Assembly: GCA_937973995.1 (NCBI GenBank)
Contig: CALJIQ010000215.1
Location: 1-56,246, forward strand
Direction of reading: 5' to 3'
Source of the DNA: an uncultured Saprospiraceae bacterium
GTDB lineage: Bacteria; Bacteroidota; Bacteroidia; Chitinophagales; Saprospiraceae
DNA length: 56,246 bases
Of this stretch, positions 1-56,246 are shown piece after piece. Numbering within the stretch: the stretch's first letter is position 1; each line of letters starts with the position of its first letter. Under the pieces are notes generated by a model. It was not told where the DNA came from and made no database searches. It was given only the letters and a program-made list of their open reading frames with translations. A program made the position numbers and the translations under genes.

Positions 1-591
1 ATCTGCACCCATCTTAGCGATGAACTTATTTGGATCAGAGTCATCAAGTAATTGATTATCAGCAGGAAGTGAGTCAAGTACTTCAAAGTACTCTTCTTCT
101 GTCAATAGATCTTTAACTTCTATTTCTCCTTCTTTGACACCTGGCTGGATTACTGCATATCTCTCGTAGTAAACGATTGTCTCTAATTTCTTAGATGCAA
201 TTCCGAGTAGGTATCCAATCTTATTAGGTAATGACTTGAAGAACCAAATATGTACAACAGGAACTACGAGTTTAATGTGGCCCATTCTTTCTCTTCTGAC
301 CTTCTTCTCAGTCACTTCTACACCACATCTATCACAGACAATACCTTTGTATCTGATTCTTTTATACTTACCACAGTAGCATTCATAATCCTTTACTGGA
401 CCAAAAATACGCTCACAGAAAAGACCATCTCGTTCTGGTTTATAAGAACGGTAATTGATCGTTTCTGGCTTTAACACCTCTCCATATGATCTTTCTAGAA
501 TATCATCTGGAGATGCCAAACTAATCGTAATGCTCTCAAAAGATTCTTGTTGTTGGTATCTTTTGTTACCAAAATTCTTTTTAAAAGACAT
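1..591 (-). CDS. rpoC: DNA-directed RNA polymerase subunit beta' (N-terminal 197 codons; gene runs off the window start)
   Basis: Reverse translation from the ATG at 591 gives [106 protein letters not shown]. This is the conserved RpoC N-terminus with its Cys4 zinc motif. It lies directly downstream of rpoB. It is missing from the ORF track only because it is open at the window edge. Confidence 0.93.
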
Positions 592-603
592 AGTTATATT
601 TTA

Positions 604-675
604 AGGTGTCAGAAGACAGGAGTCAGGGGTCAGGCGAGCGTTTGCTCTAACACCTGTCACCTGACACCTGACTCC
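604..675. repeat. Imperfect palindrome in the rpoB-rpoC spacer, built from GTCAGG/CCTGAC words
   Basis: GGAGTCAGGGGTCAGG (618-633) pairs with CCTGACACCTGACTCC (660-675) with one mismatch. A small inner GAGC-GTTT-GCTC hairpin sits in the loop. Confidence 0.8.
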
Positions 676-682
676 CTAATAG

Positions 683-3600
683 TTATTCAAATTTCACATC
701 CAAGGCTAATCCTCTCAACTCATGTACTAGTACATTGAAAGACTCGGGTATATTTGGTATCGGTAAATTGTCTCCTTTTACAATCGCCTCGTAAGCTTTT
801 GCTCTACCAGAAATATCATCTGACTTAATCGTCAGTAATTCCTGAAGGATACTAGATGCACCAAATGCCTCTAATGCCCATACTTCCATCTCTCCAAAAC
901 GCTGCCCACCAAATTGTGCTTTACCACCTAGTGGCTGTTGCGTAATTAAAGAGTATGGACCGATAGAACGGGCGTGCATCTTGTCATCTACCATGTGCGA
1001 TAATTTCAACATGTAAATCACCCCAACCGTCGCTTGCTGATGGAAACGATCTCCTGTCTCTCCGTCATGCAAATAGGTTTGACCTAATGATGGAAGATTG
1101 GCTTCCTGAATATGCTCTTCAATCTCATCCATGCTTGCTCCATCGAAAATCGGCGTACCGAATTTCATACCCAGTTTTTGTCCAGCCCAACCCAGTACCG
1201 TTTCAAAGATTTGTCCTAAGTTCATCCGAGAGGGAACTCCTAGTGGATTCAATACAATGTCCACTGCAGAACCATCATCTAGGAATGGCATATCTTCAAT
1301 CCGTACAATTCGGGATACAATTCCTTTATTACCGTGACGACCCGCCAACTTATCTCCCACTTTCAGCTTTCGCTTCTTAGCCAAATACACTTTAGCTAAT
1401 TTCAATACCCCTGCTGGCAATTCATCTCCAATACTAATGTTGAATTTCTCCCGCTTATACTTACCTACCTCCTCGTTCACCTTGATACTGTAGTTGTGTA
1501 GTAGTTTTGCGATCAAGTCATTGGTATGCTTATCCTCCGTCCAATTGCTATAATCAATAGCCGTCAAATCTAAACTCTTCAATAAGGCTTGATCGAACTT
1601 AACGCCTTTCTCAATTTTTAGCTCTCCATAAATATTCTTTACCCCTTGAGAGGTTTTCCCTTTTACTAAAATCAATAACTTATCCACAAGGATGGTTTTG
1701 ATTTCGTTCAAGGTAATCAGGTGCTGATCATCCAGCTTTGCTAATTGATCTTTTTCTAAAGATTTTTGATCTTTATCTTTCTTCGCTCTAGCAAATAACT
1801 GCTTGTTAATGATGATCCCTTTAGTAGATGGAGGTGCTTTGAAAGAAGCATCTTTTACATCACCTGCTTTATCACCGAAAATGGCTCTTAATAATTTCTC
1901 TTCAGGAGTTGGATCAGATTCTCCTTTAGGAGTAATCTTACCAATTAAAATATCTCCCTCTTTCACCCAGGCACCGACTCGGATAATACCATTCTCATCT
2001 AAGTCCTTTGTGGATTCTTCACTAACGTTTGGAATATCATTTGTTAATTCTTCCTCCCCTAGCTTGGTATCTCGAACATCTAATTCAAAGTGTTCAATAT
2101 GTAAAGAGGTAAAAACATCCTCTCTTACTACTCTTTCAGATAATACAATCGCATCCTCAAAGTTGTACCCTTTCCACGGCATGAAGGCAACCTTCAAGTT
2201 TTGTCCTAATGCCAATTCTCCAGATTGGGTAGCATATCCGTCACAAAGAATTTGTCCTCTTGATACACGATTTCCTTTCCGAACAATCGGTTTCAAGTTG
2301 ATACAAGTACCTTGATTGGTTCTTCTAAATTTTACTAAAGGATAAGACTTGCGATTATCTTCAAAGGAAATCAGTTTTTCCTCTTCTGTTCTATCATATC
2401 GAATCACGACCTCATTGGCATCAACATACTCCACAACGCCTTCTCCTTCTGCATTAATCAATACTCTTGAATCCCGCGCTACTTTTCCTTCTAAGCCTGT
2501 ACCTACTATTGGTGATCTTGGTCGCAATAAAGGCACTGCCTGTCGTTGCATGTTAGATCCCATCAAGGCACGGTTGGCATCATCATTTTCTAAGAAAGGA
2601 ATCATAGATGCAGACACCCCTACAATTTGGTTAGGTGCAACGTCCATAAATTCAATCTCATCTGGTGGTAATACAGGGAAATCACCGTGCTCTCTACACT
2701 TAACTCTATCCGTAACAAAACCACCTTTTTCTGTTAAAGGAGCATTTGCTTGGGCAATCTTTTTAAAATCCTCTGCCTCTGCTGATAAGTAGATTGGCTC
2801 ATCTTTTACGTTTACCTTTCCTTTGGCAACCGGTCGGTAAGGCGTTTCTAAGAAACCCATTTTGTTCACTTTAGCGTGAACACAAAGCGTTGAAATCAAA
2901 CCAATGTTTGGTCCCTCTGGTGTTTCAATCGTACAAAGACGACCATAGTGAGAATAATGAACATCCCGCACCTCGAATCCTGCCCGTTCTCTTGATAACC
3001 CTCCTGGACCTAAAGCCGAAATTCTTCGCTTATGCGTAATTTCAGATAGTGGATTGGTTTGATCTAAGAACTGAGATAATTGACTAGTACCAAAGAAGGA
3101 ATTAATAACAGAGGAAAGCGTACGAGCATTAATCAAATCAATAGGCGTAAAGACCTCATTATCTCTTACATTCATCCGTTCTCGAATGGTTCTTGCCATT
3201 CTAGCTAGACCTACACCAAATTGAGCATATAATTGCTCCCCTACTGTTTTAATACGTCTATTACTCAAGTGGTCAATATCATCAATCTCCGCTTTCTGGT
3301 TCATCAAACTTACTAGGTACTTAACGATTTTGATGATGTCTTCTTTTGTTAATACAGAGACATCCTTATCAATTTCTTGACCTAGTTTACGATTGATTTT
3401 ATATCGTCCTACTTCTCCTAAGTTATATCGCTTATCGGAGAAGAATAATTTATCTATAATCCCTCTAGCCGTATCATCATCCGGTGGATCGGTGCCTCTC
3501 AATTGACGGTAGATATGTTGTACCGCTTCAATTTCAGAACTAGAAGGGTCTTTTTGTAAGGTATTATATATAATCGAATAATCTTCTTCAATGTCGTCCT

Positions 3601-4504
3601 TTTGAAGGATTACTGATTCTGTATCAGAGTCAATAATAGCTTGGATATTAGTTTCATCCAAGACAATATCTCTTTCTAAGATAATTTCATTCCGCTCAAT
3701 AGTTACCACCTCTCCTGTATCCTCATCCACAAAATCTTCCGTCCAACTTCTTAGAACCCGTGCTGCTAACTTTCTACCAATAGATGCTTCTAGATCTTTC
3801 TTGGTGGTAGGAACTTCGTCCGCTAAGTCAAAAATATCTAAGATAGCTCTATCCGTATCGAAACCGATCGCTCTCAACAAAGTGGTAACTGGAAATTTTT
3901 TCTTACGATCAATGTAAGCATACATGACCGTATTTATATCTGTGGCAAACTCCATCCAAGCGCCCTTGAAAGGAATTACTCTAGCAGAATAAATCTTTGT
4001 TCCATTAGGGTGAAAACTTTGACCAAAGAATACCCCTGGCGAACGATGCAATTGAGAAACAATTACCCGCTCAGCACCATTGATAACGAAAGTACCCTTT
4101 GGGGTCATATACGGGATATTCCCCAAAAACACATCTTGAACGATGGTTTGGAAATCCACATGCTCTTCGTCATTACAAGACAGCCTTAATTTTGCTTTTA
4201 AGGGGACGCTATACGTCAACCCTCTGTGCATACATTCTTCGATGCTATATCGAGGTGGGTCAATAAAATAATCTAGGAATTCAAGGACAAATATATTCCG
4301 AGCATCCGTAATAGGAAAGTTTTCCTGAAACACTCGGTACAGACCTTCGTTCATCCTGTTCTCAGGTGTAGTTTCCAATTGGAAGAATTCCCTAAAGGAT
4401 TTCAATTGGATTTCTAGTAAGTCAGGATAAGATGAGGGTAGCTTGATTTTGCCGAAACTAATTCGGCGTTCTTCAGCTGTTTTTGCAGTACCATTAACAG
4501 TCAT
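683..4504 (-). CDS. rpoB: DNA-directed RNA polymerase subunit beta
   Basis: 1273-aa ORF with conserved RpoB blocks ([58 protein letters not shown]). Canonical position between rplL and rpoC. Confidence 0.99.
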
Positions 4505-5059
4505 TGAAACACCTGTTTTGATTGTTCAAATAAAAAAGCCAATATGTGTTTTCTAATAAATTTGGGCGTAAATTTTGCTTTATTTATAGAAATACTACAT
4601 ATTGCGATTGGTAGTTTTTCCCTTCCCATTTGTCGGGCATCTAGGCGAAAAACGTACACTAGCTCATTCAAACATTTATTAATAAATAGAGGCTTTCCTC
4701 TGTGGTAACTTTCAATTTTTTAAAGGGAATCTGTAAACCCTAAATGGTAATTGATTTCCGTTCCTTCCTTCGTCAACTGCCTTAATTGTAACCAAACAGC
4801 AATAGGCTTAGTAAGAAACAATTACTTGCTAAGCCTAAAAAATCTCAAAAAATGATAAGCCTTCTGGCATCAATCAATTTGGGACTTAATTTATAATGTT
4901 ATAAATCAGGGTTTTATGCCCTTTGAAAAATGATTCCTCAAAGAGAACTCACCTTTTATTATATATCGAATAAAAAATGAATGCCAATTTTTATTCAAAA
5001 AGTATGTATTGGTTTCACAAAAAACCAACCGGATCTCAAATATTACCAAACAAAACTTA

Positions 5060-5102
5060 AAAGAAAGGATAACCATCTGTAATAAACGGTTTTCCTTTCT
5101 TT
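5060..5102 (-). terminator. Hairpin 20 nt downstream of rplL; candidate terminator/attenuator ahead of rpoB
   Basis: On the minus strand AAAGAAAGGAAAACC-loop-GGTTATCCTTTCTTT pairs at 14 of 15 positions. It is followed by the U-rich tail UAAGUUUUGUUUGG. The position matches the known rplL-rpoB attenuator of E. coli. Confidence 0.5.
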
Positions 5103-5122
5103 TTAGTTCAATGAATACAATA

Positions 5123-5503
5123 TTACTTCAATTCTACACTAGCTCCAACTGCTTCTAAAGCTGCTTTAATTTTCTCAGCTTCGTCTTTTGGAATACCTTC
5201 TTTCACGTTAGCAGGCGCTCCATCTACTAATTCCTTAGCATCTTTCAAGCCCAATCCTAACAATCCTTTTACCTCTTTTACTACTTTCAATTTACCTGCA
5301 CCTGCAGAAGTTAATACTACCGTGAATTCAGTTTGCTCTTCTGCTGCGCCACCTGCTCCTCCTGCGGCACCTGGTGCTGCCATAGCTACTGCTGCTGCTG
5401 CTGGCTCAATACCATAATCATCTTTCAAAATATCTGCTAGTTCACTTACTTCTTTAACTGTTAAATTAACTAACGATTCAGCAAGTGTTTTTAAATCTGC
5501 CAT
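5123..5503 (-). CDS. rplL: 50S ribosomal protein L7/L12
   Basis: 126 aa with an Ala/Gly hinge and the conserved C-terminal domain ([25 protein letters not shown]). Confidence 0.97.
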
Positions 5504-5622
5504 CTTAATAAAGTTTTGATGCGGTGAATTAGTATTTGTTAATTAGTCTTTAAGACCTCACCACCGCCGTTTCATTTAATAAAATAAATTTATGTTGAAA
5601 CTTGGAAGCCGTTTCAATTTTT

Positions 5623-5693
5623 AATGGTGAATGATAAATTTTGAATTTTGAATGAAAAATACATTCAAAATTCAGCATTCAAAATTCAACATT
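5623..5693. repeat. Family A palindrome (TTTTGAATG / CATTCAAAA words), copy 1
   Basis: The left arm AATGGTGAATGATAAATTTTGAATTTTGAATG and right arm CATTCAAAATTCAGCATTCAAAATTCAACATT pair at about 26 of 32 positions. It abuts the rplJ stop codon. Confidence 0.8.
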
Positions 5694-6225
5694 AAGCTTG
5701 CTCGCCTCTCTGTTCTAAAGCTTTCAATAAGCCAGAGATTGTGTTGCCGCCTGATTGTAAAGAACCCAAAACAGTTTTGATTGGGGATTGTAATAAGGTA
5801 ACCACTTCTCCAATTAATTCTTCTTTAGACTTGAGACTTGCTAAAGCACCAACTTGATCATCTCCTACAAAAACGCTAGAATCAATATACGCTGCTTTTA
5901 CAATAGGTCGCTCTCCATCTTTCCCTCTAAATTCCTTAATCACCTTTGCAGGCATATTTGCCGTTTCTGTAAACAATAAAGCAGTCGGTCCTTTTAATGC
6001 ATCATATAGGTCTTGGTATTGAGTATCAGAAATAGCTTCTAAAGCTTTTTTTGCAAGAGTGTTTTTAACCACCTGCATTTCAACGCCTTTTTCAAAAAAT
6101 TTCCTTCTCAAATCATTGACCTGAGCTACTGTCATCGTTGAAGAATCGGTAATATAGAAGAAATTGAATTTCTCAAATTTACCTTTTAATTCCTCAACAG
6201 CAGCTTCTTTTTCTGCTCTTGTCAT
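5692..6225 (-). CDS. rplJ: 50S ribosomal protein L10
   Basis: 177-aa ORF with L10-like sequence, located between rplA and rplL. Confidence 0.96.
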   Translation of the reverse strand: MTRAEKEAAVEELKGKFEKFNFFYITDSSTMTVAQVNDLRRKFFEKGVEMQVVKNTLAKKALEAISDTQYQDLYDALKGPTALLFTETANMPAKVIKEFRGKDGERPIVKAAYIDSSVFVGDDQVGALASLKSKEELIGEVVTLLQSPIKTVLGSLQSGGNTISGLLKALEQRGEQA

Positions 6226-6240
6226 TTTCTATAAGTATTA

Positions 6241-6349
6241 TTGAGTGGGTTGTAATTATTAATTACTGATTATTAATTATTTTCTAAATGTAACAACAGC
6301 ATAATCTGCTAATAATCAATAATGAATGATTAATAATACTTTCACTCAA
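6241..6349. repeat. Family B palindromic element (ATTAATAATCAGTAATTAATAAT words), copy 1
   Basis: Terminal inverted TTGAGTG...CACTCAA. Its 30-nt block AATTATTAATTACTGATTATTAATTATTTT is identical to the reverse complement of 48316-48345. It lies 16 nt upstream of the rplJ start. Confidence 0.85.
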
Positions 6350-6482
6350 TAGGCTTTACAATATATAGCTTAGCATTTTCAAGTTGGAAGCATTAGAACG
6401 GGTTTGAAAACGCTAGACTTTAGTTGCTCATTATTAAAGGTTGACTAAATCAGACAAACTATCAATAATTAGCAATACGATC

Positions 6483-7175
6483 CTATTTTATCGTTTTTGT
6501 ATCAATCTTGACGCCCGGACTCATGGTACTGGCTACTGTCAAAGATTTCATGTAGATTCCCTTCGCTGAAGAAGGTTTCATTTTCATAATTGTAGAAAGC
6601 ACTTCGTTAGCATTATCCGCTAACTTATCTGCTGAGAAAGATACCCTTCCGACTGGTGCATGGATGATTCCGAATTTATCCACACGAAAGGAGATTTTAC
6701 CTTTCTTTATCTCAGAAACTGCATCCCCTACATTCATCGTCACGGTACCTGTTTTAGGATTTGGCATTAAGCCTCTTGGACCTAATACTCTACCCAAACG
6801 ACCTACTTTAGCCATTGTGCTAGGCATCGCTACCACTGCATCAACGTCTGTAAAGCCACCTTGAACTTTCGTTACTAGTTCATCTAAGCCAACATAATCC
6901 GCTCCAGCAGCCTTAGCTTCTGCCTCTTTATCAGGCGTACAAAAAACCATAACTGTTTTCTGCTTTCCCGTTCCATGCGGTAAAGATACCGTTCCACGTA
7001 GGGCTTGGTCTGCTTTTCGAGGATCTACTCCTAATCGAATATGTAAATCCACAGAAGCGTCAAACTTAGTAGTGTTGACTTGCTTAATTAAAGCCATTGC
7101 GTCCTGCAAAGCGTACAATTTTTCTTTGTCCACTTTTGCATTGGCAGCTTTTCTTTTTTTGGAAACTCTTGCCAT
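6483..7175 (-). CDS. rplA: 50S ribosomal protein L1
   Basis: 230-aa ORF with L1 sequence (RLGVDPRKADQALRGTVSLPHGTGK). Confidence 0.98.
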   Translation of the reverse strand: MARVSKKRKAANAKVDKEKLYALQDAMALIKQVNTTKFDASVDLHIRLGVDPRKADQALRGTVSLPHGTGKQKTVMVFCTPDKEAEAKAAGADYVGLDELVTKVQGGFTDVDAVVAMPSTMAKVGRLGRVLGPRGLMPNPKTGTVTMNVGDAVSEIKKGKISFRVDKFGIIHAPVGRVSFSADKLADNANEVLSTIMKMKPSSAKGIYMKSLTVASTMSPGVKIDTKTIK

Positions 7176-7269
7176 GTCAAAAATTTTGAGGTGAATAGCG
7201 CTTGGAGATAAACGTTGCTAACATGATAGCATTGTTAGGAGTCTCCAAGCTCCCTTCTAGTGTTAAAAA

Positions 7270-7725
7270 TTATTCAGCGGCTTCGCCTCCCCAAGGAGGT
7301 GCACCTTTAATTGTAATACCTGCACTTCTAGCAGTACCAGCTACCATTTTCATAGCTGATTCTATCGTAAAGGCATTCAAATCTGGCATCTTGTCTTCGG
7401 CAATTTCCTTGACCTGATCCCAAGTGACGGTACCCACTTTATTTCTATTAGATTCTGGTGATCCTTTTTTAAGCTTTGCTTTTTCTAATAATTGAACCGC
7501 CGCAGGAGGTGTTTTGATAATAAAATCAAAAGACTTATCCTTGTAAACGGAGATTACTACTGGAAGTACCTTCCCTTTTTTATCCTCGGTTTTAGCGTTA
7601 AAACGCTTACAAAACTCCATGATATTCACCCCCTTCGCACCTAATGCAGGTCCTACGGGTGGTGCAGGATTGGCAGCTCCTCCTCTCACTTGCAGCTTAA
7701 TAAAACCATCTACTTCTTTTGCCAT
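7270..7725 (-). CDS. rplK: 50S ribosomal protein L11
   Basis: 151-aa ORF with the conserved N-terminus ([35 protein letters not shown]). Confidence 0.98.
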
Positions 7726-7855
7726 TGTTTAAATTATTTAAAATGTGGTTGGACTTTAGGGAAGCATTCTTATTAGAAACTAAAGTCTGTATGAGAGATT
7801 GGTAATAAATTGTTAGTGAATGGAGGTCTAGCCACTATCCACCGTTTACCAATAA

Positions 7856-8404
7856 CTATGATTGTTTTTCAACTTGCATGAAATTCAACTCTACTTCTGT
7901 GCCTCGACCAAATATTTTCACAATCACTTTCATCTTCTTCTTTTCCTCGTTCACCTCTTGAATGTCGCCCACAAATTCACTGAAAGGTCCATCAATGATC
8001 TTGATCGTCTCTCCAACGATGAACGGCTCTATCATCACCTCACTCGCTCCTTTAGAAGCATCTACCTTACCCAACAGTCTATTCGCCTCCGTCTCCCTCA
8101 TTGGAATAGGATTGTTACGACCTAAGAAATGAATAACATTTGGAATGTTAGCAATGGTCGTGACCATCTCTCCAGAAAACTTTCCTGGAAGCGCTTCTAC
8201 CAAGATATAGCCTGGTAAAATATTTCTTTCGGACATCACCTTCTTTCCATTACGCATTTTATAGACCTTCTCCGTAGGAACTAGGACTTGGGTAATGACT
8301 TCTTTCCAATTGGAACGAGTTATTTCCAGTTCGATGCGTTCTTTTATTTTACGCTCTTTGCCACTAATTACACGAAGAGAATACCATTTGCCTTCGACAG
8401 TCAT
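7856..8404 (-). CDS. nusG: Transcription termination/antitermination factor NusG
   Basis: 182 aa with WY.LRV..GKE NGN-domain and KOW-domain motifs. Sits between secE and rplK. Confidence 0.96.
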   Translation of the reverse strand: MTVEGKWYSLRVISGKERKIKERIELEITRSNWKEVITQVLVPTEKVYKMRNGKKVMSERNILPGYILVEALPGKFSGEMVTTIANIPNVIHFLGRNNPIPMRETEANRLLGKVDASKGASEVMIEPFIVGETIKIIDGPFSEFVGDIQEVNEEKKKMKVIVKIFGRGTEVELNFMQVEKQS

Positions 8405-8429
8405 CCGATGAGTATTTGATGAATGATAA

Positions 8430-8621
8430 TTATCCAGGATAAATTAAATCCAAGACATTTTTAGAAATCGCATCCATGATGAAAATAATCAAAGCGATAA
8501 TCAAAGAAGCAATTAGAACAACGATTGTACTGCTTTGGAGAGCAGGGAAAGTAGGCCAAGTCACCTTGTTCAACAACTCATTATAACTTTCCTTTATATA
8601 AAGACTTAAATTAGATAACAT
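8430..8621 (-). CDS. secE: Preprotein translocase subunit SecE
   Basis: 63 aa with a single C-terminal TM helix (IVVLIASLIIALIIFIMDAI). Canonical position between tRNA-Trp and nusG. Confidence 0.85.
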   Translation of the reverse strand: MLSNLSLYIKESYNELLNKVTWPTFPALQSSTIVVLIASLIIALIIFIMDAISKNVLDLIYPG

Positions 8622-8783
8622 GGATTTTTAGTATTCGTCAAAAATAAACTTCAATTGAAAGACGGGAAGTTATTTTGACAAGTCCTTAATAATTTGATTA
8701 ACACATCAATTGAAATCATAAAAATAGTCAAAGAGCAATTGGGTCTTTTTTACTAAGGGATATGATTTCGTTTCTTGAATTAG

Positions 8784-8856
8784 CACGGGCGGCAAGATTC
8801 GAACTCGCGACCTTTGGTTTTGGAGACCACTGCTCTACCAACTGAGCTACGCCCGT
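8784..8856 (-). tRNA. tRNA-Trp (anticodon CCA)
   Basis: Minus strand reads ACGGGCG-TA-GCTC..GAGC-A-GTGGT-CUCCAAA-ACCAA-..-GCGAG-TTCGAAT-CTTGC-CGCCCGT-G. It folds as a cloverleaf with a 7-bp acceptor stem, a T-loop and a CCA anticodon in the loop. Confidence 0.92.
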
Positions 8857-8858
8857 GT

Positions 8859-8930
8859 GTAATTTTGAATATTCAATATTGAATTTTGAATGTTCTAGTG
8901 AGATTCAAAATTCTTCATTCAAAATTGTAC
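8859..8930. repeat. Family A palindrome, copy 2 (between tRNA-Trp and tuf)
   Basis: GTAATTTTGAATATTCAATATTGAATTTTGAATG ... ATTCAAAATTCTTCATTCAAAATTGTAC. Confidence 0.75.
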
Positions 8931-9025
8931 TATACCATATATGCGAAAAATTAAGCACCCAAAGGATGCTTAATTTTCGCAAGTATATTGTCTATATTTT
9001 TAAGTAAAAATTCTGTTATAGAATC

Positions 9026-10222
9026 TTATCCTAAAATTTCTGTTACCTGACCTGCACCAACAGTTCTACCACCCTCTCTAATTGCAAATCGAAGTCCTTT
9101 TTCCATTGCAATTGGGTTGATAAGTTTAACCTCAAGGGTAACATTATCACCAGGCATTACCATTTCAACACCGTCTGGTAGATTTACATCACCTGTAACA
9201 TCTGTGGTACGGAAGTAAAATTGAGGACGGTATCCGTTGAAAAATGGTGTGTGACGACCACCTTCGTCTTTACCTAGTACATACACCTCGCACTTGAAGT
9301 GACTGTGAGGCTGAACAGAACCAGGCTTACAAATAACCATTCCACGTTTGATCGCTTCTTTATCAATACCTCTCAATAGAAGTCCAGCATTATCACCAGC
9401 TTCTCCTCTTTCTAATATCTTACGGAACATTTCAACACCAGTAATTACAGAAGTCAATGGCTTAGCATCTGCTGCCATCATACCAATAATCTCAACTGGA
9501 TCACCTGTGTTAATTACTCCTCTTTCAATTCTACCTGTCGCTACAGTACCACGTCCTGTAATAGAGAATACATCCTCAATAGGCATCAAGAATGGCTTAT
9601 CTACCTCTCTTACTGGCTCAGGAATCTGAGTATCAGCAGCTTCCATCAATTCTTTGATTTTAGCAACCGCATCAGCATCACCTTCTAAGGCTTTCAATGC
9701 AGAACCTTGAACGATAGAGGCATTATCTCCATCAAATTCATATTGATCGAGTAGTTCCCTTACTTCCATCTCCACCAATTCTAACATCTCAGGATCATCT
9801 ACTAAATCTACTTTATTCATGAAAACAACAATCTTTGGTACACCTACCTGACGACAAAGAAGGATATGCTCTCTTGTTTGAGGCATAGGACCATCTGTCG
9901 CAGCTACCACTAAAATAGCACCGTCCATTTGGGCAGCACCCGTAACCATGTTTTTCACATAATCGGCGTGACCAGGACAATCAACGTGTGCATAATGACG
10001 ATTAGTTGTTTCGTACTCAACGTGTGCTGTGTTAATCGTAATACCACGTTCTCTTTCTTCGGGAGCTCCATCAATCGAGTCATAATCTTTCTTTTCTGCT
10101 AGACCCTCTTCGGCAAGAACGTAGGTGATGGCTGCCGTAAGAGTAGTCTTTCCGTGATCCACGTGACCTATGGTCCCGATATTAACGTGCGGTTTGTCCC
10201 GCTTAAAAGTTTCTTTAGCCAT
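9026..10222 (-). CDS. tuf: Elongation factor Tu
   Basis: The 398-aa product starts at [28 protein letters not shown] (ATG at 10222). The 87 extra codons in the ORF track read through tRNA-Thr and are not coding. Confidence 0.99.
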
Positions 10223-10338
10223 CGTTAACTTTTTGAAAAATTTTAAAGAATTAATAAATAGGAAGGTGCTATCTGATTGAGATATACCTTTGATTGAATG
10301 CAACATAAATGCCCCATATACAGGAAAGAATATGAGTG

Positions 10339-10410
<72 letters not shown>

Positions 10411-10642
10411 TTCTGTTACTATTTATTAAGGATTGAAGGAAGGAAATCAGAAGTATCTGGCTAATAGATTCTATCTCCTTCAAACAAAGTCACTTACATA
10501 GCTGCTACAAGAATAGCAAACGTTGGAGTTATTCTTGTGTTTAGACAATGTTACTGCCTGTCAGTACTAGGCTTTTATGTATCTAAAGAACTAAGTTGCT
10601 GAGAAAATTGACTGTTTTTGAAAACAATCAATCTCTCAACAG

Positions 10643-10718
10643 TGGAGCGGGTGATGAGACTCGAACCCACGACCCTCAGCTTGGAAGGCTGATGCTCTAC
10701 CAACTGAGCTACACCCGC
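10643..10718 (-). tRNA. tRNA-Gly (anticodon TCC), CCA encoded
   Basis: Minus strand reads GCGGGTGTAGCTCAGTTGGTAGAGCATCAGCCTTCCAAGCTGAGGGTCGTGGGTTCGAGTCTCATCACCCGCTCCA. Confidence 0.92.
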
Positions 10719-10720
10719 AG

Positions 10721-10793
10721 ATTAATTTTGAATGTTGAATGATTGAATCATGAATGAATATTCAAAATTAAAAATTCAGCATTCAAAATTAAA
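10721..10793. repeat. Family A palindrome, copy 3 (between tRNA-Gly and tRNA-Tyr)
   Basis: ATTAATTTTGAATGTTGAATGATTGAAT ... ATTCAAAATTAAAAATTCAGCATTCAAAATTAA. Confidence 0.75.
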
Positions 10794-10796
10794 GTA

Positions 10797-10882
10797 TGGT
10801 GGGGGTGGTAGGATTCGAACCTACTCAGTCTGAGACAACAGATTTACAGTCTGCCCCGGCTCTCCAACTCCGGCGCACCCCC
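10797..10882 (-). tRNA. tRNA-Tyr (anticodon GTA), long variable arm, CCA encoded
   Basis: Minus strand reads GGGGGTGCGCCGGAGTTGGAGAGCCGGGGCAGACTGTAAATCTGTTGTCTCAGACTGAGTAGGTTCGAATCCTACCACCCCCACCA. Confidence 0.9.
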
Positions 10883-10883
10883 C

Positions 10884-10963
10884 TTTTAGTTAGGAGTGTG
10901 GAGTTAAGAATGAGGAGTTATATTACTTAACTCCTCACTCTGCACTCTGCACGCTCCACTAAA
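10884..10963. repeat. Imperfect palindrome built from GGAGT/GAGGAGTTA words (between tRNA-Tyr and tRNA-Thr)
   Basis: TTAGTTAGGAGTGTGGAGTTAAGAATGAGGAGTTA faces TAACTCCTCACTCTGCACTCTGCACGCTCCACTAA, pairing at about 24 of 35 positions. Confidence 0.7.
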
Positions 10964-10964
10964 C

Positions 10965-11041
10965 TGGAGCCGATGGAGGGATTCGAACCCCCGACCCGCT
11001 GATTACAAATCAGCTGCTCTGGCCAACTGAGCTACATCGGC
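10965..11041 (-). tRNA. tRNA-Thr (anticodon TGT), CCA encoded
   Basis: Minus strand reads GCCGATGTAGCTCAGTTGGCCAGAGCAGCTGATTTGTAATCAGCGGGTCGGGGGTTCGAATCCCTCCATCGGCTCCA. Confidence 0.92.
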
Positions 11042-11253
11042 TTTTTATGTCAAATTTTCGCTAAAATTAGACCTCATTTGGCCCCATTTTTCAAAGCGAC
11101 TGCAAAGATATGGTTCTTGAATGTAAAAATCAAAGTAATTTTTTCAAAAGTTTTAAACATTTAGAACCAAATATTGATCTTACAATCATTTGAATTATGG
11201 AGGACACTGGAGTATAGAGGGAGAGCACATCTGCCTATCAATACCAAAACTAG

Positions 11254-11291
11254 AAAAGGGGTCGAAAAGTTTCACTTTTCAAACCCCTTTT
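11254..11291 (-). terminator. Rho-independent-type terminator downstream of hpf (possibly bidirectional)
   Basis: AAAAGGGGTCGAAAAG-TTTCA-CTTTTCAAACCCCTTTT. On the minus strand the hairpin is followed by TTTTCTAGTTTTGG. Confidence 0.6.
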
Positions 11292-11462
11292 AATTATTTA
11301 TTAATATTTTAAAAATATACTTTTTTAAAAATTATTAGCTAACTAATACTTTGATACTTCGGCTAATCCCTCTAATTGGACGAGACTAATCCCCCAGTTG
11401 GAAGGACTTTCTCGTCGAACTCTCGTAGTCCGGCGAGAAAATCTTGAAGTACAAAAGTGGAA

Positions 11463-11771
11463 TTAGTAAGCCAATCGACCCCTACCTTTTTCTTTATGAC
11501 GCTTTAATTGTCTTTTTAATGCAGGTACACAGGAATCAATTGCTTTTTCAAATGTCTTTCGTGTTTCTTTAATAACAATGGTTTGACCAGGGACTTTCAG
11601 ATAGACTTCTACAATCTTGTCCTTGATTTTACCAGCATTTTCTAACTTCATCACTACTTCGACACCAATAATTCTGTCAAAAAGCTTTTCTAGTTTGCTC
11701 AATTTTTGTGTGATAAATTGAATTAGCTTTCTGTCTGCTGTAAAGTGAACTGCTTTAGTTTGTACTTTCAT
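11463..11771 (-). CDS. hpf: Ribosome hibernation-promoting factor (short HPF/RaiA family)
   Basis: 102 aa. The pattern ...HFTADRKLIQFITQKLSKLEKLFDRIIGVEVVMK...ETRKTFEKAIDSCVPALKRQLKRHKEK is typical of the S30AE/HPF family. Confidence 0.88.
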   Translation of the reverse strand: MKVQTKAVHFTADRKLIQFITQKLSKLEKLFDRIIGVEVVMKLENAGKIKDKIVEVYLKVPGQTIVIKETRKTFEKAIDSCVPALKRQLKRHKEKGRGRLAY

Positions 11772-11873
11772 AGCAATAATTTAAGGTGTTAATAAATAGG
11801 TTTCAGAAAAATCGCTTGTTACAGTGTTATGAAAGACCTTTCTGCCAATGACTTGTTCATTGATTGAAGATCT

Positions 11874-12767
11874 TTAATTTTTTGCCTTGGGGTGGGCTTG
11901 TTGATAAATCTCTTTTAGGCGATCAATTGTATTATGGGTGTAAATCTGAGTGGCAGCTAGACTAGAATGCCCTAATAGTTCCTTAATAGCATTCAAATCA
12001 GCTCCATTATTGGAGAGGTGAGTGGCAAAAGTGTGTCGGAGTATATGAGGGCTTCTATGCTCCTGCGTGGTAACGTAAGACAGATATTTTTTGACTAAGT
12101 TGTACACAAACTTCGGATACATGGGCTTTCCCTTATCCGTCAAAAATAACTGCCCGATCTCTAATAATTCTGGAAAGGTTGTTTTTCTTAGTGCTAGATA
12201 GTCGTTAATCAGCAAACGTAATTGTCTGTTTATAGGAATCAACCGCTCTTTATTCCCTTTCCCTAGTACTTTGATTAGTTGGTTTTGGAAATCTATATCA
12301 GATATTTGAAGGTGTATTAATTCGGATCGCCGAATGCCAGTTTGGTACAATATTTCTAATAATAGCTTATCACGCAGTCCTTTAAAACCTTCAGGAAAGG
12401 TAATTTCCTCCAACAATAAATCCATTTTTTGTTCCTCTACGAAAGCAGGTAGTCGTTTACCTGTTTTAGGAGAGATTACTTTCAACATCGGATCTAATTC
12501 TATCTTTTCTTTTTTAAGTAGAAATTGGAAAAGTGATTTTAAAGTGGAGAGCTTACGGTTAATAGATTTGGGGGACATCCCATCTTCCATTAACTTGATA
12601 ATCCAACTGCGAATCTGGATATGAGAAATCTCTTTATTGGAAACCTCCCCATAAGTGGCGAAAACATAAGTCTGAAATTGCTCTAAGTCATTTTGATACG
12701 CAGTAATCGTATGAGGAGAGAATCTTTTTTCAAAACGTATATACGATAAGAACAAATCAAACTTCAT
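11874..12767 (-). CDS. Tyrosine-type site-specific recombinase (XerC/XerD-like)
   Basis: 297 aa with an N-terminal SAM-like domain and the catalytic motifs GIRRSEL, HILRHTFATHL and LGHSSLAATQIYTH. Confidence 0.9.
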   Translation of the reverse strand: MKFDLFLSYIRFEKRFSPHTITAYQNDLEQFQTYVFATYGEVSNKEISHIQIRSWIIKLMEDGMSPKSINRKLSTLKSLFQFLLKKEKIELDPMLKVISPKTGKRLPAFVEEQKMDLLLEEITFPEGFKGLRDKLLLEILYQTGIRRSELIHLQISDIDFQNQLIKVLGKGNKERLIPINRQLRLLINDYLALRKTTFPELLEIGQLFLTDKGKPMYPKFVYNLVKKYLSYVTTQEHRSPHILRHTFATHLSNNGADLNAIKELLGHSSLAATQIYTHNTIDRLKEIYQQAHPKAKN

Positions 12768-12868
12768 ATAGGCTAAAGACTTAAATTACGGTTTGGAAGG
12801 AAGTAAATTATATCCTAAATTTAGTCAAATTTTATTGTAAATCAAACTTTACCTACCACAAAATTGAA

Positions 12869-13297
12869 ATGAAAAAAGAAAGAAAGGGGAAGCATTTTAT
12901 CAAAAAACCAATCTACCAAGGCGGTCCAGCTGCTTTAAAGCAGTTTATTAGCCAACAAATGCAATATCCTGAAGAAGCATTGAGCAAAAAAAAGGAAGGT
13001 ACCGTACTCATACGATATACCATCAATCATAAAGGAAAAGTAATTGAAACCAAGATTATTTCAGGGTTAGGATTTGGGTGCGATGAAGAGGCAGATAGAC
13101 TGGTAAGACTGTTAAAATTTGTAGTACCGAGGAATAGGGGCGTTAAAGCTATCTTTCACAAGGAACTACATATCCACTTTCGCTTACCTAAGACAAAAGA
13201 TACATCTGTCCAATATCAAATCATTCCTAAAAAGAAAGAAGACCCTGCGCCCATTCAAAAGGAAGAAGGCGGTTATACGATTACGATTAATTGGTGA
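12869..13297 (+). CDS. TonB C-terminal domain protein (no obvious membrane anchor)
   Basis: 142 aa. GGPAALKQFISQQMQYPEEALSKKKEGTVLIRYTINHKGKVIETKII matches the TonB_C fold signature. Confidence 0.6.
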   Translation: MKKERKGKHFIKKPIYQGGPAALKQFISQQMQYPEEALSKKKEGTVLIRYTINHKGKVIETKIISGLGFGCDEEADRLVRLLKFVVPRNRGVKAIFHKELHIHFRLPKTKDTSVQYQIIPKKKEDPAPIQKEEGGYTITINW

Positions 13298-13521
13298 AGG
13301 TTGGCATTGTGGCGTTTTGGTTTTGTGGCGTTTTGGCTGCAATTCAAAAAAAGAGGCACTCCAAAGAGTACCTCAACTCATTATTAACCTAAAAATTAAT
13401 TTTTATAAAAAAAAGCTAAATAACATTAGCTTTGAATAATTCGTTTTATTATTTAGACCCTATAAAGTTACTAATATTAACAATAATTCCGCCTCTTTTC
13501 TATTACTAAACAAAAAAAAAC

Positions 13522-14199
13522 ATGGCATCTCGGTATTTTTTTGCAATAGTTGTCTGGTTACTACTGTTATTTGCGTCCCATCTTACTGCTCAAAAGAACG
13601 AAGTTTTACTCACCAATAGCAAGAAAATTAACACAGATCGATATAAAGGTATTCTTGACTCCCCTTATCTATTCGACGAATGGCACTCCGGTACTATTTT
13701 TAGCCAAAATGCTGATAAGATTGAGGCTAATTCGTTTAATTATAACGCCCATACCAATACCTTCGAAATTCAGGAAGGAGATCGGTTTATTGAATTGGAC
13801 CCTGCTTGGTATGTGCGGGTGGTCTTAACTCCCGAGGCAACCGATCCTATTATTTTTCAAAAAGCCTTCCATCCCACTTTGAATGGACAATTCATGCAGT
13901 TATTGTATGATGGAGAAGGCCAATTATTTAAGCAAGTAGAATCCAATATATCTGAAAAAACTTTTCAAGATGTAGGTCAAACTAGACAGGTTAAAAGGTT
14001 TGTGAAAAGAACTACTTATCATTGGATAAAAGGAGGAGCATTAACCAGCTTCAAATTAAATAAAAAGCAAATCCTAAAGTCTTTACAACATAAAAAGGCG
14101 CTAGAAAAATATATCAAACAGCAAAAATTAAAACTGAATAAAGAGGAGCATTTGGTTCTGTTAATGTCCTTTTTTGACGAAGGAGGTTTTATGCCTTAG
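13522..14199 (+). CDS. Hypothetical secreted protein
   Basis: 225-aa ORF with an N-terminal signal-like segment (FFAIVVWLLLLFASHLTAQ). I recognise no family. Confidence 0.6.
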   Translation: MASRYFFAIVVWLLLLFASHLTAQKNEVLLTNSKKINTDRYKGILDSPYLFDEWHSGTIFSQNADKIEANSFNYNAHTNTFEIQEGDRFIELDPAWYVRVVLTPEATDPIIFQKAFHPTLNGQFMQLLYDGEGQLFKQVESNISEKTFQDVGQTRQVKRFVKRTTYHWIKGGALTSFKLNKKQILKSLQHKKALEKYIKQQKLKLNKEEHLVLLMSFFDEGGFMP

Positions 14200-14253
14200 T
14201 TATTTCCTATCCTCAAGAAGCAATTGTACTTTTGCACTTAAAAAAGAGCTAGA

Positions 14254-17200
14254 ATGAGAAAATTGCTTCTACCTGTATTCCTATTATGTCTGCTAGCTTG
14301 TAATACTTCCGAAGAGGATAGATCTTCTACCACTTCTAAGAAGGATGTCCAAATTTTTCAAAAATTAAACAATAACAGCATTGGTATTGACTTTAGTAAC
14401 ACGCTCAAAGAAGAGGTGACTACTAAAGAGAATTTGTTAGATTTTGATTATTTCTATAATGGCGCAGGAGTAGGTGTAGGTGATATAAATAATGATGGCT
14501 TAGTGGATCTATTTTTTGCTGGCAATCAGGTGGACAACAAGCTATACCTAAACAAAGGCAATCTAACATTTGAAGACATTAGTGATAAAGCAGGGATCAA
14601 TATCAATAAACATTGGTCGAATGGCGTAAGCTTCGCAGATGTCAACCAAGATGGCTGGCTAGATATATATGTTTCTCAAGGAGGACCTAAAGACGAACGG
14701 GCTAATTTATTATACATCAATCAACAAGATTTAACCTTCCAAGAAAGTGCCCAAACCTATGGTTTAGCAGATAGAGGCATTAGTACCCAATCTGCTTTTT
14801 TTGATTATGATAAGGATGGCGATTTAGATGCCATCGTAATGAATGAAACTCCTTTGTATGGAGTTGATCCCCTCAATTTTTATAAAATCATTGGTACTAG
14901 AGAAGAGTTACTACATCCTAGCTGTAGCCATTTATATGAAAATCAAGATGGAAAATTTATTGATGTCACTGAGCAAGCTGGTTTGTTAAAACCAAGTTTT
15001 GGATTGGGTTTAGCAGTAAGTGATCTCAATGAAGATGGTTGGTTAGATATTTATATTGCCAATGATTATTACCTTCCTGATGCCTTGTATATCAATCAAC
15101 GAAATGGTTCTTTCTCAGATGAAGTAAAAAATAAAACCCAACAGATTTCTTTCTATGGAATGGGCGTAGACATTGCAGATGTGAATAACGATGGGCATCA
15201 AGATATTTTTGTATTGGATATGGCTTCACAAGATCACTATCGAGCCAAGACCCTGATGGCCTCTATGAGTACGGAGAACTTCGATATGCTCACCAAGCGT
15301 TTCCGATTTCCCTACCAATATATGTTCAATACCTTGCAGCTTAACACTGGCAATCAACAATATAAAAACGTGGCACATTATGCAGGATTAGCTAAAACGG
15401 ATTGGAGTTGGGCAGGCCTAATGGAAGACTTCAATAATGATGGCATCAAGGAAATTTTTGTTACCAATGGCTATAGAAAATATGCGCTTGATAACGATTT
15501 TAAGAAAATGGTGGACGATGCTAGAGAGATGTACAACGGCGCTATTCCAATAGCGGTTAAAAGAAAACTATATGAGCAAATGCCTACTGAAAAATTAGCC
15601 AATCTACTCTACGAGAACCAAGGAAATTTGCAGTTCAAAGATAAAGCAGATACTTGGGGACTTGGTCAGCCTAGTTATTCTAATGGGGCGGCTTATGCAG
15701 ATTTGGATATGGATGGGGACTTAGAGTTAATCGTCAATAATATTGATGAGCAAGCATTTGTGTATAAAAATCTATCCATTGAAAAAGGACTAGGTAATTA
15801 TCTAAAGATAGCGGCTACTGATTTTGCCAAAGTAACTATTCAATACGATGGTAAAATCCAAATGTCTGAAGCTAAAACAGTGCGTGGATATCTCTCCTCT
15901 GTCGACAATCTTATCCACTTTGGAGTAGGAAGCACCGAGATAATTGATACCCTTATTATTGATTGGTTGGATGGCGAACAAACTATAAAGTATGAGGTGG
16001 CGGTTAATCAGGTACTCGAAGGTAAAAACCTTATAAAGGAACGACGTTCCTCTGAGGATCGTCGTTCTTTAGTCCAACAAATCAATCAAGTTTCCATTGG
16101 AAAATTAAAATTGACCTACCGACATAAAGAAAACATCTTTGATGATTTTAAAAAAGAAATCCTCCTTCCTTATAAGCAATCAACACTAGGTCCTTGTATC
16201 AGTAAAGGAGATATTAATGGTGATGGATTAGAAGATATTTTCATTGGTGGAGCGTCGGGTCAAGCTGCTCAACTTTTCCTGAATGAAGGGCAGCAATTTA
16301 GAAAAATAGAAAATACTTTTTGGCAAGCGGATGCGATCTATGAAGATATGGAAGCGCTCTTTTTTGATTATGAACAAGATGGGGACCAAGATATATATGT
16401 CGTAAGTGGAGGTAATGCTTTTGAGCCAAATTCTGAAAATTACCAAGACCGTTTGTACCTTAATAATGGGCAAGGAAAATTTTCTAGCGCAAATCTAACC
16501 CTACTAAATAATCAGCATTTCAGTGGTAAGACTATTTGCGGTATAGATTATGACCAAGACGGAGATACGGACTTAATAGTAGGTAACCGCATCATACCAC
16601 AAAACTATCCTAACGCCGCTCCTTCTTTAATACTTCAAAATGAAGGTGGAGCATTAAAAGAAGTAACTTCCTCCATTGCCCCTGACCTATCCAACTTTGG
16701 GATAATTAATAAAATAATTGCTACCGATTTTAATAATGATGGCTGGCAAGATTTTATAGCGGTGGGAGAATGGACAGCTATTGGTATTTTCAAAAATAAT
16801 AGAGGTACGTTTGAAAATATTTCCGCCACTAGTAATTTAGACCAAGAAAAAGGTTGGTGGTTTACGGTTGGTGAGACAGATATTAATAATGACGGCCTAA
16901 AAGATTACCTGGTAGGTAATGTTGGTTTAAATACGAAATTCAAAGCTAGTACCAAAAAACCATTTAAGGTTTTTGCGAATGACTTTGATAATAATGGCAC
17001 AACTGATATAGTACTCAGTAATCCTTACAAAGACAAATATGTGCCTGTCAGAGGCAGAGAATGCTCTTCCCAACAAATGCCTTTTATCGCAGAAAAATTT
17101 CCAACTTACGATGCCTTTGCCAATGCCTCTATGGAAGATATTTATGGAAGCAAACTAGACAGTGCAGTAGCATATGAAGCAACTACTTTTAACTCTATTT

Positions 17201-17571
17201 TACTGCTTAATGAGGGTAATGGGAATTTTATAAAAGTAACTCTTCCTGCTGCTACGCAAACCGCCCCTACCCTATCTGTTGTGTTTCATGATGTAAATCA
17301 GGATGGATTTGAAGATGCTATTTTAGCGGGTACGATTTACCATACGGAAGTGGAAACACCTCGTTGGGATGGTGGTACGGGATTAGTTTTATTTTCTAAT
17401 CAAAAAGATGGTTATACCATTCCGACTGAGAATTCTTATATTTATATTTCTGGTGATGTAAAAGATTTGGAAACGGTCCAATTAGCGAATCAGACCATCC
17501 TAATTGCTGGGCGTAATGATAATTTATTGGCGGTATATGAGTTACCTCGCTGGCTGTCGCCAGCTCAGTAA
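14254..17571 (+). CDS. FG-GAP/VCBS repeat + ASPIC/UnbV domain lipoprotein (CRTAC1-like)
   Basis: 1105 aa with the lipobox LLCLLAC. It has many D.N.DG..D calcium-type FG-GAP repeats (DINNDGLVDLFF, DVNQDGWLDIYV, DYDKDGDLDAIV and others). A UnbV/ASPIC-like segment is present (VTIQYDGKIQMSEAKTVRGYLSS). Confidence 0.82.
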   Translation: MRKLLLPVFLLCLLACNTSEEDRSSTTSKKDVQIFQKLNNNSIGIDFSNTLKEEVTTKENLLDFDYFYNGAGVGVGDINNDGLVDLFFAGNQVDNKLYLNKGNLTFEDISDKAGININKHWSNGVSFADVNQDGWLDIYVSQGGPKDERANLLYINQQDLTFQESAQTYGLADRGISTQSAFFDYDKDGDLDAIVMNETPLYGVDPLNFYKIIGTREELLHPSCSHLYENQDGKFIDVTEQAGLLKPSFGLGLAVSDLNEDGWLDIYIANDYYLPDALYINQRNGSFSDEVKNKTQQISFYGMGVDIADVNNDGHQDIFVLDMASQDHYRAKTLMASMSTENFDMLTKRFRFPYQYMFNTLQLNTGNQQYKNVAHYAGLAKTDWSWAGLMEDFNNDGIKEIFVTNGYRKYALDNDFKKMVDDAREMYNGAIPIAVKRKLYEQMPTEKLANLLYENQGNLQFKDKADTWGLGQPSYSNGAAYADLDMDGDLELIVNNIDEQAFVYKNLSIEKGLGNYLKIAATDFAKVTIQYDGKIQMSEAKTVRGYLSSVDNLIHFGVGSTEIIDTLIIDWLDGEQTIKYEVAVNQVLEGKNLIKERRSSEDRRSLVQQINQVSIGKLKLTYRHKENIFDDFKKEILLPYKQSTLGPCISKGDINGDGLEDIFIGGASGQAAQLFLNEGQQFRKIENTFWQADAIYEDMEALFFDYEQDGDQDIYVVSGGNAFEPNSENYQDRLYLNNGQGKFSSANLTLLNNQHFSGKTICGIDYDQDGDTDLIVGNRIIPQNYPNAAPSLILQNEGGALKEVTSSIAPDLSNFGIINKIIATDFNNDGWQDFIAVGEWTAIGIFKNNRGTFENISATSNLDQEKGWWFTVGETDINNDGLKDYLVGNVGLNTKFKASTKKPFKVFANDFDNNGTTDIVLSNPYKDKYVPVRGRECSSQQMPFIAEKFPTYDAFANASMEDIYGSKLDSAVAYEATTFNSILLLNEGNGNFIKVTLPAATQTAPTLSVVFHDVNQDGFEDAILAGTIYHTEVETPRWDGGTGLVLFSNQKDGYTIPTENSYIYISGDVKDLETVQLANQTILIAGRNDNLLAVYELPRWLSPAQ

Positions 17572-17579
17572 ATAGGGGT

Positions 17580-17645
17580 TTAGGAGGCAGAGGTGTTATA
17601 AATGGGCTTTAAAAAGCCCATTTATACCACCTCTGCCTCCTAAGA
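17580..17645. repeat. Nested, near-perfect 66-nt palindrome downstream of the CRTAC1-like gene
   Basis: The outer arms TTAGGAGGCAGAGGTG / CACCTCTGCCTCCTAA (16 bp) enclose TATAAATGGGCTTT / AAAGCCCATTTATA (14 bp). Confidence 0.85.
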
Positions 17646-17744
17646 ACCATTTTGCGAGACGCCGCAGGCGGCGAGCAAAATCAACTGCACCGTGGCTTTG
17701 GAGAAAATTATCATTTTTTTGTACCTTTATTGAAAACTAAATAT

Positions 17745-18320
17745 ATGGTTGCCATTTCAAAAAAAGTAGCTCCCAAACCACCTAAGAAAATTTCTTGGGA
17801 AACTTTTCAGAAAAGATACTTAACCAAAGAAAACGGCTATAAGTATGAGTGGCTGGATGGTATAGTTGAGAAAACACCATACGCTATGAATAAAAACCAA
17901 TTTTACATCTTACAGAATATTCTAGATTTCTTCTATTCTTTAAAGATCAAGTCAAAATTTAAAGGAAGTTTAATACCCGAAGGAGACACCTTTTTTGGTA
18001 AACACCACAGAAGGCCAGACATAGCATATTACACACAACAGCAAATAAAAGATGCTTCTAATGATCTTGATGCCATCCCCCTTTTTGTAATTGAAGTAAT
18101 ATCTACCAGTGACCAAATGAACAAAGTACACCATAAAATGAATGATTATCGAAATGCAGGTGTTTCAATCGTTTGGCATATATTCCCCGAATTAAAAGAG
18201 GTACATGTATACACCAAAAAAGCCACTCAAATGAAAATCATAAAAGGAAAAAATTTATGCTCCGCAGAACCAGTGATAAAAGGATTTAAGATTTCTGTTG
18301 ATGATATTTTCAAACAATAA
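17745..18320 (+). CDS. Uma2 family (DUF820) putative endonuclease
   Basis: Starts at MVAISKK (ATG at 17745). Motifs YEWLDG, RRPDIAYY and VIEVISTSD are typical of the Uma2/PD-(D/E)xK family. The upstream part of the track ORF crosses a palindrome and is unlikely to be coding. Confidence 0.72.
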   Translation: MVAISKKVAPKPPKKISWETFQKRYLTKENGYKYEWLDGIVEKTPYAMNKNQFYILQNILDFFYSLKIKSKFKGSLIPEGDTFFGKHHRRPDIAYYTQQQIKDASNDLDAIPLFVIEVISTSDQMNKVHHKMNDYRNAGVSIVWHIFPELKEVHVYTKKATQMKIIKGKNLCSAEPVIKGFKISVDDIFKQ

Positions 18321-20181
18321 AAACAAGCTAGTTTGTTTTCTTTCCTGGATTAAAAAGGGAGGAGAAACCTTAAAGGCTTCCTATTCCTTTCTGCTTTTAT
18401 GTTTCTTAAGTACCAACTTATACTTAAACGCCCAAATTAACTTTCAAGAAATAGCTTCTCAATATCAAGTTAACCACCGCTTTGCGCACAATACTATTGG
18501 CGGAGGCATTTGTGTCTATGATTTTGACAAAGACGGATTGGATGATTTAACCTTATCCTCAACCAAAGGACAGCCTATTGGATTCTATAGAAATACAGGA
18601 AATGGCTTTGAACAACTTTCGCTAATCGAAGAAAACCAAGAAACGGTTAAGCAAATGAATTGGGTTGATTTCGATAATGATGGAGACGCAGATTTGTATG
18701 TTGCTGCGAATGATGGTATTAGCCGCTTGTATGAAAATAAAGGCGATTTGCAGTTGGTGGATATTACTGAAAAAAGTGGTTTACCATTGACCGTTCATTT
18801 TGGATATGGAGCTTGTTGGGGAGATTATAATCGAGATGGTTGGTTGGATTTATATTATGCCTCCAAAGGGATAATCGGCAACCCTGATTTCATAAAAAGC
18901 TATAACCGATTATTTAGGAATAACGCGGATGGAACTTTTACAGAACAGACCTACGAAGCGAATGCGCATGATGAAGATAAACTCCCTTTCTGTGCAGTTT
19001 TCCTAGATTACAATAATGACAAATGGCCTGATATTTATATTGCCAATGATAAATTGACCTTCAATACTTTATTAGCTAACAGAGGAGGATTCTTTGAAGA
19101 TATTAGCATTTCCTCTCGATCAAATGCCCGCATGAACGCCATGTGCGTAAGCCCAGGCGATTATAATCGAGATGGCTGGACAGATATTTATATTACCAAT
19201 ACGCCAATTGGTAGTCATTGCCTTGAAAATAGTGGTGTTTTAAATGCCTCTGGTTATATAAGATTTGAAAATGTTGCTATGGAAAATGGGACTGCTTTCG
19301 TTGGAGGTAATTGTTGGGGAGCGAATTTCTTTGATGCAGAAAATGATGGAGATTTAGATTTATATGTGACGAGTTCTATCCTTCAACCCAAGGAATTATC
19401 TAGTGCGTTTTTTGAAAATATAGAGGGACATCATTTTGAATCTCCGTTGGTTGAAGGCTTCGCTAGTGATACCAGTAATAGTTTTACCAATGCTATAGGC
19501 GACATCAATGGAGATGGTTTGCAAGACATCGTTGTACAGAATAATCCCGTTGACCCTTTCTATATTTTTGAGAATCAATCTACTACTACCAACAACTGGA
19601 TTAAGATACAGTTAGAAGGGGTGAAAAGCAATCGGGATGGAATAGGAACTAGAATCGAACTATATGCAGATTCTTTGTATCAAATGCACTATACCTTGTG
19701 CGGATCAGGTTTTTTAGGACAAAATTCTAGCTATAAGCATTTTGGTATGGGAACTCATACAACCGTGGATTCTATTATCTTGACTTGGTCAACTGGACAT
19801 ATAGATCAATTTTATGATTTACCCGTCAACCAAATCCATTTCCTGCAAGAAGGATCCAGTACCAATAACCAGATTCAAATAGACGAACCTATTAGTATTA
19901 AAGAAAGGCCTATTAGCACTTCTTCTTACGATCTTTTTATTTCTAATGACTTACTGATATACCCTAATCCTGCTTCTCAATGGATAACATTTAATAGCAA
20001 ATTTTTCCCAACGAAAATTGAATTTCTATCAACGGAAGGAAAAATAATGGCCTCCTTTACCGATACTAAACAAGGGGATGCCATAGATATTACAGATTTC
20101 CCCAATGGTATATACTTGGTTAAATTTTGGCTAAATGACAAGCAATATCTCGTCAAAAAATGGGCTAAATTTTCTCAATAA
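18301..20181 (+). CDS. FG-GAP/ASPIC (CRTAC1-like) protein with a type A T9SS C-terminal sorting domain
   Basis: FG-GAP repeats (DFDKDGLDDL, DFDNDGDADLYV, DYNRDGWLDLYY and others). UnbV/ASPIC segment (NRDGIGTRIELYAD..GSGFLGQNS). C-terminus LLIYPNPASQWITFN...GIYLVKFWL is a Por-type CTD. The start is uncertain; ATG 18301 overlaps the Uma2 gene end by 20 nt. Confidence 0.8.
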   Translation: MIFSNNKNKLVCFLSWIKKGGETLKASYSFLLLCFLSTNLYLNAQINFQEIASQYQVNHRFAHNTIGGGICVYDFDKDGLDDLTLSSTKGQPIGFYRNTGNGFEQLSLIEENQETVKQMNWVDFDNDGDADLYVAANDGISRLYENKGDLQLVDITEKSGLPLTVHFGYGACWGDYNRDGWLDLYYASKGIIGNPDFIKSYNRLFRNNADGTFTEQTYEANAHDEDKLPFCAVFLDYNNDKWPDIYIANDKLTFNTLLANRGGFFEDISISSRSNARMNAMCVSPGDYNRDGWTDIYITNTPIGSHCLENSGVLNASGYIRFENVAMENGTAFVGGNCWGANFFDAENDGDLDLYVTSSILQPKELSSAFFENIEGHHFESPLVEGFASDTSNSFTNAIGDINGDGLQDIVVQNNPVDPFYIFENQSTTTNNWIKIQLEGVKSNRDGIGTRIELYADSLYQMHYTLCGSGFLGQNSSYKHFGMGTHTTVDSIILTWSTGHIDQFYDLPVNQIHFLQEGSSTNNQIQIDEPISIKERPISTSSYDLFISNDLLIYPNPASQWITFNSKFFPTKIEFLSTEGKIMASFTDTKQGDAIDITDFPNGIYLVKFWLNDKQYLVKKWAKFSQ

Positions 20182-20195
20182 TAATGCTCCATTCT

Positions 20196-20257
20196 CGTCG
20201 GATGGCTACGCCGTCCGATGAGAAGGCGTTCCCATCGGACGGCGCAGCCATCCGACG
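20196..20257. repeat. Family C GC-rich palindrome (GTCSGATG words), full copy
   Basis: CGTCGGATGGCTACGCCGTCCGATG and CATCGGACGGCGCAGCCATCCGACG pair at 24 of 25 positions around a 12-nt loop. It lies immediately after the stop codon of the upstream gene. Confidence 0.88.
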
Positions 20258-20308
20258 GGAGCGTATAATGGTATTTTACCTTCAATTGGGTATGAGCGTA
20301 ATGGTTAG

Positions 20309-20363
20309 ATGGTTTGATGGCTTGATGGCTAATGACACGTTGACCATCAAGCAATCAAACCAT
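20309..20363. repeat. Family D palindrome (TGATGG / CCATCA words), copy 1
   Basis: ATGGTTTGATGGCTTGATGGCTA ... TGACCATCAAGCAATCAAACCAT. Confidence 0.82.
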
Positions 20364-20419
20364 GAGTCCACTCTAAAAACACAATTTGGTAAACATATAG
20401 GCAAATAGATCACATAGTT

Positions 20420-20458
20420 AGATGTATAAAAAATTAATTCTTATTTTTTTATACATCT
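20420..20458. terminator. AT-rich hairpin in a convergent intergenic region (candidate bidirectional terminator)
   Basis: AGATGTATAAAAAA-TTAATTCTT-ATTTTTTTATACATCT. It is flanked by the inverted pair GAGTCCACTCTAAAAA (20364-) and TTTTTAGAGTAGACTC (20491-). Confidence 0.45.
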
Positions 20459-20568
20459 GAAAACTCTGCGTCTCTGCGTTCATTTTTGACTTTTTAGAGT
20501 AGACTCAGCAATCAAACCATCATCACGAAATCATTTTTCACCTGATATTTGCTCAAACAAAAGTCAAC

Positions 20569-22233
20569 TTATAAAACCAATAACTTTTGAAATAACCCTT
20601 TCTCCCCCCTCACCATATAAAGCCCCTTAGGAAGGAATTGAATATCTATTGTTTCTTGATGTTGAATTAGAAATTCCTCCACCAATACGCCACGCATATC
20701 ATAAATACCTATGAGCTGTGGTTGATTCTTTTTCACTTCTATTGTTAGATATTGATTGGTGGGGTTTGGGTAAATCTGAAAGTCTTGTTCTTGTACTTGT
20801 ATTTCATTAGTGGACACCAATCTACCGCAAAAGGAGGAATCGGGAGCTAACTCAAGATAACCAGTTGGTTCTAACCCTTTTGAATCAAAGGCTGAATAAT
20901 CTAAGGGATAGCGGTTCATTCTAAAGGTTACATTCTCATTACGTTCTATACTGTCCCCTTGCAGCACAGAAGAACCTGCTCGAATGGGAACCAAATAGGA
21001 CCACACGATGTCTTGGTTGGAATTTAGTTCATAGGCAAACCCATATCTGCCAGAAAGGGCAAGTATATTTCCGTTTGGTAGAAATTGTGCACTGGATAGG
21101 GAATTTGAAAAAGCTCGAATATCTTCTCTTTCAGGATAGATAAAAGTAGATAAAAAATCAGCTGGCTGAAAAACTTGGTCTTCTTGTAAATAAGATTGGG
21201 TGTTATTATCAAAACTAGTCTGCACACTATTGATCGTTGCAAAGTCTATTCCTACTCGATTATTAAAAAAAGCCAGTACCCCAAAATTTGCTTCATCGGG
21301 TGTGGCAGTTGGTTGTACCCAATGAACATCATGTTGAAAAAAGCATTTTTTATTTGCTTCGGTTCCTTGATTGTATGCGGCCGGATTTCCCCATCGGTAT
21401 AACAAATCCCCTCCTTTACCACTATTACCTCCTGTATGTCCTGCTGCCTCGGTAGTCGTTGTGCTGTGGTCTATTATCCAGAGTTCATTAAAATAAGGGA
21501 CACTCAAGACAATTTGATCTAATACGGGATTATAATCAATCGCATTGATGTGTAACCAATCTGGATGTCCGTCATGTTCATCGTAATTAATATTAATAAG
21601 TTCTGGGTGATTGGCAATAGCGCCAAAATTTAATTGCCCAGCATCAAAGTCTTGAATAAGGTGATTCCATGCATCCCATTTCCAAACAATCTCATCTGAA
21701 TTGGGATTCCATTCTAAAATCATTTCTGACCATACTTCTCCTTGTTGTAGCAATGCTGGATTACGTCCTGCAGCAATAGCAGTCAAGGAATCTTTCAATG
21801 CCCATGCGATCATCAGAATATTGCCATTAGGTAAAGCAGCAATATCATGGTGCAAGCGAGCGGTATCATTATTCAGACTGTAACTTGACAATAAGTCATT
21901 TTCCCAAGTTCTAACCTCCACAGTCGCACCACCCCCCCCTGCCCAAATTCGATCATTAACAGTCGCATCAAATCTTCGCTGACATTTAATCAAGTTACCA
22001 TTCTCTAAAATATAGGCAGAATTACCTGGGCGCGAAGTAGTATCCCCTTCCCAAGTATGAACTATGCGGCCACAGTTATCCAGTAAATAGGTATTCGATT
22101 GGTTATGCGGATAAATTAAGTTATACCCCGGGTAGGACTGTTCTCGATCATTGTTCAATAAGCCGACTGTATTTTGAGATGTACTTACATTCAGAAATAA
22201 GAAGGATAGAATTAAAGTGAGGGTATGCTTCAT
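20569..22233 (-). CDS. Arylsulfotransferase (ASST)-like beta-propeller protein with a type A T9SS C-terminal sorting domain
   Basis: Starts at MKHTLTLILSFLFLNVSTSQ (ATG at 22233). HHDIAALPNGNILMIAW, DWLHINAIDYN and GGDLLYRWGNPAAY resemble the ASST family. C-terminus FQIYPNPTNQYLTIEV...GLYMVRG is a Por-type CTD. Confidence 0.62.
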   Translation of the reverse strand: MKHTLTLILSFLFLNVSTSQNTVGLLNNDREQSYPGYNLIYPHNQSNTYLLDNCGRIVHTWEGDTTSRPGNSAYILENGNLIKCQRRFDATVNDRIWAGGGGATVEVRTWENDLLSSYSLNNDTARLHHDIAALPNGNILMIAWALKDSLTAIAAGRNPALLQQGEVWSEMILEWNPNSDEIVWKWDAWNHLIQDFDAGQLNFGAIANHPELININYDEHDGHPDWLHINAIDYNPVLDQIVLSVPYFNELWIIDHSTTTTEAAGHTGGNSGKGGDLLYRWGNPAAYNQGTEANKKCFFQHDVHWVQPTATPDEANFGVLAFFNNRVGIDFATINSVQTSFDNNTQSYLQEDQVFQPADFLSTFIYPEREDIRAFSNSLSSAQFLPNGNILALSGRYGFAYELNSNQDIVWSYLVPIRAGSSVLQGDSIERNENVTFRMNRYPLDYSAFDSKGLEPTGYLELAPDSSFCGRLVSTNEIQVQEQDFQIYPNPTNQYLTIEVKKNQPQLIGIYDMRGVLVEEFLIQHQETIDIQFLPKGLYMVRGEKGLFQKLLVL

Positions 22234-22587
22234 ATATTTTAGGTTGAGAGATAAGGGTGTTAAAAAATTAGTCCTTTGACAAAACACATAAAGTGAACTT
22301 TAGCACAGCTTTAAGAACTTCGTGAGAGGGGAATGAGATGGAGCAAAAGTTTTTAAAGCCAGTAGATTTTAAGAACTTTCACCCTCCCTTAATACCTGCT
22401 CACCAAGTTCTCAAAACAAGCTTCTTACATCCTTAGTTGCGAATTAATAGAAGGAAGCGTCCATAAAAAAAACCATATCCAAACATACATTCAGATATGG
22501 CTTTTTAAAAGCTATGATTATCAATTATTCAACTTTAGTCAAACAAATGACAATACGACTATTTTTAAAATCTATTTAAAGATTTCA

Positions 22588-23508
22588 CTATTTCAAGGTA
22601 AATGGCCAAGAACCACTAGGATGTGTGATGAAAACTTCACCAGACTCACTATAAGTATTCTCCCATTTAATTCTCCATACTGCTCCGTCGATATCAGAGT
22701 CATAAGTCCAAGTATCACCGAAAGAATCCGTAAAGCCTGTAAAAGAAACTTCTTGACAAACTTCTGTGAAAGTAAGTCCAGGCTGGTCTGCTGTACCACC
22801 ATAGCATGGGCCATAAGCACCGAAAGACCAATCAGAGAAGTGATAAACACCTGCTCCTAAGGCTATGATCTCAACAGAGCCATCATCTACACTGCCACCA
22901 CACCATGCATCAGCACTAGTGCGAGAATAACTACCTGTTAAATCAGATGGACATGCTGCAGGCATGGTAAAATTAAAGTGACCACGGAAAGCTGCACCTG
23001 TTACTGTAGAAGAGGAATTAGCTTGTCCATAAGAACTTCCATCATTTAAGGTTACCGACCCGATGAAATTAAAGTTATCACCAGGTGATACATCATCTGC
23101 TGATAAACCGAAAGCAGATAAAACATCTGAAGAATTAATACAAATCTCACCAGGAGATTGGAAACCATTTGGACTGGCAGAAAAATCACCTGCTGAAAAC
23201 GTTCGGAATACATTAGGTCCAGCAGACTTATCTCCATTGGACGAATCGTTATCATCATACTCTACCAAAAGCTGATATTCAGACACTTGCCCACCTTTTT
23301 CATTATCTACAAATTCTACGGTATAACAATAATTAACACCGTTTATATCCAATAAATTGAATAAGTTATTTCCTTGGTCTAGTAGCCTTGGGTATGCTCC
23401 TTTGGTTGCCCCATCAAAGGTAGCAATTGGAGCCAAGTTTTCATCTTTACAAGAAGTAAAGACAACTACAAAAGCAAGGAAAAACAATAATATTTTATTT
23501 TTCAACAT
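22588..23508 (-). CDS. Surface lipoprotein encoded downstream of susD (function unknown)
   Basis: 306 aa with the lipobox VVFTSC. It occupies the position usually held by a surface glycan-binding protein in SusC/D loci. Confidence 0.7.
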   Translation of the reverse strand: MLKNKILLFFLAFVVVFTSCKDENLAPIATFDGATKGAYPRLLDQGNNLFNLLDINGVNYCYTVEFVDNEKGGQVSEYQLLVEYDDNDSSNGDKSAGPNVFRTFSAGDFSASPNGFQSPGEICINSSDVLSAFGLSADDVSPGDNFNFIGSVTLNDGSSYGQANSSSTVTGAAFRGHFNFTMPAACPSDLTGSYSRTSADAWCGGSVDDGSVEIIALGAGVYHFSDWSFGAYGPCYGGTADQPGLTFTEVCQEVSFTGFTDSFGDTWTYDSDIDGAVWRIKWENTYSESGEVFITHPSGSWPFTLK

Positions 23509-23558
23509 AGTTAGACTATTATTTAATTATTTGAATCTATGAGACTACAATGAACTTA

Positions 23559-25286
23559 TTAATAAGTTCTAGCAGAACCATCATCCCAGAATACTCTTTC
23601 TGTAAGAGTTTTTTGATTGGCATTCGCATTTCTATTCACATGACTAGCAGGTAAAAAGAAAGAAAGAATGAAATCACCTGGCGCCGCTTCTTCAGTTGGT
23701 GCCATACCTAATGGCATACCAGTTCTACGGTATAGGTTGTAGGCTTCTAGACCATTACCCCATAAAGCGATATAGTATTCCTTCATCACTGCATTTAATT
23801 TTGCAGTGGCATCTCCTCCATCAAACTCCGCTAAAACATAATTTACATATTCATCAATATCTTCCGCCTTAGGAACATATACTTCTCGAATATTTGTTTC
23901 TTCTCCTGTTCTTTCATTAACTACTGTTCTATCAATAGTTGCTGCATCTAAAGATTCAAAAGACTGAACTTTTGCAATTGATTTTCTAATACCACTTTCC
24001 AATAATGCTCTAGCATCTTCGCCAGTACCTAATGTCAATGCCGCCTCTGCTCTCATAAAGTCAACAAAGGAAGATAGCATAATCGGGAAAATTCCTGCTC
24101 CTTGTCCACCAGTTGTACCTGCCTGTCTAGTATCTGTAAAAGAGTTATCATCAAATGATCCACCAGCAGGATATAAACCATAGGAGGTACGGATAGGGCC
24201 ATCTGGTGGAATACCAGAACCATTTCCGTGGTCTCTACCATAGTATCCATCATCCCATGCTACACAGTAAGGAATTCTTGGATTAATTGCTTCCCAGTGT
24301 CCTGGTGTGAATCTAGTGTCATCTACACTTTCAGGTAAACCTAGTAAGCAAGAATACACTGTAGGATCCAAACCGTAAGACGCATCTACCTTTCTATAGA
24401 AGTAATATCGGATACGTGGATCAATTAACTGACTTCCATTCTCTCTCTCCTTATCCGCTCTTAATAACCACATATAGTAGTTAGAAAGGTAATCGCCATC
24501 TCCTAATTCATAATGATTGTTATAGAGTGGGTGACGAGAATTCGGGTTGGTTCGCTGACTTCCGAAGTTAGCTTGGAAATCATCAGATATATCAGAAATG
24601 AAGTTCCCACTAGAAACAATTGAACTAACTGTAGAACCAGCACCTGAGTCAACTAAACGAGTAGTGAGAGCCGCTCTTAATTTTAAAGTATTCGCCGCTT
24701 TGACCCATTTGGAGGCATCTCCTCCATAATAAAAATCGTTAGAAGGTCCAGCTGCACTTGTGCTTGATAATTGACCAATTGCTTCATCTAACAATGCAAC
24801 GGCTGCTGCATAAACATCTGCTCCATTGTCTGCTGTTGGGCTAATCAAATCAGTACCTTGTCCAGCTTGGCTTAAAGGTACATTTCCAAGATTATCCACC
24901 AATGCCATTAACACATAAGCTTTCATCGTCTTAACGATTCCTGAATGTACATCTAATCCATTGGCCTCTGTTAATTCTAGCAAGGCATCTATATCTGGAA
25001 ACAAATCAGCATAAGCTCTTTGCCATAAGAAGTTAAAAGCACTTGGGCTAGTATTGGCTTGATAGGTAAAACTCCCCATATGGTACATACGAGACATTCT
25101 TCCACCACTTGCCTGAGCTGCATTAAAGGCATCTCCAAAATCTAATTGAATAGAGTTGAAAAGGTCATTAATACTAGCGTTTTCTGGCGCTACTGAGTTT
25201 GGATCTTGTTGTAAATCCAAATCAGTATCACAAGCCCCAATCGCTACTATCAATGACACTAAAAATAATTTATATATAAATTTCAT
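23559..25286 (-). CDS. SusD/RagB family nutrient-binding outer-membrane lipoprotein
   Basis: Starts at MKFIYKLFLVSLIVAIGAC (ATG at 25286, lipobox). About 575 aa, lying immediately downstream of susC. The sequence is TPR-like and helical, typical of SusD. Confidence 0.85.
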   Translation of the reverse strand: MKFIYKLFLVSLIVAIGACDTDLDLQQDPNSVAPENASINDLFNSIQLDFGDAFNAAQASGGRMSRMYHMGSFTYQANTSPSAFNFLWQRAYADLFPDIDALLELTEANGLDVHSGIVKTMKAYVLMALVDNLGNVPLSQAGQGTDLISPTADNGADVYAAAVALLDEAIGQLSSTSAAGPSNDFYYGGDASKWVKAANTLKLRAALTTRLVDSGAGSTVSSIVSSGNFISDISDDFQANFGSQRTNPNSRHPLYNNHYELGDGDYLSNYYMWLLRADKERENGSQLIDPRIRYYFYRKVDASYGLDPTVYSCLLGLPESVDDTRFTPGHWEAINPRIPYCVAWDDGYYGRDHGNGSGIPPDGPIRTSYGLYPAGGSFDDNSFTDTRQAGTTGGQGAGIFPIMLSSFVDFMRAEAALTLGTGEDARALLESGIRKSIAKVQSFESLDAATIDRTVVNERTGEETNIREVYVPKAEDIDEYVNYVLAEFDGGDATAKLNAVMKEYYIALWGNGLEAYNLYRRTGMPLGMAPTEEAAPGDFILSFFLPASHVNRNANANQKTLTERVFWDDGSARTY

Positions 25287-25493
25287 TGTTTTAAAATTTT
25301 GATGTCTATGATTGTTTAGAAATAGTGAAATTTCAACTTCTTGGGGCATAGTCTTTCTATGCCTAGTTGAATTCTAATCACTAAACAACCATAGATTCTT
25401 TCGAGTAGAATCTTTATGGCTGTGGGAACCGATTTCAACAGTTTAGGAACTTTTAAAATCTTCACAGCCTCTTACCAAAAAGAGCATCACTTT

Positions 25494-28400
25494 CTAGAAA
25501 GTTGCATTCAACGTTACACCATATCTCTTAGAGGTAGGTGCAGAACGGAAGTCAAAACCTCTACCGTTTCCTACTCCTAAACTCAATACCTCAGGATCAA
25601 AATTGATTCCTTCAGGGAAGTTAGGTGCATTATACCATAAGTTTTGACCGGAGAATGTTAAACCAATTCTTCCGAAAGGAGTTTTAGCTACTACATTATC
25701 AGGTAGTACATAAGCCAAAGAAACCTCTCTCAAACGAATAGCAGTCGCATCAAATACCCCTCCCTCATCTGCGAAGAAATAAGCTCTAAAGAAAGAGTCA
25801 CCAATATAAGTCTGAATATCATTAGGCGTACCATCTGCTTTTACACCAGGTAATACTAAAGGCACGTTACGATCTACATCAGTATCAACGGTATTACCCC
25901 TTGCCATTAATGCTTGAACGGAAGAAGAATAAATATCTCCACCATCTACATAATCCCACTGGAATCCGAAAGATAATCCTCTCCAAGAGAAGTTATTAAT
26001 CCAGTTAGCGGTAAAGTTTGGATTTGGATCACCAATAATACCTAGCTCACCAGAACCTTGATAATTACCCTGTGCAGTTACGATCAAGTTACCTTGTGCA
26101 TCCTTTAAGAAAGGCTCTCCTTGCATAATACCATAAGGCTCTCCAGGAATTGCCCAGTTACCTAATCCTCCAGTAAATCCAGCTGCACCTGCAGCACCTA
26201 ATACATCATTTTCTCCATTCGTTGCAATTTGAATTTGGTCAACTCCATCAGCAATCTTCAATACTTCTGAAACGTTCTTAGTATAGTTCAAAGTAATGTC
26301 CCAAGTAAAGTCTCTACTCTTAACAGGAGTAATATTCAAGCCTAATTCAACTCCTCTGTTCTGTAACTCTGCTGCATTAATAGTTGTATTGGTGAATCCA
26401 GTTGCTGGATCCAAGTTCAAATCAACAATCAAATCAGAAGACTGTCTGTCATAAACAGATAAATCAACGCCTAATCTATTATTCAAGAAACGAGCTTCCA
26501 CACCACCTTCTAACTCTACGTGTAACTCTCTTGTTAAATTAGGATTACCTAAACGATTAGATAAAGAGTTAACGTTTAATACACTTCCACCTCTAGTTAC
26601 GAATTGGTTGGTAGATGTACCTAGAATAGTTCTAGTCTGATATGGAGACGGATAACCTGCAGATGTACCATATCCTGCTCTAATTTTCAAGTAATTAATA
26701 ATATTACTATTCACTAAGCTAGGAATCGCTTCAGACAATACAAAAGATGCACTTGCAGAAGGATAGAATACAGAACGGTTATCTCTTTCTAAAGTAGAAG
26801 TCCAGTCATTTCTAGCCTGGAAGTTTACATATAAGTAATTCTTATAACCTAAAGTAGCGGTAGCATAAGCACCAAAAGTATTTTCCTTAGTGATACCAGA
26901 GAATGCTCTGTGGTCAATAAAGTTACCGTGATTGAATAAACCAAATACCAATTGGTTAGTACTCAATAAGAAATTCGCATCTCTAGATTCATTTCTTAGG
27001 TTTAATCCTATGATACCGTCTAAAGATAAATCTTCATTGATCTGATAGTTATATAGTAAGTTAACCAACTGATCGGTAATTCTATTCAATCGATTAGAAG
27101 AAGTCATTCTACCATCTGGTGTCTCTGTTCCTCCTCTATTTAACGTTCTGATTTGATTCTGAGAATACTGATCAATACCAATACGATAAAGTGCTGTTAA
27201 CCAAGGCGTTAATTCATAGCTCAATTCTGTAGTAGAAAAGAAACGCTGAATTCGCTCATCATCAGAAGAGTTATTTAAAATCCACAATGGATTCATAATA
27301 GGCGATCCTCTACGATAGTAGATATTAGAACCATCAATAGGACTTTGGTAAGGTAAGCCCAATAAGTCATTTGATCTTGGTGTAAATAGTAAGGCACCAT
27401 AGAACCCACCGTCACCAGTAGCATCACCACCAAATGCCTGTGCAGTTAAAGGTGTTTTACGCTCAGAATCAACATAGTTGAAAGAACCTTTAATTCTAAG
27501 TCCATTCTGTAAAGTAGTCTGTGCACCTAAACCAAAGTTATGCTTTCTAATTACATTACTTGGTCCTCCTCCTCTTTGCTCATCTAAGTTAGGCGTAAAA
27601 CCTTCATCATTTAAGTAAGAGTATGTTGCACTGATTGAAGAGTTAGCTCCTAACTGACTTTGAACAGAAATAGACGTGTTAGAAGTCAAGCCTTTTTCCC
27701 AAAAGTTTTCTACACTTTCATAAGGTTCATAAACATAATCTGCACCAATGAACTCTGGTACATCATCATTATACTGTGCTTGATCTAATGGGTGAGTAAT
27801 AAGAACTTGACCATTTCTTTCTCCTTTATAATCTGAACCATAAGAAGAAGGATTTAAATCATCAAAAGCAGCACCCCAGTTAGAGAAGAACCAACCGAAA
27901 CCTGCGTTAAAACCATTACCAAAAGTATTTTGGTAATTAGGAACATTCGCAATCTCTGTTTGAGAAAGAGATTGTGTAACAGAAACTTCTAATTTTTTGT
28001 TAGCGTTAGCTCCACCTTGACCGTTCTTTGTAGTAACTAAGATTACCCCGTTACGACCTGCTTCCCCATATAATACAGTTGCACTCAATCCTTTTAAGAT
28101 TGAAACTTCCGCAATACTGTTAGGGTCTAAGTCTAAGAAACGGCTAGAGGCAGTCGCACCACCTGAACCAAAACCTTGATCTGAGTTAGTATCCGTATTA
28201 AATGGAATACCATCAATAACAAATAAAGGTTGGTTGTTACCTGAAATAGAAGAGTACCCACGAATAATAACGTTGGTACCAGAACCAGCCATACCAGAAG
28301 TTTGAGTAATATCTACTCCTGTTGCTTTTCCTCTTAAAAGACGAGCAACATCCCCTTCAGGTCTTCCCTGAATCTTATCATTGGAAATGGTAGATACTCC

Positions 28401-28754
28401 GTACCCCAATGCTTTCTTTTCCTTCTTGATACCCAAACCCGTTACTACGACTTCGGTTAATTCAAGTCCTTCGGAAAGGATAACATCTAGTACATTGGAA
28501 GCACTTGTTGTTACGTCTTTACTGGCATAACCAGTGTAACTAAATTGCAGGGTTTGTTCCCCTGTCGGAACCTCTAAACTATATGTGCCATCAATATCAG
28601 TGACAGTACCAATAGTAGAACCCTCAACTAGTACACTTGCACCAATTAAGGGTTCTCCGGTATCGTCCGTTACTGTACCCGTTATAGTACGTTGAGCCAT
28701 AACTGAGCCACATAGGAATAGAAACATTCCAAAAACTAGTGACAGTTTTTTCAT
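25494..28754 (-). CDS. SusC/RagA family TonB-dependent outer-membrane transporter
   Basis: 1086 aa. It has a signal peptide, a carboxypeptidase-regulatory-like N-terminal domain (ITGTVTDDTGEPLIGASVLVEGS), a plug (VVVTGLGIKKEKKALGY) and a C-terminal aromatic residue (..LNATF). There is no STN signalling domain. Confidence 0.93.
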   Translation of the reverse strand: MKKLSLVFGMFLFLCGSVMAQRTITGTVTDDTGEPLIGASVLVEGSTIGTVTDIDGTYSLEVPTGEQTLQFSYTGYASKDVTTSASNVLDVILSEGLELTEVVVTGLGIKKEKKALGYGVSTISNDKIQGRPEGDVARLLRGKATGVDITQTSGMAGSGTNVIIRGYSSISGNNQPLFVIDGIPFNTDTNSDQGFGSGGATASSRFLDLDPNSIAEVSILKGLSATVLYGEAGRNGVILVTTKNGQGGANANKKLEVSVTQSLSQTEIANVPNYQNTFGNGFNAGFGWFFSNWGAAFDDLNPSSYGSDYKGERNGQVLITHPLDQAQYNDDVPEFIGADYVYEPYESVENFWEKGLTSNTSISVQSQLGANSSISATYSYLNDEGFTPNLDEQRGGGPSNVIRKHNFGLGAQTTLQNGLRIKGSFNYVDSERKTPLTAQAFGGDATGDGGFYGALLFTPRSNDLLGLPYQSPIDGSNIYYRRGSPIMNPLWILNNSSDDERIQRFFSTTELSYELTPWLTALYRIGIDQYSQNQIRTLNRGGTETPDGRMTSSNRLNRITDQLVNLLYNYQINEDLSLDGIIGLNLRNESRDANFLLSTNQLVFGLFNHGNFIDHRAFSGITKENTFGAYATATLGYKNYLYVNFQARNDWTSTLERDNRSVFYPSASASFVLSEAIPSLVNSNIINYLKIRAGYGTSAGYPSPYQTRTILGTSTNQFVTRGGSVLNVNSLSNRLGNPNLTRELHVELEGGVEARFLNNRLGVDLSVYDRQSSDLIVDLNLDPATGFTNTTINAAELQNRGVELGLNITPVKSRDFTWDITLNYTKNVSEVLKIADGVDQIQIATNGENDVLGAAGAAGFTGGLGNWAIPGEPYGIMQGEPFLKDAQGNLIVTAQGNYQGSGELGIIGDPNPNFTANWINNFSWRGLSFGFQWDYVDGGDIYSSSVQALMARGNTVDTDVDRNVPLVLPGVKADGTPNDIQTYIGDSFFRAYFFADEGGVFDATAIRLREVSLAYVLPDNVVAKTPFGRIGLTFSGQNLWYNAPNFPEGINFDPEVLSLGVGNGRGFDFRSAPTSKRYGVTLNATF

Positions 28755-29226
28755 ACGAATCCGATTTTATTTAATTAAATAAATTTGTCTAGCTTAGAAA
28801 ATTCTTATTGACTGTTTGGTTATAATGATTGATGGATTGAAAAAGTAGGTGGGGTTTTAATATTCAATCATCCTTGCATTTATTCATCCAGACACTAAGA
28901 AAGGCCAAAGCTAGTAAAGAAATCTATTTTTTTATAATAATAAATTAACTTTTTCTTAACCGTGTATTTTTAGACTAAACTGATTTTGGGTAGAAAATGC
29001 TGCTTTTGGGTATGAAATTTATTTTCCACAAAATATCTACTCATTAAAATAATAATATTTTATTTTATTTTTCATATATATCACCTTATTTTATTGTAGG
29101 AAACCCAATTTTTATAATATATTTTTAGGAAAATGTAAATTTCTACTTTTTTGCTTTTTACTGGCAAAATTTATTTTGAGTTATTGCTTTTAAAAAAAAG
29201 TTTAACATTTAAAAAGCGAATTTTCG

Positions 29227-29949
29227 CTATTTTTCTACGTTACACTGTTTCAAATATTGCGTTATGGATTGTTCCAAGCCCATATATAGCGCATCTGTAA
29301 TTAGCGCATGTCCTATAGACACCTCCTGTACGTAAGGTACATTTTTAAGAAAGTAAGCTAAATTCTTTAAATTCAAATCATGCCCAGCATTAATTCCTAA
29401 GCCTAAGGAGTGAGCTAATTTTGCACTGCGAATAAAAGGATCCACCGCTTTTTTTCTTGCTTTTGAAAATTGATGTGCATAAGGCCCCGTATAAAATTCT
29501 ATTCTATCTGCTCCCACTTCTTTAGCCCCTTCTATCATTTTTTCGACTGGATCAATAAAGATAGAAGTTCTTATTCCTGCTTCCTTTAACGGTCCTATTA
29601 CGTCAATAAGAAATTTCTTGTGCATTATCGTGTCCCAGCCCGCATCAGAAGTCAATGCGGTTGGAGCATCTGGTACTAAAGTGCATTGATCGGGTTTGCT
29701 TTGCTGAACTATTTTAAGAAACTTAGGAATAGGGTTTCCTTCAATATTTAGTTCCGTTTTCACTACGCTCTTAAGCGCAGATACATCCTCATAGCGAGCA
29801 TGCCTTTGATCTGGTCGAGGGTGAATAGTTATGCCTAGTGCTCCATAGGTTTCGCAATCCTTTGCTACTTGCACTAAATTTGGATAATTCGCACCTCTTG
29901 AGTTCCTAATCAGCGCTACTTTATTGATATTCACACTTAGTCGAGTCAT
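29227..29949 (-). CDS. pdxJ: Pyridoxine 5'-phosphate synthase
   Basis: 240 aa. LSVNINKVALIRNSRG...ITIHPRPDQRH...EFYTGPYA...NAGHDLN are conserved PdxJ blocks. Confidence 0.94.
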   Translation of the reverse strand: MTRLSVNINKVALIRNSRGANYPNLVQVAKDCETYGALGITIHPRPDQRHARYEDVSALKSVVKTELNIEGNPIPKFLKIVQQSKPDQCTLVPDAPTALTSDAGWDTIMHKKFLIDVIGPLKEAGIRTSIFIDPVEKMIEGAKEVGADRIEFYTGPYAHQFSKARKKAVDPFIRSAKLAHSLGLGINAGHDLNLKNLAYFLKNVPYVQEVSIGHALITDALYMGLEQSITQYLKQCNVEK

Positions 29950-30005
29950 TTATTTCTTTATTTGAAATGTACTCGCCTAATTTATTAGGCTGAGTAAGTT
30001 TTTAA

Positions 30006-30113
30006 TTTTTAATGATTGAATTTTGAATGGGACTCCTCCTAAATCTTAGTATTTTCGTCTTATTGCGTCCCGTTTCATTCAAAATTCAATCATTCAAAAT
30101 TCATCATTAAAAA
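30006..30113. repeat. Family A long element (MITE/REP-like), copy 4
   Basis: The TTTTGAATG-word arms flank the core CTTAGTATTTTCGTCTTATTGCGTCCCGTTTCATTCAAAATTC. That core closely matches the reverse complement of 51636-51680. Confidence 0.85.
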
Positions 30114-30875
30114 GACGTCCAACCATTTTCAAAAGGGGAAGCAAAAATACATTAAACCCAGAATTGCTGCTTTTTTGGCTAATAGTATCTTTTTAGAGCC
30201 CCTTTTAAAATTCATCTGAGCCTCAAAACAGTAAGAGTAGGTCTAAGTGGTTGGCATGGTTTTTCATCTAAGTCAAAAGGAAAAGAACAGAATATCTGAT
30301 AAAATCCTCCCTTCCAGTATCTTATATAGGTTCAAAACTCAAAAAAGTAAACTTTTTTCTGGTTCAAAGGAAAAAATGTCACTATATTCACCCCCAACTC
30401 TTGTAGTCTATTTGTGAATAGCAATTCCAGAATGAATTTTAAGCTTTTTCTTTTCTACTTTTCTCAAAAATAGTTTTCATTCCTATTGCAAATTCTAATT
30501 GACTAACAGGGTGGAGAAAAACGTAGCAAACATACTAAAGTGGACTTTACCAATGATTGGTTATTATCCAAGCAGCGGTTGATCTAATAATCAAATCAAG
30601 TTCCACAACGAGAAAACTAAAAACCCTTTATTATCGGTCTCCTTGAAATGTACTGCATACCCCTTTTAAGCCTATAATCAATATCTTTTCAACTGAAAAG
30701 ACGTACTAGACTGAGAAATCAGACAAATTAATTTTACATTTCAATTACTTCTGATAATTGTTTCTACAATTTCCATAACACCCAGCTTACGACATCCTTC
30801 TGAGAAATTTTGAATCGCCCCATCCTTCTGGGGTGTATGTGCCTTTTATTTTTATAATTGGGAAAATAAATACTA

Positions 30876-31769
30876 ATGAGACCCACTTTTTGGATATTAT
30901 TAATACTACTAATTCTATGGTTATTTGGAATGAGTTATTGCCATAACTCCCTTTGTAATTGCGGTCCGATAGGCGCGGTTGTGCCTGCTGTAGTTCCTGG
31001 GGATAATGACCAGAACGGGAATTCCCTTAAATATCTTTCGATTTCGGATGAAAATGGAGCATTTGATTCCTCTTTGAATGACAATTTATTATTCGCAACT
31101 TCAGATTGCATGTATGCTTCTCCTTTATCTGATTCTTTAAATACCTTTTTTCAAAACCTAGCTGATTATTTAGTACAGAATGAAAATAGGATATTGGTGT
31201 TATCAGGTTTGTATCAAGAATCGGAAAATAACCCTTGCCCTTCTGAGAACTTAGGCTTAGCAAGAGCAGAGAGTGTACAACAACTATTAGTGGATCAAGG
31301 CGCCCCTACTAGCCAAATACGGTTATCCTCTTCTATGGAAAATATTCTTGACATGGATGATGATAAGATTATGGGCGGTATTTCCTATTCCTTCTTAAAT
31401 GGAGACTTAGGAGAAGTAGAAAGTCGTTTGCGATCGCAAAATATTACGCTCCTCTTTGGTACTAATCAAGAGGATATATTCTTTGATGAAGAACAAACTA
31501 AATACTTTGAGGATTTAAGATTCTTCTTGTCTAGGAATGATAATGCTAAAGCATTAGTTATTGGACACACCGATGATGAAGGTTCTGCCGCCAGCAATAG
31601 GAGATTAAGTCGAGATAGAGCCAATACAATAAAAGATTATATGATTGATAAAGGAATTAATGAATATCAAATAATCGCTAAAGGAATGGGGCCTGATGAA
31701 CCAGTTGCTACTAATGATACGGAAGATGGAAAAGCCCAAAATAGACGGGTGGAGATTAGTATAGAGTGA
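30876..31769 (+). CDS. OmpA-family peptidoglycan-binding protein with an N-terminal membrane anchor
   Basis: 297 aa with an N-terminal hydrophobic helix (FWILLILLILWLFGM). The C-terminal OmpA_C domain is canonical (LVIGHTDDEGSAASNRRLSRDRANTIKDYM...GMGPDEPVATNDTEDGKAQNRRVEISI). A degenerate first OmpA-like half precedes it. Confidence 0.88.
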   Translation: MRPTFWILLILLILWLFGMSYCHNSLCNCGPIGAVVPAVVPGDNDQNGNSLKYLSISDENGAFDSSLNDNLLFATSDCMYASPLSDSLNTFFQNLADYLVQNENRILVLSGLYQESENNPCPSENLGLARAESVQQLLVDQGAPTSQIRLSSSMENILDMDDDKIMGGISYSFLNGDLGEVESRLRSQNITLLFGTNQEDIFFDEEQTKYFEDLRFFLSRNDNAKALVIGHTDDEGSAASNRRLSRDRANTIKDYMIDKGINEYQIIAKGMGPDEPVATNDTEDGKAQNRRVEISIE

Positions 31770-31855
31770 TTTTTATGCTTTATCGAATTACTATTGAGCA
31801 AACAAAAGTTAAATAAATTAGCCTACAACTCTAAATAGGCAAAAAATATACAATT

Positions 31856-34624
31856 ATGAGTTTCTGCGCATTTTGGCCATTCTTGACTGGAATCGTTTCT
31901 GCTATCCTTGGGTATTTAATGGCCCAATCCTATTTCAGCAATAAATTAAGGCTATCCGAGGAATCTACTTTAAAAATTAGAAAAGAGAGAAATAGCTTTG
32001 AGAAGAAGTACCAAGAAGTAGATAGTACTTATAAAAGTTATAAGTTGAGAGCGGATAGTGACGTTAAGACATGGAAAAACAAACATGATGATCTCTCCCT
32101 TCAAATGCTATCTCTTGAAAATACTCTAAAAGAGAAAGAGGCACTTTGGTTAACCTCTTCAACGGCAACAGAGAAAGAGATTGTTGAAGTAGAGAAAGTG
32201 GTAGAGGTACCTACAGAACGAGAAATCCAAAGAATAGTAGAGGTACCAACAGAAATAATAAAAGAGGTGGAAAAAATAGTGGAAGTACCGGTAGAAGTAA
32301 TAAAAGAAGTAGAAAAAATAGTGGAAGTGCCTGTGGAGGTAATTAGAGAGGTAGAAAAAATAGTAGAAGTAGAAAGAAAGGTAGAAGTACCCGTAGAAGT
32401 TATCAGAGAGGTAGAAGTAATACAGGAAGTACCTGTGGAAGTCATCAAAGAAGTAATCCGAGAAGTAGAAAAGATAGTGGAGGTCATCAAAGAAGTAGAA
32501 GTGTCTGTGGAGGTAGAAAAAATAGTAGAGGTGGAAAAAATAGTGGAAGTACCTGTGGAAGTAATGAAAGCAGTGGTAAAGGAAATAGAATCTGTGAGAG
32601 AGATAAAAGTGCCCGTAGAAGTAATTAGAGAAGTGGAGAAAATAGTGGAAGTCATCAAAGAAGTAGAAGTAGAAAAGAAAGTGGAAGTACCAGTGGAAAT
32701 AATTCGAGAAATTGAAAAGATTGTAGAAGTACCCGTCGAAGTGATAAAAGAAATTGAAAAGATAGTAGAAGTACCTGTCCAAATAATAAAAGAAGTAGAA
32801 GTTCCCATAGAAGTAGAGAGAGTAGTAGAAATTCCTGTAGAAATCATTAAGGAAGTAATTAAAGAAATCGAAACAATAGAGGAAGTCAAGGTGCCCGTAG
32901 AAGTAATAAGAGAAGTAGAAAAGATTGTAGAGATAATAAAAGAAGTGGAGGTAGAAAAAATTGTGGAAGTGCCGGTGGAAATCATTCGGGAAATTGAAAA
33001 GATTATCGAAGTGCCGGTGGAAGTCATTCAGGAAGTAGAGAGAATAGTGGAAGTACCTGTGGAGATTATTCAGGAAGTTGAAAAAATAGTGGAAGTGCCA
33101 GTAGAAGTTATTCGTGAAGTGGAAGTTGAAAAAATAGTGGAAGTACCAGTAGAAGTTATTCGTGAAGTGGAAATTGAAAAAATAGTGGAAGTGCCAGTAG
33201 AAGTTATTCGTGAAGTGGAAATTGAAAGACTAATAGAAGTACCGGTGGAAGTTATACATGAGATTGAGAAAATAGTGGAAGTGCCAGTAGAAGTTATTCG
33301 TGAAGTGGAAATTGAAAGACTAATAGAAGTACCAGTAGAAGTTATACACGAGATAGAAGTAGAGAAAATTATAGAAGTGCCAGTAGAAAAATTAGTAGAA
33401 ATAGAGAAACTAGTGGAAGTGCCTGTCGAAGTAATTAAGGAAGTGGAAGTAGAGCGAAGAGTTGAGGTACCTGTGGAAGTAATTAGAGAAGTAGAAAAAA
33501 GAATAGAAGTGCCCGTAGAGGTTATACGAGAAGTAGAAGTGGAAAAAATAGTAGAAGTGCCTGTGGAAGTAATTAGAGAAATTGAGAAGATTGTAGAAGT
33601 ACCTTTTGAGGTAGTTAAAGAAATTGAAAAGATTGTAGAGATACCAGTTGAAATTATTAAAGAAATTGAGATTGAAAAAAGAGTAGAAGTACCTGTAATA
33701 AAAGAAGTAGAGGTAGAAAAAATAGTAGAAGTGCCAGTCGAAATCATTCACGAGATAGAAGTAATAAAAGAGGTAGAAGTACCTGTGGAAATTACTAGAG
33801 AGGTGGAAGTGGAGAAAATAGTGGAAGTACCTTTTGAAGTAATCAAAGAAGTTGAAAGGGAAGTACAAAAGGTAATAGAGGTACCCACAGAAGTAATCAA
33901 AGAAGTACAAGTAATCGTTGAAAAAGAAGTAGTGGTTGAAAAGATAGTGGAAGTTCCGGTAGAAGTAATCAAAGAAGTTGAAAAGGTGGTAGAAGTACCC
34001 AAAGAAGTCATCAAGATAGTAGAGATCATCAAAGAAATTCCAGTAGAAACTATTAAAAATGTGCCTTTTGAGGTAATCAAAGAAGTTGAAAAGGTAATAG
34101 AGGTACCTGTGGAAGTAATTAAAAAGGTAGAAGTAATAGTTGAGAAAGAAGTACCCGTTGAAATTATCAAAGAAGTGCCAGTGGAGGTAATCAAAATAGT
34201 GGAAAAAATAGTAGAAGTACCCGTGGAAGTAATAAAGGAAATAGAGGTATATAGAGATGTACGACACTCGGTAACTAGAGGCAGAAAAGAATCGCCTGTT
34301 GAAAAACAAACTACTAAAACTACCCGTGGAACGTCTGCTAAAAAAACGACTAAAATAGTTGGAAATGAAGAAAGAGATAATTTTATTGTGATAGAAGGAA
34401 TTGGACCTAAAATTGAGCAACTATTATTTGATAACGGTATCAATACCTTTGAGCAATTGGCCGCCTTAACTCCATCTGCTATCCGTTCTATTTTGGAAAC
34501 AGGTGGTCCTCGTTATAGAATTCATGATCCGACAACATGGCCTAAACAAGCAGATTTAGCAAGTCAAGATCTATGGGATGAGTTACGAGAGTGGCAGGAT
34601 AAATTAGATGGAGGTAAACTGTAA
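31856..34624 (+). CDS. Membrane-anchored acidic repeat protein: N-terminal TM, coiled coil, ~690 aa of VEVPVEVI(K/R)EVEKI-type (PEVK-like) repeats, basic linker, C-terminal GIGPK helix-hairpin-helix-like domain
   Basis: 922-aa ORF with TM segment FWPFLTGIVSAILGYLMAQ followed by K/R-rich sequence. Differences between repeat copies are synonymous, which shows the repeats are translated. The C-terminal 80 aa are VIEGIGPKIEQLLFDNGINTFEQLAAL...TWPKQADLASQDLWDELREWQDKLDGGK. Confidence 0.85.
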   Translation: MSFCAFWPFLTGIVSAILGYLMAQSYFSNKLRLSEESTLKIRKERNSFEKKYQEVDSTYKSYKLRADSDVKTWKNKHDDLSLQMLSLENTLKEKEALWLTSSTATEKEIVEVEKVVEVPTEREIQRIVEVPTEIIKEVEKIVEVPVEVIKEVEKIVEVPVEVIREVEKIVEVERKVEVPVEVIREVEVIQEVPVEVIKEVIREVEKIVEVIKEVEVSVEVEKIVEVEKIVEVPVEVMKAVVKEIESVREIKVPVEVIREVEKIVEVIKEVEVEKKVEVPVEIIREIEKIVEVPVEVIKEIEKIVEVPVQIIKEVEVPIEVERVVEIPVEIIKEVIKEIETIEEVKVPVEVIREVEKIVEIIKEVEVEKIVEVPVEIIREIEKIIEVPVEVIQEVERIVEVPVEIIQEVEKIVEVPVEVIREVEVEKIVEVPVEVIREVEIEKIVEVPVEVIREVEIERLIEVPVEVIHEIEKIVEVPVEVIREVEIERLIEVPVEVIHEIEVEKIIEVPVEKLVEIEKLVEVPVEVIKEVEVERRVEVPVEVIREVEKRIEVPVEVIREVEVEKIVEVPVEVIREIEKIVEVPFEVVKEIEKIVEIPVEIIKEIEIEKRVEVPVIKEVEVEKIVEVPVEIIHEIEVIKEVEVPVEITREVEVEKIVEVPFEVIKEVEREVQKVIEVPTEVIKEVQVIVEKEVVVEKIVEVPVEVIKEVEKVVEVPKEVIKIVEIIKEIPVETIKNVPFEVIKEVEKVIEVPVEVIKKVEVIVEKEVPVEIIKEVPVEVIKIVEKIVEVPVEVIKEIEVYRDVRHSVTRGRKESPVEKQTTKTTRGTSAKKTTKIVGNEERDNFIVIEGIGPKIEQLLFDNGINTFEQLAALTPSAIRSILETGGPRYRIHDPTTWPKQADLASQDLWDELREWQDKLDGGKL
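32171..34249 (+). repeat. About 2.1 kb of in-frame degenerate tandem repeats (39-48 nt units, with a 90-nt higher-order unit)
   Basis: Three 48-nt units (33080-33127, 33128-33175, 33176-33223) differ at 1-2 positions. Two 90-nt units (33179-33268, 33269-33358) differ at 5 positions, all synonymous third positions. The coding strand is almost all G/A/T, with C mostly in Pro codons. Confidence 0.95.
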
Positions 34625-34676
34625 TAACAATTAAAAAAATATAAGTACCGCGACAAAAATACTTTAGGAAATAAAA

Positions 34677-34755
34677 TTTGATGGTCTGATGGCTAGATTG
34701 TTTGATGGTCAACTTTACGGTAGCCATCAAATAATTTAGCTATCAAACCGTCAAA
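34677..34755. repeat. Family D palindrome (TGATGG words), copy 2
   Basis: TTTGATGGTCTGATGGCTAGATTGTTTGATGGTC-loop-GGTAGCCATCAAATAATTTAGCTATCAAACCGTCAAA, pairing at about 29 of 34 positions. Confidence 0.82.
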
Positions 34756-34802
34756 AGAATAAGCTAAACTATTTCTGTCCTCTTACTTACTCAAGTAAAT
34801 CT

Positions 34803-35780
34803 ATGTTTACATTATCAAAAGAAAACCGTATCAACGCTAGTATTCCGGATCAGGATAGTTTATCAGATGCTATTTATATCAATAGAGATGGAAAAATCCA
34901 AAGCATCAAAGTTTCTGTAGCTATTCAACATCCATATATGGGAGATATTTCCATTAAATTACTGAGTCCTTTGGGAACAGAAGTGTTGCTACAAAATAGA
35001 GAAGGTGGCGCAAATGATAATATAAACAAAGTATTCGAAGGAGAAGCATTAGAAGTATTGCAGGGTCAATCAACAAAAGGCTCTTGGATACTCACGGTAC
35101 AAGACCACGCTGCTCAAGACGATGGCATCTTGGACGCTTGGGGATTAGACTTGACCTGCAATGAATTCGAATCTTATAAATCAGAAATATTTATTGCTGA
35201 TTCTACTGAGGAAGAACAATTAGTTAGTACGCAAACCTGTAGGTTTAATGGAAGAGTCACGAAAGCAGAAGCTGAAATAGAATTAGAACATCCTAGTATC
35301 GGTGATTTAATTATTTCCATCCTTGCACCTAGCGGCAAAGAAATAATTTTAAGAGATCGAGAAGAGACAGATAAAAAATTTCTATTCCGAACATGGAGTA
35401 ATGTGTCTCTCCAAGAATTTGTTGGCGAGTCCACTTTAGGAACATGGGCTTTAAAAATCAAAAGCTTTCATTCTGATCCATCCGGCAGTTTAAAACATTG
35501 GAAAATTCGTTTTCATTATGAAAGTGAAGAGGATCTAAAAGTAATTGAAGGAATAGGACCAAAAGTAGAAAATATTCTTAAAGCTAATCATATCTATTCC
35601 TATGTTGATTTAGCTACTACTCCTGTATCTGCCTTATTATCTCTGTTAGAAGAAAATCCAGAAATTGGTCAATTTCACGAACCCCAATCTTGGCCGCAGC
35701 AATCTCTTCTTGCTGCTCAGGGACGGTGGGTAGATTTAGAAGCGCTTAAGGCTGATTTACATGGAGGTAAGATAATTTAA
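34803..35780 (+). CDS. Tandem proprotein-convertase P-domain protein lacking a signal peptide and a protease domain, with a C-terminal GIGPK helix-hairpin-helix-like domain
   Basis: 325 aa with two P-domain-like units. Unit 1: VSVAIQHPYMGDISIKLLSPLGTEVLLQNREGGANDN...GSWILTVQDHAAQDDGILDAWGLDL. Unit 2: AEIELEHPSIGDLIISILAPSGKEIILRDRE...GTWALKIKSF..SGSLKHWKIRF. The C-terminus VIEGIGPKVENILKAN...SWPQQSLLAAQGRWVDLEALKADLHGGK is homologous to the end of the preceding gene. Confidence 0.78.
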   Translation: MFTLSKENRINASIPDQDSLSDAIYINRDGKIQSIKVSVAIQHPYMGDISIKLLSPLGTEVLLQNREGGANDNINKVFEGEALEVLQGQSTKGSWILTVQDHAAQDDGILDAWGLDLTCNEFESYKSEIFIADSTEEEQLVSTQTCRFNGRVTKAEAEIELEHPSIGDLIISILAPSGKEIILRDREETDKKFLFRTWSNVSLQEFVGESTLGTWALKIKSFHSDPSGSLKHWKIRFHYESEEDLKVIEGIGPKVENILKANHIYSYVDLATTPVSALLSLLEENPEIGQFHEPQSWPQQSLLAAQGRWVDLEALKADLHGGKII

Positions 35781-35953
35781 CTTGCTTCTTTTCTTGTGCT
35801 AATACAAAAGCAAATTTCCACAGAACGGTTGCTAGATGCTGAATACTATTGTACCAAACTACCAGCGTCCAGTAACAAGAGCATCCAGTATCTTTTCTTG
35901 AATTTATTATTCTCTAACCAATTACGTTTCTAAGTTGCAATTAATATTCTTCC

Positions 35954-38900
35954 TTATCGATGTATTTCGAGGAAGCCTTGTAATACTCGATTAGTATCAT
36001 CATTTAATTCTAGGCAATAGAAGTAAGCCCCATCTGGTAATTCCAAATTTCCTTTCCAAGTTCCTGCCCAATCATTATCATAACCTATTGATTGAAATAC
36101 TCGCTCCCCCCAACGATTATAAATTTGTAAACGGCTTTCAGGAAATTCCTCTATCCCTGAAATGAAGAATACATCATTCGCCCCATCTCTATTAGGGGAA
36201 ACGGCTGTAAAGACTACAATATCTATGCACTCGATCCAAATTTCAACCATTGCCGTATCACAACCCACATCGTTACAAATAGAGTAGGTTAATTGATCAA
36301 ACCTAGCACAGAATTCGTCGCTGATATAAGTTAGTGAGCCGTCTAAATTCAGATTAGCGTCTCCATATAAAGGTGATTCAATAATGGAAATTCCATCTAT
36401 GAAGGGCACTCCAAAAGGCGTATCATTACCTAGTATATCTATGACCAAGGGTGTGCCAAGAGTAGTTGTATCTCGATCATCAATTGCAGTTGGTAATTCT
36501 TTAAATTCTACGACGCTTACATTAAAGAAAGCGGTATCACAATTTCCTAAATTATCGCAAATTACGATACAAGCTGAATCCTCTCCCAATTCTAAGCCTT
36601 TATACTCAACACAAAAACTCAAGGGATTTATTGTAAAATCAACTACATTACCTGACGATTCCGAACAAATATTTTCAAAAGATACAATCTCTCCTGGAAG
36701 AATACTGGTATCAAAACAATACTCTGCTTCTTCATTTATAAACAAAGTATCTTGAATTCTATCTGGTGCATTATTTAATACATGTATGACAAATTGAATA
36801 GTATCACAACTTCCATTTTCATTACAAAATGCAAAGGAGGTAGAATCAACGCCTAACATTTCAGCGGTATATTGAATACAACCACTTGTCGGATCAATAA
36901 CAAAATCTACCAAACTTGGTAAATCATTTTCCTGCTTGCTAATTTCATTGATAGAAGTAAATCTTTCCTCCAAGTCTAATATATTATTGGCAATACAAAC
37001 TTCCGCTGCTTCGCCTATCATAATAGTATCTTCAAATTCTTCCAATAATAATTGAATGGCAATTATATTGGTATCACAAACTCCAAACTCATCACAAAGA
37101 ATTATACAAGCAGTATCTACTCCCGGATTTTGTCCAGTTATTATCACACAGGTATCGCCAAATGCTTTCACTGAAGCTGTATTGTTTTGTAAACACTCAA
37201 TGGTGATACTAATATCGTCTCCTAATAACTCATTTGTAGAAAAACAAATCGTATCCATCTCTCCATTACCAATTCGTATTTCAGAGGAATCAATCGTACT
37301 ACAGGTAGTTAGAATAAAAATAGAATCCATGCAAAAACTCTGAGTATCTTGTACTACTAGACTATGAACCCCAATAGGAACATTGATTTGAACCCCTTGT
37401 TCCTGAGCGATGATTTCAAAGCTAAGCGTAGTATTAAATAAATCATTATTCCCAACAATTTGCATGGGCTGATAAGTCGAAGTTCCTTTTTGACCTACGA
37501 TAGATAACCCATCTTCTGACACTTGCCAATTACTCCTCTCATCTAAAGAATCCATTAAAGCTGCTAACTCAATAATCGTAGCAAAATTACCCGTAAATAT
37601 ATTTTCGTCTATTTGCCAAGAAGTTAGCTCAAATGGTCCAATTTCTCCTTGACCTGAAAGATTGGAATAAGAATACACGATCAGTGTATCCAATCCACAA
37701 AGTGTAATGTTTGCAGTGGGAATAGGAGTCCCGTCTAAATTGAATAAAAGGAGATTATTAGGGTCCAATTGATAGTTCAAACAAAGCGGTAATACCTCCG
37801 TACAATTATTGGTTTGAACCATGATGGTATCTTTTCTTATATTAATCTCACAAGCTGCACAAGCTCCATTTATATTTGGATCGTCCAAGGTAAAATCTAA
37901 GGTAAGCATGCAACCAGTATTGATATCCGTCACGCTCACCATTTGGGTACCAAAAGGTAAATTGGCATTCGTATCCTCCACTCCCCAACTATAGTTATAA
38001 GATCCACTTCCATCGGTAACAGCAACAGTAACCGATCCGTCATTCCCTTCACAGGTAGGATGCTGATTTATTATAGCTGTAGCGTTAAAATTATTTTCCG
38101 CTACTAATTCTACTTGTACAATAGATTGACAAATATCAGTAGCCGTCGTATCGGTTACGGTTACCTCATAGATACCTGCTGCTAAGTCATTTCGTTCTAT
38201 ACCAATAACTCCATCTTCCCAACTATATCGGTACGTATCAGGAGAAAATCGAATCGTTCCATTAGCAGAATTACTACAGGTTGGTGGGCTGCTTATAGCA
38301 ACAGCAGTTGGCTCTTCATTAATCAAAGAAACCAATATACTCGTCACACAACTTGCATCTCTTTTATCTGTAATTAGAATTTGATAATCGCCTCCGGGAA
38401 GATTGGTACGAATATTTTCAGTGGCTCCAAAGATGCCAATGTTGGGTACCCATTCTATATTATAATTGCTTGGTTCCTCCGCTAATTCTAAAGTAACACT
38501 TCCATTGGTTTCTCCACAAGAAGGATTTTGAATGGCATCACTTATGACAGGACTTGTCTCATTATCTTCTCTAGGAATATCAACAACAACTTCCTCCAAG
38601 CAGGTTGTATCATTAGTGGAGGTGACCGTTATATTATAGCTTCCTGACCCTAAATTTTCTCTAATATTGGGCATTGTACCCGACTCCCCTACTCCATCTG
38701 GCCAATTAAAATTATAATCGGAAACCGCTCCTACTACGGTAAGCGTTACCGAGCCATTGATTGCAGAACAGCTACTAGCAGTCGTTTCTATATTAGTGAC
38801 AAATTGATTAGTCAATTCTGGTTCGATAATAAAATCTGTCACCTGCGTACAAGCTTCATTTGCCAAAGAGGTAATCGTAACACTATAGTTCCCAGCAGCA

Positions 38901-41900
38901 AGACTGTCTATGATATTGATAGAAGGGCCTACATTTTGAATAGGTGGATCAAAGGTATAGCCAAAATTTAAAGGATCATCGACCAATAGTATCTCTACCG
39001 TTCCATTAGTGATATTACAAGAAGAACGAGTCGTATTAATATTGGTGATTAATTCATCCTCCCCATTCAAAGGTACATTTATGGATAGGGATTGAATACA
39101 GCTTTCCCTATTCCCCAATTTGACTTCAACCGTATAATCACCTGGTGGAATATTTTCAAATAGATTAGGGGTCGCTCCTATTTCGGCTACATTAGGTTCG
39201 ATGGTATATACATAGTCATTAATCGCATTCGGAACCACTATTTCAACTGTACCATTCCCTAAACAACTAGCAGGAGTGATGGCTGCACTAGCACCTAAGT
39301 TATTAGAACTTTCTTCTGGCACCTCTATCTCTATTGTTTGAATACATTGTTCGTTACCTGATAGTTGTATGTCCACTGAATAAATTCCAGCGGGCAAGTT
39401 TTCTTGGATATTAGGCGTAGCCCCAAGCGTTCCTGCATTAGGCGAATAACTAAATGTAAAATTATCGTCAGTACCTACGATTTCAAGCGTAACCCTTCCA
39501 TCACGGTTTCCACAGGTAGCTCCTTGAATTTGAGAAGTAACAATAGTTAACAGAGCATCCTCTTCTACCACAGCCAAAATTGATTCCCTACAAAGGGAAT
39601 CCTCTTTTTGAGTAATGGTTATTTCATATTCACCGGCTGATACATTTTCAAAAATATTCGGACTATTTTCATTTCGACCAATAGCGGAGTTTATCGAAAA
39701 AGTATAGTCTTCTATGTCCTGCTCTAAAAGAATTTCAATGCTACCCGTCTCATTCCCACAAGCTGAATTAATCGTTACGATGTCCTCAATCGTTGGTAGT
39801 ATGCAACACTTAGGTAATTCGACAGACAAATTAGTTGGGCAGTTTTGCTCATCAAATATAGTTAAGTCATAAATTCCACTTTCCATATCCGTCCTATTGG
39901 CTTCATTATCTGTCCCTGCTAAGTCCTGCCAGTCATATCTAAAATTCTGACTAGAATCTGCCACCTCTATCCGAATGAATTGTGTGGAATCACAATTAAG
40001 CGATTTCACCACATTTACTTGTAGAGGATCATTCGTACCAATGGTAAACGGAGCAGAACTAGTGATACACCCCGTCGCATCACTGATATAAACAAAGTAA
40101 TCTCCATCAGGCAGATTTCCATTTTCATATTCAGTAGCCCCATCGCTTATTACGGTATCCGCTGGAAATAAAAATTCGTTGCTGTATTGCACTTCAAATG
40201 CTACTTGTCCATCTGTATTACCCAAACAAGATATATTTGAAATAGAAGTAACCGTTACCGTTTCTAAAGTTACTCTACTTTCTAACATAAAGGAATAGCT
40301 TAGTTCACAACCAGAAATCCTATCTGTAATATCCACTTGATAAATCCCTGGCGCTAACCCATCTTGCCGATTGCTACCACTAGGAAAGTCAAAATTATAT
40401 TCTCCACTTCCTCCAAGCACTTCCAATTGGACCGCCCCATTGGTCTCATTACAACTTGGATACTCCTCTACTATTAGATTTGCTTGGAGATTATTTTCTC
40501 CTTCTATTTCAATTAATTGAATATCTGGACAACCAGGATTTACAGGGTCCGTAAAGGTGACATAATAAATACCTGCCCGCAAATCAGTACGAGAACTAGC
40601 TACTACTCCATCACTCCATCTATATGTGAAATTGTCTGGTTGAAAGTTCGCTACTCCACTATTTTCTATACAGGTGGAAGGTGCAACTTCGACTGAGACA
40701 GATGGTCCATCATTATTACCAATAATCAAAAATTGTTCAATAAAACAAGTGGAGTCACTTTTTAGACTGACTTTTACTTTGTAGCCACCAGCAAACAACT
40801 CGGTGCGTATATTCTCAGAAGTCCCCGCAACCCCTCCATCAGGAGACCATTCAAAATTGTAGTCTTCTGCATTCCCTACAACGGAAATGGTTGCACTTCC
40901 TAGACTTTGGTTGCATCCACTCTCTTCCGTAATGATACTTTGTATAATTGGTTGAGGGCATTCCACTTCACAGTTTTGTTCTAATACTAAAATGGATAAA
41001 CTATCTCTACAACCATCTGATTTAATAATTTGTATTTCGTGTTGTCCAATGGTTAAAGGAATAGCAAATCCCATGGGAATAATCTTTGCATCATATCCCA
41101 AAACTGAGGTTGAATTTTCAGTTGGAATACGAATATTGATCGGACTATAGACCCCACCAATATGTCCTCCTTCTATAACATTCGCCTCTTCATTTAATAT
41201 CCAATTTCCTGTCGGATTCCATATATTCATAGAATCCACCAAATCAGAGATAGTCCCAACAGTACCCTGAAAGGTTTCTCCATCTACTACCCAACTATCT
41301 ACAAAAATATCACCATCGGTATTGAGGATATTTCCATAAGAGTAAATACATAATTGTTCAATATCACAGCTTAACAAGGTTGGTAAATCAAGGGAAATTC
41401 CATTGTCAATTACTTGGATTTGAGTAAGATCATTATCTAGTATATTATCCAAACAAAAATTGATAGACGTCTTACAATTTGGTACAAAGAGACTATCCAT
41501 TAAAAAATGGTCAATTCCTTCGCAAGCCTCGGAGCAAGCTAAGAAAAAACGAGTGGAATCAGTAGAGATGTAATTGCTAAAGCAGGTTTCCTCACTTACC
41601 TCACAGAAAAAATTTTCTGAACTGATAGTACTGATGTCTATTCCGATATCCATTCCACAATCCACCTCTATTCCCATTATTTGAAAACTAATGGTCACCT
41701 CCTCTCCATTCGCTAAACCACTAGGTAAGGAATATCGAAGTTGGAGGGTACTATCACTTCTATGCAAGGAAGGTTCGTCAATGTCCCATTCCACAAAGCT
41801 CAAGGCTAATGTTGAATTGGGTACGTAATCTATCGTATGGGGTAAGGTTATATTAATGCTATCATTATCAGAAACGTTTTCACCAATATTGGCGAAAGAT

Positions 41901-44900
41901 AATTCAAGCATGGATGCTGATCCATTTCTAACAGGTTCTTGGCTAAGTATTTCTACTGAAAAACTTCTAGAAAACCTAGGGTCTGCTTCAAAAATAAAAG
42001 GGGGCGTCTCCGCAAAAGCAATATTGGAACTATTTCCACAACTAGTACGCCCTTGAAACCGATAACGATTCACCACACCATCATTGAAATTGCAATCCGT
42101 CACCAACCGATACTTTAACCTAAACTCACTTGAATCAGGAGCATTTACATTAAATCCTGGTAGGCCATTATCATTTAAAAAGGAATTCAACTGAGAGAAA
42201 TCAGCATATTCATAAGAAGCTCCAAAAAAGGTAGCTTCGAAATCAGGATCGGCCTCTATAAGCGTTGGATCATTTTCGATGGGAATGAATGCACTTGTAG
42301 AAGGATAAGCAAATTCAAAACTATTGGGAACTAATTTAGTGCCTAGCGGAATAGTGATCCTAGAGTTAATATCAAAAACAGCTCCTCCATCTTCATTCCG
42401 AACGATAATATCTATAATACTGGTATCGCATAACACCCCACTAATATTAGAACTTTCTGTTAGATAATCAGCAGATAAAAAAGGATCTAGGTTAGTAACT
42501 GTTAGCTCTAATACTTGTTCCATACAAGGTGGGTATAATTCGGGAGTCCAATCAAAATCTAGAAAGTCCTCACAATTCCAACCTGTTCTGGTAATCAAGG
42601 TATTCGCTCCGCAATTCTTTACGACCGCAGAAATTTTATAGACATGACAAATATCTTCTTTAGTATGGCCGTCATTATTTCTCAATAATTCTGGAGCTAA
42701 TGCAAATAATTTGTTATTTGTTTCACCGTATTCTTGCAATAACAGAATTTCGTTTTCTCCTGATCCTTGGACTATTTCTACATTAATGATTTCTACATTA
42801 TCATCAATCGGCTCGAATGCTATCCAAGTCAGACCAGCATCAGCATTGAAGGAGGTATTGCAATGTTCTACTATCCATTCTACTTCTGAAGCAGAAGCCA
42901 ATACATCAGGGTTGAGTCCTTGTAAAGAAAAAGTAGGTGGATTTTGATATAGGATAGCTCTATCTTCTACTACCGACTTTTGTTCTGCACAGGAACCGTC
43001 TCCAATTAGGCTTGCATAATAACGGTCTGTATAGAATAAGGTGGCAGATATGGGATAAGAGCCATTTTCTTCGGTACTACCAAAAGATGAACTACATTCT
43101 GGTATCGCATTTATCCTAAACTGGAACAATTGATTAGAAGCAGTTAAAGTGCTAACCGCATTATTCAAATCCGCTTCATAAGTTCCAGTTTCAAATTGGA
43201 AAAAATCAGGAAGCGGCAGCCACGCACTGTCTTGCACTCGATACTCAATAGAGATATTTGAAAAAGAAGATATAAAATTCGGATCGTACTCCATCACCAA
43301 CCGATCTACCTTAGTAGCTTGCCGATGCTCGTCTCCAAAAAACTCCCTCATGGCATTCGCGTTGATACTTTTATCGAGGCTATAGACCATGGTAGTTGGC
43401 TCGCATCCTATTGGATAACTCGTATTAGTAGGGCCAGAAAATCTGGTTTCTAAGCCAGCGATTCTAAATAGATTACCATAAGATTCGCAATTATCATGGA
43501 TTTCTCCATCTATGATTGCATAGGCGTTGGCCCTAAAATCAGGAATTTTCTTAAAGGTATTGGTAGGAACTGGAGCATCTGCATTAATAGAAAATTGACC
43601 TATGAAAATCAGCTCATCTCCTTCTGTCAGTACTACTTCATCTATACAATGTCCAAGCGGGATCGTCAATTGCTTTACACTATTCACCGTATCTATCAAT
43701 ACATCCTCAGCTGAAATATCACAACTTAGTTTTGTGCCGTTCACTTGGGTAACAAAAAGTACACCTGTAGTAAAGTCAAAAGTTGGTGCATTAGAATCGC
43801 TTTCATCGGCATTTCCATAGTTGATAACCAATCCAATACTGTCTTCTAAAACCTGTTGACCAACCACTGCCGCTATCGTCATTTGTACAGAGTCACAGGT
43901 TAGCGCAATGTCCTTTCTAGCTGTAATAGGATCAATAGAAGTAGTAAAGGATTCATCAGAAAATCCAAATGTAGTTCTTTCCACTTCAAAAGAGGTAACC
44001 GATAGGCCAGCATCACATACCACATTTTCACAAGGTGGTCCTGTATTATGTAATTGAGTGCCATCTAAAATTCCACAATACCACAGTTGTCCACAATCAC
44101 ACTCTGCACATAGGTACTCTAACTGAAAAGGAAAGGAAATAAAACCATTTGGCGCACATTGTGTATTTAGAACTATGGAAAGATTGTAATCTGCATTGTG
44201 ATTGAAATTGGTCGCATCAAAAATGATGACCCAATTTTCGCCAATCTGCTCAATGGCAGGAGCAAAAGTCAGGCTATCTTGTTCTAATAAAGAATTGGTA
44301 GTAACAGATACACCAGGAGGCAAGGTGATGGTTGCCTTGATTTCGTCAGAGCTTTCACAGAAAGTAAAGTTGCTTCTTCTTCTTTCCCCAGAATAGACGA
44401 TAGTGAAGGCATCTTCATTATTAAAAGCATCTGGGTCAGCACAAATTTCTTTAGTACTACCTGAATTAAAACTTCTAAAATAATTATCAAAAAACTTTTC
44501 ATTGGTGCCGCCACAAGAATTTCGGTATTCCACTCTCGCATCAAATCCTGTCCTAAAGTCATTATCACAACCACTCCCTAAATCAAACTCCGCACTATTG
44601 ACACAATTTAACTGGTAATTAGCTAATAGCGTAAATTGTTCTCCAACTGGTAAGTCATCAAAGAAACCATCTTGATCGGAATCTGTTAATCCGCCTTCTC
44701 CATCTGGGTCTTCCAAAAAGAAATCCAATTCGCCTAAATTCGTCACAGAGTCAGGGAAAATAACTAGTACATCTCCAATTTGGATAGAGGTTACTTCATA
44801 TCCTTGTTCTTGTAGCATAAAGCGTTGCCCATCTATAAAACCGATGCCTGCTGATATATCGAAAATGGTTCCAAAACCATCATCAAACTCAAATCCATTA

Positions 44901-45961
44901 TTTGAAATAGTTACAGCAGTCACCCCTTCACTACAGAAACTAGCAGGGATGGAATCCGCCCCTACGGAAAATTGAATTTGCTCTTCTCCGATACCTAAAT
45001 TAATGCTAATTGAGTTACTTTCTTCCTGACAACTACTGCCATTACACCCCCACTCAATTTGATGGGTAGAACCTAGTTCAAAGGTATTTTCACTACTACA
45101 ATCTGCGATTATCAAAGTTTCTGTAATAGTAACTATTTCATCCACATCAAATCTTTCATCTTGATTTCCTAATAATCCTATTTCTATTGAATTATTCTGG
45201 AAATGGCTAGCAGTAATCTGAGCAATAAGGAGACTATCGCCTGCTGCATCTATTGATCTAGAAAATGGTATTTCGACTGCGCCTATATGTAAAGAGGTGA
45301 TTTCTAGTCCTGGTGTTGGATATACTTTATAAATAAAGTTATCTAAATAACTATTCAATCCACTATTAATGATTTTAACTTCCCTTGTAAATGGGACATT
45401 TAAATTAGCGGATTTTGTAGCGGCTATTCCTATTGATAAATTAGGAATCGCAATGGTATTTTTATATTCAATTCCTAAATAATCCTCAGACAATCGGGTA
45501 CCTTCAAAATCATATGATAATTGCCAGTTATCCAACACCTGAAGTTCATTATTCGCATTGATCGCTTCCACGATCCCACAAACAGCTTTAACGGTGAAGG
45601 CAAGTGCGATCTCTTCTACCGCTCCTGGTTGCATATCTGGTAAAAGGAAAATAGGCCTAGAAGAAGTTGATTGAGGAGAGAGACTCAGTCCAGACGAGCT
45701 TTCTTGGGTTACGATTGAGTCAAATAAAATACCGTTAAACAATTGTAGCGAGGCTTCAATATTCGTTCTAGTAGAGCCACTTTGTCCATCTAATCCAATG
45801 ACAACTCTTTGGAAATCTGGTTCCCCACAAACTACTAGACGATCTAATAAAGTAGCGGATTCTGTTAGTTGAATAGACAAGTTATTCTGACTATAACCAA
45901 AATTATACATCAGTAACACTGACACCAACACGATACCAATCCTTTTGTATAAAGGGTTCAT
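35954..45961 (-). CDS. Giant (3335 aa) T9SS-secreted surface protein with 13 SprB-type repeats and a type B (gliding-motility-associated) C-terminal sorting domain
   Basis: Signal peptide IGIVLVSVLLMYNFGYSQ, then about 1.4 kaa with no family I recognise. Two paralogous ~170-aa Cys-containing modules bracket 13 repeats of ~80 aa (C.G..NG...; ..Y.F.W; L..G.Y.V.V.D...C). Three ~95-aa Cys-rich modules follow, then a cadherin/VCBS-like unit (AIDDRDTTTLGTPLVIDILGND). The C-terminus is SPNRDGANDVFFISGIEEFPESRLQIYNRWGERVFQS...PDGAYFYCLEL...GFLEIHR. Confidence 0.9.
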   Translation of the reverse strand: MNPLYKRIGIVLVSVLLMYNFGYSQNNLSIQLTESATLLDRLVVCGEPDFQRVVIGLDGQSGSTRTNIEASLQLFNGILFDSIVTQESSSGLSLSPQSTSSRPIFLLPDMQPGAVEEIALAFTVKAVCGIVEAINANNELQVLDNWQLSYDFEGTRLSEDYLGIEYKNTIAIPNLSIGIAATKSANLNVPFTREVKIINSGLNSYLDNFIYKVYPTPGLEITSLHIGAVEIPFSRSIDAAGDSLLIAQITASHFQNNSIEIGLLGNQDERFDVDEIVTITETLIIADCSSENTFELGSTHQIEWGCNGSSCQEESNSISINLGIGEEQIQFSVGADSIPASFCSEGVTAVTISNNGFEFDDGFGTIFDISAGIGFIDGQRFMLQEQGYEVTSIQIGDVLVIFPDSVTNLGELDFFLEDPDGEGGLTDSDQDGFFDDLPVGEQFTLLANYQLNCVNSAEFDLGSGCDNDFRTGFDARVEYRNSCGGTNEKFFDNYFRSFNSGSTKEICADPDAFNNEDAFTIVYSGERRRSNFTFCESSDEIKATITLPPGVSVTTNSLLEQDSLTFAPAIEQIGENWVIIFDATNFNHNADYNLSIVLNTQCAPNGFISFPFQLEYLCAECDCGQLWYCGILDGTQLHNTGPPCENVVCDAGLSVTSFEVERTTFGFSDESFTTSIDPITARKDIALTCDSVQMTIAAVVGQQVLEDSIGLVINYGNADESDSNAPTFDFTTGVLFVTQVNGTKLSCDISAEDVLIDTVNSVKQLTIPLGHCIDEVVLTEGDELIFIGQFSINADAPVPTNTFKKIPDFRANAYAIIDGEIHDNCESYGNLFRIAGLETRFSGPTNTSYPIGCEPTTMVYSLDKSINANAMREFFGDEHRQATKVDRLVMEYDPNFISSFSNISIEYRVQDSAWLPLPDFFQFETGTYEADLNNAVSTLTASNQLFQFRINAIPECSSSFGSTEENGSYPISATLFYTDRYYASLIGDGSCAEQKSVVEDRAILYQNPPTFSLQGLNPDVLASASEVEWIVEHCNTSFNADAGLTWIAFEPIDDNVEIINVEIVQGSGENEILLLQEYGETNNKLFALAPELLRNNDGHTKEDICHVYKISAVVKNCGANTLITRTGWNCEDFLDFDWTPELYPPCMEQVLELTVTNLDPFLSADYLTESSNISGVLCDTSIIDIIVRNEDGGAVFDINSRITIPLGTKLVPNSFEFAYPSTSAFIPIENDPTLIEADPDFEATFFGASYEYADFSQLNSFLNDNGLPGFNVNAPDSSEFRLKYRLVTDCNFNDGVVNRYRFQGRTSCGNSSNIAFAETPPFIFEADPRFSRSFSVEILSQEPVRNGSASMLELSFANIGENVSDNDSINITLPHTIDYVPNSTLALSFVEWDIDEPSLHRSDSTLQLRYSLPSGLANGEEVTISFQIMGIEVDCGMDIGIDISTISSENFFCEVSEETCFSNYISTDSTRFFLACSEACEGIDHFLMDSLFVPNCKTSINFCLDNILDNDLTQIQVIDNGISLDLPTLLSCDIEQLCIYSYGNILNTDGDIFVDSWVVDGETFQGTVGTISDLVDSMNIWNPTGNWILNEEANVIEGGHIGGVYSPINIRIPTENSTSVLGYDAKIIPMGFAIPLTIGQHEIQIIKSDGCRDSLSILVLEQNCEVECPQPIIQSIITEESGCNQSLGSATISVVGNAEDYNFEWSPDGGVAGTSENIRTELFAGGYKVKVSLKSDSTCFIEQFLIIGNNDGPSVSVEVAPSTCIENSGVANFQPDNFTYRWSDGVVASSRTDLRAGIYYVTFTDPVNPGCPDIQLIEIEGENNLQANLIVEEYPSCNETNGAVQLEVLGGSGEYNFDFPSGSNRQDGLAPGIYQVDITDRISGCELSYSFMLESRVTLETVTVTSISNISCLGNTDGQVAFEVQYSNEFLFPADTVISDGATEYENGNLPDGDYFVYISDATGCITSSAPFTIGTNDPLQVNVVKSLNCDSTQFIRIEVADSSQNFRYDWQDLAGTDNEANRTDMESGIYDLTIFDEQNCPTNLSVELPKCCILPTIEDIVTINSACGNETGSIEILLEQDIEDYTFSINSAIGRNENSPNIFENVSAGEYEITITQKEDSLCRESILAVVEEDALLTIVTSQIQGATCGNRDGRVTLEIVGTDDNFTFSYSPNAGTLGATPNIQENLPAGIYSVDIQLSGNEQCIQTIEIEVPEESSNNLGASAAITPASCLGNGTVEIVVPNAINDYVYTIEPNVAEIGATPNLFENIPPGDYTVEVKLGNRESCIQSLSINVPLNGEDELITNINTTRSSCNITNGTVEILLVDDPLNFGYTFDPPIQNVGPSINIIDSLAAGNYSVTITSLANEACTQVTDFIIEPELTNQFVTNIETTASSCSAINGSVTLTVVGAVSDYNFNWPDGVGESGTMPNIRENLGSGSYNITVTSTNDTTCLEEVVVDIPREDNETSPVISDAIQNPSCGETNGSVTLELAEEPSNYNIEWVPNIGIFGATENIRTNLPGGDYQILITDKRDASCVTSILVSLINEEPTAVAISSPPTCSNSANGTIRFSPDTYRYSWEDGVIGIERNDLAAGIYEVTVTDTTATDICQSIVQVELVAENNFNATAIINQHPTCEGNDGSVTVAVTDGSGSYNYSWGVEDTNANLPFGTQMVSVTDINTGCMLTLDFTLDDPNINGACAACEINIRKDTIMVQTNNCTEVLPLCLNYQLDPNNLLLFNLDGTPIPTANITLCGLDTLIVYSYSNLSGQGEIGPFELTSWQIDENIFTGNFATIIELAALMDSLDERSNWQVSEDGLSIVGQKGTSTYQPMQIVGNNDLFNTTLSFEIIAQEQGVQINVPIGVHSLVVQDTQSFCMDSIFILTTCSTIDSSEIRIGNGEMDTICFSTNELLGDDISITIECLQNNTASVKAFGDTCVIITGQNPGVDTACIILCDEFGVCDTNIIAIQLLLEEFEDTIMIGEAAEVCIANNILDLEERFTSINEISKQENDLPSLVDFVIDPTSGCIQYTAEMLGVDSTSFAFCNENGSCDTIQFVIHVLNNAPDRIQDTLFINEEAEYCFDTSILPGEIVSFENICSESSGNVVDFTINPLSFCVEYKGLELGEDSACIVICDNLGNCDTAFFNVSVVEFKELPTAIDDRDTTTLGTPLVIDILGNDTPFGVPFIDGISIIESPLYGDANLNLDGSLTYISDEFCARFDQLTYSICNDVGCDTAMVEIWIECIDIVVFTAVSPNRDGANDVFFISGIEEFPESRLQIYNRWGERVFQSIGYDNDWAGTWKGNLELPDGAYFYCLELNDDTNRVLQGFLEIHR

Positions 45962-46543
45962 TGCAAATGAGTGTTTGTTTTTTGTACAATGCAGTTTGGA
46001 AATGTCATAGAATTGAATTCCTTAGTTCATGGAAGAGGACTTGGACATTCGGTAGTGACCAATAAAAAAGCACTACCTATTACTAATTACTTTAGAAAAG
46101 GAATTATTCTCCAAAGCCTCGAAAAGGAGATTAACCCTTCATTTAAGGTACTTAGGGGTTCTACTAGAAGGAATTGACGGCTTTGAAAATTCTGTTGTAG
46201 GAAAGTCGTTCAATATAAGCTCTATTTCTACAATTAGATAGAAATAAGGCAGTCCCAAGACTATAAATGAAATGCTAAAATCCAGCTTAATGGATAGGCA
46301 AGGATGTTTTAGTTTTTGGATATTTAATAAACTAAATTCATAATTTACTAAATACTAATTTCATAAGTATTTGAAAAAAATTAAATATAAATAGAAGTGT
46401 GTCTCAATTTTTCTAAATAAAAAAGGAGACAAAAATCAAACCAAAGTACCCATTTGTCTAATGTTGGCTAAAAAGGAGATAGGAGGAGGGATAAGTGTTG
46501 GAAACTAATGGAAAGTGTAATGCACAGTAGCATTAAAAAGAAA

Positions 46544-46569
46544 AACCCTTGACCGAGCGGTCAAGGGTT
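46544..46569 (-). terminator. Rho-independent terminator (minus strand)
   Basis: AACCCTTGACC-GAGC-GGTCAAGGGTT is a perfect 11-bp stem. On the minus strand it is followed by TTTCTTTTTAATG. It lies 250 nt downstream of the hemD stop. Confidence 0.7.
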
Positions 46570-46818
46570 TCTAACCCAAACAAATAAACACAAAAACTAC
46601 TTTTTAATGAGTCAAAGATAATCTATAACAATCCTTTGAGCAAGAAGCAACTAAAAAAAATGTGACAGCTATTTTAAGTGAAAAAATTTTAAAACCCCAT
46701 AAATAGCTAGATTTATGTCCAATTGTTGTTATAGACATAATTTAATCTTTTCGTAAAAAAAGTATCACGAAAATCCTAGTATATGCTTAAAACCCAAATC
46801 TATATTAAAAACACCCTT

Positions 46819-47493
46819 TTAATTGGTGATTTCCAACTTCTCTAATATAAAATGGGCTAAGCTCCCTTCAGAAGGGTGCGGAGAGATGTAACAATCGGTG
46901 TATCCAAACTCATGAAGTTTTTCCGCTGTGGTAGTACCTAAGGCAAATATCTTTTGGCTAGGCGAGAGGACATTGTACTTCAAATAGGTACTCGTATTAA
47001 GTGGGCTGGTAAAAACTAAGATGTCGTGTGGTGGAATAAAAGTATTCTGAATTGGGTAATTAGCATAGACGATTCTTTCTGATATACGGACATAGTCAGA
47101 AATCGCTTTCTGAACGGACATTTTAGAATTTTCAGCTCTAATAAAAGTAACACGCTGTCCTTTTGCAGCCTCCCCAAATGCTTTCGCTATTTCATTGGGA
47201 TGCCCCTGACCGATAAAATCTACCTCATACCCTCGGTTTTCAATCATTTGGGCGGTTCCCAATCCCATTGTAGCAAGTTTAGGGAGGGTTTGTCGAAGTA
47301 AATCCTGCTGCTCAAAAAAAAAATTCACTCCATTTTTACTATAAAAAAATAACCAATCTGTATCTGATATAGGTTGAAATGTCCGTGCTAGAAATTTCAC
47401 CAAAGAAATTCCTGTCACTTGATAACCTGCCTTGGTAAGTATTTTTTTTAAAACACTATTTGCTGTTAAATTCCTAGTAATAAAAATTTTCAT
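46819..47493 (-). CDS. hemD: Uroporphyrinogen-III synthase
   Basis: 224 aa with the HemD-like pattern (IFITR...DWLFFYSKNGVNFF...MGLGTAQMIENRGYEVDF...DILVFTSPLNTSTYL). Its start overlaps the mnmD stop by 4 nt. Confidence 0.72.
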   Translation of the reverse strand: MKIFITRNLTANSVLKKILTKAGYQVTGISLVKFLARTFQPISDTDWLFFYSKNGVNFFFEQQDLLRQTLPKLATMGLGTAQMIENRGYEVDFIGQGHPNEIAKAFGEAAKGQRVTFIRAENSKMSVQKAISDYVRISERIVYANYPIQNTFIPPHDILVFTSPLNTSTYLKYNVLSPSQKIFALGTTTAEKLHEFGYTDCYISPHPSEGSLAHFILEKLEITN

Positions 47494-48167
47494 ATACCCC
47501 CTACTTTTTTAGCTCGCGTCATCTCTCGTTTCCCCGGCGGTCCTTTTAATTTTTCCACCTCAAATCCTACCTCTTTTAAATTGCGTTTTACCTGCCCTTT
47601 CGCACAGTAAGTTACTAATACGCCATTGACTTTCAATGCTTTGTACATTTTCTCTAATAAGGTAGTTTCCCATAATTCAGGCTGGGCAGAAGGGGCAAAG
47701 GCATCAAAATAAATTAAATCATACGCATTCAATTCCTGGATACTCTCAAAAGAGGCAAGATGCTTCGTGAAAGTAAAGCCTGGATGGAATGGTATGGCTT
47801 CATTCCAATCACAGCTATGCAATTGATTAAATAAAGTAGTGGAGTTGGGTAAATTTAATAGTTGTGGATAGTTGAGTTGAAGTACTTGTTCATTAGATAT
47901 AGGAAATGCCTCGTACGCCGAGTACTTGATGGATAATCCGCGCTTACCACCTTCTATCAGGGTCATATAGGCATTCAACCCCGTTCCAAATCCTATATCT
48001 AGAATTGCCATTTCCTTTTGCTGCTCCGCCATGTAGCGTAAGCCTGCATTGATAAACACATGCTGGGTCTCCTGTATCGCCCCATATTTGGAATGATAAC
48101 TTACCTCGAATTGTTCAGAATAAATGGAGTGAGAACCGTCTTGGGTTACAAATAATTGACCAGACAT
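47490..48167 (-). CDS. mnmD: tRNA (mnm5s2U34) methyltransferase, stand-alone MnmC methyltransferase-domain type (MnmD)
   Basis: 225 aa. ILDIGFGTGLNAYMT, DLIYFDAFAPSAQPELWE, LVTYCAKGQVKRNLKEVGFEVEKLKGPPGKREMTRA are DUF752/MnmD signatures. Confidence 0.82.
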   Translation of the reverse strand: MSGQLFVTQDGSHSIYSEQFEVSYHSKYGAIQETQHVFINAGLRYMAEQQKEMAILDIGFGTGLNAYMTLIEGGKRGLSIKYSAYEAFPISNEQVLQLNYPQLLNLPNSTTLFNQLHSCDWNEAIPFHPGFTFTKHLASFESIQELNAYDLIYFDAFAPSAQPELWETTLLEKMYKALKVNGVLVTYCAKGQVKRNLKEVGFEVEKLKGPPGKREMTRAKKVGGI

Positions 48168-48254
48168 TTTTTATAGTGCAAGATAGGCAAATGATTGATT
48201 ATGCAGAATGGGAAGTAGGTGGGTGGTCAAAAGTAATTTTACTTTAATTTTTTT

Positions 48255-48345
48255 TGATTATTGATTACTAATCATTGATTATTAGCTACTTACGCAAGTA
48301 TTTTACGTTTGTAAAATAATTAATAATCAGTAATTAATAATTTCC
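48255..48345. repeat. Family B palindromic element, copy 2 (inverted relative to copy 1)
   Basis: The reverse complement begins AAATTATTAATTACTGATTATTAATTATTTT and contains GCTAATAATCAAT, both shared with 6252-6330. Confidence 0.85.
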
Positions 48346-48437
48346 TTCCATGTAGTTCTTGAAAGTAAAGTTCAAGATTCACGTTCAAAAACCAGACGAT
48401 GACGCCATTGAACTTGTGGTTGATACTTGAACTTGTT

Positions 48438-48779
48438 CTAACTTAAGGACATATGAGTCTTAATATCTTCCGCAGTTATATCTAAATGCGAGGTATTGTA
48501 GGTGCAAACACCACCTTTTATCAATAAGACTTGAGGGGATTCATGTTTTATTTGAAAGACCTCTGCAATTTTATTAGAAATAGACCGATAATTAATGAGA
48601 TCTAAATAATAAATATCCAAGTCTTGATCCGATAAATCCCAATTCAATTCCAATCTATTCTTTGCCATTGAACTTATTGGGCAACTAATGCTATGTTTGA
48701 AGATTAGACAGGGTTTATCTTTTGATTGCTCAATCAAGGAGTTAATCTCTTCTTCCTTTTGGATAATTTTCCAATTCAT
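48438..48779 (-). CDS. ytxJ: YtxJ-family monothiol thioredoxin-like protein (bacillithiol system)
   Basis: 113 aa. KPCLIFKHSISCPISSMA carries the (T/S)CPIS motif of DUF2847/YtxJ. Confidence 0.75.
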   Translation of the reverse strand: MNWKIIQKEEEINSLIEQSKDKPCLIFKHSISCPISSMAKNRLELNWDLSDQDLDIYYLDLINYRSISNKIAEVFQIKHESPQVLLIKGGVCTYNTSHLDITAEDIKTHMSLS

Positions 48780-48940
48780 CTCTACTTTTTTAGTAATAAG
48801 GGAAAAATAAAACCGCCATTATGGTTTGGTAACCAAAATAAGGGAACAGTCCTTTTTATCATTCCTTATTAGGAAAACTGGTAATTAGAACAATCTATTT
48901 AACCTATTTAAATGCTAAATAGTTCTGAGATCCAAGAAAA

Positions 48941-49072
48941 CTATTCTAAAACACTGCTTTCAACTGCGTCGATAGAGAAATTATTAGGGCATCCTACTCC
49001 TCTATTACAAGCCGTTAAACTTGCAACAAATAGAAGTACGATTGCAATTGGGATTAATTTCTTCCTGTTCAT
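48941..49072 (-). CDS. Possible small lipoprotein (43 aa)
   Basis: Below the ORF-track size cut-off. The minus strand encodes MNRKKLIPIAIVLLFVASLTACNRGVGCPNNFSIDAVESSVLE, with a classic signal plus lipobox (LTAC). It sits in an otherwise empty 364-nt spacer. Confidence 0.4.
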   Translation of the reverse strand: MNRKKLIPIAIVLLFVASLTACNRGVGCPNNFSIDAVESSVLE

Positions 49073-49143
49073 ATTTGATAAATGATTATTAATGATTGAC
49101 TAAGTGGATAACGAAATCCAAAGGCTATTTCTTATAAAACAAG

Positions 49144-50289
49144 TCAATTAGATGGATCTAAAACCAACGGCAGTTCATATTGTTCCTCCTCTCGCTCTAT
49201 GGTGATGCGTATTTTTTGACCTACTTTGTACTTTTCCAATAGCAATAATAAATCTTTTCTATTTTTTATCTTTTCCCCGTTAATCGCTTTAATAACATCC
49301 CCTAATTGAAGTCGCCCATTTCGGTCTCTATAGGTAGGTTGAATGCCTGCACGATCAGCCGCACTATCTTCGATAACATTAATGATTAGTACGCCTTCTA
49401 CGCCAATTTGATCTGCAATTTGGGGAGTAGCTGTTTCTACTCCTAAGGTAGGTCTTCGTAGTTTGCCATACTTAATCAAATCTGGAACAACCCAATCTAC
49501 TACATCCACAGGTATAGAAAAACCGATCCCAGCACTAGCACCAGAAGGGCTATAGATAGCTGTGTTTACACCGATTAGTCTGCCAGAAGAATCCAACAAA
49601 GGACCACCTGAATTACCTGGATTAATAGCAGCATCTGTCTGGATGACATCACGTATGGGCAATCCACCCACTGAATTAATTTCCCGCCCCAATGCACTAA
49701 TGATTCCAGTCGTCAAGGTTTGGTCTAAACCAAAGGGATTGCCAATAGCAAAAACAAACTGTCCCACCTTTAAATTATAGGACTTGCCAACTGGTATAGG
49801 ATCTAATTTGCTTTCTGGTGCTTTTATGCGTAGGACAGCTAAATCTTTGGTAGGAGCTACGCCAATTAATTCAGCATCGTAAGTAGTTTGATCTGCTAAA
49901 GTCACTTGCAAACGATCTGCTCCTTGTATGACATGATAGTTGGTAATAATATGCCCCTTGTAATCCCAGATAAAGCCAGATCCACTCCCGCGAGGCACTT
50001 CCATTGCATTTCTGGAATAGTAATTACGTCTTACGTTGGAAGTGGTAATGAATACTACAGACGGCGTTGCACGCTCGAATAGTCGTATAGTAGCACTTTC
50101 TGCCTCTCTTAAATCTCTTGGTGGCGGACTAGCCAAAGTCTCCTCGTCTGAGTAAATTTCAAGGGTGTCTTCCTCTGTATCTTTAGTCCAGTCAGATGGT
50201 TTTTTATCGGTAGCTTTCCAAGAAACTCCTGCAAAAAATCCACCTGCAACGATAGCAACTAGCAACAATACTCTTAGCAAATTTTTCAT
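49144..50289 (-). CDS. S1C (HtrA/DegP-like) serine protease with a PDZ domain
   Basis: 381 aa with an N-terminal anchor. The catalytic triad contexts are TNYHVI, KDLAVLRI and GNSGGPLLD. The C-terminal PDZ contains GDVIKAINGEKI. Confidence 0.9.
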   Translation of the reverse strand: MKNLLRVLLLVAIVAGGFFAGVSWKATDKKPSDWTKDTEEDTLEIYSDEETLASPPPRDLREAESATIRLFERATPSVVFITTSNVRRNYYSRNAMEVPRGSGSGFIWDYKGHIITNYHVIQGADRLQVTLADQTTYDAELIGVAPTKDLAVLRIKAPESKLDPIPVGKSYNLKVGQFVFAIGNPFGLDQTLTTGIISALGREINSVGGLPIRDVIQTDAAINPGNSGGPLLDSSGRLIGVNTAIYSPSGASAGIGFSIPVDVVDWVVPDLIKYGKLRRPTLGVETATPQIADQIGVEGVLIINVIEDSAADRAGIQPTYRDRNGRLQLGDVIKAINGEKIKNRKDLLLLLEKYKVGQKIRITIEREEEQYELPLVLDPSN

Positions 50290-50385
50290 AATTTCTGATT
50301 TTTTATAAAAACGTCAGAAAATTAAAAATTATTAAGTATAGTTCCTGTTTTTTCAAGGAAAAATGCCTCCTACGGACAGGAGTCT

Positions 50386-51582
50386 TTATTTCACCAAGTC
50401 TTCAATATTCACTGAAACAGTATGTTCGGAATGCTTAAAATTCTTATTGGGGTCTTTCATTTTAAATAAAGCAGTGATTTGTTTTCCTATAAAAAGTGGA
50501 ATCCCCCATAAAGCAGACCAAATTGCCTTTGGGACGTTGGAAAGATATAAGGTCCACAACACATTGAGGCTAAAAATACCCAAGCCAACAAACATTGCCA
50601 ATGCATAAAATGGGTTAAAAAAGAAGCCTAGCCCAAACAATAGAACACCCAAGAATAGTAAAATAAATAAAGGAGGTGCAATCGTTATAATACCAAAGAA
50701 GGTTTTATTCCAATTTAGACTCAGCAAGCCTTTGAGCAACAATCCAGAAGAGTTAGGTAAGTTTTGAAAATAGGAATATAACCAGCGACTGCGTTGTGTT
50801 TCTACCTGAGCAGATTGGGTTACTTTTTCGTCGTAAACAATTGCATTCTTGGCAAATACAATTTTTTCATCTTGCCTTAAAAGGAAGTTTTGCAAAATCT
50901 TATCTTCTTGCAGCATCTTCTTCCATAAATGCTGCCCTTTTTGAATTTCTTCCCCGTATAGATAAGACTTATATAGCTCCGTTTCTACTGCCATGCCCGA
51001 TCCAGAAATAACAGAAGAAGAACCCAACAAATAAGGCACATACCGTTCTATGTAATTTTTATAAAACTCCCCTGTTGAATCTGCACAAGCATATACAGTA
51101 TCTAAGTTTTTAGCCGTCCGTTGACCTTGAATCGTCTTATACCCATTATTAGCATACTGATTAATCGTTTCTAAAAATTGAGGATGTGCTAAATTATCTG
51201 CATCAAAAATGATGGTATATTCATGCTGCCTTACAAAACGCTCCACGGCATAAATGATTGATTTTGCTTTTAGATTCAGTGGTTCCTCAGGGAAGAAGAC
51301 ACTTAATCGATCATCTTGAATCGGGTAATTTACCGCCTCACAATTATCCGCCACCACATAAATATGAAAATTTGAATGGTTTTGTTTGAGTAAAGAATTG
51401 ACTAAAGGTTGGGTGATTTCACTATTCTTATAGGCCGTTATAATACAAGCAAAATCATAGGGTGTTGGCTCTTTTTTAACATTTATTCGCTCTTTTGAAA
51501 AACGAGAAAGTAGTACAGTAAAAAAAGGAAACAGTAAAAAAAAGAATACCAACCCAGCCAGTAATACGTATAAGATTTCCAT
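50386..51582 (-). CDS. Membrane-embedded family-2 glycosyltransferase with a Q(R)xRW motif (processive synthase-like)
   Basis: Starts at MEILYVLLAGLVFFF (ATG at 51582). It has an N-terminal TM and a GT2 core (CIITAYKN, VVADNC, IIFDADN). It also carries QRSRW and 3-4 C-terminal TM helices. Confidence 0.8.
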   Translation of the reverse strand: MEILYVLLAGLVFFFLLFPFFTVLLSRFSKERINVKKEPTPYDFACIITAYKNSEITQPLVNSLLKQNHSNFHIYVVADNCEAVNYPIQDDRLSVFFPEEPLNLKAKSIIYAVERFVRQHEYTIIFDADNLAHPQFLETINQYANNGYKTIQGQRTAKNLDTVYACADSTGEFYKNYIERYVPYLLGSSSVISGSGMAVETELYKSYLYGEEIQKGQHLWKKMLQEDKILQNFLLRQDEKIVFAKNAIVYDEKVTQSAQVETQRSRWLYSYFQNLPNSSGLLLKGLLSLNWNKTFFGIITIAPPLFILLFLGVLLFGLGFFFNPFYALAMFVGLGIFSLNVLWTLYLSNVPKAIWSALWGIPLFIGKQITALFKMKDPNKNFKHSEHTVSVNIEDLVK

Positions 51583-51627
51583 AGTATTTAAAATGTAATA
51601 TTGTACAATATAGGGGAAGGTAAGTCC

Positions 51628-51732
51628 TCGATGATGAATTTTGAATAAAACGAAATGCATTAGGACGAAAACACTAAGTCATATGTTGACTGCCCATTCG
51701 AAATTCAAAATTTATCATTCAAAATTGAGTAC
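51628..51732. repeat. Family A long element, copy 5 (inverted relative to copy 4)
   Basis: The reverse complement reads ...AATGATAAATTTTGAATTTCGAATGGGCAGTCAACATATGACTTAGTGTTTTCGTCCTAATGCATTTCGTTTTATTCAAAATTCATCAT. This is collinear with 30011-30106. Confidence 0.85.
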
Positions 51733-51887
51733 TTACAGGGGAAGGAGGAAGGAATAGGATTGAAGAAAAGGTAAGTTAAGTAATTATATCTTCAATTTCA
51801 ATAGAATACTAAATTAGTGCAACTTCCAGTCACGTTTTGATTGCACTTAAACTTAAATAGTTGTGGTAGCAATTCGTTCCAAAAGCT

Positions 51888-52811
51888 CTATTTCAAGGAT
51901 ACCACTCGTTGCGGAGAACGTTCCTTTTTAAAATGCCAACATATCGCTTCATAAAAGGCTTGAAGATGTTCTTTTTGACCTCTTATTAAATACATTAATG
52001 TGTTCTTCGGGATGGTAAACAGCAAAAGGAACAAGATAAAGAAGAGGAACTCTTCTCTACGTCTGTTCATCGCCATAAACAAGATACGATTCCGAGTTAA
52101 ATAGTATGTCTTGATAGGGTTATGTTGCCCTACAGACATGGACTCTTTATGGTAAATTTTAGCGTTAGGTTGGATAATAACGGAGTAGCCAGATTTTCTT
52201 ATTCGTTCACACCAGTCCAATTCTTCATAGTATAAAAAGTAATCTTCCGACATGCTGCCTACCTCTTCGATAATTTTTCTAGGAACAAGCATTCCTGCAC
52301 CGTGGGCATAAAAAGTGGGCTTTGACTGACGGTATTGTCTTTGGTCTTTGACCCTTTCACCGAGAATTTTATTCCTCCCCGTGAAAGGATTAACGTCGGT
52401 GGCACCTGCATATTGAATGATGTCAACTCCTTCATTTTCAGGATAATAGCATATCAATGGACAAACTATACCTGCATCTGGATGTTCCGTGAAAGTATTC
52501 AGCATTGTCTCCAATGCTCCTTCTGTCAGAACAGCATCATTGTTAATAAAGAACAAGTACTCACCTTCGCTAGCTCTTACACCAATATTATTACCGCCAG
52601 CAAAGCCCCTGTTTACACCACTTACAATTACTCTTACGTCAGGATATAATTCCTGAATTTTTTCTTTAGGATTAACTTTAGAATCATTGTCAACCACTAT
52701 TATTTCAAAAGGAACAATAGTGTGTTGGTAAATGGAATCAATCAATTCCAAGGTTAGCTCCATCTGGTTATAGTTAACCGTGATGAAGGTTACTAGAGAT
52801 TTACTCTGCAT
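51888..52811 (-). CDS. Family-2 glycosyltransferase
   Basis: 307 aa. VTFITVNYNQ, IIVVDNDS, GFAGGNNIG, FFINNDA and YYEELDWCER are typical GT2 (rhamnosyltransferase-like) blocks. Confidence 0.88.
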   Translation of the reverse strand: MQSKSLVTFITVNYNQMELTLELIDSIYQHTIVPFEIIVVDNDSKVNPKEKIQELYPDVRVIVSGVNRGFAGGNNIGVRASEGEYLFFINNDAVLTEGALETMLNTFTEHPDAGIVCPLICYYPENEGVDIIQYAGATDVNPFTGRNKILGERVKDQRQYRQSKPTFYAHGAGMLVPRKIIEEVGSMSEDYFLYYEELDWCERIRKSGYSVIIQPNAKIYHKESMSVGQHNPIKTYYLTRNRILFMAMNRRREEFLFFILFLLLFTIPKNTLMYLIRGQKEHLQAFYEAICWHFKKERSPQRVVSLK

Positions 52812-52853
52812 GTTTTTTAATTTGTAAGTGGTTAAAATTTAATCTACTCTACA

Positions 52854-53924
52854 CTAACTTCTTTGCCACATTGCGGGTAATGTGCGCAGTAAGATTTTAA
52901 TATCGGTAAATAAGGAAACGCCTTTTGCATACGAACAATCTAAGGCGACCCTTTCTTCTGTACTCAAATTATCTTTTCCTCGCTCGTCAACTTGCCAAAG
53001 TCCTGTCAAACCCGCAGGTGCTAAGAATCGTCTTGCCCAATCATCTTTTGTCATTTTCTCTGCTTCATACAATGGCAAAGGGCGATTCCCAATCACGGAC
53101 ATTTCACCTCGAAAAACGTTGATTAATTGAGGAAGCTCATCAATGCTCGTTTTCCGAATGACCCGGCCTATCCTAGTCACACGAGGATCATTTTTCATTT
53201 TAAAGAAGACGCTTTTTTTATCAGTCTTACCTCCGTAAGAATTTAAATGCGCCAATTTTTTCAACTGCTCATCTGCATCGACTCTCATGGATCGGAACTT
53301 GATAAAATCAAATTCCTGATACCCCGTTCCTATCCTTTTAGAAGTATAGAAAACTGGTCCCTTTGACTCAAGTTTGATAAGCACCGCCACTACTAAGAAT
53401 AATGGACTTAATAACAACAAACCAATGCCAGATGCCACTATATCAAATAGTCTTTTCTCAATTGGAATTTTATAAGCATCTGATTTTTGCGGTTCATTTA
53501 GCACCGTAATACTCAGTTTGTATTGATCTAAAAATTGAACTCTTTTGTCAATATTAGTCCAATCTACGTCTCCGTAGTAACAATCATCTAGCCCTGCTTT
53601 TAAAAGTAAAGCTGGATTAATTTCCTCCCGCTTACTCGTAATTCCTATTATAGGAATAGCAGAAAAAGACGATTTATATTTCAGTTCATTTAGTACAGGT
53701 CCAACCTGTTCTAAAGAAAACACATCCAAGTCCACTATAATCGCCCGTGGTAACGGGTTGTGATTTTTTAAAACTCGGGATAAATTCTTAAGACATAAAA
53801 GAGAGAAAAGTAAATAGTCGTTTGGAATGTTTATGACAAGCTGACCATTACGCTCTTTCTTGTATTTATTTAAAAATAATTGGTTGTCACTAACAGAGGC
53901 ATCTGACAAATTTGAAAAACCCAT
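52854..53924 (-). CDS. Polyprenyl-phosphate sugar-1-phosphate transferase (Bac_transf/PGT) fused to an N-terminal degenerate receiver-like domain
   Basis: C-terminal half: KRLFDIVASGIGLLLLSPLFLVVAVLIKLESKGPVFYTSKRIG..FDFIKFRSM..DPRVTRIGRVIRKTSIDELPQLINVFRGEMSVIGNRP..GLTGLWQV. Residues ~25-135 look CheY-like (AIIVDLD, IPIIGITS, KAGLDDCY) but lack the N-terminal acidic pair. Confidence 0.85.
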   Translation of the reverse strand: MGFSNLSDASVSDNQLFLNKYKKERNGQLVINIPNDYLLFSLLCLKNLSRVLKNHNPLPRAIIVDLDVFSLEQVGPVLNELKYKSSFSAIPIIGITSKREEINPALLLKAGLDDCYYGDVDWTNIDKRVQFLDQYKLSITVLNEPQKSDAYKIPIEKRLFDIVASGIGLLLLSPLFLVVAVLIKLESKGPVFYTSKRIGTGYQEFDFIKFRSMRVDADEQLKKLAHLNSYGGKTDKKSVFFKMKNDPRVTRIGRVIRKTSIDELPQLINVFRGEMSVIGNRPLPLYEAEKMTKDDWARRFLAPAGLTGLWQVDERGKDNLSTEERVALDCSYAKGVSLFTDIKILLRTLPAMWQRS

Positions 53925-54097
53925 AGTATTGTATTATCCTTAGAAGTTTGGTAAATAATTCTTTATAGGGGGCACCTACAAAGCGTAAAACTTAGGGATA
54001 AAATAGTTTTCTGTTATTAGGTCTATCGCAAGTATCAGGGAGATTTAAAGTTGTGAATTGAAAGTATCACTTGACTTATTAATTAGATTTGGTTTTC

Positions 54098-54475
54098 TCA
54101 AATAAAGAGTTCCTCAATCTTTTGATCTAACACCTTAGGATCAAACGGCTTGTAAAAAGAATGAGTTATCTCAATTTTTTCAGAGAGCTGCTCATAGTCT
54201 TTACTACCCGAAATGATAATGACAGGTATATTTTTGTAAAAACTGCTAGAGCGGATTCCTTCCAGAAATCTTTCGCCGTCCATGATAGGCATATTCCAAT
54301 CTAAAAGAATAACATCGGGAATTAACCCATTGGACATTTTGCTCATAGCATCAAGACCATTCTTGGAAGAATGTACCTCGTGGCGTTTACCTAAGTAATG
54401 ATTTAATAAAAGAAGAAGACTCTCATTGTCTTCGATGATAAGAACTCTTAGAGAATTTTTCATAGTATCCTTCAC
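54098..54475 (-). CDS. Single-domain response regulator (CheY-like receiver)
   Basis: 125 aa. LRVLIIEDNESL, PDVILLDWNMPIMDG, IPVIIISG and YKPF form a complete receiver signature. There is no output domain. Confidence 0.9.
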   Translation of the reverse strand: MKDTMKNSLRVLIIEDNESLLLLLNHYLGKRHEVHSSKNGLDAMSKMSNGLIPDVILLDWNMPIMDGERFLEGIRSSSFYKNIPVIIISGSKDYEQLSEKIEITHSFYKPFDPKVLDQKIEELFI

Positions 54476-54693
54476 TTTTTGTTTAGTGTTAGAATACTAT
54501 CTCTTTAGTGACTTTTTATTGTAAGTGGTCAGAAAAGGATAGTATAATTAGGGGGTGTTACCTAATTAATACTAAAATGGAACTTGAACACTCCTGAGAA
54601 TTAAACTAAGGGGGGGAAGTAATTCTTAAAAGAAGGAGGGCTGTTCAAAGTAAATAATGATGTTCATTATTGATTACGGATTCAAATTTAAGG

Positions 54694-54901
54694 AAAAAAA
54701 AGGGTATTTGAAAGAAAAGTGTCAGCTATTAGTAGCTAACATTTAGTTTTGCAAAAAAAGGGTATATTTAAAGAGCTAACTTTCAGAGTTATAGCATTTT
54801 AGCTACATATTTTTTTTTCAAAAAAAAAAATTGTCTTTGTCACAAACTATTAAATTCGAGGAATCTTTTTAATGGTCTTTTTTTTTCAACTTTTTGTGAC
54901 A
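54694..54901. promoter_or_regulatory. Repeat-rich divergent control region between the response-regulator/EPS genes and the MBL hydrolase gene
   Basis: Direct repeats AAAAAAAGGGTAT(A)TTTRAAAG...AGCTAAC lie at 54694-54740 and 54753-54780. A T9-C-A11 tract lies at 54810-54830. The inverted repeat TGTCACAAA (54838-54846) / TTTGTGACA (54893-54901) is also present. Confidence 0.3.
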
Positions 54902-54994
54902 TAGTATATTTTATTCCGTAAATCATCAATGCTAAGCCAGATGGGTATCTATTAATTAAAACTTCAGAAAAAATGCTAGTTTTATAAATTTTAT

Positions 54995-55903
54995 ATGGAA
55001 TCTATGATTGAAATAATTGATTTACTCTTCCAAGGAACGGAACAATCTACCGCTGCATTTCTTAAAGAAACTAGCGAAGGACCCATTATAATAGAAACGG
55101 GGCCTCACGCTACGCTTGCGCAAGTCGAGCAGTTTCTAGCTACCAAAAATTATCATCTTTCTGATGTAAAACACGTATTCATCACGCATATCCACCTAGA
55201 CCACGCTGGCGCAGCTTGGGCATTTGCTAGACATGGCGCTACTGTCTATTTACATCCCTTCGGAGAACGCCACATGATTGACCCTTCTAAACTGATGGAT
55301 TCTGCTAAAAGAATATATAAGGAGAGAATGTACGAATTATGGGGCGATCTACAACCTATTCCAGCCAATCAGCTAGTAACCGTTGCCAATGGAGAAAAAA
55401 TCACGGTTGGAGATACGGAGTTGATCGCCTGGTTCACACCTGGTCATGCGAAGCATCACCTTTCCTGGCAAATCGGTAAAGAATTAATAGCGGGAGATGT
55501 AGCAGGGGTTAAAATAGGGGCAACTGGAATGGTAGTGCCGCCTTGTCCTCCCCCCGATATCAATATCGAAGATTGGATGAACTCCATTGCCGTTTTAGAA
55601 GCATTAGATCTAGAACATATTTATCTAACCCATTTTGGCAAGGTAAGCAACTTACCTAAGCATTATACAGATCTAAAATTCATCCTACAAGATTGGTCCA
55701 ATTGGATCTTACCGCACTTCAAGGCAAATAGATCATTTGAAGAAATCGCCCCCCTCTTTAGTGCTTATACGCTTCAGCAACTCATTGATTATGGGGTTGA
55801 AAAAGAAATTCTCGCATCTTATGAAAAATCTAACCCTACGGTCATGAGTGCCATTGGTTTGCTGCGCTATTGGAAAAAGAAATTTGAGAAACAGATGGGC
55901 TAG
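54995..55903 (+). CDS. MBL-fold metallo-hydrolase
   Basis: 302 aa with the HxHxDH motif (ITHIHLDHAG) and a downstream conserved His (TPGHAKHH). Confidence 0.85.
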   Translation: MESMIEIIDLLFQGTEQSTAAFLKETSEGPIIIETGPHATLAQVEQFLATKNYHLSDVKHVFITHIHLDHAGAAWAFARHGATVYLHPFGERHMIDPSKLMDSAKRIYKERMYELWGDLQPIPANQLVTVANGEKITVGDTELIAWFTPGHAKHHLSWQIGKELIAGDVAGVKIGATGMVVPPCPPPDINIEDWMNSIAVLEALDLEHIYLTHFGKVSNLPKHYTDLKFILQDWSNWILPHFKANRSFEEIAPLFSAYTLQQLIDYGVEKEILASYEKSNPTVMSAIGLLRYWKKKFEKQMG

Positions 55904-55982
55904 TGAGTGATTTTGGAAGTGATGGTTGGATTGTCAACGTGCTCAGTAGTTAGACAGAATTAACGAAACAGTTAATTTACTC

Positions 55983-56026
55983 GTCGGATGGCTGTCGCCG
56001 TCCGATGAGCCTCCCCATCGGACGGG
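55983..56026. repeat. Family C GC-rich element, truncated copy
   Basis: CGTCGGATGGCTGTCGCCGTCCGATG-AGCCTCC-CATCGGACGG has the same left arm as 20196-20220. The right arm is cut to 10 nt. Confidence 0.85.
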
Positions 56027-56091
56027 ATTTCGTCATTTCTATCGATGTACTTATCATCAAACAATTTTCACCACGTAAGGGCTTCGGCAAT

Positions 56092-56235
56092 AAATAACCT
56101 ACCCACATAGGTATTTCTCGCAAAGGATCGCTAAGGTTTCGCAAAGTACGCTAAGTTAGTAAAAGGTCTAGCTTTGCGTACCTTAGCGTATCCTCGGCGA
56201 TACTTTGCGGGAGACAAAATTTGGGTAAGTTATTT
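56092..56235. repeat. About 145-nt word-built palindrome (CGCAAAG / CGCTAAG words) at the window end
   Basis: The outer arms are AAATAACCTACCCA / TGGGTAAGTTATTT. The left half carries CGCAAAG, CGCTAAG, CGCAAAG, CGCTAAG. The right half carries CTTTGCG, CTTAGCG, CTTTGCG. Confidence 0.8.
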
Positions 56236-56246
56236 ATTTCTTCGTC

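Follow-up and report, generated by a model that had tools for sequence, protein, structure and literature searches.

The question raised by this locus is whether three co-directional genes of an uncultured Saprospiraceae bacterium form one envelope system and, if so, what that system might do. The window, that is, the whole stretch of 56,246 nucleotides that was analyzed, had been described in an earlier note as containing a candidate three-gene module: an OmpA-like anchor (g1), a membrane-tethered repeat protein (g2), and a double P-domain protein that shares its C-terminal domain with the second gene product (g3). The ORF list agrees with the coordinates and direction given there for the three genes, with the non-coding DNA upstream, and with the giant convergent gene downstream.

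29227-29949, minus strand: pdxJ, the divergent upstream neighbor
29950..30875, no strand assigned: intergenic region between pdxJ and g1, 926 nt, free of ORFs of at least 60 aa
30876-31769, plus strand: g1, an ORF of 297 aa
31856-34624, plus strand: g2, an ORF of 922 aa
34803-35780, plus strand: g3, an ORF of 325 aa
35954-45961, minus strand: convergent downstream gene of 3335 aa

The promoter of the module presumably lies in the 926-nt region (29950..30875), in which neither a sigma-70-like nor a Bacteroidota TAnnTTTG promoter is conspicuous. The same region contains an inverted repeat of 26 nt (30004-30029 / 30076-30101). The gaps within the module measure 86 nt between g1 and g2 and 178 nt between g2 and g3, and neither holds a recognizable promoter or terminator. 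While the sequence observation of the earlier note was confirmed in every detail, its interpretation as a whole is partly supported.

The conserved unit is a two-gene putative operon composed of an OmpA-like wall anchor and a protein with a transmembrane (TM) segment, a spacer and a helix-hairpin-helix (HhH) domain. Pairs of the g1-g2 type were found in Flavobacteriia, Cytophagia, Chitinophagia, Bacteroidia, Saprospiria and Acidimicrobiia, and the linkage is obligate. A search made solely with the N-terminal half of g1-like proteins (hits at 35-86% identity) gave 58 evaluable metagenome loci, and in all 58 an HhH domain is encoded downstream on the same strand, starting 245-438 nt past the g1-like stop codon. 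A survey from the HhH side showed that in about 30 of about 45 cases the TM-HhH gene is preceded, in the same orientation and at a distance of 3-106 nt, by a g1-like OmpA gene; no OmpA gene adjoins the L27, RpoC, DivIVA, L19 or NrfD fusions of the domain. At the NrfD loci, the nearest OmpA copy is approximately 6 kb downstream. A single-chain fusion of OmpA and HhH was not present among the best 120 matches of a chimeric query.

The pair also occurs without g3 beside a repeat-bearing g2-like protein (loci L090 and L091), and without either g3 or repeats in many Bacteroidota and in Acidimicrobiia. The full trio was identified in six distinct Saprospiraceae lineages (the window, L004, L006, L008, L012 and L014), so that the three families are indeed neighbors in other genomes, and g2 and g3 stand together in two further contigs that are cut off upstream. 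The proposal of a three-gene module therefore holds with respect to conserved neighborhood and fails with respect to a three-gene invention, since the core is the widespread pair. Both g3 and the 697-aa repeat spacer of g2 are Saprospiraceae-specific additions. No published description of the g1-g2 module was found in the literature searched, in keeping with the earlier note, which knew of no described system of this composition.

The first protein of the pair, g1, is predicted to be a membrane-anchored periplasmic OmpA-like peptidoglycan-binding protein with the following features.

30888..30962, plus strand: TM anchor (about aa 5-21; KD hydropathy 2.17) and juxtamembrane Cys motif CHNSLCNC (aa 22-29)
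31125..31331, plus strand: first, degenerate OmpA-like domain (aa 84-152; PF00691, E 5.6e-5)
31455..31745, plus strand: canonical OmpA/MotB-type peptidoglycan-binding domain (aa 194-290; PF00691 and motifs)

The N-terminal anchor, which is the only hydrophobic segment of g1, and the canonical domain had both been recognized previously and were borne out. The canonical domain scores 85.1 bits against PF00691 (curated cut-off 27.2) and contains the motifs GHTD..G....N..LS..RA and NRRVE, read directly in the translation as GHTDDEGSAASNRRLSRDRA and NRRVEISIE. In this family, the conserved Asp and Arg of GHTD..G and LS..RA belong to the diaminopimelate-binding site. The degenerate domain, absent from the earlier note, is seen with PF00691 when the N-terminal half is searched alone. 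It retains the family motif NLGLARA, with neither GHTD nor NRRVE present; alignments of g1-like proteins show little or no variation in the columns G..E..NLG.ARA. A Cys cluster (CC.C, C..C or CPxxxxCP) straight after the hydrophobic segment is kept across the g1 family. By its C-terminal domain (GHTD..G, LS..RA, NRRVE), g1 is a clear member of the group that includes Pal, YiaD, YfiB and MotB-type anchors. It differs from them in having the juxtamembrane Cys cluster and the extra degenerate domain, in lacking a canonical lipobox, and in its obligate pairing with a TM-HhH gene. The anchor of g1 seems to be a helix that is not cleaved, and g1 reaches no NCBIfam equivalog cut-off.

A MotB-type domain beside a membrane protein could also belong to an ion-driven stator or a Zorya-like defense system, with g1 in the role of MotB/ZorB, g2 in that of MotA/ZorA, and g3 as a cytoplasmic effector. 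ZorA has a long cytoplasmic tail, which the long cytoplasmic tail of g2 recalls. The OmpA domain of g1 matches the PADLOC ZorB models (E 3.9e-17); however, the match spans the generic peptidoglycan-binding domain only, and neither g2 nor g3 matches any PADLOC model. The TM helix of g1 offers no protonatable residue, as there is no Asp or Glu among residues 1-24, and g2 has a single hydrophobic segment where MotA, ZorA, ExbB and TolQ have three to four. Neither the module nor the gene tables and ORF lists inspected for other loci contain a ZorC/D-like, nuclease or ATPase gene. A MotB/ZorB/ExbD/TolR-type stator anchor is ruled against by the acid-free helix and the single-segment g2, and next to no credence is left for a stator or Zorya-like role of the module.

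The second protein, g2, is predicted to be a bitopic membrane protein in the Nout-Cin orientation. Its 922 residues are ordered as TM segment, coiled coil, repeat spacer, basic linker and HhH domain.

31868..31930, plus strand: TM segment (about aa 5-25; KD 1.74)
31937..32170, plus strand: helical or coiled-coil segment (about aa 28-105; by inspection, conserved in orthologues)
32171..34261, plus strand: alveolin/articulin-like repeat spacer (aa 106-802; tandem repeats, composition, EKIVEVP)
34262..34366, plus strand: basic S/T/K/R linker (aa 803-837, net charge about +7; by composition)
34367..34621, plus strand: C-terminal HhH tag (aa 838-922, COG3743-type; HHH_5 and AF2 model)

The TM segment is the sole hydropathy window above 1.6 (the best window elsewhere has a KD of 1.21). 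Since K/R-rich sequence follows it, the bulk of g2 is predicted to be cytoplasmic by the positive-inside rule; the topology proposed in the earlier note, with g1 periplasmic and g2 and g3 cytoplasmic, holds as a prediction, and the basic linker that had been placed between repeats and C-terminal domain is confirmed. The N-termini of g2 orthologues are conserved as MS.C.L.PxLTGL. The segment that follows (aa 28-105) contains neither Pro nor Gly, is conserved in sequence in orthologues (tblastn with the g2 N-terminus), and is judged by inspection to be probably helical or a coiled coil.

The C-terminal domain of g2 recurs in g3 with 40% identity (34 of 85 residues, E 1e-18), in good agreement with an earlier estimate by eye of 35-40%. 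It is a promiscuous COG3743-type HhH tag. The g2 copy has the motif IEGIGPK ... HDP.TWP.QA.LA...W.EL..WQ..LDGG, of which IEGIGPK is invariant in the tag alignment (G11, I12, P14). Against HHH_5 (PF14520), the g2 tag scores 24.9-26.5 bits and the g3 tag 13.7, compared with a Pfam cut-off of 27. A phmmer search returned 6,357 cluster representatives, 3,568 of them at E <= 1e-10, and many of these relatives carry precomputed PF14520 or PF14229 hits. The tag is multivalent, occurring in tandem arrays of 2-16 copies per protein, and is fused to ribosomal proteins L19, L27, S1 and S6, to RNA polymerase beta' (RpoC), and to DivIVA, NrfD, NuoE and CBM48. The structural comparison that had been suggested for this domain was successful in part: the AF2 model of the g2 tag (pLDDT 94) is an HhH-type fold of five helices with the hairpin between helices, while no significant PDB fold match was obtained (best E 0.27). 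The nearest folds, none of them significant, were the NusA C-terminus, the RadA N-terminus and SAM domains.

A promiscuous tag was one of the outcomes that the earlier note had named as refuting, and with promiscuity on this scale, the shared domain alone is weak evidence for a private g2-g3 partnership. The argument that two neighbors with a common domain dock together is thus weakened, as the sharing itself says little, but it is not lost, because the conserved synteny of g2 and g3 still speaks for a partnership. With regard to the ligand of the tag, its features pull in two directions. The g2 and g3 copies each have a net charge of -7, and the mean for 93 copies is -4; such acidity speaks against simple DNA binding. 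IEGIGPK, in contrast, is a canonical hairpin of the DNA type and speaks against a role confined to protein binding.

ComEA is a membrane-anchored HhH protein, and the likeness, together with the canonical hairpin, would allow g2 to be an external DNA receptor with a periplasmic C-terminus that binds DNA beside wall-bound g1. This arrangement is highly improbable. By the positive-inside rule, g2 and relatives from several phyla are predicted to have a cytoplasmic C-terminus, the fusions to ribosomal proteins, RpoC, DivIVA and NuoE indicate a cytoplasmic tag, g3 bears the tag without a signal peptide, and the acidity of the tag is a further point against it.

The repeat region of g2 measures 697 aa, close to the 690 or so of Glu/Val/Ile/Lys/Pro repeats reported before. 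It is composed of V (30%), E (28%), I (17%), K (10%) and P (6%) with almost no A, G or S, and has a net charge of -100. The 43 units are delimited by proline, are mostly 14 or 16 aa long and have the consensus VPVEVI[KR]EVEKIVE, and the tandem repeat periods in the DNA are 42, 48 and 90 nt. Judged by codon-position pattern and orthologues, the repeat gene behaves as a coding sequence: differences between units number 525, 314 and 1132 at codon positions 1, 2 and 3, respectively; 780 of the 1389 differing codons are synonymous; and frame and architecture persist in the orthologues, which measure 425-991 aa. Within g2, the five long antisense ORFs were rejected as repeat artefacts.

These repeats had been called PEVK-like, which proved to be the wrong comparison. 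The alveolin signature EKIVEVP is present in 16 exact and 27 relaxed copies, VPV occurs 32 times, and IMCp (PF12314) is the only Pfam repeat family that the repeats touch. A search with aa 1-182 gave 17.2 bits, below the curated cut-off of 21.1, and the full repeat region gave no match (bias filters). Homologues have precomputed IMCp hits, described as "faint" where graded.

From this resemblance, it might be supposed that the repeats are the working part of g2 and no mere spacer, and that, like protist alveolins and articulins, they form a membrane skeleton, a beta-rich lattice under the membrane that is pinned to the wall via the TM segment and g1. The lattice would give these large filamentous cells stiffness or shape, and the HhH domain and g3 would be accessory to it. 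The signature counts and the IMCp contact are in its favor. So is the alternation of hydrophobic and polar residues (0.70 versus 0.50 +/- 0.02 in shuffles), as for amphipathic beta strands. Composition (V/E/I/K/P) and acid-base dyads fit the "epiplastin" criteria of PMC6212826, which also covers "articulin"-annotated proteins of Caulobacter. Eukaryotic cortical proteins (P0195, P0288) are up to 51% identical over the repeats. The family argues otherwise. Orthologous operons carry short Ala/Thr/Ser-rich linkers or coiled coils in place of the repeats, spacer length is unconserved even in the g3-bearing clade (orthologues of 425-991 aa), and L27-HhH fusions use a similar V/E/A/P-rich stretch as a linker before the tag. 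In addition, the IMCp score is below the cut-off, likeness among low-complexity repeats is no proof of homology, and a net charge of this size would work against self-assembly unless counter-ions or a basic partner were present. A membrane skeleton is improbable.

Across the family, g2-like proteins range from 170 to 1170 aa in total, those of Flavobacteriia being 170-215 aa, and the spacer is a short Ala/Thr/Ser-rich linker, a long coiled coil (L019, P0069) or V/E/I/K/P repeats. An elastic spacer and a DNA-mimic polyanion had both been offered as speculative functions. Since the spacer is interchangeable and variable in length, a spacer or tether role is favored and a specific polyanion function is disfavored. 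With alveolins, articulins and other epiplastins of protist membrane skeletons, the g2 repeats share the EKIVEVP and VPV modules, the V/I/E/K/P composition, acid-base dyads and the alternation of hydrophobic and charged residues, and both would lie beneath a membrane, as predicted for g2. Unlike alveolins and articulins, g2 is an integral membrane protein that ends in an HhH domain, its IMCp score is below the cut-off, and in orthologous operons other linkers take the place of its repeat region. The likeness may reflect convergence of low-complexity sequence, and the interchangeability of the spacer argues against an alveolin-type filament network under the membrane.

The third protein, g3, is predicted to be cytoplasmic. 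It had been described as two P-domains with no signal peptide and the common C-terminal domain, and this description is correct.

34899..35150, plus strand: P-domain 1 (Pfam aa 33-116, PF01483; beta-sandwich of the model aa 2-121)
35220..35525, plus strand: P-domain 2 (about aa 140-241; second PF01483 stretch, model strands 140-241)
35526..35777, plus strand: C-terminal HhH tag (aa 242-325; identity to the g2 tag, conserved in 21 aligned orthologues)

The match to P_proprotein (PF01483) has a score of 123.1 bits over two stretches (cut-off 21). No hydrophobic segment is present (maximum KD 1.29), and the conserved N-terminus MFTL.KEN begins the first strand of the AF2 model (pLDDT 83). A Foldseek search with this model, also recommended earlier, identified furin/kexin P-domains (probability 1.0, RMSD approximately 3 Å). 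By sequence and by fold, the g3 domains are clear members of this group. They differ from convertase P-domains in that there is no protease domain (a search for an S8 subtilisin-like domain gave no hit) and no signal peptide, and in that they stand in tandem and are fused to an HhH tag. A stand-alone cytoplasmic P-domain protein is unusual.

It may be asked whether g3 belongs to the system at all or is merely a neighbor by descent, in which case the functional unit would be g1 and g2, and g3 another client of the HhH tag. Orthologues of g3 are confined to about 39 metagenome clusters and seven species representatives of Saprospiraceae/Bacteroidota, the g1-g2 pair is often seen with no g3 beside it, and the g3 gene is set 178 nt from g2. 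Its tag is 40% identical to that of g2 and up to 50% identical to copies from other phyla. In L005, a long-read contig at 3x coverage, g3 is found without an OmpA gene, and the g2-like protein there has neither repeats nor HhH. Set against these points, the order and orientation of the trio are kept in the six lineages, where g3 is 49-63% identical to the window copy, while the flanking genes are wholly different. Retention of this kind lasts longer than chance adjacency usually gives, and a bystander role for g3 is unlikely.

The explanation that is preferred, with moderate confidence, is a peptidoglycan-anchored transmembrane tether that presents a docking tag, a Saprospiraceae-specific expansion of the two-gene envelope operon. 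In this arrangement, g1 would sit in the inner membrane by its N-terminal helix and bind peptidoglycan with its periplasmic OmpA/MotB-type domain. The g2 protein would enter the same membrane by its single N-terminal helix, expose hardly anything to the periplasm, and extend its coiled coil, spacer and HhH domain into the cytoplasm. If the two proteins are in contact, they would form a tether that spans the membrane and holds the HhH domain at a set reach beneath it. Locus L005, with g3 and no OmpA gene, and the lack of a single-chain OmpA-HhH fusion among the best 120 matches count against this reading. In this clade, the spacer would have been inflated to 43 acidic alveolin-like repeats, and a third gene, coding for a soluble protein of two beta-sandwiches (P-domains) that bears the same tag, would have been recruited. 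The HhH domain would then act as a general docking tag by which g2, g3 and other tagged proteins of the cell, such as L27 in this family, are brought to one place. That the HhH domains pair mutually or with a common protein is put forward tentatively, at somewhat less than an even chance; that they attach to one and the same polymer, for which nucleoid DNA is the most plausible candidate, is possible and slightly the less probable of the two.

A more far-reaching version would make the COG3743-type HhH a general co-localization tag and the g1-g2 pair its wall-anchored membrane receptor, with the Saprospiraceae tether also forming an alveolin-type submembrane layer. This is a long shot. If true, the tag would either pair homotypically or piggy-back on the nucleoid, and tagged ribosomes (L27, L19, S1, S6), RNA polymerase, respiratory complexes and g3-like proteins would be gathered at fixed envelope sites in Bacteroidota and other phyla. 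The Saprospiraceae layer would be a prokaryotic counterpart of the protist epiplast.

Known systems offer several points of comparison for the tag. Among (HhH)2 modules, those of UvrC, ComEA and RuvA bind DNA, and those of NusA (AR1/AR2) and XPF-ERCC1 are acidic protein-binding or dimerizing modules. The tag shares with such modules a five-helix HhH-type fold with a G-I-G hairpin, and it is acidic like the NusA AR domains. It differs from known HhH modules in its degenerate second hairpin and in two C-terminal Trp-containing helices that are family-specific, and no significant structural or sequence match to solved HhH domains was obtained. The extension of alphaproteobacterial NuoE, L21 and S2, annotated as "unknown domain fusion" (PRK12373, PRK12278, PRK12311), belongs to the same domain family. 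So does the C-terminal domain of protein-O from the RC-LH1 complex of Dinoroseobacter shibae (PDB: 8yy9, chain O), which was not resolved in the structure and whose function its authors call obscure (PMC12079452). Like g2-like proteins, protein-O has an N-terminal membrane anchor followed by a flexible loop and the tag-family domain, and it offers a precedent for this layout in a membrane complex. In contrast to g2, its anchor is a helix-turn-helix membrane hairpin in a photosynthetic complex, and it has no OmpA partner.

The tether as a whole may be compared with the polar hub or landmark proteins HubP of Vibrio, FimV of Pseudomonas and PodJ of Caulobacter. These combine a periplasmic peptidoglycan-binding domain, a single TM segment, a long and very acidic cytoplasmic stretch rich in repeats, and a conserved docking domain at the C-terminus by which clients are gathered. 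The g1-g2 pair would be analogous in design, here split over two polypeptides. No sequence relationship to these hub proteins exists and the repeats are unrelated in type. The wall-binding domain is OmpA-type and on the separate g1 rather than LysM, the C-terminal domain is HhH rather than FimV/TPR-like, and a profile search of the module found no LysM or FimV domain. Since the module has no more than the TM helix and the acidic repeats in common with HubP and FimV, the relationship is one of analogy and not of membership.

The conserved unit in this region is a two-gene operon, g1-g2, while g3 and the repeat expansion of g2 are additions specific to one Saprospiraceae clade. ORF calling of the window returned the three ORFs of the envelope module proposed in the earlier note at exactly the positions claimed there:

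30876-31769, + strand: g1, ORF of 297 aa, the OmpA-like anchor gene
31856-34624, + strand: g2, ORF of 922 aa, the repeat-protein gene with a transmembrane (TM) segment and a helix-hairpin-helix (HhH) C-terminal domain, hereafter the tag
34803-35780, + strand: g3, ORF of 325 aa, the double P-domain gene, ending in the same tag
35954-45961, - strand: convergent giant gene 3' of g3, 3335 aa

The proposal that all three genes form one module is partly borne out by other genomes. The three families adjoin in six distinct lineages (the window and the genome loci L004 (=L016), L006/L007, L008/L009, L012 and L014), in which g3 is 49-63% identical to the window copy and the flanking genes are entirely different. 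At L011 and L013, g2 and g3 are present and the contigs end upstream of g2. The gene before g3 (44% identity) at L005 (9387-10978) encodes 155 aa, comprising a TM helix, a coiled coil and a basic tail but neither repeats nor tag, and no OmpA gene is nearby; this is a 3x-coverage long-read contig on which truncation by sequencing error is possible. As the core unit, the trio did not hold. Of approximately 45 loci with a gene for a TM-anchored HhH protein, about 30 carry a g1-like OmpA gene in the same orientation, 3-106 nt before it. They are found in Flavobacterium, Tenacibaculum, Polaribacter, Maribacter, Olleya, Siphonobacter, Chitinophagales and Bacteroidales as well as many Saprospiraceae and three Acidimicrobiia. 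An independent metagenome scan was made with the g1 N-terminal half alone, using F[PE]NLG[LF]AR, a motif specific to the family, and a Flavobacteriia-only alignment of such halves (A4). The HhH domain started 245-438 nt after the g1-like stop codon in 58/58 evaluable loci (35-86% identity), an obligate linkage. At two further loci, L090 and L091, the OmpA gene adjoins one for a g2-like protein with repeats, and g3 is absent. The core is therefore a pair. Among the loci examined, no OmpA gene adjoins the ribosomal, RpoC, DivIVA or NrfD fusions of the tag; at seven of the eight NrfD loci (not L068), an OmpA-domain gene lies ~3.8-4.3 kb 3' of the stop codon (~6 kb from the NrfD start). A chimeric Rosetta-stone query identified no single-chain fusion of OmpA and HhH among its top 120 matches.

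The 926-nt gap between the divergent pdxJ and g1 is non-coding as previously described, with no ORF of at least 60 aa in an ORF scan. About 55 nt upstream of the pdxJ start, the gap contains a 26-nt inverted repeat (30004-30029 / 30076-30101) with arms 96% complementary and a loop of 46 nt, which is overlapped by a direct repeat of 14 nt (30075-30103). This element (30004-30101) gave only chance-level Rfam matches and may be a regulatory hairpin or operator. Sigma-70-like promoters and terminators in 29900-36000 were as numerous as in shuffled sequence, and the Bacteroidota -7 motif TAnnTTTG was not found on the (+) strand ahead of g1, g2 or g3, nor was it enriched in the window. An Rfam scan for RNA families in 29000-36500 returned miRNA-type matches at chance level only. 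Upstream of pdxJ, a SusD-like protein (596 aa) and a SusC-like TonB-dependent receptor (1086 aa) are encoded as a pair at 23559-28754 (- strand), which is ordinary Bacteroidota context. The giant gene at 35954-45961 (- strand) has precomputed matches to SprB (faint), Big_9 (weak) and CHU_C, and probably encodes a T9SS type-B cargo or gliding-type adhesin. It was rejected as a part of the module: a giant CHU_C gene recurs downstream of the trio at L008 but is absent at L004, L006, L090 and L091.

The g1 protein may be considered in terms of one N-terminal hydrophobic segment (Kyte-Doolittle (KD) 2.17) and two OmpA-like regions. The first, at aa 84-152, is degenerate and was detected when the N-terminal half was scanned alone (E 5.6e-5). 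The second, at aa 194-290, is a canonical OmpA/MotB peptidoglycan-binding domain (85 bits versus a cut-off of 27) that presents the motifs GHTD..G, LS..RA and NRRVE. No cut-off was reached against the NCBIfam equivalogs. A generic MotB/ZorB match on this domain was all that PADLOC gave, and a defence-system reading was dropped. A Mot- or Zorya-like stator assembled from g1 and g2 is highly improbable since the PADLOC match is to the generic OmpA domain only, the g1 segment has no acidic residue, and g2 has one TM segment. Directly after the g1 hydrophobic segment is a Cys cluster, CHNSLCNC (window 30939-30962). A cluster in this position (CCxC, CCxxC, CPxxxxCP or CxxC) is kept across the Bacteroidota g1 family (L027, L033, L041, L053, L060, L075, L080, L081, L083 and L085). 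In many of the g2-like partners, the helix likewise carries a Cys at its outer end (e.g. IPCWLIP). The periplasmic face could hold an intermolecular disulfide or a metal site.

The only hydrophobic segment of g2 (KD 1.74) is at the very N-terminus. After it come K/R-rich sequence, a presumably helical stretch free of Pro and Gly, a repeat region of 697 aa, a basic linker (+7) and the 85-aa C-terminal domain. Prolines delimit 43 units in the repeat region (almost entirely V 30%, E 28%, I 17%, K 10%, P 6% and R 4%; net charge -100), most of them 14 or 16 aa long; their consensus is VPVEVI[KR]EVEKIVE. Hydrophobic and polar residues alternate with a score of 0.70, compared to 0.50 +/- 0.02 in shuffles, which is the pattern of amphipathic strands. 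Because the units differ chiefly at codon position 3, most differing codons are synonymous, and orthologues preserve both frame and architecture, the repeat region is real coding sequence. Five long antisense ORFs within it (32101-34443, - strand; 207-336 aa; S/T/I/F- or F/Y/H/L/N-rich) arise from the purine-rich character of the repeat (GC skew +0.5) and are not genes.

The repeats had been likened to the PEVK region of titin, a label that was dropped for alveolin/articulin: the alveolin signature EKIVEVP occurs 16 times and VPV 32 times, and the sole repeat family touched is Pfam IMCp, the alveolin family, at a score of 17.2 that is below the cut-off of 21.1. IMCp is also a precomputed match in dozens of bacterial homologues. 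Nearly the same repeats, EKIVEVPV(D/E)RIVE, form long runs in eukaryotic cortical proteins, where identity reaches 51% over 67% of g2; such proteins include fungal ones with an Mcp5-type PH domain (P0195, P0284, P0295) and others from further eukaryotes (P0288, P0301, P0303). The resemblance may stem from convergence or from the transfer of a repeat cassette. The only earlier bacterial mention of such repeats found concerns Caulobacter proteins annotated as 'articulin' (PMC6212826). While these matches raise the prospect of a true alveolin-like membrane skeleton, such a structure is considered improbable. The spacer of g2-like proteins is variable: a short coiled coil and an Ala/Thr/Ser-rich linker in Flavobacteriia (proteins of 170-215 aa), very long coiled coils in some Saprospiraceae (L019, 1170 aa; P0069, 922 aa with three tags), and V/E/I/K/P repeats in other lineages, with lengths of 425-991 aa in the g3 clade. 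A similar V/E/A/P/I-rich stretch joins ribosomal protein L27 to the tag in Saprospiraceae. Both type and length differ among lineages, which suits a spacer of adjustable reach better than a domain that assembles in a specific way.

The C-terminal domains of g2 and g3 share 40% identity across 85 aa (E 1e-18), in agreement with the by-eye figure of 35-40%, and form an HhH module with an invariant IEGIGPK hairpin. Several database sources give its relatives the family name 'predicted 5' DNA nuclease, H3TH' (COG3743), and in NCBIfam it is recognised as the 'unknown domain' with which alphaproteobacterial NuoE, L21 and S2 end. The earlier note took a domain shared between neighbours as a sign of partner logic. 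Instead, it is the 'promiscuous tag' that the same note had set against that argument: in an exhaustive HMMER search, the representatives of 6,357 clusters at 50% identity contained it (3,568 at E <= 1e-10), often in tandem arrays of 2-16 copies that make the tag multivalent. A survey of 80 genome loci identified many small carriers with one TM segment together with the following fusions.

Fusions of the HhH tag in the survey of 80 genome loci
Ribosomal protein L27: L037, L039, L051, L057, L061, L070, L078, L079; Saprospiraceae
Ribosomal protein L19: L089; a gammaproteobacterium
Ribosomal protein S1: L029, L032
Ribosomal protein S6: L048; a CPR bacterium
RNA polymerase beta', 3 copies of the tag: L064, L069; Planctomycetes
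DivIVA: L020, L036; Cytophagales
CBM48 glycogen-binding module: L088
NrfD-type polytopic membrane subunit (PF03916), 576-643 aa, C-terminal tag: L023, L034, L040, L043, L062, L063, L068, L086; Saprospiraceae

An L17 fusion is also among the database matches. The tag is thus common to translation, transcription, respiration and division machinery, and these other carriers are cytoplasmic. A ComEA-like external DNA receptor, which would place the hairpin outside the cytoplasm, is very unlikely; both the topology and the cytoplasmic fusion partners argue against it.

The AlphaFold2 (AF2) model of the tag has five helices (pLDDT 94) and no match in the PDB by fold at E <= 0.001. The best fold neighbours (E 0.27 or worse) were the NusA C-terminus, the RadA/Rad51 N-terminus, Y-family polymerase thumbs and SAM domains. 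By sequence, the best PDB match was weak (8yy9_O, E 0.018), as was the next (9wqv_a, E 0.061). The former belongs to the Dinoroseobacter shibae RC-LH1 complex, where it is named protein-O; it consists of a membrane anchor joined by a long flexible loop to a C-terminal domain of the tag type (PMC12079452); that domain was not resolved in the map and its function is described as obscure (PMC12079452). The tag is acidic (-7 in g2, -7 in g3, mean -4 over 93 copies), while its hairpin is a canonical DNA-type motif, and the two features pull in opposite directions on the ligand. The acidity resembles that of the NusA AR domains and the XPF-ERCC1 modules, acidic HhH modules that bind protein or dimerise. 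A protein partner or homotypic docking is tentatively placed first, nucleic acid or the nucleoid is a somewhat weaker candidate, and something else takes the remainder.

The description of g3 as two P-domains without a signal peptide, closed by the shared domain, was upheld by profile match, fold and hydropathy. The two proprotein-convertase P-domains score 123 bits, and the AF2 model (pLDDT 83) matches furin/kexin P-domains at a probability of 1.0. A search of the PDB by sequence gave nothing useful beyond kexin. No hydrophobic N-terminus was found in a hydropathy scan; the strictly conserved N-terminus, MFTL.KEN.IN..IPD, opens the first strand of the model. Seven species representatives and about 39 clusters from metagenomes contain full-length g3. 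The contig itself is of metagenome origin, and the nearest relatives of g3 among species-level genomes are all uncultured Saprospiraceae or Bacteroidota. Its tag is no closer to that of g2 than to copies from other phyla. That g3 is a mere neighbour of the pair is judged unlikely.

Taken as a whole, a wall-anchored tether is a reading that we regard as evenly balanced. The g1 protein would be oriented N-in with its bulk in the periplasm, binding peptidoglycan, and g2 would be its neighbour in the inner membrane, oriented N-out and largely cytoplasmic. Contact may be made through the single helices or the juxtamembrane Cys motifs. Together, g1 and g2 would form a wall-fixed tether presenting the tag in the cytoplasm, and the tag of g3 may bring that protein to the same place.

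No functional study of the HhH domain or of the g1-g2 operon was found in the literature searched. In databases, these proteins are named 'hypothetical protein', 'predicted flap endonuclease-1-like 5' DNA nuclease', 'OmpA family protein' and 'LSU ribosomal protein L21p', the last a misnomer caused by the tag. If the tether reading is true, much of the Bacteroidota and at least some Acidimicrobiia link the wall via the inner membrane to a cytoplasmic docking domain. The binding partner of the tag would explain the long-noted 'unknown domain fusion' on alphaproteobacterial NuoE, L21 and S2 as well as on RC-LH1 protein-O, and could point to a general means by which large machines are positioned in bacterial cells. 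The Saprospiraceae g2 proteins are membrane-anchored bacterial proteins with the exact repeat motif of protist membrane skeletons, a second bacterial case after Caulobacter. The operon is strictly linked and widespread, and the g1-g2 reading is testable in cultured carriers: Maribacter algarum (WP_138657175/WP_138657174), Flavobacterium psychroterrae (WP_213296409), Olleya marilimosa and Siphonobacter sp. BAB-5405.

All of the component domains are known and the design has analogues. The polar hubs HubP, FimV and PodJ, which join a wall-binding domain to a single TM helix, acidic repeats and a docking domain at the C-terminus, are the nearest working analogy to g1-g2. In contrast to these hubs, the g1-g2 design is split over two chains and is built from unrelated domains.
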